In this document: piece by piece, positions 1 through 64,000 of the stretch | Position numbering within the stretch: the first letter of the stretch is position 1 | How the letters are laid out: each line of letters starts with the position of its first letter | From: Sedimentisphaerales bacterium | GTDB taxonomy: Bacteria; Planctomycetota; Phycisphaerae; Sedimentisphaerales; SM23-30 | Assembly: GCA_963666285.1 (NCBI GenBank) | Contig: OY762711.1 | Strand: one strand, 5' to 3' | DNA: 64,000 nucleotides | Position numbers and translations under genes: made by a program | Notes under the pieces: generated by a model | What the model saw: the letters and a program-made list of their open reading frames with translations, nothing else | The model's database searches: none | What the model was told of the DNA's origin: nothing

Positions 1-443
1 ATATCAAATTTACCCCGCTCGTAAAATCCATTCAAACTGCCAACGTAGGTACCATTTACAAAGACATCAGCCTTACGGTTAACACCTTCAAAATTAAGCC
101 AGACAAATTCATTTTTAAATTCGGCAGGCACTTTGAACTTTGTGCGATACCAGAAATTTCGATTGTATTTATCCTTATCAACATGATAAATATTATCACC
201 GAATTCCGGGGTATCTTCCAGCCCTTCATTTACATAAGAAGCGAAAACAGTGCCTGGCACAACCGCGGAAACCCATTTTTTATCATTGTAGTTACCTGCA
301 TTTATATCTGCTCCATCTAACTCGTCAGCAGCCTTAACCTTCCAGGATATTTCATCACTATTGAGGCTTGTTATCTGCTGTGAAAATGATGAGTTTACTA
401 TAAACACAGAAGTCAAAACGAAAAACAATACTTTTTTTCTCAT
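1..443 (-). CDS. Glycoside hydrolase family 2 (beta-mannosidase/exo-glucosaminidase-like), N-terminal part; runs off the window edge
   Basis: Manual translation from ATG 443: signal peptide, then W.SAVVPGTV, FWYRTKF, WLNFEGVN.KADVFVNG, typical of the GH2 N-terminal sugar-binding domain. Confidence 0.8.
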   Translation of the reverse strand, partial: MRKKVLFFVLTSVFIVNSSFSQQITSLNSDEISWKVKAADELDGADINAGNYNDKKWVSAVVPGTVFASYVNEGLEDTPEFGDNIYHVDKDKYNRNFWYRTKFKVPAEFKNEFVWLNFEGVNRKADVFVNGTYVGSLNGFYERGKFD

Positions 444-505
444 GTTCATTTTAATTAATGCTTTCTTACATGTATTAACACTATTTATAATATATCTAAA
501 TCAGA

Positions 506-1810
506 TTATTCTACTGCAATAATCTTAATTGTATGAGTAACCGGCTTAAAAGTTCTGGCAATCTCATCAGTAAAAGTTTTTCTTGCTTTTTCAGATATAT
601 TTACAACCCCTTCCATATCCGCCTGACCTTCCGGCCCATGGAAAAGAGACTTGATCTGCTTGGTTTCATAATCCTGCTTTTTTCTGACAGCATCAGAAAC
701 AGTTTCAAAAGGTTTTGAGAAAGGATTTTCGGCAAAATCTGCTGCAAGGTTTATACCTGCCTTAAGCTGCTGATCAGAATATGTTTGCTCCCATGTCCCC
801 CAAACAACTTTATAGCTTTTTGCACCGGCATTTTCAACTTTAAGAATGAACCTGTTGAGATTCTCATTAAATGGAACAAGATTCATGCCGGCCCGGGTGC
901 TGCCAAACTGGTCCGGAGCACCTTTATCACAGAAAGGATAACGGCTACTTTCGATTGTAATTATTCCATCATTAGAACTCAGGACTTTATGCCCGTCACC
1001 AGTCCTGGCTTTACCAGATTGCAAATCAACTTCAATTATTCCTATGTTGCCATCCAAACCTAATGCTTCCAGAAACGCATATGCCATAATCAGATGGCCC
1101 GCCCAATCCGGGTGAACACCATCATCTCCGGCAACTTTGAAATCTGAACCATAAAGAGTCTGGGCCTTATAAGTTGAAACAAACATAGGCAAATAGACAT
1201 CTGCAAAAGCTACATTATATTCAGCTGCAATTTCAATATCCATATTACGCAATTTGAGAAGATTAAGGTTTAATGCCTTAGTTGTGATTTTAGGATCACC
1301 CTGCCACCAAGGTTTTTTACCAACACAACCCGGAGAACCTAAGACGACTTTTGTGCCATTATCTTTGAATTTTTTTACTATTGCCGACATACTTTTGTTA
1401 TATTCCTTTCCAATTTCGTCGGCATACGGCACGTAGCGATGATCGTTCATACCATAGCAGGTTGTCGCAACATCAGGCTTAAACCTTAAGCAATCATTTT
1501 CCATGCGTGCAAGGAATCCAGGTGCAGTCTCTCCGCCCCAACCATACTGACGCACTTTGATCTCAAGTGCAGGCTCACATACTGTTAAATAATTTTCAAT
1601 CATAACAGAATACATTTTTTGTTCGGTAATAGAATCGCCGCAAATAGCAAGCCTATCGCCTTTTTTGAGTATCAGCTCACTAGCCTCAGGAGCATCAAGA
1701 ATCTTAAAATCAGCAAAAATTGAGTTCAAATCTAAAGAATGATATTCCTGGGCATTTAATGAAATAGAGTAGGTGACAGCAATTAAAAACAGAACAATAA
1801 TTTTTCTCAT
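506..1810 (-). CDS. Secreted SGNH/GDSL-family esterase
   Basis: GDSIT block I, GWGGE, YGMND, DGVHP; signal peptide. Confidence 0.9.
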   Translation of the reverse strand: MRKIIVLFLIAVTYSISLNAQEYHSLDLNSIFADFKILDAPEASELILKKGDRLAICGDSITEQKMYSVMIENYLTVCEPALEIKVRQYGWGGETAPGFLARMENDCLRFKPDVATTCYGMNDHRYVPYADEIGKEYNKSMSAIVKKFKDNGTKVVLGSPGCVGKKPWWQGDPKITTKALNLNLLKLRNMDIEIAAEYNVAFADVYLPMFVSTYKAQTLYGSDFKVAGDDGVHPDWAGHLIMAYAFLEALGLDGNIGIIEVDLQSGKARTGDGHKVLSSNDGIITIESSRYPFCDKGAPDQFGSTRAGMNLVPFNENLNRFILKVENAGAKSYKVVWGTWEQTYSDQQLKAGINLAADFAENPFSKPFETVSDAVRKKQDYETKQIKSLFHGPEGQADMEGVVNISEKARKTFTDEIARTFKPVTHTIKIIAVE

Positions 1811-2522
1811 AAGATAGCTCGCTTGTTTTGGAAGTTATAAAATGTATTTTAAGCTCACCAAAGCTAAAATTTTCAGATATTAAGTATAACTAATTTATCC
1901 ACATTTTCATTTATTTTCTCAACAATTGCATAATATTAAAACTTCATTCTAAAAGCATTATTTCAAGGCATATATCCGAATATACTATATCTGCCTAAAT
2001 CACTTTGAATAACTAATGAATGCTTATCAGGTATGTGTTAAGATTTATTAAAACCTCATTATTTATATGACTGCAAAAAGTTAAATTTAAACGTAAATTC
2101 TCAGGTAAGGATGCCAATTAATATAATATATCGGTGATTTTCATAATGTTTCAAGTATAACAAACAAACATTGCCATAAATACAACTCTAAAACACAATG
2201 ACCATACAAAGCTGATTACAACATAAGAAGTTACCTATCAGACACTTACATTATTTTGGCAAATTTATACCATTCTGTACTTTTCTAACTTAAAGATCTT
2301 TGGAGACACTTGCTAAAAAATACGATAATTATACAGGGCTTAAATAACCGGAATTATACTAAACAATTTTACAAAACAACCATAATGCATTACTACAAAA
2401 ACACTTATAACACTTAAATAATGTAATTTGATAAAATCTTTTTATTGCGCTTAAATTAAACTGGAATTTGACGTATATATATAAGCGGATGTTGAAATAT
2501 GCAGCATCTGCAAGGCACCAAA

Positions 2523-3074
2523 ATGAAAAAAAGTGAAAAAGACAAAAATTCAAACAGCCTAAAAACCGAAGAGTTTGTTGAATTACTTACGGCTAACCAG
2601 AGAAAGATATTTGCATATATAATGAGCCTGGTTATCAATATCAATGATGCAGACGATATTCTCCAGGAAACAGTCAAAATTATGTGGAATAAATTTGATC
2701 AGTTTAAATCGGGAACAAATTTTTTAGCCTGGTCAACTACAATTGCTTATTATCGTATACTTGAATTTCGCAGACAAAAAAGTCGGAATAAAATAATATT
2801 TGACGATCAGGTTTTTGAAAATCTTCAATACCAGGCATTATCCCAGACACAAGATTCTGATGAATACCTGGTATATCTTAAACACTGTCTGAATAAATTA
2901 AAAGAATCAGATCAGGTCATTATAAAAATGAGATATACAAACGGTTCAACCTTACAGCAGATAGCTTCTCAGCTAGGCAGAACCTTTCAGAGTGTACACC
3001 GCAGTATATGCCGGATACAGGGCCTACTCCGTGAATGCATAAACAGGCAAATAGCTACGGAGTTGAGACGATGA
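2523..3074 (+). CDS. ECF RNA polymerase sigma factor (planctomycete type)
   Basis: DADDILQE, NFLAW, C-terminal HTH ending LRECI; start moved to ATG 2523. Confidence 0.9.
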   Translation: MKKSEKDKNSNSLKTEEFVELLTANQRKIFAYIMSLVININDADDILQETVKIMWNKFDQFKSGTNFLAWSTTIAYYRILEFRRQKSRNKIIFDDQVFENLQYQALSQTQDSDEYLVYLKHCLNKLKESDQVIIKMRYTNGSTLQQIASQLGRTFQSVHRSICRIQGLLRECINRQIATELRR

Positions 3075-4744
3075 GAAATGATTACAATAGATTTGAAATG
3101 CTATTTATAAAAGCTCAAGAAGGTATAATTTCTTCAGAAGAATGTACAGAGTTTAATATTCTGCTGAAATCAACCGAATTTCAAAAAATATATTTTGAGA
3201 TGATCAAGCTGAATTGCGCCTTAAGCCAGCTTGAAATATCAGAATGCCAGTTGAGTAATCCTGTAAATGGCAGTCATAAATGCGATATCAGTGTGTTAAT
3301 GAAACTGGCAAGTGGAGAAACATTAATTCCTGAAATAGAGATCACAAGCAAAATACAACACCCTAAAAAAAGAAAACCTTCACCTGTTATTTTCAGTATA
3401 TCTGCATCAATTGCTGCAATCATTACAATTATATTTTGCCTACAATTTTACATGCAGCCTCAAACGGTAAGTAATGCTGTATTAGTTGAATGCATACACG
3501 CTTCCTGGTCAGGAATATCTACATCACCAACAATTGGAAGTAATTTGAATTCAAAAAACGGACTATACAATCTGCACGAAGGCGTTGTAAAGCTCCGCTT
3601 TAGCAGCGGTGCTGATGTAATAATCGAATCCCCTTCAAGATTTGAAATATTGTCAAGCAATAAGATGCATTTACATGATGGGAAAGTATATGCCAAAGTT
3701 CCCAAGCAAGCTAAAGGTTTTACTGTTGTTACTCCAAAATGCAACATTATCGACCTTGGAACCGAATTTGGCGTAAAAGTTGGTTCTCTTGGGATTACTG
3801 AGCTGCATGTAAACAAAGGTAAAACCGTAGTTGAAACTCAGAATATGAAAACCAAACAGAGTATGGAAGTTAATGCCGGATCGGCCTGTTTGGTTGAAGA
3901 AACAAATATAATAAAAGATATCACATGCCGGAAAGATGTATTTGTACGGGAAATAAATCAGGATACCGGCATGATCTGGCGAGGTAAAACAAGAATAAAC
4001 CTGTCTGATATAGTAGGCGGTGGAAACGGATGGGGAGATAACACATTTGCAGGGGCGATAAATCCAGTTACTGGTATTTTTGGTGCCTATAAAACAGCGA
4101 TAAGAGAAGGTAACGGACAATATGCCAGAGTAATCACCACCCCATATCCTTATATTGATGGAGTATTTGTGCCCGTTAATTCAACACAAATTATCAGCAG
4201 CAAGGGTCACGTTTTTAAGGATTGTCCGAAAACCAATGCACAATACTATTCAGAAATCCTCAACAATGTTGGTCTGAAAATGTATGACACAAGCAACAAA
4301 CCAGCTATCAGGAAAATTGAAAATCAGAATTATAACAAGACAGATTTCTCATCAATTATTATGCACGCTAATTCAGGAATAACATTTAACCTGCAAAATA
4401 TCTGTCACGACATACCAGGAAAAAAGATAACCTGGTTTACATCAGATGCTCTTATTTCGATGTATAGGCCAGTTGAAAACCAGAACACATCTTATATACC
4501 CAGGCAAGCAAAGGCTGAAGTTTGGATTTTAATAGATGGGAAAGTTGTTTTTAACGCTAAACTAGATGAACCTGGTACAGCAAAACATATAGATATTGAA
4601 ATAAGTGACTCTGCCCAATTCCTTTCACTAGTTGCTACTGACGGTTCCAACTTTGAAGATTCAGATCTGCTAAATATACCTACTAATGAATCAGACTGGT
4701 GTATTTTTGCCAAACCGGAATTAATGTTTTCTGTCGGCAACTAA
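3071..4744 (+). CDS. FecR-domain anti-sigma factor with C-terminal NPCBM-like carbohydrate-binding domain
   Basis: ATGA overlap with the sigma gene, one TM helix, GFTVVTP..IIDLGTEFGV, C-terminal FLSLVATDG...DWCIFAKPEL. Confidence 0.85.
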   Translation: MRNDYNRFEMLFIKAQEGIISSEECTEFNILLKSTEFQKIYFEMIKLNCALSQLEISECQLSNPVNGSHKCDISVLMKLASGETLIPEIEITSKIQHPKKRKPSPVIFSISASIAAIITIIFCLQFYMQPQTVSNAVLVECIHASWSGISTSPTIGSNLNSKNGLYNLHEGVVKLRFSSGADVIIESPSRFEILSSNKMHLHDGKVYAKVPKQAKGFTVVTPKCNIIDLGTEFGVKVGSLGITELHVNKGKTVVETQNMKTKQSMEVNAGSACLVEETNIIKDITCRKDVFVREINQDTGMIWRGKTRINLSDIVGGGNGWGDNTFAGAINPVTGIFGAYKTAIREGNGQYARVITTPYPYIDGVFVPVNSTQIISSKGHVFKDCPKTNAQYYSEILNNVGLKMYDTSNKPAIRKIENQNYNKTDFSSIIMHANSGITFNLQNICHDIPGKKITWFTSDALISMYRPVENQNTSYIPRQAKAEVWILIDGKVVFNAKLDEPGTAKHIDIEISDSAQFLSLVATDGSNFEDSDLLNIPTNESDWCIFAKPELMFSVGN

Positions 4745-5031
4745 TAATACGCTTTCGTACTTTAATCCTAGATTCTGCCGTTGATCGATAATAACCATTT
4801 TCAAATCATTTATGCTTCATGTTTTGAACCAGCACGCCAGATTAAAAAATGCGTTCTAAGATTCTGCTATAAGTACACAACCAACAGGAAAAACATATTC
4901 ATATACCGATAAGTATGTGCCAGTTAAGCTTTTAACAATAGATACTTGTGTTAAAAGAACATGAGTTGATGATGCATATGATACAATACGCATTATCACT
5001 GCTTGGCTCTGGCTGGAATTCCAGTTTGATT

Positions 5032-7008
5032 TTATTTCTGCTTTTCAAATAGAGCTTCACCATTGCCTATAAGAAAAATATCAGGTTTAGGAGGATCTTT
5101 CATCTTATCGCCAAGAAAGAAGCTGGTATGAGGTGGTTTGTTATAAACCACATTCTGCCAGGCAATTGAGAGCCGATATTGAGGATTATGCATCAAGGTA
5201 TAAATGCGATGGCTGGTAGGTATGGTAGTAGTATAAAGCCTTAATGAACTGTTGTCCGGACCGGTAAGCAGTAACTCTTCACGCCAGTCACCAATAAAAT
5301 CTCCCATAAGTTTAGGGCGAAAGTTTCTCCATCCTCTTTCACCTGTTGAGAATAATATATCAGGGAATTTATCCGATCCCCGCCATTTGTATATGGTGGA
5401 ACCGCCCAGAATTTCACGCAGCAGGTCACCATCCCACCAGATAACAAAATCCCGCATCCGGGGAGCATGGCCTATGACATTACCATCTTTATCACGTAAA
5501 TTACCGGTACTGTCCCAGGCTTCAAAGCCGGGGTAATCGGCATCAATATCAGCAGCAACTCCCTGACCAATATCAACAGAAATACTGTGTTTCCAGATAA
5601 CTTCGCCGGTCCTCGCATCTCGCATAACAGCACCGGGTGTCTTGAACCGTACGGTTTCATCTTCATTTTCGTGAACAGTAAATGCTTCAAGACCGGGTCG
5701 ATCCGGATACATATCAGCAACATGAAGGGCGTCACCGTGGCGGAACCCGGTAGAATAAAGCCCTTTGCCATTATCATCAATAACCATAGCATGATAGACG
5801 ATCTCATCTTTCCCGTCACCATCAACATCGGCAACGGAAATACTATGTCCGCCCATGCCGGAATATTTAGAAGCATTTTCAAATGGCGGATAGCTAATAC
5901 CCGAATCAAAAACCCAGCGGCTGGTAAGTTTATTATCACGCCAGTCCCAGGCAGCTAATACCGTTCGGCCATAAACCCCACGGCACATAACAACGCTTGG
6001 CCGACTACCATCCAGATAAGCAATACAAGCGAGAAACCGGTCGCAACGGTTACCATAGTTGTCGCTGCCGCCATTACCACCAATGCCGCCCCATCCATCA
6101 ATAGGATCACGAGACGGGATATAATCAACCGTTTTCAATTCAGCACCGGTCTGCCCGTCAAATATAGTGAAATACTCAGGACCTTCAAGTATACGCCCGA
6201 ATTTCAGGGTACTATCATCATGAATACGCCAATCCCTGTCCTTATCACCAATAATCCTGCCGGTACCATCTTTTGTGCCATCAGCGGTTTTACAGGCAAT
6301 CTCAGCTTTGCCGTCACCATCAAGATCATAAACCATAAACTGGGTATAATGCTCACCTTCCCTGATATTAATGCCAAGATCAATTCGCCACAATAGAGTA
6401 CCATCCAACTCATAGGCATCCAAAACGGGCGAACCGGTAATGCCTTTGAAAGAATTATCCTTACCTCTTGATGCCTGATGCAATACGATTTCATATTCAC
6501 CATCACCATCCAGATCGGCGATAGAAGCATCACCGGGCCAATAGCCATCAATATTATTAATCGGAATTTCAAGGTACTGCTCATCCCAGACGCTGACCGG
6601 TTCGCAAGACTGAAGCTCTTTGCCATCGATTACGGGAGCAACATAGTATTTCAATGCTGAAGCAGAATTTTCTAGGCTATCAATATAATTTGTAGAGTCT
6701 GTGACCGGCTTAGTATTAATCAATACCGGTTTGCTATCTTCAGCAACACGATAAATATTGAACGCAATATCATCCGGATCGGTTCCGAAAAGACGCCAGC
6801 TGATATATACTTTATTTTCCGGCTGTTTAACAGCGACAACTCCACGTTTAAGATTTTCCATCTGACGCTGGGCAAAGCAGGCATTGCCGGAATAAATCAG
6901 AACCAGAAAAAATAATAAAACATGATTGAAGGTTGAGACAGTACAGATAGATTTTATAAACAAGCAAAAATCTGTAACAATTCTATATCCAAAGCGATTG
7001 CTGAACAC
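5032..7008 (-). CDS. Rhamnogalacturonan lyase, PL11 (YesW-like)
   Basis: QRQMENLKRG, DLDGDGEYE, HYTQFMVYDLDGDGKAE, HGDALH, YNKPPHTSFFLG. Confidence 0.92.
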   Translation of the reverse strand: MFSNRFGYRIVTDFCLFIKSICTVSTFNHVLLFFLVLIYSGNACFAQRQMENLKRGVVAVKQPENKVYISWRLFGTDPDDIAFNIYRVAEDSKPVLINTKPVTDSTNYIDSLENSASALKYYVAPVIDGKELQSCEPVSVWDEQYLEIPINNIDGYWPGDASIADLDGDGEYEIVLHQASRGKDNSFKGITGSPVLDAYELDGTLLWRIDLGINIREGEHYTQFMVYDLDGDGKAEIACKTADGTKDGTGRIIGDKDRDWRIHDDSTLKFGRILEGPEYFTIFDGQTGAELKTVDYIPSRDPIDGWGGIGGNGGSDNYGNRCDRFLACIAYLDGSRPSVVMCRGVYGRTVLAAWDWRDNKLTSRWVFDSGISYPPFENASKYSGMGGHSISVADVDGDGKDEIVYHAMVIDDNGKGLYSTGFRHGDALHVADMYPDRPGLEAFTVHENEDETVRFKTPGAVMRDARTGEVIWKHSISVDIGQGVAADIDADYPGFEAWDSTGNLRDKDGNVIGHAPRMRDFVIWWDGDLLREILGGSTIYKWRGSDKFPDILFSTGERGWRNFRPKLMGDFIGDWREELLLTGPDNSSLRLYTTTIPTSHRIYTLMHNPQYRLSIAWQNVVYNKPPHTSFFLGDKMKDPPKPDIFLIGNGEALFEKQK

Positions 7009-7327
7009 GTCATACTCCTATCAAAAATACAGACGATTAAACATAAGGTGTGAATAATTCGAAATTCAATACATTCTTTCAATACAATTATTCAATTATG
7101 TCAGGCAGGTAAATAAATATCAATACAAAAATCCAACTTAATACACGACGTAAATAACTGCTGTCAATACAGTTAACTCACACCCTGCCATCCGGAAGCC
7201 AAAAATAAGCATAATTCCACAATATTAAAACGGCATTTATGCCAGATTTATTTCATAAAAAAGGCCTTGCGAAAGAAATATGCCGCAAAGCCAGAATAAT
7301 AAAAACTACTTAGATAATATGAAAAAA

Positions 7328-8680
7328 TTATTTTATAAACGAACTGTCAATGGTCGTACCAGACAATTTAATCTTATAAGGCCACTGTTCATCCTTAATT
7401 TCCTCTGAACCAGGCCTTCTCCCCCATCTCATAACAATCGGCCAATGTTCTGTTGGTGCTCCCATTACCACCAGCCACAGATATTCGGTATTATCAGGCA
7501 CTTTAAAGGATAAAGTACCATCATTATCTTTACCAACCATGCCATAAACCCGGCTGCCGTCTTTTAATGAGGCAAGAAAACCATACCGCCATCCGGCTTT
7601 GTCGCTTTTGACATTGCTATATCCCTCGGCATCAGTGATACCTTTAAAATTCAAAACAACATTTGTATTGGCAGGCGGAACATTGAGTTTGATGCCATTG
7701 TAACCATAATTCTGAGGGCATAAAGAAGCCGGAATCTGATACCAGTCATCGCCGATATCTTCAAGCAAACATATATGCTGATTGGCATATTTATGGGCAA
7801 CTTTTTCTACACGTTTCAGATCCCAGGTAATAAACTTACGCGAGGCATCAAACATTTCATCATTAAACTGCTGCTGATCCAAAGAATTCAAGCGTTTGTA
7901 AGTAGCGACAGGATCTTCACCATTTTCAGTCTTGCGGCATAGTTCCCCAAAAAATTGCTTGCCATGTTTTTCTGACCAGTATTCCAATACATAAGGAGAA
8001 TGATACATATTAATCGGATGAAGAAAGGCATAGTGGGTCTGCTTCATGAAATCCACCAGATGGTAATTTTCAAAAGTCATCCATTCAGGATATACCTGCC
8101 ATAGCATATACTGGGCAGACATTTCTATAATAGATCCGCCAGGGCCATGACCGGAATCAGTTCGGGAAAAACTCTGGAAAGAGTGCCCCATTTCATGAGC
8201 CAGAACACCGTATGGAGTATTATTTATTCTAACAGCAGGTGTCCAAAGAGCACCAATTTCATCACCTATCGCGCCGCCGTAGGCTGTACCTTCATTTCCA
8301 CCAAAAACAATCATAATCAATTTATATTTATCTGAGACAGACTCTCCTTTTTTCACCATTTTCAAGACATTAACATAATAATCATAGAATCGTTCACACT
8401 CCATAAGAGCTGTCTGTGGGTCAAACCGCTTCTTGACATCCGGGTTTGCTATAGGGTCATCGCCATATTCCTTGCTCCATAATAAAGCAATGTTTTCGCC
8501 CTCAACCATGCGGCTGTAACTGAATTCGCTTTCTTTATTATTAAAGTCATTATTTTGCGGCACCCTATCAATACCATCCGGTAGATACAATTCCTTTGCT
8601 GCATAGACATAACCAGAAAACAAGAATGAAAATACAAAGACCGCTAATAGGGTATTGGTACTACGGGATAATAATCTCAT
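7328..8680 (-). CDS. Secreted HEXXH metallopeptidase-like protein (DUF6055-like)
   Basis: LAHEMGHSFQ, PQNYGYN, WLVVMGAPTEH; SD AGGAG before ATG 8680. Confidence 0.7.
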   Translation of the reverse strand: MRLLSRSTNTLLAVFVFSFLFSGYVYAAKELYLPDGIDRVPQNNDFNNKESEFSYSRMVEGENIALLWSKEYGDDPIANPDVKKRFDPQTALMECERFYDYYVNVLKMVKKGESVSDKYKLIMIVFGGNEGTAYGGAIGDEIGALWTPAVRINNTPYGVLAHEMGHSFQSFSRTDSGHGPGGSIIEMSAQYMLWQVYPEWMTFENYHLVDFMKQTHYAFLHPINMYHSPYVLEYWSEKHGKQFFGELCRKTENGEDPVATYKRLNSLDQQQFNDEMFDASRKFITWDLKRVEKVAHKYANQHICLLEDIGDDWYQIPASLCPQNYGYNGIKLNVPPANTNVVLNFKGITDAEGYSNVKSDKAGWRYGFLASLKDGSRVYGMVGKDNDGTLSFKVPDNTEYLWLVVMGAPTEHWPIVMRWGRRPGSEEIKDEQWPYKIKLSGTTIDSSFIK

Positions 8681-9132
8681 TGAGCTGCTCCTATGATTTA
8701 GAATAATAAAACACAAACCGAATCAATTTCTTATTTACAATAGTGCGGTATCGCACTTCTGACTGTTCAGCATTATACGCAAAAGCCTGAACATGGCCTT
8801 GTGACTGAAATACTTTACATTTAACTGTATTTTCGAGCTAATTCTCGAAATTGTATTTAATTCAGATTGTTGCAGGAAGGCCCTTTTAGGCGATTTTTTC
8901 AACTTAAAAACTACGAAAGTTAACCAATATTAACCAGTTGAGAAAGTTAAAACAACATGAAAATCACAGGCTGCGAAACCATCAAAAACGATAATATACA
9001 GCCGGAGACAAACGTTATTCTAGAATAGCTCGATATGTGCGCATATGCCTATCTATTGCTAATGCAACGGCATAAAGCCTGTGGTTTGTTAACCGCCTTG
9101 ATTTACTTTATGAAAAACATATAATTAATGAA

Positions 9133-9675
9133 ATGATAAAAAAAGATATACTAATTACCGGTTTCGAACCATTTAATGAATTCAAATCAAATCCGAGCGG
9201 ACTTCTTGCCGCGGCAATGGAAGAGCAATTCACCAATAAGATCAATAGTACAGTCTTGCCTGTTGATTACTTTTCTGCCAGACAAAATCTGTTGGCTCTA
9301 CTGCAAAAACACAAACCGACAGTATGCATTTGCATGGGGTTAGCCAAAGGCGATACGTTCCGTATTGAAACCAAGGCCCGCATACCCAAAGAATACTCAT
9401 CTATTGACGGTCGGAATGAATACCTATCATTGATACCGGAAAACATTAAAACATACTGTGATAGAGAGTGCAATTTCATACTATCAGCAGATTGCGGGCA
9501 ATATGTCTGCGAAGCGACTCTCTGGACCTTGCTTGACTTTGCTGACAAAAATGCTATACCTTCAACAGCGTTTTTCCTGCATGTTCCCGCTATAAGTCAA
9601 AACTGGCCGTATTCAAAAATTCAAAGAGTCGGCATGGATTTCCTTGAGTTTATAACAAATGAGTTATCACAGTAA
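9133..9675 (+). CDS. pcp: Pyroglutamyl-peptidase I (C15)
   Basis: ILITGFEPF..NPS, RIE, G.YVCE catalytic Cys, FLHVP. Confidence 0.85.
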   Translation: MIKKDILITGFEPFNEFKSNPSGLLAAAMEEQFTNKINSTVLPVDYFSARQNLLALLQKHKPTVCICMGLAKGDTFRIETKARIPKEYSSIDGRNEYLSLIPENIKTYCDRECNFILSADCGQYVCEATLWTLLDFADKNAIPSTAFFLHVPAISQNWPYSKIQRVGMDFLEFITNELSQ

Positions 9676-10165
9676 GACAGTTGGTTTTCCTACAATTTTA
9701 AAGCTTGTTTTCCAACCATTTTTTAATAATTCCCGAAATTTACTACATCTATAAAATATACTATCGTAACCATTTCTGAGAATATCATTAAATCCTACCT
9801 TAAAAACATATATAGTATTGTAATATATTTATTGCCATGTAGTTACGTACAAAATGTACAAATAATACAAATATATGAGACTAACGAATTTAGTTATTTA
9901 CCCTTACAGCCAACAAATAGTTTTATATTTAAACCATCATTAAGAATAAAATTGCACAAAAATCACTTTTTTACTGCCTAAAATGATTTTTACTTTTTTT
10001 TGTTTTCTTTTGTAGTAGAGTATACTTTATATATATCCCATTGAAAAAAAGTCATAAGTTAATATTGGCATTATAATCAACTTAACGGTTTCTCATTTGA
10101 ATACACACGTGGACTCCGTGAAAGTAGTCTCTAATAATTTCTAATAATACTCGGAGGTATATGAA

Positions 10166-11086
10166 ATGCGTAAAGATAAAAAAGGTTTTACATTAATTGA
10201 ACTGTTGGTAGTAATTTCAATCATTGCTTTACTGGTAAGTATTCTTATGCCTGCCTTGAATAAAGCTAAACAGCAGGCATACACAACAACTTGTCTCGCT
10301 AATCAGAAGGCATTGATTATGGCATGGACTATGTATAACGATGACAATAGTGATACGATGGTGTGTCACTATGTAATCTCTGATACTATGAAAGGTGGCA
10401 GTCGTCCTCACAGCTGGGTAGAGCCTCCGCAAAACCCTGAAACCGGAGCCTTTTTAGGTGGTTGGGGGAATCTTGAATCTTTTCAAAATTCCGGCGGTAA
10501 TATCCAGAAAGCCAGAGAAGCAGGTATTGAAAATGGAGCGTTGTGGAAATATATCAAAGATGTTGAGGTCTATCATTGTACAGGTGACAAACGTTTTCAA
10601 GATGCTATAACAGATGCGCAAGTGTATCGTACTTATGGTATACCGGCAGGGCTGGGGTCGGCAGGCGATTTTAGATCTGAAGGTGGACATAATTCATCTA
10701 CATACATCAAAAAAGCGTCAAGTATTAAATACCCTACAGAAAAGTATGTTTTTGGTGAAGCATCGTATGATTGCTTTTTCGGAAAAAGAGACAATTCTGG
10801 TACGAATTATCTCGATCAGTATATTTTGGACCTTGGAACGTATTACCATTGTTTGAAGGATGGTCCAGAACTTTCATTATGGATACCAAACTCAATTTGG
10901 CATAACAATAGCTCAACTTATGGTTTTGCTGATGGTCATGCAGACTCGCATAAATGGTTGACAAAAGATATAATAGAACATTTTAAAGATCGTATAACCA
11001 ATATGAAACAAACCCTGGAAGTTCCATATACAAATGAAGATGCAATATGGCTCTTTAGACACTATCCTAATTCTCAGAATTTTTAA
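10166..11086 (+). CDS. Prepilin-type N-terminal cleavage / H-X9-DG domain protein (planctomycete family)
   Basis: KGFTLIELLVVISIIALL..ILMPAL; WHNNSSTYGFADGH. Confidence 0.9.
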   Translation: MRKDKKGFTLIELLVVISIIALLVSILMPALNKAKQQAYTTTCLANQKALIMAWTMYNDDNSDTMVCHYVISDTMKGGSRPHSWVEPPQNPETGAFLGGWGNLESFQNSGGNIQKAREAGIENGALWKYIKDVEVYHCTGDKRFQDAITDAQVYRTYGIPAGLGSAGDFRSEGGHNSSTYIKKASSIKYPTEKYVFGEASYDCFFGKRDNSGTNYLDQYILDLGTYYHCLKDGPELSLWIPNSIWHNNSSTYGFADGHADSHKWLTKDIIEHFKDRITNMKQTLEVPYTNEDAIWLFRHYPNSQNF

Positions 11087-11120
11087 TTTGTTTTAACAAA
11101 AATAGATATGTTAGTTTAAT

Positions 11121-11156
11121 CATAAAAACGCCTGATGTTAATCGGGCGTTTTTATG
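11121..11156 (+). terminator. Intrinsic terminator, probably bidirectional
   Basis: cataaaaacgcctgat-gtta-atcgggcgtttttatg hairpin after the stop. Confidence 0.8.
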
Positions 11157-11360
11157 TGGTTATGGATTGAATAACCGGCCTCGCAATAATTATCTCGTTG
11201 AATCTTTCTGTTTGATTTGATAATCTATACTCATAACAGTTGAAAATGCCTGTTCAAGCGTAGTGTAGGTGATTACATTATCATTACTTACCTTTCAAGC
11301 AATCGGACAAAAACCATACACTATGTGTATAACTGAAAAACAACAAGAACAACAGCTAAT

Positions 11361-12182
11361 ATGACTCAACAAGATAATATGCATAGTAATACAAAAAATA
11401 CCACTATAGTACGATGTGAAAATATATCTTTTCTCCGCGGAGATAAAGAAATATTACAAAACGTTTCATGGGAAATTGAGCCAGGCGAAAACTGGGCGAT
11501 TCTAGGCGCCAATGGTTCCGGCAAAACTACATTTCTAAAAATTATCACTGGTTATGAATGGCCGACCAAAGGCAAAGTAGCTGTTTTAGGCAATGAATAT
11601 GGCAAATGCCAGCTGCATCAGGTACGTAAAATGATCGGTTGGGTAAGTAATAACATATCCACAATAGTACCACATAAAGACACCGCAATCGAAATAGTTA
11701 CATCCGGCATAGAAGCGTCTATAGGGCTGTATCGACAATACAGTGAAGAGGAATTTGAACGAGCTATGGCATCTTTGGAGATGCTTTCTTCAGCTTATAT
11801 TGCCAACCAGAAATATGCCACACTTTCGCAGGGCGAGCAGCAGCGAACACTTATAGCCAGAGCGTTGATAAATAAGCCTAAACTTCTAGTACTGGATGAA
11901 CCTTGCAGCGGGCTTGACCCGGCAGCCAGAGAGCATTTTCTCAAGGACATTCAAAGCATGGCTAACCATCCTAACGCCCCGGGGATAATCTATGTTACCC
12001 ACCACATCGATGAACTACGGGAATGGATTAACAATGTTCTGGTTATCAAATCAGGTAAGCTACTTGCCGCCGGTAATAAAAACTGCGTCTTAACAGATGA
12101 AATTCTCAGCCAGGCATTTGACTGCAAATGCAGAGTATTAAATAAAAGCGATAATTATTCCCTAATAATTGAGAATATTTAA
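11361..12182 (+). CDS. ABC transporter ATP-binding protein (ModF/YlmA-like)
   Basis: GANGSGKT, LSQGEQQR, LVLDEP, VTHH. Confidence 0.9.
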   Translation: MTQQDNMHSNTKNTTIVRCENISFLRGDKEILQNVSWEIEPGENWAILGANGSGKTTFLKIITGYEWPTKGKVAVLGNEYGKCQLHQVRKMIGWVSNNISTIVPHKDTAIEIVTSGIEASIGLYRQYSEEEFERAMASLEMLSSAYIANQKYATLSQGEQQRTLIARALINKPKLLVLDEPCSGLDPAAREHFLKDIQSMANHPNAPGIIYVTHHIDELREWINNVLVIKSGKLLAAGNKNCVLTDEILSQAFDCKCRVLNKSDNYSLIIENI

Positions 12183-12246
12183 GCCAGCCTTTCATCTTAT
12201 TATTCAAGCCATAGTCTCTTTCCAAACAATCTCCAGAAAATGAATC

Positions 12247-13845
12247 CTAATTCAGCTTTCGAACCATGACTTCAATATCCTTCCGGTCTTCAAGCAGTTT
12301 CAATAATCCATTTACATCTGTTTTTCCATAATGGTAGGGATAAAGCATTTTAGGCTTAAACGACTTTGCGGCATCAGCAACCATTTCCGGGGTCATTGTA
12401 TACGGCTGATTCATCGGCAGAAAAGCAATATCAACCCCCTGCAATGTCTTCATTTCAGGTATAATTTCAGTATCGCCGGCTATATACACCTTAGTTCCGT
12501 CAAAATCAAGAATATAGCCGTTTCCCCTGCCTTTGGGATGATAAGGTTCGCCATCAGAACGCTTACTAATAATATTATAAGCAGGTACCGCTTTAACAGT
12601 AATACCCTCGTACAACGGGCGACTATCGCCATTTTTCATTAAAATACCATCGGCAATCTTCGCTTTGCATGAATCTGTCATAATAATACGACAATTATCC
12701 TGTCGAGCCTGCTCCACAGCCTTTGGGTCAAGATGATCTGCATGTTCATGAGTTATAAGAATAACATCAGCCTTAGGCAACTTTGAATAATCAGCCAGCC
12801 TGGACCACGGGTCAATATGGAATATTTTTTCATGGTATTTAATCATTAATGTGCCGTGACCGATAAAGGTAATTGCCATCTTCCCTGCATCAGTTTCAAT
12901 AATATCAGTTTTAAAACCGGCAACAGAATCAGACTTACTAAGAGTACGCTGAAAAAACTCGATAACAGGGTCATTAACACCTTCAATACCCCAAAATCCA
13001 TGACCGCCGCCTTTTACGACTATCAATTTAACATCACAACCTGATTCGTTTAGTTTATCGTTTAGTAATTGACTTTGCTTTAAAGGAACAATATTATCCT
13101 TGTCACCATGCATAATTAAAAAGGGAACTGCATCTTTATTGACATGTGTTAACGGGCTGGCCAGTTCTGCGACATGTTTTTTTTCAGATAGTGTGCCGCC
13201 AAGTAATCTATCCATAGGCGAAGTTCCATTTTTAAATATTTTATTGGATTCGGGATCATTCGGCATAGACAGTAATTCTGACGGTCCATACCAATCACAT
13301 ACCGCCTGAACATCACTTGAAGTATCCAGGTGTTCGCCAACAGTACCTTCGAGCTCCTTATTACCATTTGTTGTGCCCAACAGAGCAACCAGATGACCGC
13401 CTGCTGAATCGCCCCAAACACCAATGTGATCAGGATCAATGCCATATTGGTCAGCATTAGCCCGGAGATATCTAATAGCGGCCTTGCAATCGTAAATTTG
13501 GGCCGGAAATATGCCGACATCAGTCAGACGATAGTTAATACTGGCAACAGCAAAACCATGATTGAGCAAAGGCAAAGCAAGACAGAAATCCTTGCTGCCG
13601 GCCTCCCAGGCACCACCGTGTATAAAAACCACCAGCGGCATCGGAGCTTCAGCTTTTGGGGTAATGTATAAGTCCAGGGCCAAATCCATATTATCCACTG
13701 TCGCATAAGTGATATTTTTTTTCACAGTAATATCTTTACTATAAGGCTGGGCCTTACAGAAACACCAGCTGCCGGATATGAGAATAATTGAAATAGAAAA
13801 GTAAATTGAAAATTTCTTATAAAAGTTGTTATTTAACATAGCCAT
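12247..13845 (-). CDS. Fusion of alpha/beta-hydrolase esterase and metallo-beta-lactamase-fold hydrolase
   Basis: HGGAW, GDSAGG, HGDKD..VP, GGH; then THEHADH, YHPKG, IAGDT, PMNQPYTM, YPYHY. Confidence 0.85.
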   Translation of the reverse strand: MAMLNNNFYKKFSIYFSISIILISGSWCFCKAQPYSKDITVKKNITYATVDNMDLALDLYITPKAEAPMPLVVFIHGGAWEAGSKDFCLALPLLNHGFAVASINYRLTDVGIFPAQIYDCKAAIRYLRANADQYGIDPDHIGVWGDSAGGHLVALLGTTNGNKELEGTVGEHLDTSSDVQAVCDWYGPSELLSMPNDPESNKIFKNGTSPMDRLLGGTLSEKKHVAELASPLTHVNKDAVPFLIMHGDKDNIVPLKQSQLLNDKLNESGCDVKLIVVKGGGHGFWGIEGVNDPVIEFFQRTLSKSDSVAGFKTDIIETDAGKMAITFIGHGTLMIKYHEKIFHIDPWSRLADYSKLPKADVILITHEHADHLDPKAVEQARQDNCRIIMTDSCKAKIADGILMKNGDSRPLYEGITVKAVPAYNIISKRSDGEPYHPKGRGNGYILDFDGTKVYIAGDTEIIPEMKTLQGVDIAFLPMNQPYTMTPEMVADAAKSFKPKMLYPYHYGKTDVNGLLKLLEDRKDIEVMVRKLN

Positions 13846-13985
13846 ATATCTCCTTTTGTGAACATGCCTTAACTAGCAGTAATATTTGATGTTGGTTTAA
13901 GCGATTGCATAATTGCATCTTTTCATATATATTGACGTTATTGTGTTTAGAAGTCAATAATTGTTTTCAATGAACAGGAGCTGAT

Positions 13986-15077
13986 ATGTCAAAAACCAAG
14001 AACTACTTCAAATCGACATATGCTATAATTTCAGCACTCATATGTATGTTTATTTCCGGATGCTCACAACTAAATCAAAATAGAAACCCTATTGCCAATG
14101 ATAAAAATATGGAAGCATACCTGCTGACATATTTCTCAGATGATACTCACAGCCTGCATTTCGCATTGAGTACAGACGGCTATACTTTTACGGCAGTAAA
14201 TAACGGAAAACCTGTTATTGACGGCAAAACCATTGCCAGCCAGAAAGGCATTCGCGACCCACATATCACCCGCGGACCAGACGGTGCTTTTTACCTGGCA
14301 ATGACTGACCTGCATATATTTGCTAAAAGAGAAGGATTGCGTGATACGGAATGGGAAAGACCGGGAGAAAAATACGACTGGGGCAATAATCAAGGTTTTG
14401 TCCTGATGAAATCATTTGACCTGATAAACTGGACCCACCATAACGTTTTGTTAACCAGGGAATTTCCGGAACTAAAAGAGATGGGTTGTGCCTGGGCACC
14501 AGAAACAATCTACGACCCGGAAGCCAAGAAAATGATGTTGTATTTCACAATGAGAATGGGGCACGGACTGACTAAGCTGTACTATGCTTATACCGACGAC
14601 GATTTCACAAAACTTACCACCCTGCCGCAGCCGCTTTTCGAGTATCCAAACCCGAAAATTCAGATACTGGATGCAGATATTACCCCTCTGCCGGATGGAC
14701 GCTACTGTATGATGTACGTGGCCCAGGAAAATCCCGGCGGTATCAAGATGGCATTCTCTGACAGCATTAACAAAGACTATGTATATAAACCTGAACAAGT
14801 TGATTTCGAGCGGGGATCCTGCGAAGCTCCAAATGTCTGGAAACGTATCGGTGAAGATAAATGGGTGCTGATGTATGATATCTTTAGTATTCGCCCGCAC
14901 AATTTCGGTTTTTGCGAGACTAGTGACTTTGTGACTTTTGAAAATCTTGGCCGTTTCAATGAAGGGGTAATGAAAACCACAAATTTCACCTCACCGAAAC
15001 ATGGTGCAGTTATTCCAATTACCAGGAAAGAAGCTGAGACACTGGCAAATCACTGGCAAATGAAACTGGAATTTTAA
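13986..15077 (+). CDS. Glycoside hydrolase family 43 lipoprotein
   Basis: Lipobox ISGC; GIRDP, WAPE, ILDAD, CEAP, SPKHG. Confidence 0.88.
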   Translation: MSKTKNYFKSTYAIISALICMFISGCSQLNQNRNPIANDKNMEAYLLTYFSDDTHSLHFALSTDGYTFTAVNNGKPVIDGKTIASQKGIRDPHITRGPDGAFYLAMTDLHIFAKREGLRDTEWERPGEKYDWGNNQGFVLMKSFDLINWTHHNVLLTREFPELKEMGCAWAPETIYDPEAKKMMLYFTMRMGHGLTKLYYAYTDDDFTKLTTLPQPLFEYPNPKIQILDADITPLPDGRYCMMYVAQENPGGIKMAFSDSINKDYVYKPEQVDFERGSCEAPNVWKRIGEDKWVLMYDIFSIRPHNFGFCETSDFVTFENLGRFNEGVMKTTNFTSPKHGAVIPITRKEAETLANHWQMKLEF

Positions 15078-15097
15078 TTTTTTGTACGGATTGAAAA

Positions 15098-16087
15098 ATG
15101 AAAAAGATTATTGTTGCACTAATATTAGTATTTATCCTACCACCGGCATATTCTCAATTCAAAAGGTTTGAACCAAAAGAGAATATAGAACTGAACTCTA
15201 TAAGGCTGAGCGATCCCTGCATCCTGGCAGATAAAGATACTTCTACTTACTATATGACCGGTACCGGCGGCATGATGTGGAAAAGTAATGACCTGAGGAA
15301 ATGGGATGGTCCTTACAAAGTTGCAGAAACCGATCCGGATTCATGGATGGGACCGAGACCGATGATCTGGGCCGCGGAACTGCATGCCTATAAGGGCAAA
15401 TACTATTATTTTGCGACTTTTACCAACAGGGACGTTGTTATCGATACGGTTAAAGGAAACGCTATCAACCGACGCGCAAGCCATGTACTGGTCAGTGATA
15501 AGCCTGACGGCCCTTATGTGCCAATGGCAGACCCTATCTATCTGCCGGCTGATAAACCAACCCTGGACGGTACATTCTGGGTCGATACAGACGGTAAGCC
15601 ATATATGGTCTACTGCTATGAATGGCTGCAAAACTGGAACGGGACAATCGAAAAGATTGAATTAAAGCCGGATTTAAGCGGCAGCATCGGGCAAAGGAAA
15701 ATACTGTTTTTTGCCAGCGATTGTCCATGGAGCAAGACAAGAGACCAATACGACAGGTATCTATTCAACAAAGTAACCGACGGACCTTACCTGTTTAAGA
15801 CTCAAACCGGCAAACTGGGCATGATATGGACCAGCTGGGTAATGGGCGATTATACCCAAGGTGCGGCATATTCAGAAAGCAGCACACTGGACGGGCCCTG
15901 GATACAGGAAAAAGAACCAATTACCCCGCCAAACTTCGGACACGGCATGCTGTTTCGCACTTTTGATGGCAAACTGCTAATTAGTGTCCACAGCCATAAG
16001 GAAGAAAACGGACGAACAATTCGAATTCCACACCTATTTGAAGTTGATGATTCAGGTGATAAGATCGTTGTGGGCAAGGAATATTGA
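15098..16087 (+). CDS. Glycoside hydrolase family 43
   Basis: LSDPCI, WAAE, TLDGT, VTDGP, FGHGM. Confidence 0.88.
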   Translation: MKKIIVALILVFILPPAYSQFKRFEPKENIELNSIRLSDPCILADKDTSTYYMTGTGGMMWKSNDLRKWDGPYKVAETDPDSWMGPRPMIWAAELHAYKGKYYYFATFTNRDVVIDTVKGNAINRRASHVLVSDKPDGPYVPMADPIYLPADKPTLDGTFWVDTDGKPYMVYCYEWLQNWNGTIEKIELKPDLSGSIGQRKILFFASDCPWSKTRDQYDRYLFNKVTDGPYLFKTQTGKLGMIWTSWVMGDYTQGAAYSESSTLDGPWIQEKEPITPPNFGHGMLFRTFDGKLLISVHSHKEENGRTIRIPHLFEVDDSGDKIVVGKEY

Positions 16088-16110
16088 TATCGACCTGTTA
16101 GCTCAAGATT

Positions 16111-16449
16111 TTACACCTTGCGCACAAATTCAGACTTGAGCATCATCGCGCCGAAACCGTCAATTTTGCAGTCGATATTATGGTCGCCCTCTACCAGCCT
16201 GATATTTTTGACCTTTGTACCTGCCTTTATACGTGAGCTTGACCCCTTAACCGGCAGATCCTTTATCAAGCTGACAGTGTCGCCGTCAGAAAGAATATTG
16301 CCGCTTGCATCCTTGAATACCGGGCCAGACGGTTCGGCTTCAATGGTCTCAGGATTCCATTCATAGCCGCATTCCGGGCAAACAACGAAATCTCTATCCT
16401 GATAGGTATAGTCACAATTACATTTTGGGCAGGCGGGTACTTCGCTCAT
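16111..16449 (-). CDS. yjdM: Zinc-ribbon protein PhnA/YjdM
   Basis: [49 protein letters not shown]; start moved to MSEVP. Confidence 0.92.
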
Positions 16450-16849
16450 AATCTTTCTTCTTTCTCTCTTAATATCAACGGCTCTACAGCTTTCTTCAGC
16501 TTCGCAAAAGTCTATAATATAACATATTTCGCTGAAAATGTCACTAAAATTGGCATTTTGAGTTTGAAATACGGGCACCCTGCTGTATTTCCCTATAAAC
16601 GAAATAGTCGCGTCATTACCATCCGATAAAGCCGGTCGTGTCAGTTATCTTCGACAATCAACTGCCCTGAATCCACATATGCGATTCTCTTTTTACCTTT
16701 ATAAATGCCCTGAATTGCCGGGCGACTATTGTGAACTGTAGCCGCAGGCTGTTGACCGCCAAAAGAAACCGGCTTACCAATCAGAGCAAAACCGCCTTCT
16801 GCCGGCTTATAAAATGCTGCAACATACTGTCTATCAGGGTTTTGACAGA

Positions 16850-17056
16850 TTAGCGTCTTGCCGTTCTCCTGCGAATAACCATCCTCCAGATGATAAGCAG
16901 TATGTACACCCCAACAACGCCGAGACTGGCCGCCAGGGACGAATGGGTTTCTAACAAATCATCAGTTCCAGAAATAACCACCGGATATTCTGGAATATTA
17001 CTGCAGGATGCTAAAAATGTTAGAAACACAAGAATTATTAATGTATAAATCTTCAT
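16850..17056 (-). CDS. Small membrane lipoprotein-like protein
   Basis: SD GGAGG, signal-like segment with SC, C-terminal TM helix and basic tail. Confidence 0.55.
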   Translation of the reverse strand: MKIYTLIILVFLTFLASCSNIPEYPVVISGTDDLLETHSSLAASLGVVGVYILLIIWRMVIRRRTARR

Positions 17057-17176
17057 ATTGACCTCCAAAAAACATCAAGATTTTTTGAATTCAGATACAG
17101 GATTATACACCCTATGCGGCGTAAAACTCCCTGTCCTACACTAGTTATATAATTATTCATATTTGAAACTTTAGTT

Positions 17177-19546
17177 TTATCTTGTCATTGAATACGGCCT
17201 GGCTTCCTGCGACACCGCCCATTTTCGATTGGGAACAGGCCCCATATTGAAAATCAGCTTCCCACCGGCAACTATCTCTTTATGCCACAGATAGCATCGT
17301 TCCAGAGACCTGCCATTGAGAGTCACGGACTGAATATATATATTATCAGTAGTCAGCTCTTTTGCCTCAATAACAAATTGTTTATTATTTTCCAGATTGA
17401 TCACGGCCTTATCAACACAAGGACTGCCAATGACGTACTGGCTACTACCAGGAGCTACAGGATAGAAGCCCAGGCAGCTAAACAGATACCACGCCGACAT
17501 CTGACCACAATCGTCATTACCACACAAACCGTCAAATGTCGGTTTGTACATAGTGTTAACAATTTGATGCACACGCTCTTGTGTCTTCCATGGCTGGCCT
17601 GCATAGCAATACAAATACGGTACGTGATGGCTGGGCTCATTGCCATGCACATAATTACCGATCATGCCCACACGTGTGACATCCTCACTGCCGGCTATAT
17701 CCTCGTCAGAAACTTCCATTGTAAATAGAGTATCCAACCATGTTACCAGCTTTTGGTCTCCGCCAAGCAGTTGGATAAATCCCTTTGGATCATGCGGAAC
17801 ATAGAGTGAATAGTTCCAGGCATTACCTTCAATATAACCCTGGCCATGGGTACTCATCGGGTCAAATGGTGTTTTGAACGAACCATCGGATAACCTGGCA
17901 CGTATAAATCCAGTTTTCGGATCAAAAATATTTTTGTAGCTGTTAGCTCGTTTGTAAAATTCTTCGGCAACGTCATGCTTACCAGTTTTTTCGGCAAATT
18001 GAGCTATAGTCCAGTCATCATAAGCATACTCCAGGGTCTTGGAAGCGGAGCTGCCGCTCTTATCTTCAGGGACATAACCACACTTTTCATAGGCATCGAT
18101 CCCGTCATAAGGACCGTATGTAGCACTGGAGACTACCGCTTCAAATGCAGTGTCAATGTCAAAGCCGCCAATGCCCTTCATGTAAGCATCCACGATCACC
18201 GGCACCGCGTGGTAACCAATCATGCACCAGTTGTCATTAGCATAATGAGACCATACCGGCAAAATCTTATGTACGCTCTGCTGGTAATGGGCCAGCATAG
18301 AGTTGACCATATCGCCAGTACGCTTCTGCTGTACTATTGTAAAAAATGGATGGAGAGCTCGGTAGGTATCCCACAGGGAAAAGATGGTGTAATTGGTAAA
18401 ATCCTTCGGCTGATGAATGTTTTGATCCAGCCCGCGATATTGGCCATCTACATCCGCATAGATAATCGGACTCAGAAAGCTGTGATACAGTGATGTGTAA
18501 AAGCTGACCATCCGGTCTTTAGAACCTCTCACCTGTATTTTAGACAGTTCCCGGTTCCACTTATCTCGAGCAGATGCAGCCACTTTTTCAAAATTCCATC
18601 CCGGCATCTCTTCACGCAGGTTGTTCATCGCCCCCTGGCTGCTCACCGGTGACAAAGCAACCTTAACCAGAACTTCTGAACTATTCCTGGTATCAAAGTC
18701 AAAGTGACACTTGAGTTTTTTACCGGTACGTTCCGGAAAATTGTCATCCAGCTTAAACTTGCGCCACCAGCCGGTATATGTCTCCCGCTCATCATTTTTC
18801 AAACCGTAAGAGATAAACGGTTGAGAAAATTCCATGGCAAAATAGACATAGCGGGTACGGGCCCAGCCATTAGTCTGACGGAAGCCCGTGATCAGATGGT
18901 CATTTTCCACCCGGACAGAAGACCAGACCACCTTGCCGTCGTAGTTATAGATACCCGCGGTCATATCCAGGATAACATGAGCATCGGCCCCCTTGGGAAA
19001 TGTCACCTTATGCAGACCAACACGTTCGGTTGCAGTCAGTTCAACGTCAATATCATAGTCGTCCAGATGCACCGAATAGTAACCGGGTTTTGCAGTTTCC
19101 TTGTCATGGGAAAACCGGCTTCGATAGCCTGTCTCAGGAGCTTCCCGGGTGCCCGGCTCTAATTGCAGCGGTCCCACTGTCGGCATAACCAGCAAATCTC
19201 CCAGGTCAGAGTGGCCCGTACCACTGAAATGCGTGTGACTGAACCCAACAATCGTGCTATCCTGATATTGATAGCCCGCACAATAGGCATAAGCGTTGGG
19301 ATTATAGCCGTTGCCCAGGCTGTAAGGCTGAATATCTGTGTCCGGGCTAAGCTGCACCATACCGAACGGAACAGTAGCTCCAGGATAACAATGCCCCATA
19401 TCGTGGGTTCCAATTATGGGATCGACATAATCTACCGGATTTATCTCCAATCCGGAAGTATTATCGAAACTCTGACACCCTGCCAGAAACATACCCAAAA
19501 CCATCAGCGTCGCACTAAACATACTTTTCATTTTTGTTGCTTTCAA
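17177..19546 (-). CDS. GH92 alpha-1,2-mannosidase (lipoprotein)
   Basis: PGATVPFGMVQLSPDT, FSHTHFSGTG, SLWDTYR, HGNEPSHH, GNDDCGQMSAWY. Confidence 0.95.
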   Translation of the reverse strand: MKATKMKSMFSATLMVLGMFLAGCQSFDNTSGLEINPVDYVDPIIGTHDMGHCYPGATVPFGMVQLSPDTDIQPYSLGNGYNPNAYAYCAGYQYQDSTIVGFSHTHFSGTGHSDLGDLLVMPTVGPLQLEPGTREAPETGYRSRFSHDKETAKPGYYSVHLDDYDIDVELTATERVGLHKVTFPKGADAHVILDMTAGIYNYDGKVVWSSVRVENDHLITGFRQTNGWARTRYVYFAMEFSQPFISYGLKNDERETYTGWWRKFKLDDNFPERTGKKLKCHFDFDTRNSSEVLVKVALSPVSSQGAMNNLREEMPGWNFEKVAASARDKWNRELSKIQVRGSKDRMVSFYTSLYHSFLSPIIYADVDGQYRGLDQNIHQPKDFTNYTIFSLWDTYRALHPFFTIVQQKRTGDMVNSMLAHYQQSVHKILPVWSHYANDNWCMIGYHAVPVIVDAYMKGIGGFDIDTAFEAVVSSATYGPYDGIDAYEKCGYVPEDKSGSSASKTLEYAYDDWTIAQFAEKTGKHDVAEEFYKRANSYKNIFDPKTGFIRARLSDGSFKTPFDPMSTHGQGYIEGNAWNYSLYVPHDPKGFIQLLGGDQKLVTWLDTLFTMEVSDEDIAGSEDVTRVGMIGNYVHGNEPSHHVPYLYCYAGQPWKTQERVHQIVNTMYKPTFDGLCGNDDCGQMSAWYLFSCLGFYPVAPGSSQYVIGSPCVDKAVINLENNKQFVIEAKELTTDNIYIQSVTLNGRSLERCYLWHKEIVAGGKLIFNMGPVPNRKWAVSQEARPYSMTR

Positions 19547-19871
19547 ATATAAGTAATGTGAATTTTAACTATCCGAGCCGCTTTTGCACACTCTAACCGA
19601 CTCTTTACAAATCTTTTTTTCAGAGTAAATTATAACAATTTTGCAGGTTAATACAAGCAGGATAATTCCACAACACTGCGGCCGGGTGCATCCCTTGCCG
19701 GAAGTAAAATATGTTGTGGATCGATGGTAGTTGGATTATAATCATTATCGGTCGCATCGTTCACTGGCATATATGCCCCGGCAGCGTTCGCTCAGTTATG
19801 TGTCGAAACCAGCTGCTGCAAGGATAACACTAAGCCGGAGAAAATGGAACTGAATTAAGGAGTCAATAAGA

Positions 19872-20879
19872 ATGGATGCATGGATTAAGGATTTGATGGA
19901 AGACTTAAAAAACTCAATGCGAAAAACTGAGTTTAGTGGTGTTGTTTCTTTGAATGGGCCGGGCTTTGATGGCTTTATCGATGCGTTGGGTTATCGTAAT
20001 GTCGCGGAACAGTTACAAAACAATCCGCAAACTCGTTTTGGCATTGCCTCCGGGACAAAGCTTTTCACTGCTCTAGGGATAGGTAGACTCATTGAAAAAG
20101 GTGCTCTTTCTTTTGAAACAAAAGTCGCTGACATAGATAAAAGCTATTGTGGGTTTGTGGATCCGGATGCAACGATTGAAGAGCTACTCACTCATACTTC
20201 TGGAATTTTTGACTACTTGGATGAAGAAATCATTGAAGACTTCGAAAATTTCTTTGTAAAAATCCCCTGGAACAAGCTGGAATCTCCTACTGATTATTTT
20301 CCTTTATTTGAATTTGAAAAGAAGAAATTCAATCATGGCCAAAGGTTTTCTTATTCAAACGGAGGCTATGTCTTTTTAGGGATCGTGATCGAAAAAATAG
20401 CGAAAATGAAATATGCTGATTTCATGGAACAGGAAGTCCTTGGCCCCGGTAAGATGAGTAGAAGCGGTTTTTTTGCTTTTAACGATTTGCCTCACAATAC
20501 CGCACTTGGCTATAAAAAGAACTCTACACAGACCAATGTTTATAACCTGCCAATACGTGGAGGTGGTGACGGAGGCATGTATACTACCTGTGAAGATTTG
20601 GAGAATTTTTGGAATGCCCTGTTTAATTTTGATATTTTATCTCCCGGGCTAACAAATACGTTTTTAGAAACAAAACACCGGTTTAATGAAAAGAACGGGT
20701 ATGGATGCGGCCTCTACAAGCGTTGTGACGATTCTATCTTTAGAATTGTTGGCGTGGACGCCGGTGTCGGGTTTGAGTCTTTGCATTTGCCGCAGAAAAA
20801 AATTACTATCACCGTTTTTAGTAATGTATCTGGGGGAGAACAGGCTGTCAGAGAAGTGATAAAGAGTCATCTTCCATAA
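19872..20879 (+). CDS. Serine hydrolase, beta-lactamase/AmpC-like family
   Basis: F.IASGTK (SxxK), LLTHTSG, FSYSN. Confidence 0.88.
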   Translation: MDAWIKDLMEDLKNSMRKTEFSGVVSLNGPGFDGFIDALGYRNVAEQLQNNPQTRFGIASGTKLFTALGIGRLIEKGALSFETKVADIDKSYCGFVDPDATIEELLTHTSGIFDYLDEEIIEDFENFFVKIPWNKLESPTDYFPLFEFEKKKFNHGQRFSYSNGGYVFLGIVIEKIAKMKYADFMEQEVLGPGKMSRSGFFAFNDLPHNTALGYKKNSTQTNVYNLPIRGGGDGGMYTTCEDLENFWNALFNFDILSPGLTNTFLETKHRFNEKNGYGCGLYKRCDDSIFRIVGVDAGVGFESLHLPQKKITITVFSNVSGGEQAVREVIKSHLP

Positions 20880-21218
20880 AAGAATCAAAATCTTCGGGCA
20901 AAATTTTGTCTGTTAACCCAATTTACTCAGTGACTCTTTTGCTATTAACCAGCAGATTTGCATGAAAAATAGTAACCCAATGGTTAACAGAGTCATAACA
21001 GATTAACCTTTTTCTGCACACTTGCAAATAATCCAAATTCGTCTATAATAAGCATTAATCGCATGTGACAAGTTTAGAACGCAGCTTATAAACACCCTAT
21101 TCTTATAACAAAATGCCCATTTAGGATTACTTCTCTTATTCACTTGTCAGATTTCCGAATTCAGTGGAACGGGAAGGGAAGTTGCCTTATCTTAAAACCG
21201 TTAAGCGATGCTCTATGG

Positions 21219-21932
21219 TTAATCTCTACCTGGAAGAGAACTGTCATTCTCATTAAAAGATAAAACAAGATTATTGAAGTTGCTATTATACTCAGGCCCC
21301 ACAAAGAAAAAACGATCAATAATTTGCTCCTCTTGTTTATAGCATACATATACAGCCATCGTTATCTCACTTGGAATCGATTTAAAACTAAAGCAACCTG
21401 TTTTAGTTGTGACAGTTTTATATGTCCCAGTGTCCATACTAATATCCATAGCATGGATACTAACAATAGCGTTACTTATTGGATTACCCTTATCGTTTAG
21501 AACTACCCCATTTAACGTATCATAATCAATTTCCAATTCACTATTGATACCATATGAATATATATATTCCTTATCAATTATGGAAACACGGTTTAAAGTA
21601 ACTAATGATATGAGAAAACCAGGATTATCGATCACACTGAAATTAGGTTTATTAAGAAAGTCTGGCCAACTTCTACCTTCCTTCAAACGAACTTCAAGTA
21701 AAGGTGACCAACTTTCAAAATATCGATAATCTACATTTGCAATAACCCCTCGCTTAATATTAAACTTACTATCAACATAAATACATTCTTCACCCACAGA
21801 ATTGTATATTTTTTCTACACAGGGCAAATAACGAAATAATAAGCATGCAAATATATGAAGTAAAAATACTATAACAAGTAGGATAGTAAAAAATACTATA
21901 AACAATTTAATGAATTTAATATTGACTATCAT
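21219..21932 (-). CDS. Hypothetical membrane-anchored protein with carboxypeptidase-regulatory-like domain
   Basis: N-terminal TM; G.VL.DKGNPISNA.V...T.KTGCF.F. Confidence 0.55.
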   Translation of the reverse strand: MIVNIKFIKLFIVFFTILLVIVFLLHIFACLLFRYLPCVEKIYNSVGEECIYVDSKFNIKRGVIANVDYRYFESWSPLLEVRLKEGRSWPDFLNKPNFSVIDNPGFLISLVTLNRVSIIDKEYIYSYGINSELEIDYDTLNGVVLNDKGNPISNAIVSIHAMDISMDTGTYKTVTTKTGCFSFKSIPSEITMAVYVCYKQEEQIIDRFFFVGPEYNSNFNNLVLSFNENDSSLPGRD

Positions 21933-21981
21933 ATTATAAACACCTGTTTTTTAGTAAACTTTTGCACTTTTCATAGTTTAT

Positions 21982-22280
21982 TTAAGCCGCTGGAGCCAGA
22001 GCATCCAGCAGAAACGTATATTTTTTATCATGAACGGCCGAATTACCGAACATATATTTAATTCTTTCGCTTCAAAGCTCCCTTCTGAGGTTAGTAATAG
22101 CATCGGCGAAGCTAGGAGTCTCTTTGTGTTGATACTATGGCTGAACAAAGAAGTATTGTTCATTGGGCTTCTTGGTCAGATACCTCAACCAGACCTTCGA
22201 ATACAGCCAGAGTCCAAGACCTGCGGCTCTTTCTGGACCTTTGCCTTTATATGTCTGAGGCTGTTGAACACCGAGTAACC
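21982..22280 (-). pseudogene. 3' remnant of a DDE transposase (IS701/DDE_5-like)
   Basis: One frame reads LGVQQPQTYKGKGPERAAGLGLWLYS...P*YQHKETPSFADAITNLRREL*SERI...APAA*; two stops fall where Trp is expected. Confidence 0.7.
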
Positions 22281-22500
22281 AGTTTGACATAAAACAAATG
22301 CTTGAAAAAATTCCCAAGCTGGCTAACCTTTTATCTCTGTTTTGGACGTAAGTGTATTTTTTCAACCTGCTGGTTAATAGAGTAGAGTCATTGTTTTTCT
22401 ATTCAGTTTTTAATGAACTATTAATTTGCTGTGATATAGCCGAAAAGCTCTTTCTCTGAGCCGTTCCAAAACTCAACACTGCACTTATTAATGAAGAGAG

Positions 22501-22914
22501 CTACTCGTCTTCTTTAGTTAGAAATTTAAAAAGACTACTCTCCCAGCTTTGGTTGAGATAATCAGAAATTGAGACTTTCGACCAGTTCATAGCACCATGA
22601 GGCCTAACCGACCAATAGTAATTGAGATTATTTTTAAGTTGAATTGGAAGTTGATATTCAATGTCAACAATTTTTTCGACATAATGAATGCGTTTGCCAA
22701 CAGCATATCTTTTTTCCGAAGGAATCCAAATTGATTCCCAGACAGCTAAGTCATAGCTTTTAGAATCATTATACGGTTTCCACTTTAATATTGGAGTCAA
22801 TGTCGGCTCAATTAAGTCTGGTTCCACATAACTATATTTTGTAGAGACGCAACCACTTATAAATACGACATATAGTATTATTAAGAAATACTTTTTCATA
22901 CATTTATTGTTCAC
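22501..22914 (-). CDS. Hypothetical lipoprotein
   Basis: Lipobox ISGC; PILKWKP, YYWSVR, fibronectin-like. Confidence 0.6.
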   Translation of the reverse strand: MNNKCMKKYFLIILYVVFISGCVSTKYSYVEPDLIEPTLTPILKWKPYNDSKSYDLAVWESIWIPSEKRYAVGKRIHYVEKIVDIEYQLPIQLKNNLNYYWSVRPHGAMNWSKVSISDYLNQSWESSLFKFLTKEDE

Positions 22915-23812
22915 TTTCAGTATTATTTGTAGTGTTGATTACATAAACCTCTTCATTCGGCGATAGATTCTTAACTATATTTTTCATCTCCCTATCTAAA
23001 CAATATATTTTGCCAGATTCAGGAATGGTAAATAGTTGATCAACATGGCTAGATTGTATTGTATACCCTGTACCATAATATGTAGTTTTGGTAAATCCAG
23101 ATAAAATATAATTACCTGGCTCTAAACCAAAAACAAAAATACGCTCATTTCCTATATTTAATGCAGATGCTATTTCAAATTCCTTTTTTGTTTTGGTATT
23201 CATAATATTAGCCCGTTCCTCAACCCTATGCCATGATTCTTTTCTACTATCAATTGAGCTAGCAGAAACAAAAAGCAAGGAGCTTGTATTCTGAAACTGT
23301 CTTTCTGTAGCATATGCTTCTAGTTGTGCCATTGCAGTTTTAATACTTGCTTTCAAATTATCCCAACATGGAAAGAAAGGATGAACGCAATTTCCCCGAC
23401 TGACTGTAGAGTGCATTATATAAGATCTAAATATTTCATTATTGGTTTTATTATCACAAAGCTGCCAGACTGAAACAATTGAAGGACGAACACATTCTGG
23501 ACATAGGTTATCACATATTCTTGCAGATATTTTCAATTCAAAATCTGCATCATCTTGAACAGTGGAAAATTGATTAGAACTATCAAATGATTCTATTACA
23601 TTTTTTTCATATTCATTAAGTAGTTCACTCATTTCCTCATCACCAACATCAGAGCAAAGTGGAACAATGGAAATACTAACAGTATTATCAAAAGGTGTTT
23701 TAGACACAAAATCTTTAACAGGAAATGAAACACATCCGGTAATACATGTTATGGATAACATCAAAATAATTAAAAATAAAATCTGCTTAAATATAATTTT
23801 ATAAATTACCAT
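22904..23812 (-). CDS. Hypothetical lipoprotein
   Basis: Lipobox ITGC; overlaps the downstream gene; AT-rich. Confidence 0.6.
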   Translation of the reverse strand: MVIYKIIFKQILFLIILMLSITCITGCVSFPVKDFVSKTPFDNTVSISIVPLCSDVGDEEMSELLNEYEKNVIESFDSSNQFSTVQDDADFELKISARICDNLCPECVRPSIVSVWQLCDNKTNNEIFRSYIMHSTVSRGNCVHPFFPCWDNLKASIKTAMAQLEAYATERQFQNTSSLLFVSASSIDSRKESWHRVEERANIMNTKTKKEFEIASALNIGNERIFVFGLEPGNYILSGFTKTTYYGTGYTIQSSHVDQLFTIPESGKIYCLDREMKNIVKNLSPNEEVYVINTTNNTESEQ

Positions 23813-23961
23813 ATAGGCTCCATTTTGTAACTCAATAATAAGTAAATATCTAATTTGTTAATGTACCAAGCCAAAATATGTATTATTACTCTTTTTGACT
23901 TAATTGCAATAAAAATCCTGCACCATGTGAGATGCAGGATTATGCACCCTATGTGGTGCAT

Positions 23962-24042
23962 AGCTCCCCGAACTGGACTTCCGCCAGAGGCGGACGATGC
24001 TCCCCTGTATCCTAGCGGTTAATCAGCCTGAGGCGAACTCGC
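23962..24042 (-). repeat. Degenerate copy of the tRNA-Asn 3' two-thirds (att-like), interrupted by two 15-bp palindromes
   Basis: agctccccgaactggact (23962-23979) equals 63773-63790; cctagcggttaa (24011-24022) equals 63802-63813; ctcgc (24038-24042) equals 63820-63824. Confidence 0.9.
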
Positions 24043-24294
24043 GATACCGAATTTCTTATCCAGCCATTGTTTGCCTTGGCCGGATTTAAGTTGTTTCTCA
24101 CGGTTCATTGCTTCTGATCGGGTATCAAATAATTCTTTGTGAAGAAGTTCCCATTTACCAGGATATTTACTGGTATAGCGATGTTTGTTTTGGCTTAGAC
24201 CATTATGCTCAGCGATTCTTCTTTCCAGATTGTCAGTCTGGCCGATATAACGCTTCCCAGCTTCTTTGTTGATGATTACGTACACCCAAAACAT
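24019..24294 (-). CDS. Small stand-alone GIY-YIG nuclease (UPF0213/SLX1-like)
   Basis: VYVI...YIGQT.NLERR..EHN...YT...EAM.REKQLKSG; SD GGAG. Confidence 0.92.
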   Translation of the reverse strand: MFWVYVIINKEAGKRYIGQTDNLERRIAEHNGLSQNKHRYTSKYPGKWELLHKELFDTRSEAMNREKQLKSGQGKQWLDKKFGIASSPQAD

Positions 24295-24308
24295 TAATAC
24301 ACTCCATT

Positions 24309-24344
24309 AAAAAAGGCACTGCAAGATTTACTCTCACAGTGCCT
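24309..24344 (-). terminator. Intrinsic terminator upstream of the GIY-YIG gene
   Basis: aggcactg...cagtgcct stem with a T-run on the minus strand. Confidence 0.7.
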
Positions 24345-24347
24345 GAG

Positions 24348-25058
24348 CTCGGCAAACCATCCAGCATTTCCAAATGTCTCTATTCTGAGACTCAGAGAGA
24401 TGTCTCTAATGCTGTTAACCAGTCGGTCAGCCAGTTTCGGTCAAGCTACGATTGCCATATTTGAATCTATAAAGGCTATTTCCCCGTGAATGTGCCAAAT
24501 CTTATAGTGCATCAGGGGTTAAAAAAGGAACACATCATAACTCGTCTGAATTAGTTTCTTCTTTAGGAAATTTTTCTTTAAGCCATTTTTCAAAATTTCT
24601 ACTAAGACTTCCTGGGTATTGAACTTCATTTTTCTCGGTAGTAGGTGGCAGTTTATCAAAGATTTTCTTATGCGCCTTTTCAAAGTGATCTCGCCATTCC
24701 CATAGAGACTCAATTAATCCAGTACCAGTATAATCTTTATCATAAGATTCTATGCACTCAAAACATTGTTCATGATGAGTTCTCTGTACAGCAATATCTT
24801 TGTGGCATTCATTACAAATAAACAACCTAAAGTTCAACCATTCATCACCGGCATAATAGGTGAATCCTTCTCGATAGCTAATTTCTTTTTTACAAATGCC
24901 GCAAACTTCTGATTTATCATATTTGGTCACAATAAAACCTCGTTATTTCTTAAATGTTGAACCTAAAAACCTCGGCCACCATCCTGCATTTTCAAATGTC
25001 TCTAATGCCTGTTAACCAGCTGTGCCACAGCTTTGGCTAGACTCCGATTGCCATATTC
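24348..25058. repeat. Imperfect ~90 bp direct repeats (24348-24462 and 24971-25058) flanking one ORF
   Basis: Both read ctcggc..ccatcc.gcattt.caaatgtctcta..tgttaaccag..cgattgccatatt. Confidence 0.85.
24535..24930 (-). CDS. Hypothetical Cys-containing protein
   Basis: CxxC pairs (CGIC, CNEC, CFEC); SD GAGG before GTG. Confidence 0.55.
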   Translation of the reverse strand: MTKYDKSEVCGICKKEISYREGFTYYAGDEWLNFRLFICNECHKDIAVQRTHHEQCFECIESYDKDYTGTGLIESLWEWRDHFEKAHKKIFDKLPPTTEKNEVQYPGSLSRNFEKWLKEKFPKEETNSDEL

Positions 25059-25129
25059 AAACAAGTTTGTCGCAATACCATGTCGCGATATGTCGCGATC
25101 ATCTATATTGCTATGTATTTTTTGTTCCA

Positions 25130-26878
25130 TTAGGGTTCCCCAATAACATTTTCTTTTCCAAATATATGTTCAATTTGCTCAATTGCACTCACAGAAAGCT
25201 TTTGAGTGAAGAGTAGAGCAAGTCTCTTTTTAGCCCGTGAACAAGATACATAAAACAAGTTTCGATTACGTTCAAAGGCATCTTCTTTTCCAGCAGGCAC
25301 ACCATTTTTGAACCATTCGAGTAATTTATTCCAGTCATAGTGATTCCAGCCACGACCGCAAACAACGAGAACTTCGTCAAACTCAGCACCTTTAACGCCA
25401 TGTTTTGTTGAAAATGGTGTTTTGTCTTCTACGTAATGGTAAAGATTGATTACTTCAGAATAAGGCACTGCTTCTAACTTGCGTATTTTTTTTGCAAATT
25501 TTTCATCAGCCTCTTCAATATCCTCTCCAGCAACCTCCGCATTAGATATTTTTACCAATCTTTCTTCTGCGGCAGCAACTTTTGCTGATAAAAGAGGATG
25601 AGACGTGTCATTTAGAAGCTTGAGTACATCGCGTATTGTACCAATTTTCCGAAGCTCTATAAGTTTCTTCAAATCAGATGACCATGCAATCTTGTCTTGT
25701 TGACATGAAAGTCTAGGATGTTTTTTGCCGAGGACAGAAAACATCTCTCCATAGTGCCCAACTAAAAAGTGCTCGTACATAGGTTCTACTGTTTCCAAGA
25801 AAAATTTAATATAATGGTCATTCTTTTTTAGATAATCATCCGTATCTCGAAAACATGCAGTTAAATTACGGTAATTTTGTTCAGATGCCAAAACATTATT
25901 TGTCAGCATTAAAATTTTAGAACTGTCAGTGTTAAGGCTCCATCCACATGCCTTTAAGTTTGTGATTGCCCTTTCAAGGTATTCGTGAGCGTTTGTTTCT
26001 GGCAGGTCTTGTTGCCAGTGGTTTTGTGTCCTTCTCTCACCCTGATATTCATTAGAATGGAATACATAAATACTACCGTTTGAATTTGGGTCCATTTCAT
26101 GTTGTGGAAGGTCTGGTCTCATCCGATTCAAACATTCTACAATATTCTTCTCTGAGCGAAAGTTGGCATTTTTTCCGATAACCTGAATCTTTTCGCTTTC
26201 TATAAGACCGCATGCTTTAGTCCCATAGATTTTTTGCCAGTGATCACCGAAAAGCCCGACCAGCATACCAGAAGAGTTTTCGATAAGGTTAGAAACCAAT
26301 GAGGCAGCAAGGCCAATATTTGTATCCTGATATTCATCAATGAACAATACAGGATATTTAGATTTCAACAATGATTGAAATTTAGGTTTCTCAAGAAGTT
26401 GAGCCATTATTTTGATTACATCATCATGGTGAAGCTCAATAATGTCTTCGTTGGCTTTTGGATATCCAAGGTCATAAATTACTTTCTGCGACTTGAGACC
26501 TCCTGCTTCTTCAATGCGGGCTGCCCATTTGTCGCTTAGGTCTGGCACAAGTAATCTTATTGCAGATTGAAATCCTTTTAATAAACTCCATGAGAAAGCA
26601 TGGATGGTGTCAGTGAAAATTACAGGGTGATTGTCAGTCCGATCACGTATTTCGTCGGCTGCAACATTGGTATAGGTAATACACGCAATTTTTTGCCCGC
26701 TCTTTTCAAACTCAGCAGCCCTGTTGTCGATGTAATACTTTAATGCTTCTACTAACGAATAAGTTTTACCCGCACCTGCACCTGCTTCTACGCGAAAGCA
26801 GGAATTTTCATTTATCGCAGCGAACATTTCATCCGAAGCCCTTTGTGCTGCCTCTAATGCTGGATTAGTGTCGCTCAT
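25130..26878 (-). CDS. gajB: UvrD-like helicase, Gabija GajB
   Basis: EAGAGAGKT, CITYTN, IDEYQD, FGDHWQKIY, NFRS, TKHGVKGAEF, LFYVSCSRA; ATGA-coupled to the OLD nuclease gene. Confidence 0.85.
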   Translation of the reverse strand: MSDTNPALEAAQRASDEMFAAINENSCFRVEAGAGAGKTYSLVEALKYYIDNRAAEFEKSGQKIACITYTNVAADEIRDRTDNHPVIFTDTIHAFSWSLLKGFQSAIRLLVPDLSDKWAARIEEAGGLKSQKVIYDLGYPKANEDIIELHHDDVIKIMAQLLEKPKFQSLLKSKYPVLFIDEYQDTNIGLAASLVSNLIENSSGMLVGLFGDHWQKIYGTKACGLIESEKIQVIGKNANFRSEKNIVECLNRMRPDLPQHEMDPNSNGSIYVFHSNEYQGERRTQNHWQQDLPETNAHEYLERAITNLKACGWSLNTDSSKILMLTNNVLASEQNYRNLTACFRDTDDYLKKNDHYIKFFLETVEPMYEHFLVGHYGEMFSVLGKKHPRLSCQQDKIAWSSDLKKLIELRKIGTIRDVLKLLNDTSHPLLSAKVAAAEERLVKISNAEVAGEDIEEADEKFAKKIRKLEAVPYSEVINLYHYVEDKTPFSTKHGVKGAEFDEVLVVCGRGWNHYDWNKLLEWFKNGVPAGKEDAFERNRNLFYVSCSRAKKRLALLFTQKLSVSAIEQIEHIFGKENVIGEP

Positions 26879-28908
26879 TTGTCCTCTCCCTCAGTTTCTT
26901 CGGCAATAAGCTCTACTTCATCTGCCAGCCAGACAAGGCCTTCTTCAATATACTTGGGAATCTCCCACTCGGTTTCTTCAATCGCGTATTTGATAGCAAA
27001 ATCGGGCTTGCCTGAATCGCCGATTTTCTTAGCTTTATCAAACGCTTCTTTTTCAAGTAAAGTATCGTCAGTTTCTGTAAGGTCAAAGAGTGATTTGTTA
27101 GCTAACATAAATGCGTCTTCAAAACTTCTGCCGCAGGCGGTAGAGCTATCCTCTGGTACTTGGTAAGATAACCGCCGCTTTCCATTCACCTTGTCTTTGT
27201 CGCCTTTTTCTCTGATCGCAGCTAAATCCATATATCCATCTTCTCCAAACCAATTAGAGATTCCCGTATTACTGGAGTGTGTTCCATCACTTACAGGGGC
27301 ACCGCAATAACTGGTTCGTTCGACGTCGTTTTTGTCCTTCTTTGTTTCAGATTTCACAGAATCAAGATCGGTGATAATCAAGGTTTGCAGTTCTAAGAAA
27401 TCAATGAATTTGAAAAAACGCTGGGCATATGCACCGCCTATTTCAACTATTGACATGTAGCTACGTCGCAGATTTTTAGAATGCTTCTCGTCAACTTTTT
27501 TTATAATTTGGGGTGTTAAAATTCTTTCCGTAGCACCTTCGACAAAAACGGCTTTATCTGCGAAATACAGATCGCATTTGGTAAGCGTCATATATTTATG
27601 AACGAAGTCTCGATCTTCTTTCTCAGCCTCCGGGTCAAATATTGTACTTAAGTCCTTTACCTTGGTACCGGCTTCATCTTTCGATAGAAAATAGCGTACT
27701 TTATTAAAATCAACCTCATTAGCCAGGTGAGTCGAGTGCGTACTTACCACGAATTGGACCGGCCATTTGTGGTAAGAGTGGAGGCTTTTTTCAAATTCTG
27801 CAACAATCAGGTCTAACTGCCGTATAAAAACTTCCTGCATTTGCGGATGAAGGTGTGCTTCAGGCTCTTCAATAAAAATAACGTGTCCTTTTGGTGTCTG
27901 TTCTGCTGATTGATATTGCCTGAAAAATTCATAAATTTGGAATAAGATGTAAATAAGATTTCTAAAACCAAGGCCGTTATAAGTTTCTGGCAAAGTAAAG
28001 TGTTCGCTTTTCTGGTAAAAAACTCGGGTATTACTCTCAAGCAATGATTTTACATTCAACTCTGTCTGTGCACTTAGATTAGGGTCATTAAGTCCAGGAT
28101 AGCCGAACAATTCAAGGGACGGGAGCAGTTCTTTTAGTTTTCCCTGAAAATCAGTATCTACTTTAGTTTGCAGTTCATCAACAACATCATTTATCTCAGA
28201 TGATTTAGCTTTGAACTCTTCAGGAGCACTTTCCGATGACGCACTTTTGAAAATATTCCCCAGAGACTTCCCCAGTACATCTTTTTCGTTGTGGGTTTCG
28301 TCATCAAGACCACGCTGAGCGTTAATGAAATCCGACAAAAGAACCCGTTTAACCTTAGCGAAATCAACGGATACAAAGTTATTTACATTGCCTGGCTCAA
28401 CAGCAAAAGCTTTTATTTCAAAATACTTGGCAATCCGTTTTTTTAGGTCTTTGGAATAAGCTGACATGTTTTCCGTTTCCAGCCCCTCAAGTAGTGGCTG
28501 GATTTTCCCATCCTTAACTTGGTAACTGATACGAATAATGGTCTCAACTCTGGTCTCATCAAGATCAAGAATAAAATCTCCGAGGGTGCCGTAGTCGTCT
28601 TGATTGTCTTCATAGTTCAGTAATATCTCTAACTCTATCGATGGAATAAGCTTCCTTATGTCTGCTTCATCATGTCCTCCTTGGGTATAAACAGCTTGTG
28701 CATTTTTAAATTCCATAAGCGATGCAATATTAAAGTCCTCGTAGCTGACCTTGGGAGGCTTATCTGACAGAAAACTCCTGAAAATTTCCGTAAGCGATGT
28801 TTTCCCTGTATTATTCCGCCCAACTATAACAGTACTCTTATCTGAAAAGCTAAGAGATACATCTTTAAGAAGCCTGTAATTTTTAACCTTTAATTCTATG
28901 ATTTTCAT
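26875..28908 (-). CDS. gajA: OLD-family ABC-ATPase/TOPRIM nuclease, Gabija GajA
   Basis: GRNNTGKT, IEEPEAHLHP, STHS, FVEGATE, TDLD. Confidence 0.85.
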   Translation of the reverse strand: MKIIELKVKNYRLLKDVSLSFSDKSTVIVGRNNTGKTSLTEIFRSFLSDKPPKVSYEDFNIASLMEFKNAQAVYTQGGHDEADIRKLIPSIELEILLNYEDNQDDYGTLGDFILDLDETRVETIIRISYQVKDGKIQPLLEGLETENMSAYSKDLKKRIAKYFEIKAFAVEPGNVNNFVSVDFAKVKRVLLSDFINAQRGLDDETHNEKDVLGKSLGNIFKSASSESAPEEFKAKSSEINDVVDELQTKVDTDFQGKLKELLPSLELFGYPGLNDPNLSAQTELNVKSLLESNTRVFYQKSEHFTLPETYNGLGFRNLIYILFQIYEFFRQYQSAEQTPKGHVIFIEEPEAHLHPQMQEVFIRQLDLIVAEFEKSLHSYHKWPVQFVVSTHSTHLANEVDFNKVRYFLSKDEAGTKVKDLSTIFDPEAEKEDRDFVHKYMTLTKCDLYFADKAVFVEGATERILTPQIIKKVDEKHSKNLRRSYMSIVEIGGAYAQRFFKFIDFLELQTLIITDLDSVKSETKKDKNDVERTSYCGAPVSDGTHSSNTGISNWFGEDGYMDLAAIREKGDKDKVNGKRRLSYQVPEDSSTACGRSFEDAFMLANKSLFDLTETDDTLLEKEAFDKAKKIGDSGKPDFAIKYAIEETEWEIPKYIEEGLVWLADEVELIAEETEGEDK

Positions 28909-28990
28909 AATATGTCACTTAGCAAAATTTTGTGTATTTTCAAATATACTTATGATATGAAGCAATTGCCTTTGCTTCATATCATATTTC

Positions 28991-30604
28991 CTACGCCTTA
29001 TTTCCCCTGGTTAACCTTCTGTTAGATAGTTTTTTCCAGATGCTATTTGCTAGTGCAATTTCATTTGAAGTAAAACCATAATGTTTTTGCAGAATAACTT
29101 TGTTTGTCACTTCTAAAACTTCCTCAATGGTTTTCCCTGCCCTAATCATCTGGTCAATATTCTTTAACAAAGATTTATTGTCTGCGTGGTACGGAAGCAT
29201 AATTTCTTCAACTTCATTTGGCATCAATTCTAAAACTCCACCTCCATGGCTTCGACCACATATTTCTGCAAATGCAAGAGATAAGGAATTATAATAACTT
29301 GCAGTCAACGCTTTAATATCTACTTCTGCCCCAGGAGTGACTCTGTGCATAGTGTCAGTTGTATAAGCTTTAGCTTCATTAATAATAAGTTTGGGATATA
29401 TATTGTTTCTTCGAATGAATAATGCATCAGATATCCTTAAGGAAGGGACTATTTGCCATTCATCTCTTATCCTACATTTATATCCTTTATCGATTCCATG
29501 TTTCTGCCCCCAGGCTAAATACTTTAAGGCCCCATTGTTTTTCCTTAATTTATCTTTTGTAGGAAAAGTCAATAAATGTGCTCGGGCCTCATTATCTCTA
29601 TTAAACTCCCAGTCCATTGCAGTAAATATTGCACTTGGAACTTGAACACTTCTTCCAACTAATGGTTTTGCATATTTCTTCAAGTTATACATACTTATTG
29701 TAGAACTAGGTACAGTAAAAAAAGGATTTGCGCCTGTTGTAATTCCAACTTCAACGGTAGCATATTCACCGAATAAAGGAACAGTCTTTTGTTCTTGTAA
29801 CCTTTCAAGGAAATTAATCTCTTTCTGACTCAAAAAATAAAAAGTCCATTTGTTTGACTTAAAATCGATTGTTTTTCGGGGACTTCTTAACTTGGTCATG
29901 TCGATTTTTGTTAAGTCGTCTGCATCCTTAAGCTCTAAGTGCTCAATGCAATGTTTTTTTGATTTATTTTTTTCACATAATAAGAGAACGACTTCTTGTT
30001 GGATATCAGGAAAAACTAATTTCTTGAATGAAATAACATTGATCTTGTTATAAAACTGCGAAAGAAATTGGCGAAGCGTTTTAGCATAAGAGACTTGCAA
30101 TATTTCAGCAGGAAGAACAAAACCAATCTTTCCGCAATCTTTTAATAATAGACTTGAACCTACAACAAATGAAACCCAAGCGTTTGTAAGCTTAGAGTAC
30201 TTTAAATTTGCTCGTTGAAATATCTGTTCAGCTTCATTTCGCTGCTGCTTGTCAAAGTACTGATATCGTATATATGGCGGATTCCCAACAACCAAATCAT
30301 ATTTCTTGTTTGTTTCGTTACAGAATATATGAAAATCTTTACAAATTATTTCAGTCTTAGAGAGACTGATCTTTTTTGCCTTACCAGCTTCTGTTTCGTC
30401 TAGCTCAATTGCATCTACGGATTTATACGGATAGCCTGCTTCTTTAATTTCTTCCAGAAACACTCCATCCCCACAACTTGGCTCTAAGACATCATGGCCT
30501 TTACTTCCATTAAAGCCCCATTTCAAGATAAATGATGCTATTGCAGGAGGAGTGTAAAAACCTCCTCTGAGTTTTTCTTCACTTGCTTGATTAATCAGTT
30601 TCAT
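28991..30604 (-). CDS. N6-adenine DNA methyltransferase, companion of a type IIG enzyme (M.Eco57I-like)
   Basis: RGGFYTP, EPSCGDG, GNPPY, GGGVLELMP; start moved to MKLINQ. Confidence 0.9.
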   Translation of the reverse strand: MKLINQASEEKLRGGFYTPPAIASFILKWGFNGSKGHDVLEPSCGDGVFLEEIKEAGYPYKSVDAIELDETEAGKAKKISLSKTEIICKDFHIFCNETNKKYDLVVGNPPYIRYQYFDKQQRNEAEQIFQRANLKYSKLTNAWVSFVVGSSLLLKDCGKIGFVLPAEILQVSYAKTLRQFLSQFYNKINVISFKKLVFPDIQQEVVLLLCEKNKSKKHCIEHLELKDADDLTKIDMTKLRSPRKTIDFKSNKWTFYFLSQKEINFLERLQEQKTVPLFGEYATVEVGITTGANPFFTVPSSTISMYNLKKYAKPLVGRSVQVPSAIFTAMDWEFNRDNEARAHLLTFPTKDKLRKNNGALKYLAWGQKHGIDKGYKCRIRDEWQIVPSLRISDALFIRRNNIYPKLIINEAKAYTTDTMHRVTPGAEVDIKALTASYYNSLSLAFAEICGRSHGGGVLELMPNEVEEIMLPYHADNKSLLKNIDQMIRAGKTIEEVLEVTNKVILQKHYGFTSNEIALANSIWKKLSNRRLTRGNKA

Positions 30605-33560
30605 ATAACTCACCAATTAGTGGTATTAATAGGTCCTTGCCCTTTAGCCCATATAGTTTTTTTAGGAGGTTACACATTGCATTCTTTTGTAATTCAAAAG
30701 TTTTTTGCAATGGTTCCTGCTTCCTCTTGTTGCCATCATTTTGACCAATCGAGTGGTAGATTTCAATTAATTGTTTTTGAACACGTGATATTTCATCATG
30801 GACTGAAACGTCATTTTTGTCTTTAAAATTAATAGCTCGTATAGGGAGACGCTTAAGCACTTTAGTACCACGAGCAATGTAACCGCCGCGAAATACTTCA
30901 CCATATAAAGCAGAAAACCACTCGACGTATTTTGAGTTAAGTAATGCTTGGATGTAGTAAATAGAGTATTGACAGTCATCGGGCAATGTGATCATACAAT
31001 AACCTGCAGTGCCTCCAGAGGATATAAGAGTGCCGTAATAATCAATGGCATACTTGTCACCTTGGGATAAAACTCCAACAATAATTTTGGCGGGAACATC
31101 ACATTTATCTAAACACTGATGCCTACCATATCGGTACCATTCATTTTCAGCTGTAGGTGGTGGACTAATATTCCGTTCAGTAAGTTTATCCTTATATGCT
31201 CTCAAGTATTCAAATGCCTTGGGATATTGCTTTCTCAACACATCCAGCTTAACAAAATCAATACTATCGTTCTGTTTTATATAAGGGTAGATGACAAATG
31301 AATTTGGGGAAAAGGGGCGATACGTATTTAGATTGTCAGCCCCACTTGATGTTTGGAAGTAAGGTCGTGTTAGTTCTTTCTCTATCGCCCATACTTTCCC
31401 ATCTTTACGAAAGTAGTAATACTTAGAATCGTCACTAATAGGAATATGGACGTAAATACTATTGGCACTGGTTTGTATACCATTGTAAATATTGCTAGGC
31501 CCAAGCAAGTCACCAAGTTCTACGCTCTGATTGCCAATGGCATCGTAAATTGGTTTTAGATCACTTGACACAAGCACCCAGCCGTTATTGTCTAGGTCGT
31601 CATAATTTACATTCTCATAAGCCTTGGTGGTTTTACGAGTCATCCAACTATCAAGGTCATTGTACTCTGCATATTGCAAAAAATCTTGAGTTTGCTTTTG
31701 AGCGATTAGTAAGCATGTATATGTCGTCTTATCCTGAAAAACTTGATTAGCACCAAATGAAAGTATTCGGCTTATATAGTCATTGTCTTTTAAGTATTTT
31801 CGAAGTTCCTTTCCTGCTCCGACTTTTGTAAACTTGCTCGGGACTATATACCCCAAGTGTCCGCCATCCTTTAACAAAGAGCAAGCACGTTCTATAAATA
31901 GAAAGTATTTATCGAACTGCTTATGTGATGTTTGATAATACTGTTTATATAAACCAAACTCTTTTGGGGTTAGGTTTTTCATGTTTTCTGTCGAAAGGTA
32001 AGGTGGGTTGCCAATTATTATGTCATATTTATCTTCGCCAAAATCATGCGGATTGATTTCTTCTCTATTAGAATCTTGGACATGCGTACTATCAAGCAAG
32101 CTGTTTCCGAAATGAATATTTGAAGACAAGTCAGGAAGTACAGGGGTCGGCACGCTTGAATCAGTTTCATCTTCGATTAACTTGAGAAGCAAACCAAATT
32201 TACATGCCTCTACTGCATTAAAATCTTTATCAACTCCAAAAATGCAGCTTTCGATTAACTTTCTTTTAATTTTATATTGAAGCTTATATGTTGATGTGCT
32301 TTTCTGAATCAATTTCCTAGGAGATTCTCTGATATAATAGTCAATCAATATGTCGTTTAATAATTGATATGTCTCTAACAGAAATGCGCCGGAGCCACAT
32401 GCTATATCAGAAAAACGGTAACTTAATATTTCCTCGTCTGTCTTTCCTTCACAGTACTCTTGGACTGTTTGCCGCAATATATCCTTGATTATGAAAGTTG
32501 GGGTTGTTATGACATCTCTGTCAACATGTTCTGGTTTGTTTTCTAGAACAATTACATTGTCTTTAATTACAAGATGCTGCCCAATAAAAATTTCATAAAT
32601 ATTTCCTAATATATCAGAAGCAAATACTGCGAAAGAATAAGTGCTTGCAGGAAAATATAATTGCTCAATAATTGACCAAAACGCAGACTGGTTATTTTCT
32701 AAAACAGCATCTGAATACTTATGATCAAATAGGCCAGAATTGTATTTCTTGTCAGCCTCCTTGAACTTTTTAATTAGGGATTCAAAATCCTTTTCTTTAG
32801 CACATTGCAGTAAAAATTCATACTCTTCAAGATTCCTGTCTTCGCAAACACGAAGAAAAATAATACTATTAAGGTAGCGATGAACGATATCGTTCAGCTC
32901 TATCTCGTCTATATCAGGTCTATGTGAAAATATCTCTTCGCCTAAAATAACACGCCATTGATTAATCTGGTCTAGGAATATCTTGTCAATGCTAAAAAGT
33001 TTCAATTGTTCTTCAATGTCTTTCCAAATTTCATCAAATTGACCACTATAAACACTTTTCTGGCTTAACTGCTTTTTAATCTCATCATATTTTTCAATAT
33101 ATTCAGTGTAGTGGTATAAATTAATACGAGAATGAGAAGCTATGTCGTCAGCACCAACTTGTTTTGAACAGTCATAAATAGCTAGGTGTTCAAAGTTAGA
33201 TAGGACACTAATCTTTAATTTTGCAGTAAACCCATATGCTCGTGTTTGCCTTGCTGGCTCTGGATTTTCATGGATTTTAACATTTGGCTTTTTAGCCTCA
33301 ACAAAAAACTTTCTGGTGTCGAATAACCTAAAAGTATAGTCAGGTTTTTTGGTATTTGACGAAACATTTTCCTTTAAAGGCTCTTCAACCAAAACCTCTC
33401 TTTCATTTGTTATTTTCCCAGATGCATTCTTTATATCCCATCCCAGTAATTCAAAAAAGGGTTCTAAAAAATCAGTTCTAAGCTGAGATTCGTTGTATTT
33501 GCTTGATAGATAATGAGTCCTATTATTTTCGTATTTCTCAATAAGTTTATTTATGCTCAT
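30591..33560 (-). CDS. Type IIG restriction-modification enzyme (Eco57I-like)
   Basis: N-terminal KPDY...VEAKK nuclease, DIACGSGAF, GNPPY, C-terminal TRD; a ~990 aa plus ~540 aa pair as in Eco57I. Confidence 0.88.
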   Translation of the reverse strand: MSINKLIEKYENNRTHYLSSKYNESQLRTDFLEPFFELLGWDIKNASGKITNEREVLVEEPLKENVSSNTKKPDYTFRLFDTRKFFVEAKKPNVKIHENPEPARQTRAYGFTAKLKISVLSNFEHLAIYDCSKQVGADDIASHSRINLYHYTEYIEKYDEIKKQLSQKSVYSGQFDEIWKDIEEQLKLFSIDKIFLDQINQWRVILGEEIFSHRPDIDEIELNDIVHRYLNSIIFLRVCEDRNLEEYEFLLQCAKEKDFESLIKKFKEADKKYNSGLFDHKYSDAVLENNQSAFWSIIEQLYFPASTYSFAVFASDILGNIYEIFIGQHLVIKDNVIVLENKPEHVDRDVITTPTFIIKDILRQTVQEYCEGKTDEEILSYRFSDIACGSGAFLLETYQLLNDILIDYYIRESPRKLIQKSTSTYKLQYKIKRKLIESCIFGVDKDFNAVEACKFGLLLKLIEDETDSSVPTPVLPDLSSNIHFGNSLLDSTHVQDSNREEINPHDFGEDKYDIIIGNPPYLSTENMKNLTPKEFGLYKQYYQTSHKQFDKYFLFIERACSLLKDGGHLGYIVPSKFTKVGAGKELRKYLKDNDYISRILSFGANQVFQDKTTYTCLLIAQKQTQDFLQYAEYNDLDSWMTRKTTKAYENVNYDDLDNNGWVLVSSDLKPIYDAIGNQSVELGDLLGPSNIYNGIQTSANSIYVHIPISDDSKYYYFRKDGKVWAIEKELTRPYFQTSSGADNLNTYRPFSPNSFVIYPYIKQNDSIDFVKLDVLRKQYPKAFEYLRAYKDKLTERNISPPPTAENEWYRYGRHQCLDKCDVPAKIIVGVLSQGDKYAIDYYGTLISSGGTAGYCMITLPDDCQYSIYYIQALLNSKYVEWFSALYGEVFRGGYIARGTKVLKRLPIRAINFKDKNDVSVHDEISRVQKQLIEIYHSIGQNDGNKRKQEPLQKTFELQKNAMCNLLKKLYGLKGKDLLIPLIGELYETD

Positions 33561-33755
33561 AACAGATCTCCATATCTTATTTGTCTTCCTGCAACAAGAA
33601 AAACATTAGTGCCTATGCAATAGTACCCAGCGGTAAATGCTGATAAATCGTAAATCCTTTTAAGTTCTGAAAATAAACCTTTTCGATAATTGGATTGCAT
33701 CGTAAATTATATATCCCATAGCCACATAGACAAAATCATTCTCAGGCATAGGTTT

Positions 33756-33971
33756 TTAAATCTTTTCGTCAGGAAGCTTTCCTTTTTCGCTCAGCCACCG
33801 ATCAATGGTTTCCTTGTGAAACCGCCAATGCCGCCCAACTTTCTGACCTGGTAATTTGTCTTCCTGAGCCAGTTTATAGAGTGTAGACTTAGCGACCTTC
33901 AAGTAAGTTGAAAGTTCGTCAATTGTCATTACACTTGTATTCTCTTCAAACATATTATTCGCCTTGTGCAT
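33756..33971 (-). CDS. Excisionase-like HTH_17 DNA-binding protein
   Basis: MTIDELSTYLKV.KSTLYKLAQ..KLPGQKVGRHWRF. Confidence 0.9.
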   Translation of the reverse strand: MHKANNMFEENTSVMTIDELSTYLKVAKSTLYKLAQEDKLPGQKVGRHWRFHKETIDRWLSEKGKLPDEKI

Positions 33972-34409
33972 AAATTGGCTATTTTAGAGGATAGTACAGC
34001 TTCTAAAGCCTCGGAATGCCATATATTTAACAGTTATTAATGCTTGCTGTCAATTACTAATTACCAGATGTCCGATTTAGAGTACATAAACTTGATTTTT
34101 TAAGCTTAATTTGTTAAAATTTTATTAAAAGGTTCAGAAAAGACGTGAATTCTGAACCTTTTTTCACGTCGATTTTGCAATTTTTTCTAAGAAATCCATA
34201 TTTTCAGCCCCTTATGAGGCCATTTTCCACTTTTTGCCCGTGTCATCCAGAGCAAGAATACATTTACACTGCCTATATCTGGCAAGCCTATTATGCACAT
34301 AAATGCTTATTAGTAAAGCATATAAGTGCAAATCAATCTCCATCAAAGGTTCATATAACACGTCTTAGATGAACTCAAGTGACAGGAGAAGTATTTTGAT
34401 TAAAAAAGC

Positions 34410-35039
34410 ATGATAACCGGCAATTGGATTCTGGAGCCAAGCAAGTTTCTAAACAGGAGTCAGGCTGGCGATTTACTTGGTACCGCCAAAGAGCAAGCTG
34501 AGATTTCACAGGCCAGAAGCGAAAAAGTCGCTGTTCGGGACTACTTTGTAGTCCATTTTAATATTGGAACTGGCCTGAGAGTTGCGGAACTGGCAGATTT
34601 GAACTGCGGCGATCTGTTTATCAATGGCAAATCGAGTTCTGTATTGGTCAGGAATGGCAAAGGCAGCAAGAAGCGATTGGTCTTTATTAGTGAGTTATTG
34701 GCAAGCCACTGTAAGGAGTATCTTCGGTGGAAAAAGCAGATCGGGGAATCGGTCGAAGATGATTCGCCATTATTTCTGTCAAGCAATACCGGCAGGCACA
34801 TGACTTCCAGAGCTTTGCAGAAAGCTTTTAAGCGATGTGCCAAGAGAGCGAATTTGGACTCAAATTATTCGATTCACTGCCTTAGGCACACATACGCCTG
34901 TTTTTTGCTGAAAGCCAGCGACTGGAATCTCAGGCTTGTTCAGAAGCAGCTTGGCCATGCCCGGATATCCACAACACAAGTATATGCTGACGTAATGATG
35001 CCTGACATCGAAAAGGCACTTAACAAACTGCACTTATAA
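34410..35039 (+). CDS. Tyrosine recombinase, catalytic domain only
   Basis: GLRVAE, GKGSK.R, HCLRH, LGH, TQVY; only 209 aa. Confidence 0.9.
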   Translation: MITGNWILEPSKFLNRSQAGDLLGTAKEQAEISQARSEKVAVRDYFVVHFNIGTGLRVAELADLNCGDLFINGKSSSVLVRNGKGSKKRLVFISELLASHCKEYLRWKKQIGESVEDDSPLFLSSNTGRHMTSRALQKAFKRCAKRANLDSNYSIHCLRHTYACFLLKASDWNLRLVQKQLGHARISTTQVYADVMMPDIEKALNKLHL

Positions 35040-35122
35040 AAGATTATTCACCGTACGGTGGTAACAAGGATAAAATTTATAAGGACAATCGTTTTCCAAT
35101 AATAATAAGAGAGGATATTAAA

Positions 35123-35800
35123 ATGAAACTTCCAGATTTTATTAAAAAGCCATTAACTGGGCTTGCTTTACTAGCTGCGGCAACATCCGCAAATGCTGGG
35201 GTGACTACTGATCTACAAGTAGGAAATTATAACAATCTTGACAATGGTTTTAATTACACCTTAGCAATCACCAATACATATCCTGATATTACATTCGATT
35301 CTGGATTAGTTAAAAGTGATTTTATCAATGGTTTAGCTGATAGTATCGCAAACTACAATCCTAACGTAGATAAGCAGAGTGTTGTTGATGAATTGAATTC
35401 TACTATCGGCTTTTTTCCAACTAGTGACTACAACGGAAGTACCGGCTGGTTCAACTCTATTACTCCAGCGGGAGACATTGAGTTGACTAATAATGGAATA
35501 ATTCCAGGAGTTACTTACAATGAATGGAATCAGGACGGCACCGCTGTTCTTCATGGATTCGTGAATGCAGACCTGCTTGATGTTGATGGTGTTACTGGGT
35601 ACAATCCTGTTACTGATCTGGGCTTAAGAATTGATTCACTAAATCCGTACATCAATGGAGTTATTGGAACAAGTACTAACAACCTACGGTACGGTGGGGA
35701 TTTAGATCGACTTGAAGCTACCCCTGTCCCAGAGCCTTCATCGTTAGCACTTGTTGGAATGGGAGCATTAGCATTATCAGGTTACAGAAAAAGAAAATAA
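35123..35800 (+). CDS. PEP-CTERM sorting-signal protein
   Basis: Signal peptide; C-terminal VPEPSSLALVGMGALAL..RKRK. Confidence 0.9.
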   Translation: MKLPDFIKKPLTGLALLAAATSANAGVTTDLQVGNYNNLDNGFNYTLAITNTYPDITFDSGLVKSDFINGLADSIANYNPNVDKQSVVDELNSTIGFFPTSDYNGSTGWFNSITPAGDIELTNNGIIPGVTYNEWNQDGTAVLHGFVNADLLDVDGVTGYNPVTDLGLRIDSLNPYINGVIGTSTNNLRYGGDLDRLEATPVPEPSSLALVGMGALALSGYRKRK

Positions 35801-35821
35801 TATTAATTTTGGAAAGTTTCA

Positions 35822-35854
35822 TAATGAAGATTGGTGTCTTGCCGGTCTTCATTA
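35822..35854. terminator. Hairpin between convergent genes
   Basis: taatgaagattggt-gtctt-gccggtcttcatta. Confidence 0.65.
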
Positions 35855-38800
35855 TTAGTTCAAAACATGAGTTTTTGAAATATTGTTTAGAAAGTCACCC
35901 TCATAGTAAAACAAGTCTCCGTAATCAAATAAACCGCTTTTACTGTCATCATAAATTTTAACTATACCGCCTCTTCCTGATATATTTGCGTAAGATCCAA
36001 AAGAGTTTTGAGAAAATATTTTGTATTGAATCTCATCCATACTATCACTCACCGTAAATCTTCCAAGCACACAGCCGCTATCATCACAGCCGTCCTGCAC
36101 AAAAGAATATTTTCCCATATAATAAGAAGTATTCATAACTACTCCATCAAAACTATTGTCAACATCTACTAACCACCAACTATCGCCATAACTGGCATTA
36201 TAATCATTAGTCAGGTCAGTAGTGAATGAGTAACTGAAATTATTGGCGACAGAATTATTAAACCAGTATTGGTTATATCCATCTTTGCCAACAGAAACTA
36301 AATTGCTTAAATCTACATCTGACAGATTAATTGGTTCATTAAAAGTCAGATTCAACTCGAAGGTACTCAACTCGAAGGGACTATTGACTAAGGAGACTTT
36401 CAGATTACTCACGGTGTCAATGTCATGAAGCAAAGTATAATTTCTGAAATCGGTCATATGACTATTGTTTTTTGAATAGTCCCATTCAGGAATATGGGTT
36501 TCAATAAATGTTATATTTTCAACCGCCGAATCAATACTCATCAACACTGTTTCATTAAAATATTCAAAATCAGTATCAAAGCTGAAATTTAATACAACAG
36601 AAGTGCCATCCCACGTCATAAACCAACCCGAGACATTCTTGCTAAGATCAATATTGCTGCTGCCTAATGAATCTGAATAGCTTCCTGATAATTGGATCGG
36701 ATTTCCAGTGGAATTCAAAAATGAGATCGTTGAATAATTATAAACATACCTGTTTGCGAAATCAATTGCTTTGGTATTCGACCCATAGTCATATATAGTT
36801 CCATCAAAAGAATTGACCGTCATTCCTGACAGATTGCAGCCTTCTAACTTCACTTCTGACTCGCTGCTTCCCGTGAAGACAACACCGTTAATAAAACTTA
36901 CATTTTCAAATCGTAATACCCCTAAATCAGTTCCGGATATATTAATGCTGCTTCCATTAAAAATCGAATTTGAGACAGTACCGTTTGACTCACTAAAATT
37001 AACAGATGCATTGAACACAACCTGATTTATATTGACTCGGACATTATCAAATTCAACATTAGCAACAAAATCTTTTCTAACAGATCCTGAATAATCACAT
37101 CCGCTCGCAATAATAGCGATTCCAAGACTGAACGGCAGATCGTAATCTGCACATCTGGTTTCATCGGTTATTGTGTCAGCCAAAATCATAGAATATTGAT
37201 TCGGTGCAAAATCTATAGCAAAAGAATCGTCTGAATTCTGGTTAAAAGTATAGAGGTTAGATTTATCAACCAGATAGTATTTCAGATTCTGAGACGAATC
37301 ATAATAATCATTTCGATAAGTTCGCCCGACCATATTCACCTTAAAGAAGTAATCGTTATAGTTCCATCCATTGACAGTGTTAATGTCTGAAAATGTGAAA
37401 TTAACTATCGGAGAAGTTTTATTGACATTAATTTTTGCCGTATATTCTGTGCTCAGGTTCCTGAAATCTGAAATATTATTGTCTGCAATTTTCAACAACC
37501 GATTGCCGCTGATATAGGAGTAGATTATTTCCGAGTCAGAATCATTATCGAAATCATAGTTTGCTGAAACGTATGCGGGCGACCAATCAAATGTTTTAGT
37601 TGTCAATGAATTTACAAGGTAGATTCCTAATACCCCCGAACCCTTAAAAGCATGGTATATGAGATCATAATTAGCATCTCCCATAACGTCTAATAATTGT
37701 GTTTCGTAAAGAAAGTTTAGGCCAAAATCAAATGATTCTTCCAACTCCAATCCGCTTCCGCTGTAATTATACCAGTAGACTCCATAATCGGTGCTATCCA
37801 CACCGATTTCAATATGTCCATCCGAATCATAATCTCCTGCGAATATTGATTTGACATCAAACCCGTTTGCATTAATATAATAATAGTCCCATTCAGAAAT
37901 GTTCATGGACAAGTTGTTTCGATGAAATAATTTGATTTGATTCGGAGCTGAAACATCATAATAGCATATTACATCTTGTATCGTATCTTTGTCAATGTCG
38001 ATAATCTTCATATCTGTGCATTTATAGTTTCCTCCAGAGACAATCTTAGTATTAACAGGGACAAATGCGTCTCCATCTAAACTATAATAATTATATTGCC
38101 ATTGCCCTCCGTCTGCACTGGTTGCATTCAAAACCAATACATCCTTGTAAAAATCCCCATCAATATCGAACGCGCTAAACGACAAAATATGATCCATGCC
38201 GTCAACTACCTGAGCACCATAATTAAACCTAAAACCATCACCATCAATCGCCCCAAGTAATAAATGGATATCACTCTTGTTGCCAATCAGAATGTCACCG
38301 ATTCCATCCCAATTGAAATCAGTGATGAAAAACTCTGCGTCATTATTCATAACAACACCTGTAGCTGGAAGTGTAACTGAATTCAAAATCTCTCCGGCAC
38401 CTGAGTAATTCGCCCGAACATTAACTCCATCAAAGACAAGAAGGCCATCATCTTCAAGCACAATTAAATCGTCAATACCATCCAAATCTATATCGTAATT
38501 GCCAAGCTTAAATCCATTAGCAGATGAAATCCCAGAAAATGGGTTAGAGTTTGAAACCGAAAACTGCGGTTCATAAGGCTCAACTGAAACATAACCACTG
38601 CCATTGTACCAGCCGCCAGAATATGAGCAGTTGTAGACAAGGTTTATATTGTCCGAATTACTATATGTATGCGTGTAGCTCTGCACATCCGAATAATCAT
38701 TACTGTCAATTGAAATGTCACAGGAATCAAAATCAATTGTGCTTCTATCAGATTCAACATACCATGAAACAATTTCGTATTCATTTTCGATATATTGCAT

Positions 38801-39178
38801 TGGAGAATAATCAAAGTCTAAGTAAAACTTTCCCTGCTGGTTATAAGGCACAGTCCAGTTTAAGAAGTAGTCAGTGCCGTTTGAACAATTGAAATACAAA
38901 TAAGTACCATTTATGAAAGATATGGTAAAATTGTACAAATTGCCCGAACTTCCATTTGCTTGATAAAAAGTTGCATTGTCGTAACTGAACGAACAGTTAT
39001 TCGAATTTTGCAGAATGTTAGAAGAGTAGAGACCGACTGTTAAATTGACATTGTCATTTTTGTACAAGTCCATCCAAAATGGATTTTCAATATTTGTTAC
39101 ATTGCCTTGAATTGTATTTGCAAAACATAAGCTAGAAATAATTACTGCAAATACCAAGCAAAACGTTATGCCCCTCAT
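35855..39178 (-). CDS. Large secreted FG-GAP/VCBS-repeat surface protein, Asn-rich, archaeal-like
   Basis: Signal peptide; repeated DxDxDGxxD motifs; very dense N-x-S/T sequons. Confidence 0.75.
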   Translation of the reverse strand: MRGITFCLVFAVIISSLCFANTIQGNVTNIENPFWMDLYKNDNVNLTVGLYSSNILQNSNNCSFSYDNATFYQANGSSGNLYNFTISFINGTYLYFNCSNGTDYFLNWTVPYNQQGKFYLDFDYSPMQYIENEYEIVSWYVESDRSTIDFDSCDISIDSNDYSDVQSYTHTYSNSDNINLVYNCSYSGGWYNGSGYVSVEPYEPQFSVSNSNPFSGISSANGFKLGNYDIDLDGIDDLIVLEDDGLLVFDGVNVRANYSGAGEILNSVTLPATGVVMNNDAEFFITDFNWDGIGDILIGNKSDIHLLLGAIDGDGFRFNYGAQVVDGMDHILSFSAFDIDGDFYKDVLVLNATSADGGQWQYNYYSLDGDAFVPVNTKIVSGGNYKCTDMKIIDIDKDTIQDVICYYDVSAPNQIKLFHRNNLSMNISEWDYYYINANGFDVKSIFAGDYDSDGHIEIGVDSTDYGVYWYNYSGSGLELEESFDFGLNFLYETQLLDVMGDANYDLIYHAFKGSGVLGIYLVNSLTTKTFDWSPAYVSANYDFDNDSDSEIIYSYISGNRLLKIADNNISDFRNLSTEYTAKINVNKTSPIVNFTFSDINTVNGWNYNDYFFKVNMVGRTYRNDYYDSSQNLKYYLVDKSNLYTFNQNSDDSFAIDFAPNQYSMILADTITDETRCADYDLPFSLGIAIIASGCDYSGSVRKDFVANVEFDNVRVNINQVVFNASVNFSESNGTVSNSIFNGSSINISGTDLGVLRFENVSFINGVVFTGSSESEVKLEGCNLSGMTVNSFDGTIYDYGSNTKAIDFANRYVYNYSTISFLNSTGNPIQLSGSYSDSLGSSNIDLSKNVSGWFMTWDGTSVVLNFSFDTDFEYFNETVLMSIDSAVENITFIETHIPEWDYSKNNSHMTDFRNYTLLHDIDTVSNLKVSLVNSPFELSTFELNLTFNEPINLSDVDLSNLVSVGKDGYNQYWFNNSVANNFSYSFTTDLTNDYNASYGDSWWLVDVDNSFDGVVMNTSYYMGKYSFVQDGCDDSGCVLGRFTVSDSMDEIQYKIFSQNSFGSYANISGRGGIVKIYDDSKSGLFDYGDLFYYEGDFLNNISKTHVLN

Positions 39179-39200
39179 ATTGTGACTATCTGGTTAAGCT

Positions 39201-39215
39201 TATATAAAGATTTTG
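39201..39215 (-). promoter_or_regulatory. Archaeal-type BRE/TATA promoter
   Basis: caaaatc-TTTATATA ending 23 nt before ATG 39178; no SD. Confidence 0.55.
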
Positions 39216-39386
39216 TTTGAGTATTGGTCTACGTTATTATCGGTATAGCAAAAACTTAATAAAGCAGTTAATTGTTCCAAAAATTGGTTAAAGTCGTCAT
39301 TAAGCTTCCTTTCGGGGAAACTTAATGGCATTTTCTTTCTGGTGAATAGCCCCAGTTAACTGCGACAAGCCTCCATAAATATCAGA

Positions 39387-39599
39387 TTATTCATCTATGA
39401 CTACCATTGAGCCATCATTAAATAAATCACCCTGATAAGCAATTTCCATACCAGGAATTGCTTTGGGAGATTTGCTGATAAGGGTATCGTTATCGACTGA
39501 GTAAGCAGTTTCATTTATCGCTATTTCAGAATCATCATTTGCCATGATGGTGCATCCTGAAAGAAGTAATAGTATTGTCAATACAAATATTAATTTCAT
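39387..39599 (-). CDS. Small lipoprotein-like protein
   Basis: MKLIFVLTILLLLSGC; TTTTAAAT box 22 nt upstream. Confidence 0.55.
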   Translation of the reverse strand: MKLIFVLTILLLLSGCTIMANDDSEIAINETAYSVDNDTLISKSPKAIPGMEIAYQGDLFNDGSMVVIDE

Positions 39600-39639
39600 G
39601 TCAATAACCAAAGTCGCCATATTTAAAAGCATTTTGTTC

Positions 39640-39792
39640 TTAATTTTTCTGTTGGTTATTATTTGTCGGCAAACCGTAAGTGAATACATCTAAACATGCT
39701 TGAATCCTTTCCATTCCTTCTTTTTCTGATATTTCTTTTCTATCGTAAGCATCAAGAATCCGTCTTATCTTTTTGATCATTTTAGTGTCCAT
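39640..39792 (-). CDS. Small hypothetical protein (50 aa, below the ORF-track cutoff)
   Basis: MDTKMIKKIRRILDAYDRKEISEKEGMERIQACLD...; AAGGAG upstream; divergent from the wHTH gene. Confidence 0.5.
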   Translation of the reverse strand: MDTKMIKKIRRILDAYDRKEISEKEGMERIQACLDVFTYGLPTNNNQQKN

Positions 39793-39872
39793 TTACACAT
39801 TTTCTCCTTTTTGGCAATCTATTTAGGTATTAAGCTAGCTTATAAAGATGAAGTGTCATTTATTCACGACCT

Positions 39873-39923
39873 CTGCATAATTATGCAGTGATAGTATAAA
39901 AAGGTATCTGTTTAATTATGCAG
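39873..39923. promoter_or_regulatory. Two operator-like palindromes flanking a TATA-like box
   Basis: Perfect CTGCATAATTATGCAG (39873-39888) and variant CTGTTTAATTATGCAG (39908-39923) around TATAAAAA (39895-39902). Confidence 0.7.
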
Positions 39924-39925
39924 AT

Positions 39926-40141
39926 ATGCCAAGGAAAACTTTATCTCAGATATCAGCATCGATTCAGTCATTATTGCAAAGCGAAGGCGAATTATCCGTC
40001 AGGCAGATAGCCCGGCTTACACATACACAGTGGCGAACAGCTGATAAAGCACTGGAACTTTTAAAGTCACTTGGCCTTATTGAGGAACGAAGATCAGATA
40101 ATAACAAAAGAAATGAACGCCTGTTCCGCTTGATTAAATAA
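39926..40141 (+). CDS. Small winged-HTH DNA-binding protein
   Basis: GELSVRQIA......WRTA.KALELLKSLGLIEE...RLFRL. Confidence 0.8.
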   Translation: MPRKTLSQISASIQSLLQSEGELSVRQIARLTHTQWRTADKALELLKSLGLIEERRSDNNKRNERLFRLIK

Positions 40142-40167
40142 AATCAACATATCATGCTTAATCAGCA

Positions 40168-40518
40168 TTAAACCCGATATAGCTGATCATAGAGGCGAAC
40201 AGGCAGATAATCCCTAACTGCAGTATCAAGGCCTTCAACCATATGCAAAGCCTGGGGTAGCTGCCCCTGAACAAGAGCATCATAAACATCCTCCAAGTCC
40301 GCAACATCACTAAATGTCGTGCCTGCGATGTCATATTGCTTACGTTTGATATATCCTTTACCATCATCGATCAGTCCGTCGATCTGTGTATGAAGCGATG
40401 CGACATCTTCAATATACTGACCAAGCAAATATCCCTGCGGCAGTCTTGATTGCAAGATTGACTGTTGTTTTTCAGTTAGCTCTTCAAGTGAAAGACATTT
40501 ATTACGCTTACTGGCCAC
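40168..40518 (-). CDS. Hypothetical protein, homologous to the C-terminal half of 47382..47882
   Basis: Shared DV..L.DV..A...G....A....EGL.....D..P.RL pattern. Confidence 0.65.
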   Translation of the reverse strand: MASKRNKCLSLEELTEKQQSILQSRLPQGYLLGQYIEDVASLHTQIDGLIDDGKGYIKRKQYDIAGTTFSDVADLEDVYDALVQGQLPQALHMVEGLDTAVRDYLPVRLYDQLYRV

Positions 40519-40939
40519 TGTCTACACCTCGAAAATAATTACCTGCAAGCTGCTCAATTGGCCGCATATACATATCAATACCCGCTGCGTCGGGCCTGTA
40601 ACCTTCCAGTTGATGATATATATCCGCAGCAGCAATCAATTGCTCAACGTAATTATTCGCAGGAACTGCACTTTGAACCTCAACTTCCGGTGTTAAAAGC
40701 TGGATGTCTATAAATTCAGATCGCATTCTCCTGCTGAAAATAGCGTAATAGCCATCTCTCCCCTCTATATCAATCTGCGTATATCTTGGGTGCTGCAATG
40801 TCCCGCGATCCCGCCCAGCCATATATGAAGCAACCACTATATCATTCACCAAATCATTTTTATCATCACCGGCATTGAACCTGTTATGGTATTGTCGAAC
40901 AATCCCTTCGATAGTTTCCCGTTGTATTGGATCAGTCAT
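40508..40939 (-). CDS. Hypothetical protein
   Basis: ORF overlapping the downstream gene; GAGGTG SD for the next gene lies inside it. Confidence 0.6.
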   Translation of the reverse strand: MTDPIQRETIEGIVRQYHNRFNAGDDKNDLVNDIVVASYMAGRDRGTLQHPRYTQIDIEGRDGYYAIFSRRMRSEFIDIQLLTPEVEVQSAVPANNYVEQLIAAADIYHQLEGYRPDAAGIDMYMRPIEQLAGNYFRGVDSGQ

Positions 40940-40970
40940 CGTATATCATAAAGCAAACCCAATAATTCAT

Positions 40971-42104
40971 TTAATAATGTTCAACCGATTTGGACTGCAT
41001 GTTCATCGCCTGCATCTGAAACAACTGTTGCTGGAGCAAGAGCATTTGCTGCTGAATAGCTTCTATTGATGAAATATTACCATTATTGTTTACCTGTATA
41101 TTGGTGACATTTTGTGTAGTTTGAACATCGGTTGGTTGCGCCATTGTCTGCTGTTGAAGATTATTTTTTGAATACACATTTTCAACTAAAGCTTTTTTCA
41201 AATCATTGTTATCCAGATGAACATATACATTTTGATGTTTACTTCCTGGGGCATGGCCTGCAAACTTATTATGTTCAATGCCCTTAACTCCAAGTTTGTA
41301 TAATTCTGTTAGCCGACTGTGCCTGAGTAGATAGGTATTGACTTTTCTTTTTATCCCAACTCTTACAGCCAACCTCTGGATTATTCTATTGATATATGCT
41401 GTTGAAATCGGTTTTTTCCGTGGCTGGTTTGCTCGTGCCATTGCCGGAAATATATAGTCATCATATTGAGGGTCAGGATAAGCCCATTGCTCATGCCACA
41501 TTTTTAAATATTTTATAGAATTATATATCGGCAGATCACGATCATGCGTTGTCTTGGTTGAGTAGAGGTGGACTTCTTTGTCATCCCAATTGATGTCACC
41601 CCAACACAAATCTCTGATTTCTTGTGGCCTAGCTGCAGTTTCAGCAAGAATCGCAAATAATGCCTTATCTCGCAGACGTTCGGCCAGGTGAAGCATTTGT
41701 TTTGCTTCTTGTGGCTTAAACAATACTGATTTGTTTATCTTTGTAGGATTCACCAGAGGACCGATAGGGTTTTTCAAGCATTCTATCATATCCAGGTTTC
41801 TGTAAAACCACTTTAAGAAACGCTTAATGGTTCTGCGTATCATTATTTTCGTAGCGTTTTCATGTTGAGAATAATTTACTAACCCCCAAAAGTCGATAGC
41901 ATCGTCTCGAGTTATCTGATCAAGAGGTTTTTCCATTACATCAATGAACTGCAGCATATATCGGCGATAATCTCTTACCTTTGTTGGGCCAGCGGTAGTA
42001 GCACAGAATCTCAGATAATCGTTAAGTATTTTCTTGTCACTGTCAGACAGGTTTTGAGCCAAAGGTTCAGAGTCTCTTCCGTACATTCGGTATTCACTTT
42101 TCAT
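40971..42104 (-). CDS. Tyrosine recombinase/integrase, archaeal-style, with Gln-rich tail
   Basis: ETAARPQE, STKT, YLLRHS, AGH, VYVH; SD GAGGTG. Confidence 0.85.
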   Translation of the reverse strand: MKSEYRMYGRDSEPLAQNLSDSDKKILNDYLRFCATTAGPTKVRDYRRYMLQFIDVMEKPLDQITRDDAIDFWGLVNYSQHENATKIMIRRTIKRFLKWFYRNLDMIECLKNPIGPLVNPTKINKSVLFKPQEAKQMLHLAERLRDKALFAILAETAARPQEIRDLCWGDINWDDKEVHLYSTKTTHDRDLPIYNSIKYLKMWHEQWAYPDPQYDDYIFPAMARANQPRKKPISTAYINRIIQRLAVRVGIKRKVNTYLLRHSRLTELYKLGVKGIEHNKFAGHAPGSKHQNVYVHLDNNDLKKALVENVYSKNNLQQQTMAQPTDVQTTQNVTNIQVNNNGNISSIEAIQQQMLLLQQQLFQMQAMNMQSKSVEHY

Positions 42105-42322
42105 AGTGCCACCTCTGGACAGTAGTGTTTTTGTGGTTTGTCTCGATTAGGACGGTTTAGAATGCCGTAAATGAGTGTTTCAGAAAAAAGGGGCTGGGGA
42201 GACAAAATGTAAATGCCCAGGCCGGGCTGACTCAATTTGACTCCACAGCCACTTTTACGGTGCAAATGGATTGTTTTTATCATGCTTTTTCTTAACAATT
42301 ACCCATATATAAATTATTCGTT

Positions 42323-42499
42323 TCATTCTACAAATCTGTTATAATACTCTTTTAAATAATACATCAAACATTGTTTACTACAAAACAATGTCTCATCATC
42401 TAATTTCAGGAATCCTCTTGGTCCGATTACTCCTACTTCTAAATTAATCGCATTTTCTCCCAATCTTAAAGATTGTTTGCATTTTTGGCATTGCTTCAT
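42323..42499 (-). CDS. Small zinc-finger protein (58 aa), paralog of 43055..43234
   Basis: MKQCQKCKQSLRLGENAINLEVGVIGPRGFL..FCSKQC. Confidence 0.65.
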   Translation of the reverse strand: MKQCQKCKQSLRLGENAINLEVGVIGPRGFLKLDDETLFCSKQCLMYYLKEYYNRFVE

Positions 42500-42576
42500 T
42501 TTTGCATCAATGCTCGAGAGTAATAGATTTTTTATAAATGATCTATCGATTTTGGCGGTAAGATTTCAATGGGCAT

Positions 42577-43077
42577 TTATTTACGATGCCCAAATATACT
42601 TTTATACGTTGGCAAACAGAAGTGTTCTGCTGCTCTTAATCCGTGCAGGTCACGAATCAGTAGATCAAATTCAGAGATTTCTTTAGGAACGTGAAAAGAT
42701 AAAATCAACATTTCTGAACCAAGAAATTTGATAATTGTCTCTGGATTACCTTTTTCTTTTGGGAAGCTGCAATAATGTCCATCTTTACTTTGAAGCACAA
42801 TGTAATCCATGCTTAACTTATAGCCATCAGTAAAGCCATTGTTAACTATACGTAATTTCATAGTCAAACATTTCATCTTACTCATCATATTTTTTATACT
42901 GAAAGGATGACTAAGGCTTACAAGCTTTACTGCCAGATGGTTATCTATTGAAAGTTTATTATTGGCAGGTACTGTTTCATTCTTCTGTATGGTTGTAAGC
43001 ATATTCTGGATAACATGCATCTCAGCGGATACAGTATCTATCCGTCTGGATATTTCATTGACTATTTGGTAATTCAT
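42577..43077 (-). CDS. Hypothetical protein
   Basis: Start MNYQIV overlaps the upstream Zn-finger gene; coiled N-terminus, beta-rich C-terminus. Confidence 0.5.
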   Translation of the reverse strand: MNYQIVNEISRRIDTVSAEMHVIQNMLTTIQKNETVPANNKLSIDNHLAVKLVSLSHPFSIKNMMSKMKCLTMKLRIVNNGFTDGYKLSMDYIVLQSKDGHYCSFPKEKGNPETIIKFLGSEMLILSFHVPKEISEFDLLIRDLHGLRAAEHFCLPTYKSIFGHRK

Positions 43078-43234
43078 TTTGCACTCGTAAAAATGACCAG
43101 AAACATTGTTTGCTGCAAAATAGCATTTCATCGCCCAGGTTCAGAAAACCATGAGAGCCTATTACTCCGATTTCAAATTTAATGACATTCTGTCCTAATC
43201 GAAGGACACTTTCACATTTATGGCATTGCTTCAT
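43055..43234 (-). CDS. Small zinc-finger protein
   Basis: MKQCHKCESVLRLGQNVIKFEIGVIGSHGFL..FCSKQC. Confidence 0.65.
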   Translation of the reverse strand: MKQCHKCESVLRLGQNVIKFEIGVIGSHGFLNLGDEMLFCSKQCFWSFLRVQNELPNSQ

Positions 43235-43510
43235 AATCAATCATCACTGTAAGCCAAAGATTTGTTTATAAATAAACAACCGGTTTGGAGTGTTTTTGCA
43301 ATTGGGATAATTCTGTTTTAAAAAATGCCACAAAAGCTAAATAACGTCTATATAGCCAATTGAAGGTGTTTGGGAATGAGAAATTCTCACCGATATAGGA
43401 CAACTTCTGTTAGCGATTTTCAATATTTCGCTGGCAAAACTCATTTGTTTTTTTTATTTGCCCTCCAAAAAGGTTCAAAGTTGTTATTAAGTAGTGATAA
43501 CAACTTTGTT

Positions 43511-44086
43511 ATGAACTTTGACCGAACCGGCCACTGGCTTTTTAGGAGCAATAGACGACAAAAACTGCTTAGGCAATTATGTCAGCCTATGACAGCAAGT
43601 CAATTAAACACAAAAGTAAAATTGGCACGCAAAGATTGCAGTTTTGTAATTGCTGGCATGAATAGGCAGAACATTATTTATTGCCTGAACCCCGAAGCCA
43701 AGCGAAGCAGACTGTATGGTCTTACCGATTTGGGAAAATACTGGCGAAAACAGTTTTATCCTCAATTAGACGAATATAGTCAGCCTTCTGATATTGACTG
43801 GAATTTATACGGTTCTGTTTGTTTTAGCTATCGGAAGACTATCATTTTGGCATTAGATGAGCCGCGATACCCAGCTGACATCAAACGATACGCCAGATTC
43901 TATAATCCTGACATCAAGATGAGTTCTAATAATGTTCGTAATGTTATACCTGGACTTCTTGACAATGGAATAATTGTCAAAGTTGACACCAGAGGTGCAT
44001 ACCCTATGTATGACTTGACCGACACAGGCAGACAATTTCAAAATTTGCTGCGAAAAGCAGTGTCTAACCTTCAAAATGATAAATAA
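43511..44086 (+). CDS. Tandem winged-HTH protein
   Basis: Two repeats S..R..(L/I)L..L.(Q/E)P...Y.LTD.G; start moved to ATG 43511. Confidence 0.7.
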   Translation: MNFDRTGHWLFRSNRRQKLLRQLCQPMTASQLNTKVKLARKDCSFVIAGMNRQNIIYCLNPEAKRSRLYGLTDLGKYWRKQFYPQLDEYSQPSDIDWNLYGSVCFSYRKTIILALDEPRYPADIKRYARFYNPDIKMSSNNVRNVIPGLLDNGIIVKVDTRGAYPMYDLTDTGRQFQNLLRKAVSNLQNDK

Positions 44087-44819
44087 AATCCACCCTATCG
44101 ATGCCCTTGAAGGGCTTAAAAAGCTGAAAACCAATAGTGTTGACTTGATCATAACTGACCCGCCATATAATATTGCATCCGGCAATGCTCTGACAATCCA
44201 GCAAGGCAAACTTAAGAGTACCAAAGATGCCTGGGGGCAATGGGACATACACCATCCTTTCGATTATGATGTGTTCATGTGTCAGGTAATCATCGAATGC
44301 TACAGGGTTCTAAGGCCGGGCGGCTCTTTTTATATGTTCACTGCTCAGGAAGATAACGGTTATTTTATTCGTCAAGCCGTCAAAAAAGGATTCCAGCTTC
44401 GAAGAGTTATGGCGATGGTCAAAAAGAATCCACTGCCAAGTATGAGCAAAAGAAACTGGAGAAGCAGCTTTGAACTTTGCATGTATATGACCAAGCCATC
44501 GTCTGGTAAGAATGCAGGCTACAAGGACGTAACCTTCAATTTTCTTTCACAGCAAGACTGCATTAATGTATTTCAATATGCCAACGGCAGAAAGCACACA
44601 AAACATCCAACCGAAAAGCCTCAGGCGTTTATTGAATTGCTGGTAAACATCAGTTCTAATCCCGGCGATGTCGCACTTGATCCATTTATGGGTGGCGGAA
44701 CAACGGCAGCGGCAGCAAAAAAACTAGGGCGTAAATTCATTGGTTTCGAGTTGAACCCGGAATATATACAGATGGCTGAGAACCGTTTGGAACAGATTGA
44801 TTCGGGGGCGAAACAATGA
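44076..44819 (+). CDS. Orphan N4-C/N6-A DNA methyltransferase (beta class)
   Basis: ITDPPY, HPTEKP, LDPFMGGGT. Confidence 0.92.
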   Translation: MINKIHPIDALEGLKKLKTNSVDLIITDPPYNIASGNALTIQQGKLKSTKDAWGQWDIHHPFDYDVFMCQVIIECYRVLRPGGSFYMFTAQEDNGYFIRQAVKKGFQLRRVMAMVKKNPLPSMSKRNWRSSFELCMYMTKPSSGKNAGYKDVTFNFLSQQDCINVFQYANGRKHTKHPTEKPQAFIELLVNISSNPGDVALDPFMGGGTTAAAAKKLGRKFIGFELNPEYIQMAENRLEQIDSGAKQ

Positions 44820-45277
44820 ATACCTTGAAATATATTCGAGCTGAACCACAGTACAATGTAAATGAAAGTTCTGTCAGCAAGGCAGAAGAATTGCTAAGCA
44901 ATACGCTGGCAGAGTTTGGCACACCTAACCAAGATTACGAACCATCAGATAATATTGTAAGTGGAATCGAAAAGGCAACTGAACTTGTGCTTTGGCAATT
45001 GTCCAGGTTAAACAAAATGCATAAACAGACAATTGAAAGCATTCTTAAGGCAGAATGCAAGGCATCAACCGATCTTGAACGACTTCACCAGTTGGGATCA
45101 CGTTTCATCAATCCCACCGACACAAGAGCTGCACAGCTAAAGGATAGATTGGTTACTTTGGAAGAAAAAAGAAGACAGGCTGAGCTGGCATTCTTCGAAA
45201 GACAGTCAAAATGCCTTGAGAAACTGACAACACTGGTTGGCAGACACAAACTAATGACTCCGCCTCAGCACAGATGA
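44816..45277 (+). CDS. Coiled-coil hypothetical protein
   Basis: ATGA-coupled on both sides; heptad-rich. Confidence 0.65.
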   Translation: MNTLKYIRAEPQYNVNESSVSKAEELLSNTLAEFGTPNQDYEPSDNIVSGIEKATELVLWQLSRLNKMHKQTIESILKAECKASTDLERLHQLGSRFINPTDTRAAQLKDRLVTLEEKRRQAELAFFERQSKCLEKLTTLVGRHKLMTPPQHR

Positions 45278-47385
45278 ACATAGAAAAACTGGCCAAATGG
45301 CTGGAACCAATCATGCCTGACAAAATCAAGACATGGTTAAAAGTGCGAGACATGAGTGACCCAGCGACAAAACAGTTAATAGAAAAGCAGATCATATCCA
45401 CCGCATACAGTGTTTTTGGTGACCCCAGAAAAGCTATGCTACTTTCATTGCCGCCATCAAAGGTCACGGACAAGCCTTTGAAACTTGGTAGCGTGTATTA
45501 TGAACGCAGGCGAGGGGCATTCGGTCTCAATAATCAACAATTGCTGCAGCACACAGCTATTTTTGGTCGCTCGGGGGCAGGTAAGAGTAATGTTGTTATG
45601 AACCTGTTTAGGCAGTTGATTAACCGTAACGTGCCAGTATTGTTCCTTGACTGGAAACGCAATGGTCGTGAAATAATCCCTCACGTCACGCGAAAAGTAC
45701 AAGTCTATACCGCTGGTCGTTCGGTTAGACCTTTTCCTTTTAATCCTTTTATCCCACCGCCTGGCATTGAGCTTAACGTCTATACTCAACATGTTGTCGA
45801 TGTTTTAGCTGATGCATACACGCTTGGTGATGGTGCAAGAAGTCTGATGCAAAAAGCCATCATCTCTGCAAGTAATAAATATGACAATGCCCCGAATGTG
45901 ATCCAAATAATTCACGAATTGGAACAGGTAAACGAATCAGAAAAGCTAGACCGCAGTCGAAGTCGAGGCTGGAAAACAACCGCAATGCGAGCGTTAGAAG
46001 AACTAAAGTTGGCCCAGCTGACAGGCGGTAATGCTCAATCGCAGCATAAGTTTGCTCGAAATCTTGCTGCCGGAATCAATGTCGTTGAGCTTGACAGCTT
46101 ATCCCAATCAACGCGTAAATTCATTATCCCATTACTATTTTCATGGGTATATCAGGTTAAGCTAGCCGATTCAAAACGTGAGAAATTATCACTTGTATTA
46201 ATCCTTGAAGAGGCTCACAATGTTCTTTATCGTGGTCAAGGTTCTAATGAGACACTGACCGAACAATTACTTCGTCAGTGTCGTGAAATTGGCATTGGCG
46301 TTATACTTGTAGATCAGCAACCCGGTCAATTATCTTCATCGGCTTTGGGAAATGTCCACAGCAGCATTTGCCTTAATTTAAAAGATCCCGCTGATATCAC
46401 AAAAGCAGCAGGCTTGTCTTTGCTCGATGAAACTGAAAAGAACTATTTAAATCAACTTGAGGTCGGCACTGGTATCGTGAAACTGCAGACACTGTGGCAA
46501 CGGCCCTTTATGGTGCGGTTTGACCATCTGGAACTTGCCAAGGGTAAGGTCACAGACGATGTATTGATTCGCCTGATGCGGGGCAATCTGCCGCAGTCTA
46601 CCCTGAGTCAGCGGGTTTGCCCCAATACCCCACGCAGTTCGCGCCGTCGCCTGCTTGATAGCGGCTTTAATGGGGACCAAGACCATGTCATTGGTCTTAT
46701 ACATGACATCTTACACCATCCATACGATGGTGTAAGAGTCCGCTATGAACGCATAGGGCTAAGCGTAGGTAAAGCCAATAAGCTCAAACAGGAATTACTG
46801 ACTTTAGGGTGGCTATCTCAAAAAATGGTTTCTCAGGGTAATACTCGGAGAGTTGTCCTTGAAATAACTGATGCAGGTCGCAGAGTATTTGATTTGCCAA
46901 TCACCCAGAAAAAGCCCGATCCGATCCTTTCTGTAAAGAAAACCACCACTCCAAAACCTGCCAGAAAAGGCTGGATCGATGTAGGCCTGATAATTGACTA
47001 TATCTCTAATGACAAGTCAGCTTCGCATATTCGCCGTGAATCTTTGGAACACTCCTACTGGAAAAATCGCTACGCTCGCCGCTTAATAGAGCTTGGCTAT
47101 GATGTTGAAATGGAAGCAGCAGTTGAAGGTGGTTTTGCCGATGTCGTTGCACACAAGGCCGGACAAACGCTGATTTGTGAGATCGAGACTGGACGCTCGG
47201 ACTTTATCAAAAACCTGCGACATGGCCTTCAATCGACTGACCTTGTTATCATCGTAGCAACCTGCGAAAAAGCCATGCAAAAAATCGAACGCACGTTAGC
47301 TGAAAAAGAATTACTGATACCCAGCAGGGTTGAAATTGTCCTCAAAGATCATTCCCGATTTTTTGGGGGGAGAAAAATAAGATGA
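45274..47385 (+). CDS. HerA/VirB4-like (DUF87) ATPase fused to wHTH and PD-(D/E)XK-like domain
   Basis: GRSGAGKS, LILEEAH, RQCREIGIG..LVDQ; C-terminal ESLEH...ADVVA...CEIETG. Confidence 0.82.
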   Translation: MNIEKLAKWLEPIMPDKIKTWLKVRDMSDPATKQLIEKQIISTAYSVFGDPRKAMLLSLPPSKVTDKPLKLGSVYYERRRGAFGLNNQQLLQHTAIFGRSGAGKSNVVMNLFRQLINRNVPVLFLDWKRNGREIIPHVTRKVQVYTAGRSVRPFPFNPFIPPPGIELNVYTQHVVDVLADAYTLGDGARSLMQKAIISASNKYDNAPNVIQIIHELEQVNESEKLDRSRSRGWKTTAMRALEELKLAQLTGGNAQSQHKFARNLAAGINVVELDSLSQSTRKFIIPLLFSWVYQVKLADSKREKLSLVLILEEAHNVLYRGQGSNETLTEQLLRQCREIGIGVILVDQQPGQLSSSALGNVHSSICLNLKDPADITKAAGLSLLDETEKNYLNQLEVGTGIVKLQTLWQRPFMVRFDHLELAKGKVTDDVLIRLMRGNLPQSTLSQRVCPNTPRSSRRRLLDSGFNGDQDHVIGLIHDILHHPYDGVRVRYERIGLSVGKANKLKQELLTLGWLSQKMVSQGNTRRVVLEITDAGRRVFDLPITQKKPDPILSVKKTTTPKPARKGWIDVGLIIDYISNDKSASHIRRESLEHSYWKNRYARRLIELGYDVEMEAAVEGGFADVVAHKAGQTLICEIETGRSDFIKNLRHGLQSTDLVIIVATCEKAMQKIERTLAEKELLIPSRVEIVLKDHSRFFGGRKIR

Positions 47386-47882
47386 AAGATGGATATTTGA
47401 ATAAGACATACAGGCAAACAAAACAAGATGTATATAATATGCTTGACTTGCTAAAAGATGAACTCAAAGAAGAAGAAACGAACGATATTAACTGGGGCCA
47501 TGTCGGCAATTTGGAACATGTTCGTGAAAATCTGATGGAGTCTTATTGTTTCGTCTCCGGCAAAGAAGTCGAAGATGTCAACCAAGAATTAGCCGACTAC
47601 CGTCAGAACCATACATATCCCGGATTCCAAATTGACCTTGAATGCCTTTCAGAGCGAATAGCCAATTGCCAGTATGAGTGCGATATGGCTGCTGAAGGTG
47701 GAGATGTGAGCAGATCGCTACATCAAGAATGTGACGTCAAATATTTAACGGATGTTCTAAATGCAGTCAATGATGGCAATTATGGTTCAGCCTATGAACA
47801 CATTGAAGGACTTACACCATTATCGGCAGATCATGTCCCGCTGCGATTATGCGAATTTTTGAAGCAATATTATTCAGGATGA
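47382..47882 (+). CDS. Hypothetical two-domain protein
   Basis: INWGHVGNLEHV motif in the N-half; C-half similar to 40168..40518. Confidence 0.65.
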   Translation: MKDGYLNKTYRQTKQDVYNMLDLLKDELKEEETNDINWGHVGNLEHVRENLMESYCFVSGKEVEDVNQELADYRQNHTYPGFQIDLECLSERIANCQYECDMAAEGGDVSRSLHQECDVKYLTDVLNAVNDGNYGSAYEHIEGLTPLSADHVPLRLCEFLKQYYSG

Positions 47883-47963
47883 TTTTGGATCAATACTGGA
47901 ATGTTATTTTTCTTAATTTATTGTAAGAAAGAAAATTCGGTTTGGTATCTATACCTCTTACAG

Positions 47964-50900
47964 TTATGAATTTTCCAAAGCACCGCTTTCGTATAATCTC
48001 TTGAGGGAATACAGATCATCCCGATCAGATATTGTCAACAGATTCCGCCTAGCAATGTCTTCTATTTGATCTTGGCTGTCATTCCCTAAAAGTTCTATCG
48101 CTAAGTGAGCAATGCGTTTGTCAGGGGAACTACCTAAAGATTTGAATATTGAAATTGTATGAGAATCATATTCCAAATCCAAAGTTTTCATAGTCATCAG
48201 TGTTTTTATGACGACTTTTTGTTCTGGATCGCCAAGCATGTGCTTTATAGTCATAAAAACATCATTAGCTGTAAGAATATCTTTATGGAATAATTCCTCA
48301 ACGGCTTTGATTGCGACACATCGCACTTCACTGCTATCATCTTCAAGTTTTCTTATTAGGCTTTCAACGATTTCCTTGTGTGAGGAATTTATCATTATTC
48401 TGAGACTGTCCACTGCTTCACTGCGAACTTCTTTATTAAGGTCATCTAGTTTTTCTAAAATTGCTGTCACTGCTTTTGGGAAGTTGTCTTTAAGGTATTG
48501 GTGAAGCTCTCCAAGTGTATAAATCATAACACTTCGTACAGCTGAATCAGGGTGTCCTAAATGGTTAATAATACTTTTCATCGCTTTTGGGCTAATAGCT
48601 TTTTTGATGTCATTGCTTTGCTCAATCGCTCTTAAGGCTTCAACTCTCACAGACCACTCCGAATCACTCAGCTTATTGACAATTAAGTCTGCGACATTTG
48701 CTTCATATCGATCAAGCATTTTCGCCAAAGCTTTTATTGCCGCGCATCGAATGTTAGCTTTTTTAGACCTATGCCTTCTTAATAGTGTATTTGCGTTTTT
48801 GTCACTTATATGTTCTTTTATTTCTGCAATTGCTAACATGGGCCAATATTGATCTATTTTTTTATCATTGAGCATTTCTGTTATCATTGTTACAATTTCA
48901 TTGTCTTGATCGCCGATTTTAACTTTATACTCTGCCAGAAAACTTATCACAGAATGTTGGACATAAGCACTTTTATTTCTGATTTGAGAAATTATTCGCA
49001 CTGCAATGTCACTATTTATTTTATCTTTCAATACTCTCAGAGTGTCAATAGCACTGCTGGCTATCATGCCATCAGCATTTTCAATCAAGGCAGCTATTTC
49101 AGAGATTATTTCTTCATCTATATAATCCTTTAAATGTCGAAAACCTGAAAGAGCAAAGTGGACAATAACAGGATTAGAGCCACATATGTCTTTTTGCAGA
49201 TGAGTCACAACTTTTCGGCCTTGAAGCCTTACCATTTCTTCGAGAGTTAAATAATCATAGGCATGCTCATTTTTTGTCTCTAATTGTACAATAGCTTTAT
49301 CAATATCTACATAGCAAAGATGCCTGATCGCTTCGCTGGCAAAAAGCGAGTCATCTAACAAATCTTCTAACTTGTTGACTATTTTGTTTTTGACTTTCTG
49401 GCTTATATATTTTACTTCTGGAACTAATTCAGCCGCTAAAAATAACTTCGAATGAATAGCATTGTCGTCTTCATCAAGGATGTCGGCAATGATATTTTGT
49501 CCTTTAATTCCAGTTATAAATTTAAGTACTTCTTTCCACTTTGGATTCCATTTTTCCTGTAGCACAAGTGCAAAAGATTCACCGTTTTCCGAACAATATA
49601 CAGCAGCTAAATATTCCTGATACGATTGATGATTAAAAACAAAAGATTTGTTATTTGTGTTTGAAAATAAATTAGCAAGCCCCAATTTGGGTAAGCGGTC
49701 TAAATGTATACCTAATGATTGATGTGCAATTTTAAGCGGGATATTCTGGAGGCAATGCTGTTTGTTGGCAATCGCATCATAAGAAATCTTTTCATAAGCC
49801 TTGCGAATATCTGTTATTTCACCAATCCCGAGATTAAGACTTTCATGTCTGTATTGTAGAGGATCAAGCAAATAATTGATAAATCTTTCATATAGTCCGG
49901 AACGATTTACAACCTCTTGAGTTAAGTCTTTATCAATAAGGGTTTGAACCATATAAGCAAGCATCGGAATTGTTAACATCTCGGGGCAATTAATGCAGAG
50001 TTCTTTTGCTGCCTTATAATCATCGCCAAAATATTCATTCACTAACCTTGGCGTAAATGGTCTTAGTCGCAGAAAAGATGCTTGCCCATCTTGCTCCAGA
50101 TGCGAAACTGCAGAGGGACGTGAAGCAATGACAATCTTGTCGCTGATGGTTGTAAGTATCTTTTCTGCCAAATTTACATATGTGGTTCCATAGCCATCTA
50201 TTTGATCAAGGCCATCTATTAGAAAAACTATCCTTTCTCGATATTTAAGAAGAAAATGTTCTACATTTTCACTGCCAAGGTAACCATCAAATAGTTGGGC
50301 TACCTGTTTCAAGAAAGTACTAGTATTCCTTTTGCTTAAATTAAAGTTCGCAATGTTGTCGGCATCCAAAAAAATAGGTATCAAGCCGTAATCGCTCTTA
50401 AGAATATTAAGCTGTAAATCCCTTAGAAATATTGTTTTCCCAAATCCTGTATCAGAACTAAGAATGTATTTACCATGTAAATTCAAAAGTTCTGCTATGT
50501 TAAGGATATTCCAGCTTCTTGTAGATTTGTTGGAGTCATCAACCAAACCTATTTCAACCACCATGGAAATGGGTTCTTTGCCGTACAGTCTGGCAGTTAA
50601 ATGTTCTGATGCCTCATACTTAATATTGTTGCAAAATGTTACAAACTGCTTGTCATCTGGGGCTTTTTCGGTCAGAAGATCTGTATTTAATATTTTTTTA
50701 AGCTTACCCTTAATTCCTAGCTGACGGTATTGTTTAATTAGTTCATCTTCATCAAATAAACATTTGCCAAACAAAACATCTAGAAGTTGCCTTAACTTAA
50801 CCCCTTCAATTTGATTGCCGCCGTTGTCCATGAAGGTGACATTCTCAGGTAAGGCACAGAGCCAACCTGCCGCTAAATTACTATAATTACCTGTAAAATT

Positions 50901-51488
50901 AACAAGGTCATATACCTGTCCATTACTTGACAAAAGCCATGCCTTTTTTGTTTCTACTATTGGGGTGCTGTTGATTTTGTTGTAAAGAGCTTTAAAGGCA
51001 GAAGTATTTTCTGCTTTTCGTTTAATGGAATTTTCGGCAGTAGTTCTAGTACCCCACTTTGATCTGACTCGGTCAATTTCAAAAGAATGTAACATCCTAC
51101 CGCAATCACATAATACCCCTTCATAAAGGTAATGAGAGTATTCATTGTCTTTACGTAAAGCATCATATTTTAATTTGGCGGCTAGAAGAAAAAAAAGTTC
51201 TCCGACACGATGTTTATCTATGCACTGGGCACGCCTGCCATCAAAGTCCTCTTCATCGTACATTATTTCATTGTATATTCGCAGAATATGAGATTCATAG
51301 CTTATGGCTATTGAATCATAAGGATTTATCTTGTTATTCTCAGCAGTATCGGGTGATACAAGCCAATCTTGATTTAAATATAAGTTTAGATGATACTCCT
51401 TAGGCTTGTAATCATCATTCATCTTCCTTTTGCTTATATATAAATCTCTCAGTATTTTGTGAAGAACATAACTCATAGCGAATCTCAT
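47964..51488 (-). CDS. NACHT/STAND NTPase with C-terminal HEAT repeats (NLR-like)
   Basis: SDTGFGKT, FLIDGLDQ, IASRP, PML, FNHQSYQEYLAA, WKEVL; repeated L.D....VR..A HEAT units. Confidence 0.85.
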   Translation of the reverse strand: MRFAMSYVLHKILRDLYISKRKMNDDYKPKEYHLNLYLNQDWLVSPDTAENNKINPYDSIAISYESHILRIYNEIMYDEEDFDGRRAQCIDKHRVGELFFLLAAKLKYDALRKDNEYSHYLYEGVLCDCGRMLHSFEIDRVRSKWGTRTTAENSIKRKAENTSAFKALYNKINSTPIVETKKAWLLSSNGQVYDLVNFTGNYSNLAAGWLCALPENVTFMDNGGNQIEGVKLRQLLDVLFGKCLFDEDELIKQYRQLGIKGKLKKILNTDLLTEKAPDDKQFVTFCNNIKYEASEHLTARLYGKEPISMVVEIGLVDDSNKSTRSWNILNIAELLNLHGKYILSSDTGFGKTIFLRDLQLNILKSDYGLIPIFLDADNIANFNLSKRNTSTFLKQVAQLFDGYLGSENVEHFLLKYRERIVFLIDGLDQIDGYGTTYVNLAEKILTTISDKIVIASRPSAVSHLEQDGQASFLRLRPFTPRLVNEYFGDDYKAAKELCINCPEMLTIPMLAYMVQTLIDKDLTQEVVNRSGLYERFINYLLDPLQYRHESLNLGIGEITDIRKAYEKISYDAIANKQHCLQNIPLKIAHQSLGIHLDRLPKLGLANLFSNTNNKSFVFNHQSYQEYLAAVYCSENGESFALVLQEKWNPKWKEVLKFITGIKGQNIIADILDEDDNAIHSKLFLAAELVPEVKYISQKVKNKIVNKLEDLLDDSLFASEAIRHLCYVDIDKAIVQLETKNEHAYDYLTLEEMVRLQGRKVVTHLQKDICGSNPVIVHFALSGFRHLKDYIDEEIISEIAALIENADGMIASSAIDTLRVLKDKINSDIAVRIISQIRNKSAYVQHSVISFLAEYKVKIGDQDNEIVTMITEMLNDKKIDQYWPMLAIAEIKEHISDKNANTLLRRHRSKKANIRCAAIKALAKMLDRYEANVADLIVNKLSDSEWSVRVEALRAIEQSNDIKKAISPKAMKSIINHLGHPDSAVRSVMIYTLGELHQYLKDNFPKAVTAILEKLDDLNKEVRSEAVDSLRIMINSSHKEIVESLIRKLEDDSSEVRCVAIKAVEELFHKDILTANDVFMTIKHMLGDPEQKVVIKTLMTMKTLDLEYDSHTISIFKSLGSSPDKRIAHLAIELLGNDSQDQIEDIARRNLLTISDRDDLYSLKRLYESGALENS

Positions 51489-51635
51489 AAATATGGCTAA
51501 AATTAATGTAGCCCTGCATTAGTTGTCCGTAAGAAAGAGACTGATTATATCTGATAACACAGGCTGTGACAAGATTTTATATGCTTGCTGGCGAAATCAA
51601 AAGGGATTTCTACGTTGATCAGCAAGAATGTATGT

Positions 51636-52091
51636 TTAATGACGTCCAGTTATGTGATATCTATGATAAATATGTTCATTCTCGGGAGCTGACAATATTG
51701 CCATAGCATCCACGTTGAACCCCATAGAAGCATAACATTTTCCCAATCTTCTATGTGACTCGAGATCTTCTAACGCCATATTCTTATAAGCTTTCTTAAA
51801 ATCATTACAGGCATCTATTAATCTACGTATATTCCTATTTTTATTGTCTCGCTTTGATTTTTCGTACAATTCTTCAGAAAACCCCAAACCAAACCCACAT
51901 TTTAACTTGTACAGATGAAAAATATCCCCTGAATGATCAAAATCTTCTGGGAGAACCAAACAATCGTGGGTTTCTATTTTATCAACAATGCCTTTGAAAT
52001 CATGTTTTGCACCATAGTAATTTTCAAACCAAAGACAGGACATGGCCTCCTCATAATTAGCTTTCATAGTTGAATATGGATAAGTTGTCAT
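51636..52091 (-). CDS. Helical/TPR-like hypothetical protein
   Basis: HRRLGKCYASMG...A; TTTATAAA 23 nt upstream, no SD. Confidence 0.55.
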   Translation of the reverse strand: MTTYPYSTMKANYEEAMSCLWFENYYGAKHDFKGIVDKIETHDCLVLPEDFDHSGDIFHLYKLKCGFGLGFSEELYEKSKRDNKNRNIRRLIDACNDFKKAYKNMALEDLESHRRLGKCYASMGFNVDAMAILSAPENEHIYHRYHITGRH

Positions 52092-52274
52092 CAGGTAGTG
52101 GGAAATTTGAGTCTTTATAAAAATTGTGTTTGAGGTGATTTTGTAATCATGCTTTCAGGGTGAAAAAACAGTTTTCACCTTCCATAATTACCTCATGAAA
52201 TCACCTTTTTACTCCTTTAAATTGAGATCTGAGCATTAGATTAGTCAATTAACCCAATTTTAAAGGAACGTAAA

Positions 52275-52715
52275 ATGAGCCAAATCGATCTTAAAAATAA
52301 CACTACAATTATCAGCAATATTTCCAAATATGTGGTCAGTGACATCATTTTCACTTGTCCTGACGGTTTTACTTTGGATTTATTTAGCTTTGATAAGCCA
52401 ATGCTCGCCAGAAGGTTCAATCCTGAACAATACATGGTGTCACTTGCTGGGTATGAACAAAAGTATGCGGGTATCCCAACCTATCAAGATATCTCATCAT
52501 GGCTGACTGAAAACTACGAACAAGCTACACGTTTTGGACAGTATGTCGGTGGCTGGTCAGACCAAGACCTTTTCTACTTTGACATTTCTATCGCAATTAG
52601 TGGTTTGGGAAATGCTTTAGAGGTAGCCAGAACCAACCAACAATTGGCTATATACCATCCTGCTACATCTGGGACGATTCATATTTCAGATCATATTTTG
52701 CAGGCAACTGCTTAA
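52275..52715 (+). CDS. Phage-like hypothetical protein, first gene of the operon
   Basis: SD AAGGA; YVGGW..FYFDIS..A..NQQLAIY. Confidence 0.65.
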   Translation: MSQIDLKNNTTIISNISKYVVSDIIFTCPDGFTLDLFSFDKPMLARRFNPEQYMVSLAGYEQKYAGIPTYQDISSWLTENYEQATRFGQYVGGWSDQDLFYFDISIAISGLGNALEVARTNQQLAIYHPATSGTIHISDHILQATA

Positions 52716-52742
52716 TCATATCCACAGAAAGGTGTCCAATTA

Positions 52743-52919
52743 ATGTCTTGGAAACAAAAAATCACTGACAGTATTCCTGACTTATTCAGGCTAATTATGG
52801 CTTTTATTTTCTGGCTGATCCTGCTGGTGTGGGTGTTGTTTATTCTCTGGCTCTCATGGAAAACAGTGCCTCAGTTAATGGACTATCTCAGCAGGACAAT
52901 ATTTTCAAAATCATGGTAA
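52743..52919 (+). CDS. Small single-TM membrane protein (58 aa, below the ORF-track cutoff)
   Basis: MSWKQKITDSIPDLFRLIMAFIFWLILLVWVLFILWLSW...; SD AAGGTG. Confidence 0.6.
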   Translation: MSWKQKITDSIPDLFRLIMAFIFWLILLVWVLFILWLSWKTVPQLMDYLSRTIFSKSW

Positions 52920-52928
52920 GGAAGGTGA

Positions 52929-53339
52929 ATGATGGAATCCCCACTTAGACGAAAAAAGAAAATCACTGTCATTCGAGACCCTAAAACAGGTGAAGATAGG
53001 GTTGTTAAATCACTCGAAGAAAAGAATGTGTTTCTGGACGGCTCACTTGATTCAACAGAAGTCGAGGTACTTGTTCCGCTCAAGTGCGGTTGTATCAATA
53101 AGGAAATAGCAGGTACCTGCTTCCAGTGCGGCAATGTTGTATGTGCCGACCATATTTACTTCTGTGCAGACCCCTGTTGCTGTCAGCCACTTTGCTCAGA
53201 ACATGTCTACTTCGTTGACTCTGAAAAAAACGGCAAACTGCCCATGTGTAAATTTCATTTTAAAGCACATAGACGCAAGACAAGCAACCGTAAAATTCGC
53301 AACTTCCTTCTGGCACCATTTTTTGAGTTTGAGGATTAA
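52929..53339 (+). CDS. Cys/His-rich zinc-finger protein
   Basis: CGC, CFQC, CADH, CCC, CSEH, CKFH. Confidence 0.7.
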   Translation: MMESPLRRKKKITVIRDPKTGEDRVVKSLEEKNVFLDGSLDSTEVEVLVPLKCGCINKEIAGTCFQCGNVVCADHIYFCADPCCCQPLCSEHVYFVDSEKNGKLPMCKFHFKAHRRKTSNRKIRNFLLAPFFEFED

Positions 53340-53341
53340 TC

Positions 53342-53557
53342 ATGAAGAAATCTTATCCATATTTGGCAGAGGAAATCGCATGGGCCAAAGAACAGGGACT
53401 ATTCAACGACACAAAAGGCAAAGCTTTAATCCGTCTTTGGGAAGAGAAGCTCGTTGATGAAACGGTTGCCGGGATGATTATGTATCGCATCCAAAAAGCT
53501 CAGCTTCGAGAACTGTTTAACGAGCATCCATTCAAAACACCGGAGGGCAAAATATGA
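53342..53557 (+). CDS. Small protein coupled to the ATPase gene
   Basis: SD GAGGA; ATGA overlap with 53554. Confidence 0.6.
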   Translation: MKKSYPYLAEEIAWAKEQGLFNDTKGKALIRLWEEKLVDETVAGMIMYRIQKAQLRELFNEHPFKTPEGKI

Positions 53558-55002
53558 TTATAGGCTATAACAACAGAAGAAAACCGGTGATAGTTGATCC
53601 TCAGATTTTAGCAGAACACATGCTTATTACTGCTGGCAGCGGTGCTGGTAAAACTAATTTGCTGATTTTTTTCATAATGCAGCTTGCTGCTGCAATCTAC
53701 GGTATGTGGATATTTGATTTCCGCAAGCGTGAATTTTCACCTATTAAATCAGCGTTAAAGCGGAAAGGCATAGATCTAATTGTCCTGTCCGGCGATCTAT
53801 TAAGATTTAATATGCTCCAACCACCTGTGGGAGTAAGCACAAATATCTGGGCGGTAATCATATCTGACTTGCTTTGCGAAGCGATGGTTTTACCCCAGCG
53901 AGCGAGCAAGCTGCTCCAAACTAGGATCATGAAACTCTACTCAGCATTTGGCGGTCATGAGCAGATGGAAAAGCAGAAGTCTTATCCCAATCTGTTTGAT
54001 TTGTCAGACTCAATCAAAAGTGATATGAAAGCCAATTATCAGGCGTCTCGAGCAGTAATCGATAATTTGGAACCCTTGCTGATTGCTCATGGTGATATTC
54101 TGGCTTGTAGGTACGGCTGGCCGGTTTCAGAATTGACTGACAAACACATTGTATTTGAACTAAACGGCCTGCTTGAAACCGCAAAAAATCTTGTATTGGG
54201 TTTTGTACTAATATCTGAATTCACTCGCAGGATTGAACTTGGTTTCAGCAATGTACCTTTAAGTCTTGTTGCAATTTGTGACGAAGCTCAAAGGCTGATT
54301 TCATCAGCCGGTTCTATTGGCGCAAATGTAATTAAGTCGCAAGTAGGGCTTATCAGGGGGACTGGACTCGGTATGCTTTTCTCAGCCCAGAGCAGCCACG
54401 ACATTATTCCCGAAATTATCTCCAATACGGCAACCAAGGTAATGGGTAGATGCGGCAGTTTTCAAGATTACAATTCTATGGGTAAGGCAATGGGACAGGA
54501 TCACAGACAAATCAAATGGTCTCAAAAAAATCTCAAAGCTGGGAAATTTGTAGCCCAGTTTGCCGGTAGTAGTTTTAGAGAGCCGTTCGTTTTTACTGTT
54601 CCTGATATGGCCAGCAGCAAAGACAAGAACCCTCAGCCAGCCGACAGCACTTCACTTGATTACCTTCAAGCTATATCAATGCAGACCGAATCTGAGGTTC
54701 AGAAAGATCAGGCCCAGGGTCAATCTCAGCACAGCGAACCTGCTCATTTATTTGAGACCCCGCAGGAATATCGACTCTGCAAGGTCATCGCTGACAGTCC
54801 AATGCAGCCAAGCAGTTCATATTACAAACTCGCCGGAATCAGTTCTAAAACCGCGATGAAAGTTCGCAAGTCGCTGGCGGCCAAAAAATATCTCAAAGAA
54901 CACTCACTGGGCACCGGCACAACCGGCAGGAGCAAGATTCTAATGGAAGCAACCGCTGCCGGTGTTGAAGCAATCAAAGCATATGAAAGGCAGGGTAATT
55001 AA
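53554..55002 (+). CDS. HerA/VirB4-like (DUF87) ATPase with C-terminal wHTH
   Basis: AGSGAGKT, AICDEAQ, RGTGLG.LFSAQ. Confidence 0.8.
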   Translation: MIIGYNNRRKPVIVDPQILAEHMLITAGSGAGKTNLLIFFIMQLAAAIYGMWIFDFRKREFSPIKSALKRKGIDLIVLSGDLLRFNMLQPPVGVSTNIWAVIISDLLCEAMVLPQRASKLLQTRIMKLYSAFGGHEQMEKQKSYPNLFDLSDSIKSDMKANYQASRAVIDNLEPLLIAHGDILACRYGWPVSELTDKHIVFELNGLLETAKNLVLGFVLISEFTRRIELGFSNVPLSLVAICDEAQRLISSAGSIGANVIKSQVGLIRGTGLGMLFSAQSSHDIIPEIISNTATKVMGRCGSFQDYNSMGKAMGQDHRQIKWSQKNLKAGKFVAQFAGSSFREPFVFTVPDMASSKDKNPQPADSTSLDYLQAISMQTESEVQKDQAQGQSQHSEPAHLFETPQEYRLCKVIADSPMQPSSSYYKLAGISSKTAMKVRKSLAAKKYLKEHSLGTGTTGRSKILMEATAAGVEAIKAYERQGN

Positions 55003-55003
55003 C

Positions 55004-55456
55004 ATGAGAGGACAATCTTTACATGATCTTTCAGCCCAAAAAACAGCTAACTTCTTGGAGTCAGACGGCTGGAAGGTCAGACTGGAATATCCAATACATA
55101 TGGCAGATGGCAGGAAAAACTATGCAGATATTGCGGCATGGAAATCAGGTAAAATGCTTCTTTGCGAAATTGAGACGAGTACACGTCACATGTTGGATAA
55201 CATATTCAAAGCCGCCGCTTTGAACCTGCCCCTTATCGTAATTTTACCCAATAGCAAAACGCTAAATGCCGCTAAACGCAAGTACAAAAGGTGGAAAAAG
55301 CCGCCCCGAAGTCCGCCAGTTATTTTTCTGCTGATTTCTCAATTATCAGCCCAGAAAACGCGTTTTTGGTTGGAAAAGCATTGTTTTTCCACCGGCGAAT
55401 ACAGAAACGGAAACACTGGAAAAAAGGAAAAATACCATGAAAACACACAAAAATAA
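55004..55456 (+). CDS. Stand-alone PD-(D/E)XK nuclease-like domain
   Basis: SLH...GWKVRLEYP...ADIAA...CEIETS; same pattern as the C-terminus of 45274..47385. Confidence 0.65.
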   Translation: MRGQSLHDLSAQKTANFLESDGWKVRLEYPIHMADGRKNYADIAAWKSGKMLLCEIETSTRHMLDNIFKAAALNLPLIVILPNSKTLNAAKRKYKRWKKPPRSPPVIFLLISQLSAQKTRFWLEKHCFSTGEYRNGNTGKKEKYHENTQK

Positions 55457-55658
55457 TCTAACACGGTTTGCTGCTGCGATTCTTTGCTGTGTTTTGGCTC
55501 TGGTCGGAATCAGTAACATCCTGGCCTTCTTCGAAGCAGTTGCAAATCCCGGAAGATCGGGAAATGAACCGGCAGAAATATTAATCGGAGGCATGCTCTT
55601 TTCGCTGATTCTTTTGGCGGTCGCAGGAGTATGCAGAATCTTTTTCGAGAGAGACTAA
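55437..55658 (+). CDS. Small two-TM membrane protein
   Basis: Two hydrophobic segments; SD AAGGA. Confidence 0.6.
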   Translation: MKTHKNNLTRFAAAILCCVLALVGISNILAFFEAVANPGRSGNEPAEILIGGMLFSLILLAVAGVCRIFFERD

Positions 55659-55684
55659 CCATCATATTAAAAGGACATTTAACA

Positions 55685-56824
55685 ATGAAATTACAAAATC
55701 TAAAAGCTTATTCCGACATTGGCGGTCGCAAAGACCAGCAGGACAATTACCTTCTCTGGCAGTCCAGAGATAAGCGGCTTAAATGCATGGCCGTTCTAGA
55801 TGGTGCTGGCGGCTGCGGTCATGGAGCCAAGGCCAGCAAGTTAGCTAAAATAATTATTGAGTCAAATCTAAAGAAACTTTCAGCTGAAATATCGCCCGAT
55901 AATCTGGCAAAGTGCCTTGCTGCAATTGCTGTCAGGGCACACAGAGCCCTGCTGGCATTTACAGAAGAATCTCCAGAAACCGAGGGCATGGCAACAACTC
56001 TTGTACTTGGCTGTATTCAGGATGATTATGCTCATATCACCTGGGTCGGTGACAGCCGGGCATATTTATACCGTCAGGATAATCTGACCTGTCTGACTTC
56101 TGATCACAGCCAAGTCAATGAGTTTGTGATTCGCAGAATGATTACTCATGAACAGGCAAGAGTAAGTTCGGAAAAGAATCGAATTACTCGAGCTATTGGC
56201 GCTTCTAATCATCAGCCCGATGGCCTTACTGTCAAGCTGGAAGATAGTGATGAGATTCTACTAGTAACAGATGGTGTCATAGACGTTCTTTCCGACACTA
56301 AAATTCAGGAAATCATGACAGATGCCAAAGATTACGACAAGGCCGAGGCGATAGTCGAATCTGCTGTCACCAGCGGCACTCGTGACAACACCACCGCCAT
56401 CTGGTATCAGCACGATTTGAAATCGACTGATCCGGTCAATAATAACTATCAGCTTCAGGCTGCCAGAGCTGCCGAGATTCCTGTTGCCCCTGCGGACACA
56501 GAGCAGTCTTACAGGATAGATGTTGTTGACAACTATGGCAATAAGCAAAGCTGTAATGTTGTAGATGAGGATGTCGTCATCGGCAGAAGTGTTCGGGCAG
56601 GAGTTTCTATACCTGGTGATCCATATCTAAACCCCAATCACCTGCGAATCCAGAAAGATGGCGATGCGTTTATCGTGTCTGACCTTGATACTCATAACGG
56701 CTGTTTTTTGAGACTGACTGGTAAACCGATGAAGCTCAAAGCTCCTTTTGAATTATTGATAGGCACTCAGCGTTTAAGTCTTTCAACCAACGAAAAAGGA
56801 GGTGAATCTGATGTTGCTCACTAA
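55685..56824 (+). CDS. PP2C/PPM protein phosphatase with C-terminal FHA domain
   Basis: DIGGRKDQQD, VLDGAGG, MATT, VGDSRAY, TSDHS, VTDGV, DNTT; FHA IGR...H...DLDTHNG. Confidence 0.92.
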   Translation: MKLQNLKAYSDIGGRKDQQDNYLLWQSRDKRLKCMAVLDGAGGCGHGAKASKLAKIIIESNLKKLSAEISPDNLAKCLAAIAVRAHRALLAFTEESPETEGMATTLVLGCIQDDYAHITWVGDSRAYLYRQDNLTCLTSDHSQVNEFVIRRMITHEQARVSSEKNRITRAIGASNHQPDGLTVKLEDSDEILLVTDGVIDVLSDTKIQEIMTDAKDYDKAEAIVESAVTSGTRDNTTAIWYQHDLKSTDPVNNNYQLQAARAAEIPVAPADTEQSYRIDVVDNYGNKQSCNVVDEDVVIGRSVRAGVSIPGDPYLNPNHLRIQKDGDAFIVSDLDTHNGCFLRLTGKPMKLKAPFELLIGTQRLSLSTNEKGGESDVAH

Positions 56825-57994
56825 TGGACATAGGGTATTAAACATTTTGAGGTTGTGAAACCACGAGGCGAAGGTGGACAGGCCTACACCTATGAAGGTA
56901 TTGACATCCGGACAAACAATAAAGTTCTGATCAAAGCCAGAAAATCGTCAAGCAACAATGCCGCTGCAATCGAAAGGTTCAAACGTGAAGGTGCAGTTTG
57001 TCTCATCGACCCTCACGTTGTAATGCCGATTGCCGGTGATGGAGATTATATCGTGTTCCCATTCATTGACGCTTTAAGCCTTGAGGAAATAATGAACGAT
57101 GGGAAGTATCTGCTCAAAAGCGATGATGCATTGATCATTATGGTAAAGATTGCTCAGGCCGCTGCCGCAATACATCAGAATAACATGATCCACCGCGACA
57201 TCAAAACGGCAAACATCCTTTACAATCCTGAGACTAAGCTGGTATATCTGATTGATTTTGGAGCCGCTAAGCATTTTGACCTGCCGACGATGACAAAATG
57301 TGACAATGTAATCGCCAGTCCATTGTTTGCTTCGCCGGAGCAGCTTAATAACCCATCAAAGGTTGATGCAAGAAGCGATATATTCTCGCTTGGCTGTACT
57401 GGTTACAAAATCCTTACTAACACCGATGCTTTTGAGGGGGCAACTATTGCTGAGATCACAACCAAGGTACTCAATGATACGCCGCTTCCTATACGTCACT
57501 TTAATCCTGGAGCCCCAGAGATTCTGGTCAGTACAATAGAACGAATGATGGCCAAGGATCCAGATGACAGGTTTTCCAGTATGGATGAAGTTATCATTCA
57601 TCTGACCGGCCAGAAATCTCAAAGCACCGACGGTTATTACTGCCTTGCATGCGGCCATAAAAGCGGCCCTGAATCATGTCCGTCATGCAGTCGCAAATTT
57701 CTGGATAAGAAGCTGGTGGTCAGGACACCTGAAAACCAAAGGCGTATCTACAGCATACCAATTGGTGATTACTGTGTTGGTCGTGAGCAGCTGGGAAATC
57801 AAATGCATGTATCCAAGAGTCATTGTAATTTTAAAGTCAGTTCAAATGGCTCTATTCGCATCTGTGACAATCACAGCACGAACAAGACATACGTAAATCG
57901 GCAGTATGTAACACAGCCGGTGGTGGTTTTACAAAGCGATGTAATCGAAATAGCAGATTTAACGGCGTTTGTCGTAAACGCAAAAGCTAACTAA
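56811..57994 (+). CDS. Hanks-type Ser/Thr kinase with Zn-ribbon and FHA domain; apparent -1 frameshift near 56840
   Basis: GEGGQ, VLIK, HRDIKTANI, DFG, SPEQ, SDIFSLG; CLAC..CPSC; VGR..VSKSH..STN.T.VN; the best SD/ATG (56811) is out of frame with the body. Confidence 0.85.
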
Positions 57995-58016
57995 CTATTT
58001 TTACAGGAGATTTATC

Positions 58017-58703
58017 ATGGAAAACAACACTAAAATTATGACCAGTCTGGCCATTAATTCGGATCAGTCCTTTGACCATCGTGGGCAAACGGTAATCGAC
58101 ACTTCGATTATAGATCGACCTTCCCAGGAACTGATTCATGCGGTTGGGCAACGCAGATGGATTTATGTGCCGGACAACTCTGGAAGTATGAATGAAATGT
58201 GCGAAAATGCATGTACGAAAATCATGGCCTTGATATATGGTTTAGTACAGAGTATCGGGGTGGCCGCAAGGCTTATGCCTGACGGAGAAATTGCTTTAAT
58301 CTCTTTCAACAGCAAAGCTACAACTGTATGTGACTTTGTGAATATTGAAGAAGGTTATTCACAGCTGATAGATGCAACACAAAGTCTTAAAGCAGGCGGC
58401 AATACAAACATCCCGCGAGCTTTGGAAGCAGCTCTTAGTCTGCTTGGAAAAGATGCAGGCCCAAACGATACGATTATCTTGATGACCGACGGTCATGGCG
58501 GCAACGGCGTCCCAGTCGCTGAAAAAATCAAAAAACTTGGTGTAACTATCAAGGTCATGGGTTTTGGCAAGAAACCATCAGATGTAAATGAAACGATGCT
58601 GAAAAAAGTTGCTTCTGTTGCAGATGGCAAGCCGCTTTATACGTTTGACACTGACAAGAGAGGCTTTACAAAAACAATGATCGAAAACACTGTTACGCAG
58701 TAA
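58017..58703 (+). CDS. von Willebrand factor A domain protein
   Basis: MIDAS DNSGSM, GGNT, MTDG, MGFG. Confidence 0.9.
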   Translation: MENNTKIMTSLAINSDQSFDHRGQTVIDTSIIDRPSQELIHAVGQRRWIYVPDNSGSMNEMCENACTKIMALIYGLVQSIGVAARLMPDGEIALISFNSKATTVCDFVNIEEGYSQLIDATQSLKAGGNTNIPRALEAALSLLGKDAGPNDTIILMTDGHGGNGVPVAEKIKKLGVTIKVMGFGKKPSDVNETMLKKVASVADGKPLYTFDTDKRGFTKTMIENTVTQ

Positions 58704-58714
58704 AGGAAAAAGCC

Positions 58715-58945
58715 ATGTCGATTTTGGAAACACTAGATATTGTGCTTAAAACTTTCTTTTGGTTGGCGATTGTTGTAGTTCTTGGATTTATCGCTTCGAG
58801 TATGTTTTTTGCAGTTCTCGAAGGGTTAAAAACATTTCGTGAAGAACTCCGGAAATTCAAGGACAGCAGCGGCACTCAAAACCAAATATCACATAACCCA
58901 AACAATAATTCTGATGGTTATGGAAATCAAACAGTAGAAGATTAA
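58715..58945 (+). CDS. Small single-TM protein
   Basis: SD AAGGA; one hydrophobic segment. Confidence 0.6.
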   Translation: MSILETLDIVLKTFFWLAIVVVLGFIASSMFFAVLEGLKTFREELRKFKDSSGTQNQISHNPNNNSDGYGNQTVED

Positions 58946-58965
58946 CTCGTAAATAATAACCTAAA

Positions 58966-58995
58966 GCCGGACACTTCAGATGTGAGGTGTCCGGC
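58966..58995 (+). terminator. Stem-loop after the kinase operon
   Basis: gccggacacttca...tgaggtgtccggc; no clear U-tract. Confidence 0.55.
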
Positions 58996-59015
58996 ATATC
59001 TGAAAGGAATTTATT

Positions 59016-59336
59016 ATGGCTGTAATTACTTCATTTGTCATTTTCTTAATGGTTGTATATTTCGTATTAAAATCAACAGGGCTGAATCTTGACTACAATA
59101 AGATGGCATATATGGGCCTTTTGATAGTTGTCATCAGCCTTTTGGGATTAATACAACCTGATCTGCTGAAAAAATCTTTTACATTGCTGGATGTCGCAAG
59201 CGTCATTTTTATATGTACAGCTCTAACAATTGCTGTAAGCAATATTATCAGTCTCACCGACAACATAGTTAGGTGGCTTAAAAACAGGTCAATTGCTCGC
59301 AATTCCCAGAGAACAACTGATGTCAATAGTAAATAA
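59016..59336 (+). CDS. Three-TM membrane protein
   Basis: SD AAGGA; three hydrophobic segments. Confidence 0.6.
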   Translation: MAVITSFVIFLMVVYFVLKSTGLNLDYNKMAYMGLLIVVISLLGLIQPDLLKKSFTLLDVASVIFICTALTIAVSNIISLTDNIVRWLKNRSIARNSQRTTDVNSK

Positions 59337-59535
59337 GCTAGCAGAAGTCGGCAACATTGACCAGCGTCTTGATGAACTTGCCATGCTGTTTGGAACGGCC
59401 ATATTACGGCTCCACCAGCGGCAAGCTTTACTTCCTGATAATAGTGTAATATTTCATCAGAATCGACTTGCTATCTCCTGCGATTCAGTGATGAATGTGA
59501 CACAACAGTTAACTCATCAACCTAAACAGGAGTAA
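59320..59535 (+). CDS. Small protein of the kind found before DUF2924/recombinase modules
   Basis: RLDELAMLFGTAILRL motif and position. Confidence 0.5.
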   Translation: MSIVNKLAEVGNIDQRLDELAMLFGTAILRLHQRQALLPDNSVIFHQNRLAISCDSVMNVTQQLTHQPKQE

Positions 59536-59539
59536 ATGA

Positions 59540-60028
59540 ATGAAGCAAGGAATTGACAACATTGTCACACAATTAAAAACGACGCCAACTAAAGATTTGA
59601 AGCGAAAATACGCTGAGCTGTTTGGGCATAAGCCCAGTTCCAATAATAAGGCGTGGCTAGTGAAGCGTATCGCATGGGGCGTCCAGTCTCATCATCAAAA
59701 TTTGGATATATCCAAGCGAGCCAGAGAACGGGCGATTGAACTGGCAAAAACGAGTGAAATACGGACAACAATACCAAAGTTCAAGGAAATTGAACCGGAA
59801 TCAACTACTGTAACCAAACCAATTCGGTTTAATGTTGATTCACGCCTACCAATGCCAGGGGCGATCCTAACCAAAAACTACAAGGGGCAGAAAATTGAAG
59901 TTACGGTTCTTTCAGATGGCTTTCTTTACCGAGGTCGTCACTATCGCTCGCTCTCTGCTGTCGCCAAGGTAATTAGTGGATCGCATTGTAATGGATTTGT
60001 CTTTTTTGGATTGAAGAAAGGAAATTGA
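59540..60028 (+). CDS. DUF2924 protein
   Basis: WL.KRIAW..Q, PMPG..L.K.YKG, Y.SLSAVA..I.GSHCNG..FFGL. Confidence 0.88.
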   Translation: MKQGIDNIVTQLKTTPTKDLKRKYAELFGHKPSSNNKAWLVKRIAWGVQSHHQNLDISKRARERAIELAKTSEIRTTIPKFKEIEPESTTVTKPIRFNVDSRLPMPGAILTKNYKGQKIEVTVLSDGFLYRGRHYRSLSAVAKVISGSHCNGFVFFGLKKGN

Positions 60029-60032
60029 TTAA

Positions 60033-61574
60033 GTGATTGCACCAAATGACAAAAATCTTCGATATGCTTTGTATTGCAGGGTCTCAACTAACCACGGTGA
60101 GGAATTAGACTATAGCTCAATAGACCACCAGGAATCATCAGGGACAAAATGGCTTACGCAAAACAAAGGAGCTTTGCCTGAAAATATTGACGTGTACAAA
60201 GACAGCGGCTTTAGTGGCGGCAATACTAATAGGCCTGCATTTAAGAGGCTTATGAAAGATATTAGAGATCATAAAATTGATGTCGTTCTTGTCAATAGGT
60301 TAGATCGGATTAGCCGATCTCTCTTTGATTTTCTTAAAATGCAAAAAGAATTTGAGAAATACAATGTCGGCTTCATTTGTGTAGAGCAGCAGATTGACAC
60401 CAGTACCGCAGCGGGCAAACTTATGCTATATATGCTTTTCAGCTTTGCTCAATTTGAACGTGAAACAATTTCGGACCGTACACGCAGTAAAATCCGAGGT
60501 GCTCGCATGCGTGGAGATTATACCGGCGGTAGACCTATCTTAGGATACGACATCGAAAGGCTCACTACTGGCTCTCAACTAATAATCAATCCAGAAGAAG
60601 CACAGCAGGTTCGAGAAATCTTTTCGCTCTATCTTGAAAAGCAATCTCTAATGCTAACTGTCAAGGAATTGAACCATAGAGGCTGGACAAGCAAACGGTG
60701 GACTACTCGCAAAGGCACCATTCAAGGCGGAAAGAAATTCAATAAAAATATGCTGCGAACACTACTAAAAAACGTCACCTATATTGGGAAAACCAGATGT
60801 GGAGAAGAAATCTACGAAGGCAGGCACGAAGCCATAATTGGTATGGACACATGGAAAAAGGTCCAGCAGTTATTTGCCAAAAACCTTCATTGTGGCGGCA
60901 TAACTGACAACACAAATCGCCGAACCGTTCTTTTGAGAAATCTGCTGTTTTGTTCGAAGTGTGGCCAGCCAATGGGCCACACTTATACAGTCAGAAACAA
61001 TATTATGTATCGTTATTATCTCTGCGAAACAGTCCATAAAATGGGCAAAGACGCCTGTGTTACTCGTCGCATTCCAGCTGTGGAAGTCGAGAAATTCGTT
61101 ATTGACCAAATTAGAAGTATTACGAAAGACCCGCAATTATTTCTACTTGCTCTCGAACAGGCAAACTCAAAGGCCATCAGTAAAAATGAAGAACTCGGTG
61201 CAGAATTTACGCAGCTTAGCAGAAAAGCAAAGCAGCTTAATCGTAAAATCCAGGCATTATGCAATAATCCTGACGTTGAAATTTCAGATGGTGTAGTTGA
61301 ACTCAATGAGCAACTTCACGAAACAGAATCTCGCCTACAGCAGATCGAAAAAGAACTAGCCATTCTTGATGGTAAACGAATCAACAGCAACGCCGCCATG
61401 GAGGCATTTCAATCCTTTGACGCCGTCTGGGATGCATTATCCCCGAAAGAACAGGCTCGCGTTTTGCAACTCCTGATCGAGCGTATCAATTACGACAGCA
61501 CACCGAATAAACAACTTATGTCCATAACGTATCGACCTAATGGCATTATGAATATGGGCAATGGAAAGGCGTAA
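60033..61574 (+). CDS. Large serine recombinase
   Basis: YCRVST, D.GFSG...RP, RLDRISR, FAQFERE; recombinase domain, CSKC...C Zn-ribbon, coiled coil. Confidence 0.95.
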   Translation: MIAPNDKNLRYALYCRVSTNHGEELDYSSIDHQESSGTKWLTQNKGALPENIDVYKDSGFSGGNTNRPAFKRLMKDIRDHKIDVVLVNRLDRISRSLFDFLKMQKEFEKYNVGFICVEQQIDTSTAAGKLMLYMLFSFAQFERETISDRTRSKIRGARMRGDYTGGRPILGYDIERLTTGSQLIINPEEAQQVREIFSLYLEKQSLMLTVKELNHRGWTSKRWTTRKGTIQGGKKFNKNMLRTLLKNVTYIGKTRCGEEIYEGRHEAIIGMDTWKKVQQLFAKNLHCGGITDNTNRRTVLLRNLLFCSKCGQPMGHTYTVRNNIMYRYYLCETVHKMGKDACVTRRIPAVEVEKFVIDQIRSITKDPQLFLLALEQANSKAISKNEELGAEFTQLSRKAKQLNRKIQALCNNPDVEISDGVVELNEQLHETESRLQQIEKELAILDGKRINSNAAMEAFQSFDAVWDALSPKEQARVLQLLIERINYDSTPNKQLMSITYRPNGIMNMGNGKA

Positions 61575-61576
61575 AT

Positions 61577-61981
61577 ATGGAAACAGTTACCGTAGATTAT
61601 CCCATCAGCTTTGAAACACATGAACATGGCCGCAAGGTCATTCAGCATGGGCACAATATCGTTCCGGAAACACCCAAAGGCCGACCTCAGCGGATTTCGC
61701 ACCTTATGGCCTTAGCGATATACTTCGAACAACTTATCAAACAGAGAGTCGTCAAGGATTATGCCGACATTGCTCGTCTTGGCTATGTTACCCGTGCCCG
61801 CTTAAGCCAGATCATGAACCTGCGTCTATTAGCTCCTGACATTCAAGAAGCCATCCTTGACCTGTCGCCAACAACCAAGGGCCGCGACCCAATCATGGAA
61901 AGAGCCGTTCGCCCAATCACTCTTCAGCCCAACTGGACCAAACAACGGCAAATGTGGGAAAAGTTACTTGCCGACTCTTAA
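61577..61981 (+). CDS. Conserved HTH-like protein downstream of large serine recombinases
   Basis: LMALAI.F, DYA..A.LG.VTRARLSQIMNL..LAPDIQE. Confidence 0.82.
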   Translation: METVTVDYPISFETHEHGRKVIQHGHNIVPETPKGRPQRISHLMALAIYFEQLIKQRVVKDYADIARLGYVTRARLSQIMNLRLLAPDIQEAILDLSPTTKGRDPIMERAVRPITLQPNWTKQRQMWEKLLADS

Positions 61982-62376
61982 TGAGCAAAGATATTATCGT
62001 ATATTTCTTTCTCTTGTAGCTGTTTTGCCAGCAACTTCAAATCTACTCTGCCATAAGCATCTGATCTACCAAAAATCACCATCATGCTTTGTGCTTGATC
62101 TACTTCCCATTTCCCGCCGCCCATGATATGCCATTCATTATCATGGATATTGTATTTTGTTTGTGCGGCATTGTATGTCCCGGCAATATTATGCTGACGG
62201 CAGAATCTTTCAGCAATATTAGCATGCCACTTCGATAGTTCAGCAGGCGAAAACACCGCCCATCGACTACTGCCATTAGCAATAAGAATGAATTTCCCCG
62301 ATCTTTTATCTGGCAGTGGCTCGTTATTGATATCGCAAAACCACTGCGATGAATAATCAACATACTCTAAGTTCAA
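61978..62376 (-). CDS. Hypothetical protein
   Basis: SD GGAGG before TTG 62376; GKF, WHANIAERFC, GGGKW, GRSDAYG. Confidence 0.6.
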   Translation of the reverse strand: MNLEYVDYSSQWFCDINNEPLPDKRSGKFILIANGSSRWAVFSPAELSKWHANIAERFCRQHNIAGTYNAAQTKYNIHDNEWHIMGGGKWEVDQAQSMMVIFGRSDAYGRVDLKLLAKQLQEKEIYDNIFAH

Positions 62377-62396
62377 AACTAACCTCCATGTTATTC

Positions 62397-63359
62397 TTAG
62401 TTCTCTCCCTCTAGCCACTGGCAGGCCAACATCGCTAAATCTTCCAGATCCACATAACAGTCACCCGTCAGGTCAGCGGTGACGCTGCAGGGTTTAATGC
62501 TGAATGGTTCACTCGTTCCCAGAATAGCTGTACCGTCGGCGGCGGTTGCCTGAATGATACAGCTTTCGCTGTCAATCCCAGCGGGGATATGCCAATACAC
62601 CGGCCCGGCTAAGTGCAGACTGTTGTCGATGCTCGCAAAGGTCACACCGTTGTCGATAGAGAATTGCAGTTTGGTATAGCCCGATGTGTTATTACTAAAA
62701 CCAATGGCTATGATGTGATCGCTGTAACTCAGATTGCCGCTATTGATAACAATCTCCGAGATCGGCGGGACAGCTTCTATTTTATCAATATTCCCACCAT
62801 ATTGAGCTCCTCCAGCAGTTGTCCCAATTACTCCATTAATGTATGGGTTGTTGGTATCAATGCTTAGGGTTAGGTCTTGAAGTGAATTATATACACCATC
62901 TCCATTGGAGTCAAGATCTTTTAGGTCTCCCCAAACGTTAAACATCATTGAGTTTCCATTTCCAAATGTTTCGTAATCTCCAGGTCTTCCGTCCTTATGC
63001 CCTGCACTGATTACACCATTTGTATCCATTGAGGTGTACCAACCGTCTTTAACATTACTACCTGTAGCTATTTGTGTAAGCATATTGTCAATTACAGTTT
63101 GTTTGTCTGTGTATGGGTTATTTTGTGCAATGCTGTCTGCTAGGCCTTCGATTAGTCCAGTAATTTGTAAGCTGTCTAATTCAACACCTTGGTAGTCATT
63201 AAGAATATTAAAGTGGATACCATATCCGCCCATTCCAGATGGGTTGTATAGGTTTGATTGTTGAGTAAATACAACAGTAGTGGTATTTCGAGCCTCAGCC
63301 CTATGTGGCAGTGCAATTGCACAAAGCAGTATTAAAAGTATGAATCTCTTTGTCACCAT
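62397..63359 (-). CDS. Secreted protein: passenger domain shared with 35123..35800, C-terminal dockerin-like domain
   Basis: GLADSIA..NP..DKQ.V.D and NPYINGVIGT shared; tail ADLTGDCYVDLEDLAMLACQWL. Confidence 0.8.
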   Translation of the reverse strand: MVTKRFILLILLCAIALPHRAEARNTTTVVFTQQSNLYNPSGMGGYGIHFNILNDYQGVELDSLQITGLIEGLADSIAQNNPYTDKQTVIDNMLTQIATGSNVKDGWYTSMDTNGVISAGHKDGRPGDYETFGNGNSMMFNVWGDLKDLDSNGDGVYNSLQDLTLSIDTNNPYINGVIGTTAGGAQYGGNIDKIEAVPPISEIVINSGNLSYSDHIIAIGFSNNTSGYTKLQFSIDNGVTFASIDNSLHLAGPVYWHIPAGIDSESCIIQATAADGTAILGTSEPFSIKPCSVTADLTGDCYVDLEDLAMLACQWLEGEN

Positions 63360-63698
63360 ATCGTTTTCCTGTTTTCTCACCAAATTGCAATCTCAATAAT
63401 ATAGATAACTTCCTTTGCTAAATCAAATTAGGCATAGTCAATTATACAAAATTCCGGTAGGAAATGCAAATTTATGAAGCTCAATCAATCCCGTTGTGTT
63501 CGGGGTTCGATTGCAACGGGCCTGTTAACCAGCCGGGGGCAAATATTCAGAGAGTTTGAGAGATTTTCTGGTATTGATCGATATTCGTTCGTAACACCGG
63601 CGGTTTGCATCGGTTGTGCAAGTCTCACAATAAAAACACAGAGAGAAACCGGAAAAGGTGAAAATGACGCTAAGTCTTTACACAGAAGGGGTTAAAAG

Positions 63699-63730
63699 AA
63701 AAAGGCCACAGGGTTTATCCTGTAGCCTTT
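63699..63730 (-). terminator. Terminator downstream of tRNA-Asn
   Basis: aaaggccacaggg-ttta-tcctgtagccttt. Confidence 0.75.
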
Positions 63731-63774
63731 GTTGTTAACAAGTGGGTCGCTAAGGTTAGCGACCCAACATAAAG

Positions 63775-63847
63775 CTCCCCGAACTGGACTCGAACCAGTA
63801 ACCTAGCGGTTAACAGCCGCTCGCTCTACCAATTGAGCTATCAGGGA
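63775..63847 (-). tRNA. tRNA-Asn (GTT), CCA not encoded
   Basis: TCCCTGA/TCGGGGA acceptor, TAGCTCAATTGGTAGAGC D-arm, GCGG-CTGTTAA-CCGC anticodon arm, GGTTCGAGTCC T-arm. Confidence 0.97.
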
Positions 63848-64000
63848 ATATATTGGTATAAGTCCGGCAATAGCCGGGATTTATTTACTTGTAATTTTCG
63901 CCGGTAATTAACTGACGAGTTACATATCATATAAATATATATCAGTTATGTCAACGTTAAATATTAGTAAAATACTGTTTTTTTAGAAATGCCATAAAAT

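Follow-up and report, generated by a model that had tools for sequence, protein, structure and literature searches.

Islands that integrate at tRNA genes leave a displaced tRNA 3′ end, the attR fragment, downstream of the intact tRNA. Slx1 enzymes cleave branched DNA, and the GIY-YIG domain, to our knowledge, hydrolyses DNA and cannot religate it, so mobility based on such a domain needs host enzymes. The single-domain GIY-YIG nuclease Ssn (cd10448, about 90 amino acids) cuts single-stranded DNA beside its own hairpin repeat, NTS/SRM; its gene is flanked by this short repeat, which is also dispersed genome-wide and comes in homolog-specific variants, and its authors proposed an IS-like architecture, describing bacterial SLX1-like proteins as a sparsely characterised sister clade (Chenal et al. 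2025, PMC11893778). SegB, a free-standing, modular GIY-YIG homing endonuclease borne by T-even phages, is encoded beside tRNA genes and cuts double-stranded DNA; its cleavage drives tandem tRNA-segB amplification through recombination between the 3′ end of the gene and the tRNA, multiplying a functional tRNA (available text of PMC13096335). In REPtrons, the gene of a small nuclease, a RAYT HUH transposase, goes with REP sequences, which are short, GC-rich and palindromic and lie scattered between genes (available text of PMC3733652).

The window, a 64,000-nucleotide stretch of contig OY762711.1 from a Sedimentisphaerales bacterium, holds one displaced copy of a cassette made up of a leader hairpin, an Slx1-like GIY-YIG gene and a palindrome-broken tRNA copy (Table 1). 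Gene and tRNA-Asn relic together form a unit of about 390 bp and are no ordinary att scar; the cassette resembles Ssn/NTS and SegB, yet falls outside both as they are defined. Judging from sequence comparisons, we think it moderately probable that such cassettes, which are widespread, about 320–390 bp long and lodged on tRNA genes, are selfish elements with a putative ability to nick single-stranded DNA at their own clade-specific palindrome.

Table 1. Features of the displaced cassette, its tRNA-Asn relic and the intervening island in the window.
Feature	Position	Strand	Remarks
GIY-YIG nuclease gene, UPF0213/Slx1-like	24019..24294	-	single-domain, 91 aa; 3′ end overlaps tRNA relic
GGAG, likely ribosome-binding site	24302..24305	-	7 nt before ATG; also in G001–G003 cassettes
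Cassette leader, terminator-like hairpin	24308..24344	-	13 pairs and T run; 91% identity over 44 nt to the hairpin after tRNA-Asn and each relic in G003
5-bp core, island far end	24346..24350	.	same as 63773–63777 (tRNA 3′ end); empty-site contig switches to tRNA here
Relic D-loop/D-stem remnant, degenerate	24038..24048	-	tRNA positions 18–28, 9/11; translated as protein
Decayed cassette palindrome, type A	24023..24037	-	10/12 arm bases; replaces tRNA positions 29–34
Relic tRNA positions 35–53	24004..24022	-	2 mismatches; contains stop codon; rest of anticodon loop, 3′ anticodon stem, variable loop, 5′ T-stem
6 extra bases before T-loop remnant	23998..24003	-	with 24004–24005 form second GCTCCCC
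Perfect type-A palindrome in T-loop (57/58)	23980..23994	.	missing from empty-site organism's relic
Relic 3′ end	23963..23979	-	17 nt, identical to host tRNA-Asn
Two hairpins after relic	23914..23962	-	second terminator-like; first also leads another tRNA-Asn GIY-YIG cassette in G212
Intact tRNA-Asn(GTT)	63774..63847	-	cassette's target, original neighbour
Island at tRNA 3′ end, between tRNA and cassette	24351..63777	.	39,427 bp; 5-bp core at both ends; outside cassette
Large serine recombinase	60033..61574	+	2.2 kb from tRNA

A preliminary description of this DNA had the open reading frame end inside a tRNA-Asn copy and draw its TAA stop from the anticodon-loop TTAA, and every coordinate it gave for this proved correct: the stop codon occupies 24019–24021, and the last 30 bases of the frame run, on the minus strand, from a D-arm remnant through a decayed palindrome into the TTAA. 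The decayed 15-mer agrees with the perfect palindrome at 12 of 15 positions and encodes the C-terminal codons S-S-P-Q-A-D. Alignment of the relic with the intact tRNA bore out the placements proposed earlier: this 15-mer stands in the 5′ anticodon stem in place of positions 29–34, the other is inserted in the T-loop, and a second GCTCCCC lies at 23999–24005. The copy had been taken for the 3′ two-thirds of the tRNA; its limit lies further 5′, as a D-arm remnant within the frame extends it. The intact tRNA-Asn is the sole tRNA of the window and the sole tRNA-Asn among the 55 tRNAs of the genome. An Rfam scan of 23500–24600 returned nothing at family threshold. Similarly to the six added bases, an extra GGAG precedes the T-loop palindrome of locus L032. 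We also observed that, in genome G212 (L119, about 1480–1700), the hairpin found here at 23941–23962 recurs after an end fragment of tRNA-Asn. There it stands ahead of another GIY-YIG gene, one like those of L018 and L024, which looks island-displaced too.

The encoded protein belongs to the GIY-YIG superfamily: it matches PF01541 (E 1.6e-17; 64 bits against a cut-off of 22.6), and its Y16, G18, R26, H30 and E66, among them the catalytic Tyr, Arg, His and Glu of the domain, are invariant across 31 aligned sequences. The predicted structure (pLDDT 89) has three strands and three main helices. UPF0213 proteins (PDB 1ywl, 1zg2) and Slx1/HIGLE (Slx1: 4xlg, 6seh) are the best matches in sequence and fold and share the catalytic residues, but at only 29–34% identity; Foldseek ranked UPF0213/Slx1 first, with nothing at E ≤ 0.001, and the part of the literature covered mentions no link of these proteins to tRNA genes or palindromes.

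Mutation of Y6, Y17 or E64 abolishes cutting by SsnA (main text of PMC11893778), and catalytic residues of the window protein likely correspond to these by motif position. At 91 amino acids, the protein also has the size of Ssn (single domain, about 100 residues). In a quick tree of 133 proteins over 90 columns, so few that many forks stay open, six proteins that we take to be Ssn-like from their C-terminal motif group separately (SH-aLRT 99), which sets the window protein outside the cd10448 clade. The SRM motif occurs at 0 of 115 cassette loci and is absent from the window, by a search whose positive control was weak (1 of 6), and the species of a 71%-identical protein (P0003) is listed without an ssnA homolog (PMC11893778, Supplementary Data 4). 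Unlike Ssn, described in a main text with no mention of tRNA, the cassette keeps to tRNA genes, has a tRNA relic fused to its gene and occurs in tandem arrays.

The position at tRNA genes is shared with SegB (64 of 80 loci, these being the best 80 of 566 homologs). In contrast to SegB, the cassette is chromosomal, its 91-residue protein carries no extra domain, and its repeats are palindrome-inactivated relics. The modular Seg-type architecture is missing, and homing-endonuclease profiles match part of the catalytic domain only: TIGR01453 scores 27 bits against a cut-off of 56 and covers residues 4–39, and PHROG matches reach 39 positions of one profile (284 long) and 69 of another (574 long). 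Close homologs were absent from 50,697 phage records and from a plasmid collection, which gave one weak match; among 80 viral-contig loci there was one close full-length homolog, at a contig end beside a tRNA relic. With REPtrons, the cassette has in common a dispersed, mostly intergenic palindrome family. It differs in carrying a GIY-YIG and not a HUH nuclease, in lacking an HUH Y1 transposase flanked by the repeats and in having no GTAG or CGTC tag, and the available text of the REPtron survey mentions neither GIY nor the first six bases of the palindrome (PMC3733652). The ESM Atlas returned generic GIY-YIG clusters only, and we found no published description of tRNA-lodged GIY-YIG cassettes with palindromes in a literature search whose coverage takes in a minority of subscription journals.

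We asked how far this arrangement recurs in relatives, using the best 80 of 566 confirmed homologs in GTDB. Named organisms among the neighbours of the window protein in searches and tree are Planctomycetota. An intact tRNA on the same strand lay within 500 bp at 64 of these 80 loci (49 Asn-GTT, 7 Lys, 6 Met, 1 His and 1 Thr), against 46 of 4,061 ORFs of at least 150 aa in this genome. Of the 160 flanking windows of 200 nt, 103 contained a palindrome of the TCC...GGA type; among 132 control windows 900–1,100 nt away, 6 did. At 19 of 25 additional class-level loci the tRNA linkage was again present; it held at only 9 of 29 loci in a relatives search that reaches weaker matches. A count of tRNA fragments (69 of 80; either fragment or tRNA, 79 of 80) was set aside, as it had no control and its library included a relic called tRNA-Cys. 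The preliminary description had expected homologs ending in P-x-A-D with flanks alignable to tRNAs; the linkage to tRNAs and palindromes is strong, and the tail itself is confined to 5 of 116 homologs.

Cassettes stand directly 3′ of an intact tRNA or, in other lineages, 5′ of it, and form arrays with unit-length periods. The first layout, that of the window, runs tRNA, gene, 3′ relic; the second runs 5′ relic, gene, tRNA, and its stop codon is often the TAG of tRNA positions 8–10. In all three other genomes of the genus a cassette lies directly behind tRNA-Asn, and two of the three have tandem arrays with periods of 367 and 379 bp whose last units are truncated. Across relatives, periods of 367, 379, 368 and 322 bp occur in tandem and mixed arrays, some of whose units are truncated or gene-less.

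Upstream of tRNA-Asn in locus L002 (G037) and at G403:C11:7775-7949, we observed gene-less tandem 5′ relics, each bearing a palindrome, ahead of the tRNA; both layouts can thus meet at one tRNA. In L136 and L260 (G069), ARAGORN labels a palindrome-bearing relic tRNA-Cys(GCA) because the palindrome loop mimics an anticodon. A third palindrome, CCTGCC...GGCAGG, accompanies tRNA-Leu(CAA) cassettes (L150, L153 and L017), and in L017 the GIY-YIG segment behind it is in frame within a 1,093-aa ORF. Loci L007, L013, L015 and L023 hold a separate small GIY-YIG group with its own branch in the tree, in genes that by eye we take to be 23S rRNA genes.

Palindromes could be mapped on the cognate tRNA in 96 cases, and all 96 break the spare tRNA copy. 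The junction of the window, 28|35, accounts for 21 (12 of type A, 9 of type B), 16 replace D-loop bases 14–17, and the others occupy a few other stem and loop sites. Where the layout is that of the window, the 12-nt tail of the relic equals the host's cognate tRNA tail at 17 of 28 loci and a foreign tail at none of the 28, on comparison with 44 distinct tails; relics that do not match have further palindromes, mutations or cuts. The window relic likewise carries the tail of its own genus, and its nearest protein relatives (71% identity in G037, 70% in G019) carry others. We infer that these tails would fit entry through a crossover inside the tRNA gene. Elsewhere in the genome, plain att-like fragments of tRNA-Met, Lys, Arg, Leu, Ser, Ala, Val and SeC are uninterrupted over their aligned parts. 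The genome also has a cluster of nine tRNAs at G000:C1:5226832-5229866.

The palindromes are not confined to tRNA relics. A genome-wide count suggested in the preliminary description showed that contig C1 has the 6-3-6 palindrome in 23 exact copies, where 0.28 are expected, and 0–1 copies for each other spacer length from 0 to 15; 22 of the 23 lie outside ORFs of at least 150 aa. The enrichment it anticipated at tRNAs and GIY-YIG genes of this genome did not materialise: none of the other 22 copies is at a tRNA, the nearest being 6.6 kb away, and the genome has one small GIY-YIG gene only. Neither outcome that it had named as fatal to its reading was found, as the homologs are tied to tRNA genes and palindromes and the 15-mer recurs across the genome.

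Palindrome type goes with nuclease clade, also inside a single array, and the dominant palindrome of a genome can be predicted from it. The window protein falls in a 14-row group whose palindromes are of type A (TCCGCC, 2–4 bases, GGCGGA; SH-aLRT 94), and a separate 17-row group with type B (TCCCG...CGGGA; SH-aLRT 97) uses the same tRNA and often the same junction; each group extends across host families. Behind a single tRNA in L032 come first a B protein with a B palindrome and then an A protein with its A counterpart. Because physical linkage could explain the pairing at the cassette itself, we counted both types genome-wide in 48 genomes: 8 A-type, 17 B-type, 3 with the third palindrome, excluded from the test, and 20 listed as having no match. 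In all 17 B-type genomes B was the commoner palindrome, and A was the commoner in 6 of 8 A-type genomes, with median A/B counts of 41/14.5 in A-type, 10/67 in B-type and 4/9 in no-match genomes; these genomes are kin and not independent, so that P values for the comparison are too strong. In the two host families that have both cassette types (f1 and f9), counts shift the same way. The fit has exceptions: G516 has no palindrome excess over control, 6 of the 20 no-match genomes have 18–61 type-A copies, and outside Planctomycetota some proteins from beyond the B clade have B-like palindromes close by. The present genome holds 25 type-A and 29 type-B copies, and the latter may be remnants of a B-type cassette like those of the genus.

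For 13 of the 25 A copies and 11 of the 29 B copies here, a TT comes after the palindrome on one strand or both (17.5% in random sequence), as it does at the tRNA junction. An outer hairpin encloses only five of the A and three of the B copies (3.4% in random sequence), which counts against the reading given next. An empty-site search with the 25 dispersed type-A copies produced one clear family, with 17 matches holding another palindrome; the remainder gave none or chance-like matches.

Under the reading we favour, the nuclease would bind the palindrome of its clade as a hairpin in transiently single-stranded DNA and nick beside it; the nick would prime host repair and recombination through the roughly 40 bp common to unit and tRNA gene. 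A single crossover would then insert the copied unit, yielding one whole tRNA and one marked relic. Repeated rounds would build arrays, and the palindrome alone might occasionally be seeded elsewhere as a non-autonomous REP-like repeat, the second copy in the T-loop of the relic included. A physically linked palindrome and gene need no recognition to stay paired at the cassette, and this counts against the reading. The fuller proposal, an autonomous element that dispenses with transposase and integrase and consists of an 80–90-aa Slx1-like nuclease, a tRNA landing pad and a clade-specific palindrome of 14–19 bp that it recognises and scatters, is one we advance tentatively, as possible but short of an even chance.

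A homing-type nuclease that cuts the intact, palindrome-free tRNA gene would make the palindrome a repair footprint or an immunity mark that protects the relic. SegB, which cuts within tRNA genes (available text of PMC13096335), is a precedent, palindromes always interrupt the spare tRNA copy, and the protein groups cluster in part by tRNA isotype (Asn, Lys, Met, Pro, Leu). Such an enzyme would, however, sit beside its intact target at the 64 linked loci of the best 80 homologs, so that the cell would have to tolerate its own nuclease cutting an essential gene that is often single-copy; it is also hard to square with two protein clades that share tRNA and junction and differ in palindrome, and it leaves the genome-wide match of palindrome type unexplained. 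We regard it as unlikely.

Slightly less likely still is a reading in which another factor moves the palindromes, as a general REP-like class, and a domesticated nuclease cassette, serving for example as a single-stranded DNA guard or as a decoy attachment site at a tRNA hot spot, collects whichever palindrome is locally common. In its favour, one dispersed intergenic repeat of this genome holds an A, a B or a third palindrome in the same slot (for example at G000:C1 36727, 1934259, 5051543 and 851300); palindromes occur in genomes with no detected cassette; and an island of the same recombinase family as the one in the window lies immediately after the relic in G069. A host role also has a parallel in Ssn, which limits transformation in Neisseria (main text of PMC11893778). 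Against this, the two proteins of the mixed L032 array each have a palindrome of their own type within one and the same genome, and truncated or gene-less array units suit a parasite better than a maintained host function. No candidate for the other factor was found near the palindromes of this genome: its five Y1_Tnp matches and any four-helix-bundle gene lie more than 5 kb from every exact type-A copy, and no DUF559 or PDDEXK_3 gene was found.

The order of events at the locus, returning to the selfish cassette that we favour, can be read from another organism, which has no island at this place. In run X4, from organism B of another study, a 385-base contig matches 24007–24350 with 20 differences; one of its loose ends, towards 24350, is the 3′ end of tRNA-Asn, and the opposite one is an intact T-arm. 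In a second contig, 23911–23979 continues into an intact T-loop. Both are graph contigs bounded by the repeat, so the empty site is viewed from the cassette side only; this state appears to read tRNA, cassette and relic with one palindrome. With the cassette adjoining the tRNA end and the T-arm intact, it follows that the relic acquired its T-loop 15-mer and six extra bases, and the locus its island, only later. Among the differences from X4, 13 of the 20 account for six silent and five changed codons (two of these in the first 70 residues); dS was saturated in a dN/dS comparison with four relatives. The X4 contigs and the 5-bp core at both island ends support an order of cassette first, then second palindrome and defence island, and uphold the earlier suggestion that the roughly 39 kb inserted later and that ordinary att duplication does not suffice.

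The displaced-tRNA-end pattern of integrating islands applies to this 39-kb island; the cassette differs from it in having no integrase, a length of about 0.35 kb and a palindrome-broken tRNA copy. The serine recombinase is likely the island's integrase: of 20 homolog loci, three have tRNA-Asn within 1.5 kb and a fourth has a relic, and G034, whose recombinase is the closest (49%), has 114 bases in common, at 84% identity, immediately behind its tRNA-Asn. The island would have entered at the last bases of the tRNA, leaving the cassette leader hairpin just inside its junction and moving the cassette 39 kb from the tRNA promoter, and the junction palindrome of the displaced cassette would since have decayed. 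Since no promoter-like site was seen upstream of the gene in 23800–24700, the displaced nuclease gene, still intact, is likely poorly or weakly expressed. A canonical attR was sought among tRNA fragments in 24350–63770, which gave scattered 12-of-14 matches, leaving the 5-bp core only; DNA at the far end of the island had no informative match in 60 relatives. That the relic is the island's ordinary attR scar, twice struck by a host repeat, with the GIY-YIG gene as cargo ending there by chance, is very improbable: the relic does share the orientation of the tRNA and mark the far end of an island that carries an integrase, and plain tRNA fragments of this kind exist elsewhere in the genome, but the gene-relic unit abuts the tRNA in island-free form in many relatives and in X4 (about 94% identity), a contig that refutes the idea unless it is a graph artefact, the island's own junction is the 5-bp core upstream of the gene, and D-arm bases of the relic are still present 5′ of the palindrome.

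Among the island genes are DUF2924, two tyrosine recombinases, Gabija (GajB 25130–26878, GajA 26875–28908) and a type IIG restriction-modification pair; from 25130 to 33560, a type II methyltransferase and the type IIG restriction-methylation gene follow Gabija as the island's defence cargo. Its interior at 44076–58703 further encodes a DNA methylase, two HerA/VirB4-like ATPases, a NACHT-HEAT protein and a cluster of PP2C-FHA, kinase-FHA and vWA genes. An 11-bp motif centred on GTTAAC, which resembles the tRNA-Asn anticodon loop, occurs seven times in the contig, at 63522–63532, 25009–25019 and 24412–24422 among others; the two far-end copies belong to a diverged direct repeat of about 90 bp that flanks an orphan 131-aa ORF (24535–24930). 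These motifs are possibly recombinase sites.

The palindromes account for odd C-terminal tails such as P-x-A-D, and relics of this kind get misread as att scars or as tRNA-Cys. What this locus contributes is an order of events, the cassette preceding the second palindrome and the defence island. If the reading is true, essential tRNA genes in many phyla carry an integrase-free parasite of about 350 bp, bacterial Slx1-like proteins would gain a function, and nature would supply a set of orthogonal hairpin-specific nickases. GIY-YIG nucleases would then be what moves a second type of REP-like repeat in Planctomycetota, Patescibacteria, Bacteroidota and further phyla. The agreement of nuclease clade with the genome's dominant palindrome points to substrates for reciprocal assays and gives short palindromic repeats without a known transposase an origin that can be tested.

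Follow-up and report, generated by a model that had tools for sequence, protein, structure and literature searches.

A planctomycete tRNA island with Nanobdellota-type cargo and two integration modules: a candidate shuttle element between Bacteria and Archaea

In the accessible parts of its descriptions (PMC5365140, PMC7767461), ICETh1 of Thermus thermophilus is a 15-kb element inserted at a tRNA. It encodes a HerA-family ATPase, an N4/N6 methylase and a type IIG enzyme but no classical T4SS, and is reported to capture partner-cell DNA. Here we analysed an island of 39.8 kb, located at tRNA-Asn between 18-bp direct repeats, in a Sedimentisphaerales chromosome (genome G000); the window, i.e. 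the whole stretch analysed, is 64,000 nt long. Judged by the same parts, the island shares with ICETh1 the tRNA site, the HerA-family ATPase, the N4/N6 methylase (PF01555), the type IIG restriction enzyme and the lack of a classical T4SS. It differs in that NurA, which precedes the ATPase in ICETh1, was not found in any scanned ORF, and in having two DUF87 ATPases, a larger size (40-66 kb vs 15 kb), a second integrase of archaeal type and an exchange across domains, not between strains; the likeness is one of gene layout, not of TdtA sequence.

Other known systems resemble the island less completely. Unlike canonical ICEs (T4SS), it has no relaxase or VirB/Tra mating-pair genes among the 47 window ORFs (Pfam, E<=0.01), its DUF87 ATPases gave only weak VirB4-like scores, and the transfer route is therefore one that we infer. 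As in archaeal tRNA-targeting integrative elements (PMC8371274), a tyrosine integrase uses the tRNA 3' end and stands directly behind the restored tRNA in archaeal contigs; unlike them, as far as the accessible text of that review goes, the integrase family of a second, paralogous island on the same chromosome (island 2) also rides, unused, inside bacterial elements. The same text makes no mention of DPANN. Integrons are a route for archaeal genes into bacteria, with examples including Nanoarchaeota and Planctomycetota (PMC9668308, accessible text), whereas the multi-gene blocks found here keep their own archaeal promoters. IntI (TIGR02249) scored 27 bits against a cut-off of 265, and no integron cassette array was evident. 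The 703-aa ATPase has CedD and CedB of the Ced system of Sulfolobales as its best NCBIfam matches, but with 83 and 47 bits it stays below the cut-offs of 600 and 700, and no CedA membrane proteins occurred among the families scanned. Finally, RuBisCO transfers from Nanobdellota to Patescibacteria represent recurrent gene flow into bacteria (10.64898/2026.05.13.725050); in contrast to the island, they concern a single gene, CPR recipients and no vehicle, and the accessible part of that source mentions neither planctomycetes nor integrases. In the literature covered, mostly openly accessible main texts, the HerA/DUF87 family and DPANN DNA in planctomycete islands are undescribed, although papers on the carrier genomes may mention them.

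The features of the island are listed in Table 1. Att repeats at a tRNA gene accompanied by recombinases, of both serine and tyrosine type, characterize it as an integrative element or genomic island. A GIY-YIG gene adjoins the left repeat, which might therefore be part of a smaller unit instead. From its position beside the tRNA, the serine recombinase module is likely the bacterial-side integration module. The genes at 33756..35039 have homologs of 58-60% in island 2 and in genome G044, and the second DUF87 ATPase with its FHA/vWA module is common to island 2 and other elements. Comparison of 20 ORFs with PHROGs turned up neither capsid nor tail families, and scans of viral contigs with element proteins (five) gave no relative. 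The 151-aa orphan matched no family in Pfam, NCBIfam or PHROGs; a single-sequence fold of the double winged-helix protein (pLDDT 32) was discarded.

Table 1. Features of the island at tRNA-Asn (window coordinates)
Position	Strand	Feature	Basis
23962..23979	-	attR-like 18-bp repeat of tRNA-Asn 3' end; left island border	sole other 18-mer copy near tRNA
25130..33560	-	defence cargo: Gabija GajB/GajA, type II methylase, type IIG restriction-methylase; bacterial	PADLOC, Pfam
33756..35039	.	HTH_17 excisionase-like gene (-) and 209-aa tyrosine recombinase (+); backbone	Pfam
35123..35800	+	PEP-CTERM secreted protein	Pfam PF07589
35855..39178	-	1107-aa sequon-rich surface protein, FG-GAP repeats, Nanobdellota family; TATA box 39201-39208	relatives
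39387..39792	-	70-aa lipoprotein-like ORF (box 39621-39628) and 50-aa ORF	homologs in G044 (28%), island 2 (52%)
39926..40141	+	71-aa winged-helix protein, Nanobdellota type; box 39895-39902	Atlas clusters
40168..40939	-	small ORFs of 116 and 143 aa without a family; backbone	homologs in island 2, G044, L005
40971..42104	-	archaeal-like tyrosine integrase	slot holds DPANN-type integrases in sister elements
42101..42313	-	TATA box 42306-42313 and 60-codon ORF over attP-like site into integrase start	layout
42214..42226	-	attP-like core shaped like tRNA 3' end	arms conserved in G044 and L005, core varies
42323..43234	-	two CxxC/CxxxC small proteins and 166-184-aa ORF; backbone	alignment: 9 copies, 7 elements
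43376..47882	+	core operon: double winged-helix, N6/N4 methylase, 153-aa ORF, 703-aa HerA/DUF87 ATPase, 166-aa ORF	Pfam/NCBIfam
51636..52121	-	151-aa orphan, TTTATAAA at 22 nt	box confirmed
52929..59336	+	second DUF87 ATPase; PP2C-FHA, kinase-FHA, vWA module	Pfam
59540..61981	+	DUF2924, large serine recombinase, partner	Pfam, NCBIfam, PHROGs
63773..63847	-	tRNA-Asn, attL core 63773-63790	

The sequence-only reading had taken positions 35041-43300 for captured archaeal DNA. Part of this block is indeed of Nanobdellota (Woesearchaeota/Pacearchaeota) type, but as a whole it is mosaic and did not come as a single piece of archaeal DNA. A single fragment is unsupported because the PEP-CTERM family occurs also in non-archaeal planctomycete contexts, the two organism-named relatives of the integrase are planctomycetes, 39640-43234 is a conserved backbone common to island 2 and other genomes, and codon usage, the profile of which had been suggested as a check, lies mostly inside the host range. 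GC content does not mark the block either (35.6-38.3% vs 37.2% in the defence part). The 116- and 143-aa backbone ORFs had no match in 30 archaeal or low-GC loci. The 60-codon ORF is probably a leader, not a protein, since its layout is repeated in G044 and L005 with unrelated translations.

The sequon-dense surface protein, the short winged-helix protein and the integrase with YLLRHS, all seen from the sequence alone, are present. The surface protein carries 46 N-glycosylation sequons vs 20 expected and is the densest in sequons of 1055 chromosome proteins of >=500 aa. It has 16 relatives at E<=1e-30 (among 1.8 billion); most relatives are without taxonomy, and the two organism-named among 20 looked up were Nanobdellota and Ca. 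Woesearchaeota. The copy in G044 has TTTATATA likewise at 22 nt. The two proteins are 27% identical, each being closer to other family members than to each other, and one clade for both was rejected (p-AU 0.011). For the winged-helix protein, the top two Atlas clusters were 100% Archaea, with Nanobdellota commonest, and a 32% homolog was found on an archaeal contig; matches occurred in four of 401 genomes of the class, those in G000, G078 and G336 lying within the HerA/DUF87 element family. The PEP-CTERM gene at 35123 adjoins archaeal-type cargo in the window, in island 2, in G044 and in G145. Its homologs were found in 3/401 class genomes, one of which (G117) has three copies outside any archaeal context, leaving an archaeal origin of this gene unsupported. 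The island-2 PEP-CTERM gene shares the codon usage of the island-2 cargo.

All five TATA-like boxes reported earlier were found again, and no SD-like word precedes any of the five ORFs (0/5). The gap between box end and ATG is near-constant as claimed, but measures 22, 21, 23, 22 and 22 nt, where 22-24 nt had been given. A strict box, [CT]TTAWAWA, was set in advance, with other offsets as the composition control. It is matched by three of the five (ATG 39178, 42283 and 52091), the two remaining boxes, TTTTAAAT and TATAAAAA, being looser. At 21-23 nt, the strict box stands before 3/49 ORFs of the window island (expected 0.28, Poisson p 0.003) and 7/64 ORFs of island 2 (expected 0.35, p 9e-8). 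In the rest of the host chromosome there was no excess (15/4417 ORFs, expected 12.4, p 0.27), so the box is not equally common before host genes. Five contigs with archaeal marker genes, used as a positive control, had the same peak (13 of 86 ORFs boxed, expected 1.19). The boxed ORFs thus have the layout of archaeal leaderless TATA promoters, as had been proposed. In elements of 55-62% GC, strict boxes preceded 4/198 ORFs vs 0.07 expected.

The box might instead be a bacterial promoter element, i.e. a -10-like hexamer often placed after a CRGTTSAA word, the archaeal labels being due to mis-binning or distant similarity. TATAAA resembles the sigma-70 -10 box, several copies in bacterial context have a conserved word ahead of the box, and TBP was found neither in G000 nor, above cut-off, in five other carriers, all of which favours such an explanation; the idea that the element or its host encodes a TBP was dropped for this reason. 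The bacterial-promoter explanation conflicts with the identical spacing on contigs bearing archaeal ribosomal and transcription genes, and with a housekeeping GlyRS (see below) nested among DPANN-named matches. As to origin, this explanation is largely refuted, and we consider it improbable, but it may account for retention of the box in bacteria.

We also considered an artefact, either a chimeric assembly or DPANN contigs wrongly binned with a planctomycete genome. In two public runs of one sample, which may be the source sample, 33001-53000 lay in a single 41.7-kb contig with 0 differences, at a depth like that of other chromosome contigs; run X3 gave short, uneven pieces only. The sample of origin appears to be mixed, the same DNA may have yielded the spanning contigs, and several sister loci are in fragmented genomes. 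Nevertheless, an independent short-read contig crosses both junctions at chromosome depth, the islands are att-bounded, and syntenic, diverged elements occur in two other single-contig genomes, so that a chimera is extremely improbable and real integration into a planctomycete tRNA island is upheld. Homologs at 47382 and 62397, cited earlier for integration, do exist, but the genes concerned are not archaeal: 62397 is homologous to the PEP-CTERM gene, and 47382 has no tblastn match elsewhere in the genome, its matches being to the backbone of other elements. An excision joint was not seen in the contigs, which cover only 33001-53000 and are of a kind that drops rare forms.

The larger point, missed by the sequence-only reading, is the repeated exchange of DNA between DPANN archaea and a HerA/DUF87 element family, whose ATPase is present in 27/401 genomes of the class. 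Island 2 (66 kb, tRNA-Lys, 29-bp att) has the shared backbone and different cargo. About 19 kb of this cargo has DPANN-like codon usage, mostly at the 97th-99.8th host percentile, and includes a second GlyRS, whose organism-named relatives are archaeal in 18 of 19 cases and DPANN in 17 (best about 63%); the host's own GlyRS is 31% identical to it. The single-contig genomes G044 and G145 contain related islands with TATA-at-22/23 genes. The G145 island also has a pilin-like ORF with a class-III-type signal, and another of its ORFs resembles one from a low-GC contig of archaeal type. Other family members thus have DPANN cargo of different kinds (GlyRS, pilin-like gene).

Two explanations of this exchange have to be weighed. 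The first, to which we incline with some reserve, is that the island is a two-domain shuttle element moving between planctomycetes and Nanobdellota of Woesearchaeota/Pacearchaeota type. It contains two integration modules, a recombinase beside the bacterial tRNA and an internal integrase that is preceded by a TATA promoter of archaeal layout and accompanied by an attP-like site still unrecombined. The second is repeated one-way capture, whereby small integrative elements and chromosomal DNA of DPANN archaea would enter planctomycetes by competence, by vesicles or when neighbouring cells lyse. They would recombine into hot spots of an element that is purely bacterial; the archaeal integrase, promoter and attP would be passenger modules, and the whole element would never have been in an archaeon. 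We regard capture of this kind as possible, if doubtful. It is favoured by the presence of ComEC in the host, which allows simple DNA uptake, by cargo decay (an internal stop in the island-2 aldehyde dehydrogenase, a split integrase in G354) and by the occupation of the same slot by at least three integrase subfamilies. Less easily reconciled with it are the TATA box and intact integrase frames retained in genes of 55-60% GC, and the TATA-like boxes before backbone CxxC genes, which lie about 22 nt before ATG in the orthologs and at 30-31 nt in the window copies.

The integrases bear on both explanations. For the window integrase, XerA_Arch was the best NCBIfam model, below cut-off; none of its 46 relatives is named archaeal, eight relatives looked up by name yielded no organism, the Atlas search returned generic clusters and no archaeal one, and plasmids gave matches of 22-28% only. 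The island-2 integrase, found in only 3/401 phylum genomes (E<=1e-40), has relatives (42-58%) on contigs with archaeal uS12, uS7, TFS, CDC48 and Kae1 above cut-off. In archaeal chromosomes this family stands directly behind tRNA genes: of 38 loci that lack the backbone, 16 have an intact tRNA T-arm <=200 nt upstream, compared with none of 23 loci with the backbone and none of 12 planctomycete-genome loci, most of the archaeal rows being labelled by low GC and gene content and the loci not being independent. That this integrase evidence concerns the island-2 family, not the window's own integrase, speaks against the shuttle. Bacterial-context members of the family did not form one clade (p-AU 0.032), in a quick tree of 29 of 81 rows without near-copies and loci of unclear host, the groups for this second test having been named after a first tree was seen. 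On three contigs, integrases of 45-46% GC from a planctomycete-rich clade stand exactly behind archaeal-type tRNAs, which argues against one-way capture.

At one locus (L078, part of a 122-kb contig), an archaeal GTPase (above cut-off), an intron-bearing tRNA and tRNA-Glu are followed by an integrase of 45% GC and then by 10 kb of bacterial-type genes of about 50% GC (ISL3, LuxR, dockerin, ParB, kinase). Among relatives placed in genomes, those nearest to this integrase are from planctomycetes (58-60%). We read the locus as an archaeal tRNA into which DNA of bacterial type has been inserted; alternatively, it may be a bacterial contig with a captured archaeal end, as one-way capture would have it. 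Planctomycete-genome loci keep inverted arms around a 12-14-nt tRNA-end core, the attP-like site being unrecombined, although the inverted-repeat score exceeded all 15 shuffles in 17 of 28 loci only and in some of these the att site is not where the best repeat lies. In G354 the core is identical to 14 nt of the tRNA-Asp end that serves L118 and L137; this genome has a single copy of it, and none of the tRNAs of 181 class genomes ends with it. For the window core, no tRNA with such an end was found in 201 class genomes; it was tried as archaeal-specific, but cannot be attributed to archaea because a phage contig has a tRNA end of bacterial type that it fits as well, a point against the shuttle.

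As for the core genes, the three organism-named relatives of the 703-aa ATPase are all planctomycetes, the HerA ATPase and CxxC genes were absent from all 30 archaeal or low-GC contigs searched, and the core operon was not in the sequence read of L078, L118 and L137. The missing HerA and CxxC genes count against the shuttle, and together with the ATPase relatives they favour one-way capture. Under the shuttle reading, a tRNA-integrating family (double winged-helix, methylase, HerA/DUF87 ATPase, CxxC proteins) would circulate in planctomycetes and pass through Nanobdellota. In the bacterium it would integrate by the bacterial recombinase, and the TATA genes would be silent or weakly read for want of TBP. 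Transfer would proceed through contact between cells, with the HerA-type ATPases as its probable motor, in the manner of Thermus transjugation, and in the archaeon the element would integrate at an archaeal tRNA. Imprecise excision could then take archaeal chromosomal genes (surface protein, GlyRS, pilin) into bacteria as cargo.

To our knowledge, the hosts of Woesearchaeota and Pacearchaeota are unknown. Cultivated DPANN archaea have all been described as ectosymbionts of archaeal hosts, according to the accessible part of one source (10.1101/2023.02.24.529834). Repeated multi-gene DPANN cargo in one bacterial class points to a candidate partner and a candidate vehicle, both testable, and DPANN-like genes in planctomycete genomes need not be contamination. 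If only one-way capture holds, an island with cross-domain cargo would still be notable. If the shuttle is real, having one module for integration at bacterial tRNAs and another for archaeal tRNAs would set the element apart as a novel type of mobile DNA, which might also serve as a tool for archaea not yet in culture. Unlikely as we hold it, the dual-integrase shuttle might even record a physical partnership, in which archaea of Woesearchaeota/Pacearchaeota type are attached to anaerobic planctomycetes; planctomycetes would then be a bacterial host for a DPANN lineage, and the cargo and att cores would point to the partners.

The host is probably a planctomycete of the Phycisphaerae, as far as its sequence indicates: a sigma factor in the window scored above the Rhodopirellula/Verrucomicrobium model cut-off, and the core ATPase of the window island (703 aa, HerA/DUF87) had three organism-named relatives, Limihaloglobus sulfuriphilus, a Planctomycetes bacterium and a Phycisphaerae bacterium. 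The chromosome carrying the window measures 6.15 Mb at 41% GC. The junctions of the block at 35041..43300 are very probably real, since contigs of a separate assembly, though perhaps of the source sample, covered 33001-53000 unbroken, with 0 differences and at chromosome-like depth (two runs, one sample). Within the island, the 1174-aa NTPase is probably a defence protein, and the Janus/Ocnus-family protein (Pfam), odd for a mobile element, has a homolog in the paralogous island 2. Three further host replicons of 65-66 kb (C2, C3 and C4) are related, 76-82% alike over long blocks; the TATA-at-22 signal described below is absent from them.

Coordinates of the features discussed (C1, chromosome of the host genome G000; L, compared loci)
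Feature	Position	Remarks
Window island	window 23962 to 63790	39.8 kb; flanked by 18-bp repeat of tRNA-Asn 3' end
Island 2 (loci L001-L004)	C1:3372194-3438096	66 kb; at tRNA-Lys
Second att copy of island 2	C1:3343464	bounds an additional 29-kb segment
attP-like core of window	42214-42226	unique in genome
AATCRGTTCAA-like word	upstream of window 42499, 43234, 40939; in L036, L040, L042, L047, L005	
PEP-CTERM gene bordering archaeal cargo	window 35123-35800; L003:7048-7896; L058:6258-6953; L059:2852-3982	four elements
Tandem homologs of 35123	L163:12642-15429	genome G117; three homologs, two flanking IS copies, prophage-like remnant
PP2C-FHA, kinase-FHA, vWA module	window 55437-59336; C1:3432969-3436178; L050:15012-18576	found in several elements; may act in defence or signalling
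NTPase, 1174 aa	window 47964-51488	HEAT repeats; partial homolog in G044, 46%
Janus/Ocnus-family protein	window 61978-62385	
GIY-YIG gene	window 23960-25060	adjoins attR; two imperfect repeats ~600 bp apart (24356/24978, 24432/25028)
Repeat of ~325 bp	window 21918-22279	8 further chromosome copies, 88-93% identity
Nine-tRNA-gene cluster	C1:5226832-5229866	possibly another mobile element
L078 segment	L078:340-14456	of 122-kb contig

The sequence-only reading had taken the block for captured archaeal DNA, and for two of its genes this stood. The sequon-rich 1107-aa surface protein indeed topped sequon density among large chromosome proteins; a profile built from this protein and its counterpart in genome G044 found 16 proteins at E<=1e-30, and the two organism-named among 20 relatives looked up were a Nanobdellota archaeon and a Ca. 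Woesearchaeota archaeon. The two top Atlas clusters of the short wHTH were entirely archaeal, Nanobdellota being commonest, and a 32% homolog sits on an archaeal contig. The idea of a single archaeal block was not supported: the PEP-CTERM gene 35123 has homologs also in ordinary planctomycete contexts, the two organism-named among 46 integrase relatives were both planctomycetes, and the proposed codon-profile check placed synonymous codon use of the block's large genes at the 56th-96th host percentile. The top-scoring models of the integrase were archaeal XerA-like, and the two matching PDB chains come from archaea. Because the PEP-CTERM gene of island 2 shares the codon usage of its cargo, there are hints that DPANN donors may carry such genes.

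The five TATA-like octamers read in the window were all present, ending 21-23 nt before ATG, none with an SD. With counts approximate because each ORF was simply started at its first ATG, a strict box ([CT]TTAWAWA), chosen before counting, occurred at this distance in 3/49 ORFs of the window island (0.28 expected), in 10/587 ORFs of 28 loci from other carriers (0.91 expected) and in 4/198 ORFs of carrier loci of GC >=55% (0.07 expected), and the identical offset peak was found on five contigs with archaeal marker genes (13/86 ORFs). Host genes outside the island, which might have shared the signal equally, showed no excess (15/4417 ORFs, 12.4 expected). The host genome lacks TBP. Transcription of the TATA genes is therefore not expected there, except if the box also serves as a -10 element; silence would fit with the decay of cargo seen in island 2 and in another planctomycete genome, G354. 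A conserved word like AATCRGTTCAA precedes the TATA-like box by a few bases upstream of CxxC genes and several integrases; it could be where an activator binds, or the promoter may have been adapted to bacteria in this way.

Most backbone genes of the window island recur in island 2 at 35-79% identity, and the core ATPase was present in 27/401 class genomes. Between its small wHTH and PEP-CTERM gene, island 2 carries cargo whose GC content is 28-33% and whose codon usage resembles that of DPANN. Larger and compositionally fresher than the cargo of the window island, it encodes a second GlyRS next to a 2759-aa surface protein, PEP-utilising enzymes, HAD, NUDIX and radical SAM proteins. The GlyRS, 31% identical to the host's own, had 119 relatives among the matches listed, of which 19 were organism-named: 17 DPANN, 1 archaeon and 1 Bacteroidota. 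G044 (single contig) showed the gene order of the window island, surface protein included; there this protein is 1160 aa long and its gene has TTTATATA at 22. In G116 (56% GC), a wHTH with TTTATAAA at 23 was 45% identical to that of an archaeal contig. In the island of G145 (single contig), the ATPase is more distant and several ORFs have a TATA box at 22/23; a pilin-like ORF there matched no Pfam or NCBIfam family and has a class-III signal motif that we take to be DPANN-type. A single clade of the two planctomycete surface proteins was rejected (p-AU 0.011; 13 rows with long branches, taxonomy missing for most other rows), which suggests separate captures. Recurrent transfer from Nanobdellota to planctomycetes within one element family is well supported, and we regard it as very probable.

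At least three integrase subfamilies alternate in one slot of the backbone. In the island-2 subfamily (best 80 of 113 metagenome loci), several loci were archaeal chromosomes by above-cut-off markers (uS12, uS7, TFS, MAP II, CDC48, Kae1), with uS15 and aIF2-alpha scoring below cut-off, and carried a purine-rich run and a TATA box 21 nt upstream of the integrase ATG. Bacterial-context copies did not form one clade (p-AU 0.032; 29/81 rows, groups defined following a first tree). An intact tRNA T-arm lay upstream of the integrase in 16/38 loci without backbone genes versus 0/23 with backbone (61 loci with sufficient upstream DNA, near-copies counted), and in 0/12 planctomycete-genome loci. In bacterial context, two inverted arms instead enclose a T-loop that is degenerate, together with a core of 12-14 nt resembling a tRNA 3' end; the best inverted repeat exceeded all 15 shuffles in 17/28 loci. 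The G354 core, occurring once in that genome, is a 14-nt match to tRNA-Asp, the integration site of L118 and L137, and no tRNA end like it was found in 181 class genomes. The L101 core matches tRNA-Glu of L078 over 12 nt. The window core matches host tRNA-Leu at 11/13 positions, ends no tRNA among 201 class genomes, and fits a bacterial-type tRNA end on a phage contig too. The internal att site therefore goes unused in bacteria; an archaeal target is demonstrated for a few relatives only.

In L078, the only contig with bacterial-type cargo behind an archaeal tRNA, an archaeal GTPase (above cut-off), an intron-bearing tRNA, two ORFs of 32-34% GC and tRNA-Glu are followed by an integrase of 45% GC and ~10 kb near 50% GC with ISL3, LuxR, dockerin, ParB and kinase genes. 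The core ATPase was not within this segment. The integrases of L078, L118 and L137 have planctomycete elements as nearest genome-placed relatives (58-61%; joint clade SH 100). L078 is either an archaeal chromosome that houses a bacterial-type element or a bacterial element with an archaeal chromosome end, and both readings need integration at an archaeal tRNA. The main rival explanation is one-way uptake of archaeal DNA by the host, which the host-encoded ComEC keeps viable.

ICETh1 combines a HerA-family ATPase with an N4/N6 methylase and a type IIG enzyme (PMC5365140), and transfers DNA by cell contact with capture of partner DNA (PMC5365140; PMC7767461). The window island differs in lacking NurA among the window ORFs scanned, which also held no relaxase or VirB families. 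Integrons carry genes across domains (PMC9668308), and RuBisCO transfer from Nanobdellota to CPR has been described (10.64898/2026.05.13.725050). Passages of PMC8371274 on archaeal integrases do not mention DPANN, nor do those of PMC8421398, on Woesearchaeota with bacterial genes and their correlation with bacterial communities, mention planctomycetes. No published report of the element family was found in the literature searched (supplements and most subscription papers lay outside its scope).

Our data demonstrate att-bounded islands, two recombinase kinds, archaeal promoters, element-specific DPANN cargo and an internal integrase family used at archaeal tRNAs. We propose that whole elements would pass through archaeal cells and capture archaeal genes via imprecise excision, and that HerA-type ATPases would drive the transfer, with ICETh1 as the model. 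Of the single explanations, a true two-domain shuttle fits best, and we hold it slightly more probable than its negation. A physical partnership of DPANN and planctomycetes would be a bold, testable extension of the shuttle, which we consider rather unlikely.

Follow-up and report, generated by a model that had tools for sequence, protein, structure and literature searches.

A conserved backbone with exchangeable protein-modifying or -remodelling cassettes in a Planctomycetota family of tRNA-integrated mobile elements

The window, the whole 64,000-nucleotide stretch of DNA analysed here, carries eleven co-oriented ORFs at 52275..58945, as described in the original prediction (Table 1). The ORFs are spaced by -20 to +27 nt, with Shine-Dalgarno-like sites, and the Pfam matches in the operon are to DUF87 (E 6e-8), PP2C plus FHA, Pkinase plus FHA, and VWA_2. 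A twelfth gene, encoding a 106-aa membrane protein, was absent from the earlier list. Pfam also recovered the DUF2924 protein and the large serine recombinase that had been placed 3' of the operon; with an 80-aa ORF and a 134-aa partner they form a block that occupies the usual place of the Xis and tyrosine integrase of most copies. The 76-aa membrane protein takes the position of a weakly YggT-like family in other copies, of which 2/16 members only have a YGGT match. The first gene had been called phage-like; it is present as described, and the label goes back to one weak match, to PHROG 17808 of unknown function (E 1e-4). The Cys-rich zinc finger matched no Pfam family, and an atlas search for it returned B-box and RING likenesses as leads only, with scores <0.9. 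A complex prediction of zinc finger and ATPase (the L068 pair, with alignments) gave no answer (score 0.02). Scans for repeats and for promoters and terminators stayed at chance level, and no conspicuous repeats, such as might mark an oriT, were seen in 40000-64000.

Table 1. Features of the operon, its flanks and the island in the window.
Feature	Coordinates	Strand	Basis or remark
att copy, 18-bp repeat of the tRNA-Asn 3' end, far island boundary	23962..23979	-	
Second module: double winged-helix protein, DNA methylase, 153-aa helical protein, fused ATPase-wHTH-nuclease	43370..47385	+	
146-aa protein, optional first gene	52275..52715	+	homologues at equivalent position in L070, L102
58-aa single-helix membrane protein, backbone	52743..52919	+	family in 32/51 loci, alignment
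Cys-rich zinc finger, backbone	52929..53339	+	invariant Cys pattern; 41/51 loci
Split-off N-terminal ATPase domain, 71 aa	53342..53557	+	alignment with homologues
HerA/VirB4/TrwB-fold ATPase with C-terminal MarR-like winged helix, backbone	53554..55002	+	
PD-(D/E)XK-fold nuclease, backbone	55004..55456	+	fold model, conserved H, E, D, ExE; start probably at 55004
73-aa membrane hairpin, backbone	55437..55658	+	39/51 loci, alignment
PP2C phosphatase with atypical FHA, cassette	55685..56824	+	metal-binding motifs intact; start probably at 55685
Ser/Thr kinase-zinc ribbon-FHA, cassette	56811..57994	+	catalytic motifs intact
vWA protein, cassette	58017..58703	+	intact MIDAS; VWA_2
76-aa membrane protein	58715..58945	+	homologue in the genome's second copy
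106-aa membrane protein, twelfth gene	59016..59336	+	
80-aa ORF, DUF2924, large serine recombinase, 134-aa partner	59293..61981	+	
tRNA-Asn, integration site; 3' end is the near att copy	63774..63847	-	

Short-read contigs from the same sample bear on the gene models. The 71-aa product, listed originally as a small protein of its own, is the N-terminal domain of the ATPase: the two are fused in 6/6 aligned homologues, and in nearly all other homologues also. The split is probably real, since the short-read contigs carry it too and the ATPase gene has its own GGAGG site and an ATGA overlap; a sequencing error is thus not supported. At the kinase, the short-read contigs read an additional A behind 56839. 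A one-base assembly slip in the window at this point makes the kinase ORF seem to start at 56855, while the extra A puts the ATG at 56811 in frame and gives a kinase of ~394 aa.

Walker A, Walker B, the arginine finger and the sensor Gln are all intact in the ATPase. Its closest solved fold is the C-domain of DndH from a restriction system (Z 32.3); VirB4 (Z 28.1) and TrwB (Z 23.1) are among its fold neighbours, many anti-phage HerAs rank high, and viral packaging ATPases fall well below the HerA/VirB4 folds. The best NCBIfam matches of the ATPases are to ICE or conjugation ATPases and to CedB and CedD, all far below cut-off: TraD at E 0.006, CedB at E 2e-6 (score 27 against a cut-off of 700) and, for the second module's ATPase, CedD at E 2e-23 (score 83 against 600). 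The same search gave no CedA match. DndH models matched the ATPase domain only, weakly, with no DndF or DndG match in the operon; nor did the operon match HAS-barrel, NurA, SIR2 or DUF4297 partners, and HerA models stayed far below cut-off. The ATPase has relatives among archaea, DPANN included. Pfam gave no match for the nuclease-like gene, and the PD-(D/E)XK-like domain proposed for it was borne out by a predicted structure with a restriction-endonuclease fold (pLDDT 91; AF1548: Z 11.7, rmsd 3.0, 105 aligned). Its acidic residues are conserved across 54 sequences, and in the genome's second copy it is fused to the ATPase. Replic_Relax matched 0/54 nuclease domains, and HH-align to Replic_Relax-like neighbours gave a non-significant 1.9%. 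The nuclease has the D..ExE of the MOB_C signature but not the K..RY tail that belongs to it.

The atypical FHA of the PP2C has Asn in place of Ser, which is part of the FHA phosphothreonine-binding motif. An FHA on both enzymes had been reported, and this holds here; the PP2C-FHA fusion is, though, peculiar to this genome's two copies. PP2C and FHA are separate genes in six other loci, and a search with the fusion found one other full-length fusion among 98 matches. In the kinase the CxxC pairs of the zinc ribbon are intact, with the FHA after the ribbon. The definition of TerY-P includes an active PP2C and a kinase with a C-terminal zinc ribbon (PMC11090510, PMC4978471; here and below, cited papers are represented by excerpts), and by their intact motifs the two enzymes are of this kind. 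The triad is nevertheless not canonical TerY-P, in agreement with the original prediction. PADLOC gave no match for the vWA of the window or those of L001, L027 and L030, while positive controls L081 and L048 matched TerY at 6e-17 and 9e-19, and the order is PP2C-FHA, kinase, vWA here versus vWA-PP2C-kinase in TerY-positive loci. The vWA belongs to the same family as that of the GrpE-Hsp70 cassette. Enrichment of Thr in its N-terminal linker did not differ significantly between kinase-type (8) and Hsp70-type (15) proteins (p 0.085). The ATPase-nuclease genes and the triad co-occur elsewhere, 7/7 vWA matches with an adjacent kinase also having the ATPase; they are thus not genes that never occur together, the outcome named beforehand as telling against their linkage.

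The genes form the conserved backbone of a tRNA-integrated mobile element family of Planctomycetota. That the element is mobile, as first proposed, is supported by its recombinase, its att repeats and an empty site in a relative: in the same-genus genome G273 the left flank lies only ~4 kb from tRNA-Asn, while the island of the window spans 39.8 kb between att copies. Two copies of the backbone are present in the genome, each in an att-bounded island (40 and 66 kb); the second copy lies at G000:C1:3430154-3438021, and its island carries ArdC and ParB. Six of the 12 stretches examined were bounded by tRNA 3' repeats (37-66 kb), with no att repeat in the fetched DNA of the other six. All 6/6 att-bounded islands have a second, solo ATPase-wHTH-nuclease, in the window a 703-aa protein (45274-47385) of a cassette-free clade. 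Integrases were found in 36/51 loci, Xis in 32/51, and a tRNA or tmRNA in 26/51, comprising 16 different tRNA types plus tmRNA. The islands also carry Gabija, restriction-modification and NACHT genes, and this defence cargo differs between islands. Pfam (E<=1e-7) assigned none of 115 further proteins from five islands to mating-pore, Rep, capsid or canonical relaxase families, a threshold that very divergent mating-pore genes could escape; the route out of the cell is thus missing. No close homologue was present among 72,556 plasmids, plasmids and phages gave weak, partial matches only, and IMG/VR viral contigs gave none. Although four small membrane proteins, an FtsK-HerA ATPase, an integrase and an atlas neighbour cluster with Zot labels would suit a membrane-containing virus-like particle, with the membrane proteins as coat and the ATPase as packaging or extrusion motor, such a particle is very improbable given the IMG/VR result, the want of Rep or capsid families, the low rank of viral packaging ATPases, and islands of this size with very variable cargo.

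The backbone order is small membrane gene, Cys-rich finger, ATPase-winged helix, nuclease, hairpin, Xis, integrase and tRNA. It recurs in dozens of loci, so the linkage is conserved across neighbourhoods, and together with the second copy in the genome this places the arrangement far beyond chance. The constant part is the backbone, and the kinase triad is not defining. Among 51 informative non-redundant loci, many of them cut by contig ends, 47 pair the backbone with an adjacent cassette that modifies or remodels proteins: GrpE-Hsp70-vWA in 24, the PP2C-FHA-kinase-vWA set of the window in 10, a JAB/E1 ubiquitin-like set in five, a second kinase-PP2C set in three, true TerY-P in three and vWA-FtsZ-like in two. 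That phosphorylation defines the system, as originally put forward, is not supported: the kinase set of the window is one of at least six cassettes and belongs to a minority of loci. In L028, L069, L076, L093 and L094 the cassette lies upstream of the backbone, still attached. L076, L093 and L094 had been candidates for cassette-less loci, but they proved to have JAB and E1 genes upstream and were rejected as such; their Ubl and E2 genes were judged by eye only, while L113 and L121 gave E2 matches. On the ATPase tree the cassettes show repeated exchange, with 17 changes against a shuffled mean of 17.3, and single clades were rejected. The vWA relationships track the cassette and not the ATPase, and cassette and backbone thus show no sign of having co-evolved.

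This scatter, and a vWA that travels with its cassette, would also be expected if the backbone served mobility and the cassette were cargo of its own, for defence or stress, in a recombination hotspot immediately upstream of Xis-integrase. Phage satellites have such cargo hotspots. A cassette without a backbone (L036), four loci of 51 without a cassette, and the filling of the slot in three loci by true TerY-P, which acts alone against phage (PMC11090510), point the same way. We consider the hotspot rather unlikely nonetheless: the slot of the 51 loci holds only protein-modifying sets and no restriction, Abi, TIR or nuclease cargo, the cassette remains joined after moving to the other side of the backbone, and genes abut or overlap across the junction.

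Beyond what is directly established (gene content, folds, intact catalytic motifs, att-bounded islands, six cassette kinds and repeated exchange), we propose that the backbone is the element's own DNA-export unit, licensed by the cassette, here via Ser/Thr phosphorylation. We give this reading a probability of about 40%. After excision, the winged helix would bind element DNA and the nuclease would nick it, like the restriction-fold relaxases known from MOB_C (PMC6499999). The ring ATPase may pump the DNA at a membrane site made of the small membrane proteins, and exit would probably be through a pore supplied from elsewhere or via direct cell contact. The neighbouring cassette likely switches this transfer machine on and off. 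Thr residues of the vWA protein or of the backbone would be phosphorylated by the kinase and read by the FHA domains, assembling or releasing the complex, and the PP2C would reset it. There is precedent for an FHA binding a vWA protein via phosphosites (PMC6509490). The equivalent control role may fall in other copies to Hsp70-GrpE, to ubiquitin-like conjugation or to an FtsZ-like polymer.

A regulated DNA transfer or processing machine had been one of two options in the original prediction, and it is the best reading; a conflict system, the other, is its main rival. Export is favoured by the recurring order that ends in Xis-integrase-tRNA, by a second ATPase-wHTH-nuclease in the six bounded islands, as in archaeal two-ATPase ICEs without a relaxase, by the VirB4 and TrwB fold neighbours, and by ArdC and ParB in the second island. 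The same vWA family moreover adjoins TraD/VirD4-like coupling proteins (L038-L041, with GrpE-Hsp70 in 3/4), and Replic_Relax-like genes lie beside these in L039 and L040 (weak match, E 0.009). Licensing is favoured by a slot that holds only protein-modifying or -remodelling sets, attached even where the order is permuted. The missing pore, DndH-C as closest fold with many anti-phage HerAs high in the ranking, the nuclease without Replic_Relax matches, the lack of a co-evolution sign, the cassette-less loci, the stand-alone action of TerY-P and the want of close plasmid homologues speak against licensed export. In the rival reading, which seems unlikely to us, the island carries backbone and cassette as one system against invaders: foreign DNA would be moved by the ATPase to the nuclease, localisation of the system or killing of the cell would fall to the membrane proteins, and the cassette would set the firing threshold. 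The fold ranking, with DndH-C first and anti-phage HerAs high, fits this, as do the absence of a secretion channel in five islands, the defence genes around the unit and the nature of TerY-P and E1/E2/JAB sets as conflict modules. So do the proposed "HerA/FtsK capture" systems, whose neighbours include REase, wHTH, Xis and recombinase genes (PMC10853773 section 22), and GAP1-N2 systems, which likewise alternate Hsp70+GrpE with kinase-Zn ribbon+PP2C+vWA (PMC7159879). The unit, however, is fixed beside Xis-integrase and occurs twice in all six bounded islands, unlike the variable defence cargo; the operon has no linked self-marking gene, its cassette family also joins TraD/VirD4-like proteins, and PADLOC models fit it in nothing more than the shared ATPase and kinase domains.

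More tentatively than export itself, the elements may represent a new class of DNA transfer with no classical relaxase or type IV channel, built on ATPase-wHTH-nuclease pumps, small membrane proteins and a six-way licensing slot. In this reading, transfer would be licensed by any of six unrelated post-translational systems in the slot: Hsp70-GrpE, three kinase-phosphatase sets, ubiquitin-like conjugation and an FtsZ-like polymer. Gene neighbourhoods are the main source of what is known of bacterial vWA-kinase-PP2C triads, of orphan Hsp70-GrpE pairs, of E1/E2/JAB sets and of FtsZ-like/vWA operons, and their interchange in one small operon is a natural swap experiment. Since they replace one another at one position, a candidate common target is named and their equivalence becomes testable by exchange. 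A transfer machine would explain how defence-rich islands of 40-65 kb move in Planctomycetota without a recognisable conjugation system; a defence system would be a HerA-nuclease type not described before, its control being unusually varied.

We found no description of the element or its shared slot in the literature, although such loci may be listed in the operon tables of PMC7159879 and PMC10853773. Of the combination that the original prediction took for undescribed, operons of vWA, kinase, FHA and FHA-bearing PP2C as such are published. The Deinococcus DRA0331-0334 operon has them as a push-pull phospho-switch (bioRxiv 10.64898/2026.01.23.701218), and in Sulfolobus ArnA/ArnB an FHA binds a phosphorylated vWA protein (PMC6509490); the excerpts of both mention no link to an ATPase-nuclease backbone or mobile element. 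TerY-P shares vWA, PP2C and a Ser/Thr kinase with zinc ribbon, linked to DNA-processing genes, and its true version sits in the equivalent slot of three related elements. The window differs in a vWA without TerY match whose family pairs with GrpE-Hsp70 elsewhere, in the order PP2C-kinase-vWA and in the added FHA domains. GAP1-N2 systems (PMC7159879) share a constant NTPase core with the alternative accessory sets named above, whereas the present elements have a HerA/VirB4-fold ATPase-wHTH-nuclease as core, accompanied by membrane proteins, Xis and integrase; neither the operon nor its homologues have a GTPase, and the likeness is one of accessory themes only.

DndFGH and "HerA/FtsK capture" (PMC10853773) have a HerA/FtsK ATPase of very similar fold, REase, wHTH and mobile neighbourhoods, but the DndF/DndG, D5 helicase and Orc/Cdc6 partners are not found here, and vWA, Hsp70 or ubiquitin-like neighbours are not mentioned in the excerpt of section 22. 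MOB_C units of integrative mobilisable elements (PMC6499999) likewise place a restriction-fold nuclease beside an ATPase, and the element around it has integrase, Xis and att sites but lacks a mating pore; the ATPase of the window is at most putatively coupling-protein-like, its fold being near TrwB/VirB4 but nearer DndH-C and HerA. Here there is no Replic_Relax/MOB_C profile match, the ATPase has a winged helix and no membrane anchor, and a control cassette and zinc finger are attached. Archaeal ICEs (PMC6563490) and Ced (PMC11823120), in which CedD is needed for DNA transfer, also have two VirB4/VirD4-like ATPases, membrane proteins and no typical relaxase. The present elements differ from them in that no VirB6, pilin or CedA homologues were detected, and in that each ATPase has its own wHTH and nuclease.

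The eleven tightly spaced genes of the original prediction were found as listed, and Pfam bore out their domain calls and those of the neighboring module (DUF87, PP2C plus FHA, kinase plus FHA, vWA, DUF2924, and a large serine recombinase). Motifs were intact in the kinase, the phosphatase, the MIDAS, and the ATPase. The ATPase model (pLDDT 91) was closest in fold to DndH-C (Z 32.3, rmsd 3.0, 333 aligned), followed by VirB4 (28.1), HerA (26.8), and TrwB (23.1), and carried a MarR-like winged helix (wHTH) at its end. The nuclease-like protein matched no family; its PD-(D/E)XK-like domain is backed by a confident structure model that matches restriction-endonuclease folds, and by residues conserved among 54 homologues (H15, D50, and E63 invariant; E36 and E65 nearly so). 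Short-read contigs from two runs of one sample confirmed the window sequence, including the split between a 71-aa gene and the ATPase, and had one extra base behind 56839, thus restoring the kinase start at 56811.

To describe related loci, local profiles and gene maps were built, and representatives were checked against Pfam, NCBIfam, and PADLOC. Of 401 genomes of the class, 24 had a vWA match and 22 an ATPase match; a broader ATPase profile, which includes a cassette-free "solo" clade of fused ATPase-wHTH-nuclease proteins, had matches in 27/401 genomes of the phylum. Pattern scans returned 12 loci from metagenomes, 29 from genomes (26 with titles naming Planctomycetota lineages), and none from viruses. 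The ATPase profile gathered 372 clusters (50% identity; E<=1e-30), and DPANN and other archaeal clusters were among the atlas neighbors of the ATPase. Duplicates and fragments were set aside, along with ATPase loci that were unrelated or of the solo clade and six loci truncated too closely for a verdict, which left 51 loci. The recurring gene order was TM58 membrane gene, zinc finger, ATPase-wHTH, nuclease, TM hairpin (together, the backbone), cassette, one or two TM genes, Xis, integrase, and tRNA.

By hand-curated classification, with five cassettes only partly visible at contig ends, GrpE-Hsp70-vWA occupied the cassette slot in 24/51 loci; PP2C-FHA-kinase-vWA in 10, the window and a paralogue among them (PP2C was not detected in one); JAB/E1 ubiquitin-like genes in five; an FHA-free PP2C-kinase set plus a weak vWA-like gene in three; TerY-P, the known anti-phage vWA-PP2C-kinase triad, in three; and a vWA/FHA-membrane protein with an FtsZ-like protein in two. 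No cassette was seen in four. Among these loci, the PP2C-FHA fusion was confined to this genome, and six others had a separate zinc-ribbon-FHA gene. The cassette Hsp70s (L070, L085, L049, and other Hsp70 loci) are ~500 aa long with intact ATPase motifs; since they stop ~100 residues before the end of the Pfam model, the helical lid is probably missing. The GrpE-Hsp70 cassettes of these loci gave no J-domain match. Viewed from the cassette side, with context read for 22 of 25 vWA matches, 14 adjoined a backbone ATPase, including 7/7 of those with a kinase; the predicted link between triad and ATPase-nuclease pair therefore holds elsewhere. Four others lay beside TraD/VirD4-like proteins (loci L038–L041, a second element family with the same cassette), three were remnants or cut, and one was unrelated.

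A quick tree was built from 37 backbone ATPases, omitting 20 solo rows and 6 long branches. On it the types of cassette required 17 changes versus 17.3 for shuffled labels, i.e., they were equally scattered, and a single clade was rejected for the kinase (p-AU 2e-5), FtsZ-like (1e-4), TerY-P (2e-4), and Hsp70 (4e-5) groups. In a tree of 32 vWA domains, with a weakly supported kinase-type branch, cassette labels changed twice versus a shuffled mean of 8.2. From this scatter on one tree and grouping on the other, it follows that whole cassettes, vWA included, were swapped between backbones several times, and that kinase-type and Hsp70-type vWA domains form one family. Such free exchange would also be expected if the cassette were independent cargo in a hotspot; yet the contents of the slot keep to a narrow theme and the cassette stays joined to the backbone where gene order is permuted. 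We consider this explanation rather unlikely, if credible. In conclusion, it is firmly established that the element has a real, conserved backbone with an exchangeable cassette, presumably for post-translational control.

An island of 39.8 kb, flanked by an 18-bp repeat of a tRNA-Asn 3' end, holds the operon close to one of its ends; the attP predicted for its excised form would join window positions 63791 and 23962. In one genome of the same genus, the island's left flank is ~4 kb from that tRNA-Asn, and vWA and ATPase queries had no match in either same-genus genome. The island also contains Gabija and restriction-modification genes, a NACHT protein, and XerA-like integrases, plus another ATPase-wHTH-nuclease in fused form. 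The paralogous operon, in a 65.9-kb island of the same genome, adjoins tRNA-Lys; its ATPase and nuclease are fused, its PP2C-FHA, kinase, and vWA are 46–50% identical to those of the window, and the serine recombinase is replaced by Xis plus a tyrosine integrase. Of 12 tRNA-adjacent stretches examined, six were bounded by tRNA 3' repeats (37–66 kb), and a second, solo ATPase-wHTH-nuclease was present in 6/6 of them. Solo ATPases make up a separate, cassette-free branch (20 rows, SH-aLRT 99). Solo module proteins resemble archaeal (DPANN) ones, as do the neighboring XerA-like integrases.

Further features of the islands and related loci (L, gene-mapped locus; G, genome; G000, the window's own genome; G044 and G110, single-contig genomes; C, contig)
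Feature	Location	Description
Gabija pair (GajB, GajA)	window 25130-33560	far end of island; PADLOC E<1e-248; same stretch has a type II methylase with a type IIG restriction-methylase
135-bp direct repeat	window 42366-42499, 43101-43234	71% identical; flanks 184-aa gene; also in second island
Solo module	window 43370-47385; G000:C1:3379257-3383209	double wHTH protein, often methylase, 150-aa helical protein, fused ATPase-wHTH-nuclease; no cassette
NACHT-HEAT repeat protein	window 47964-51488	opposite strand; probably defence cargo; homologue in another island (G044)
Janus/Ocnus (phosphohistidine phosphatase-like) match	window 61978-62418; G000:C1:3387532-3387930	bacterial protein; Pfam E 1e-7; in both islands of this genome
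29-bp tRNA-Lys 3' repeat	G000:C1:3343464, 3372194, 3438096	three copies: two tandem islands
Degenerate tRNA-Asn-like copies	G297:C1:2017280-2018467	same-genus genome; three copies, 367-bp spacing, beside tRNA
GrpE-Hsp70-vWA cassette	L039:7192-14757; L040:6420-14336; L041; L038	beside multi-TM TraD/VirD4-like proteins and Replic_Relax-like genes; vWA alone in L041
Prokaryotic E1, E2, JAB sets	L121:4344-8948; L113:7669-9734; L076:7260-9400	with probable Ubl; in or beside backbone operon; RepB-primase-like gene also in L121
ThiF-containing cluster	G005:C21:51037-53432; G110:C1:2219884-2222579	four genes common to two islands, away from backbone operon
RuvB-like AAA+ gene	L080; L082; L085; L034; L054; L064	often with AlpA-like partner; near both ATPase types
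M48/M56 peptidase-prenyltransferase-fold protein	L085; L088; L089; L083; L084; L096	920 aa, multi-TM; with anti-sigma-like gene, upstream of operon

Fixed beside recombination genes, the unit combines four small membrane proteins with a ring translocase, a metal-dependent nuclease, and a helix for DNA binding. We infer, with a probability of about 0.4, a role in DNA export: the ATPase-wHTH-nuclease and the membrane proteins would export DNA, and the cassette would license export. Each step of its action, the kinase substrate included, is likewise inferred. DNA export is favored because of the unit's position, because it is present in every bounded island, and because the same cassette family also joins TraD/VirD4-like proteins. 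Precedents, from excerpts of the papers, are restriction-fold relaxases (PMC6499999) and two-ATPase elements without relaxase (PMC6563490). Against export count the absence of channel, relaxase, Rep, or capsid families from the 115 additional proteins scanned in five islands (that of G432 excepted), the lack of a Replic_Relax match in the nuclease, and the ATPase fold, closest to a restriction ATPase. This last point would suit a defence system comprising the whole unit, as would, in the sections available, "HerA/FtsK capture" systems (PMC10853773) and GAP1-N2 systems, which likewise alternate Hsp70 plus GrpE with kinase plus PP2C plus vWA (PMC7159879); we regard defence as a rather unlikely, if credible, alternative to DNA export.

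Several parts have counterparts in print, according to extracts of the respective papers: FtsZ-like/vWA/kinase operons (PMC2875224, PMC5898192), mobile E1/E2/JAB operons (PMC1779556), TerY-P beside DNA-processing or FtsK genes (PMC11090510, PMC4978471), and HerA-like genes, common in archaeal islands (PMC4158269). No account of the backbone or the shared slot was found in a search of mostly open-access literature, taken without supplements, which is not proof; the backbone with its exchangeable cassette is apparently undescribed so far. The element belongs with integrative elements and, on the features tested, falls short of TerY-P, MOB_C, HerA-NurA, DndFGH, Ced, and GAP1-N2. The triad of the window would work like TerY-P or, judging by an abstract, like the Deinococcus vWA-kinase-FHA-PP2C operon, but differs from TerY-P, as predicted: its gene order is another, and the TerY model matched two sister elements but not its vWA.
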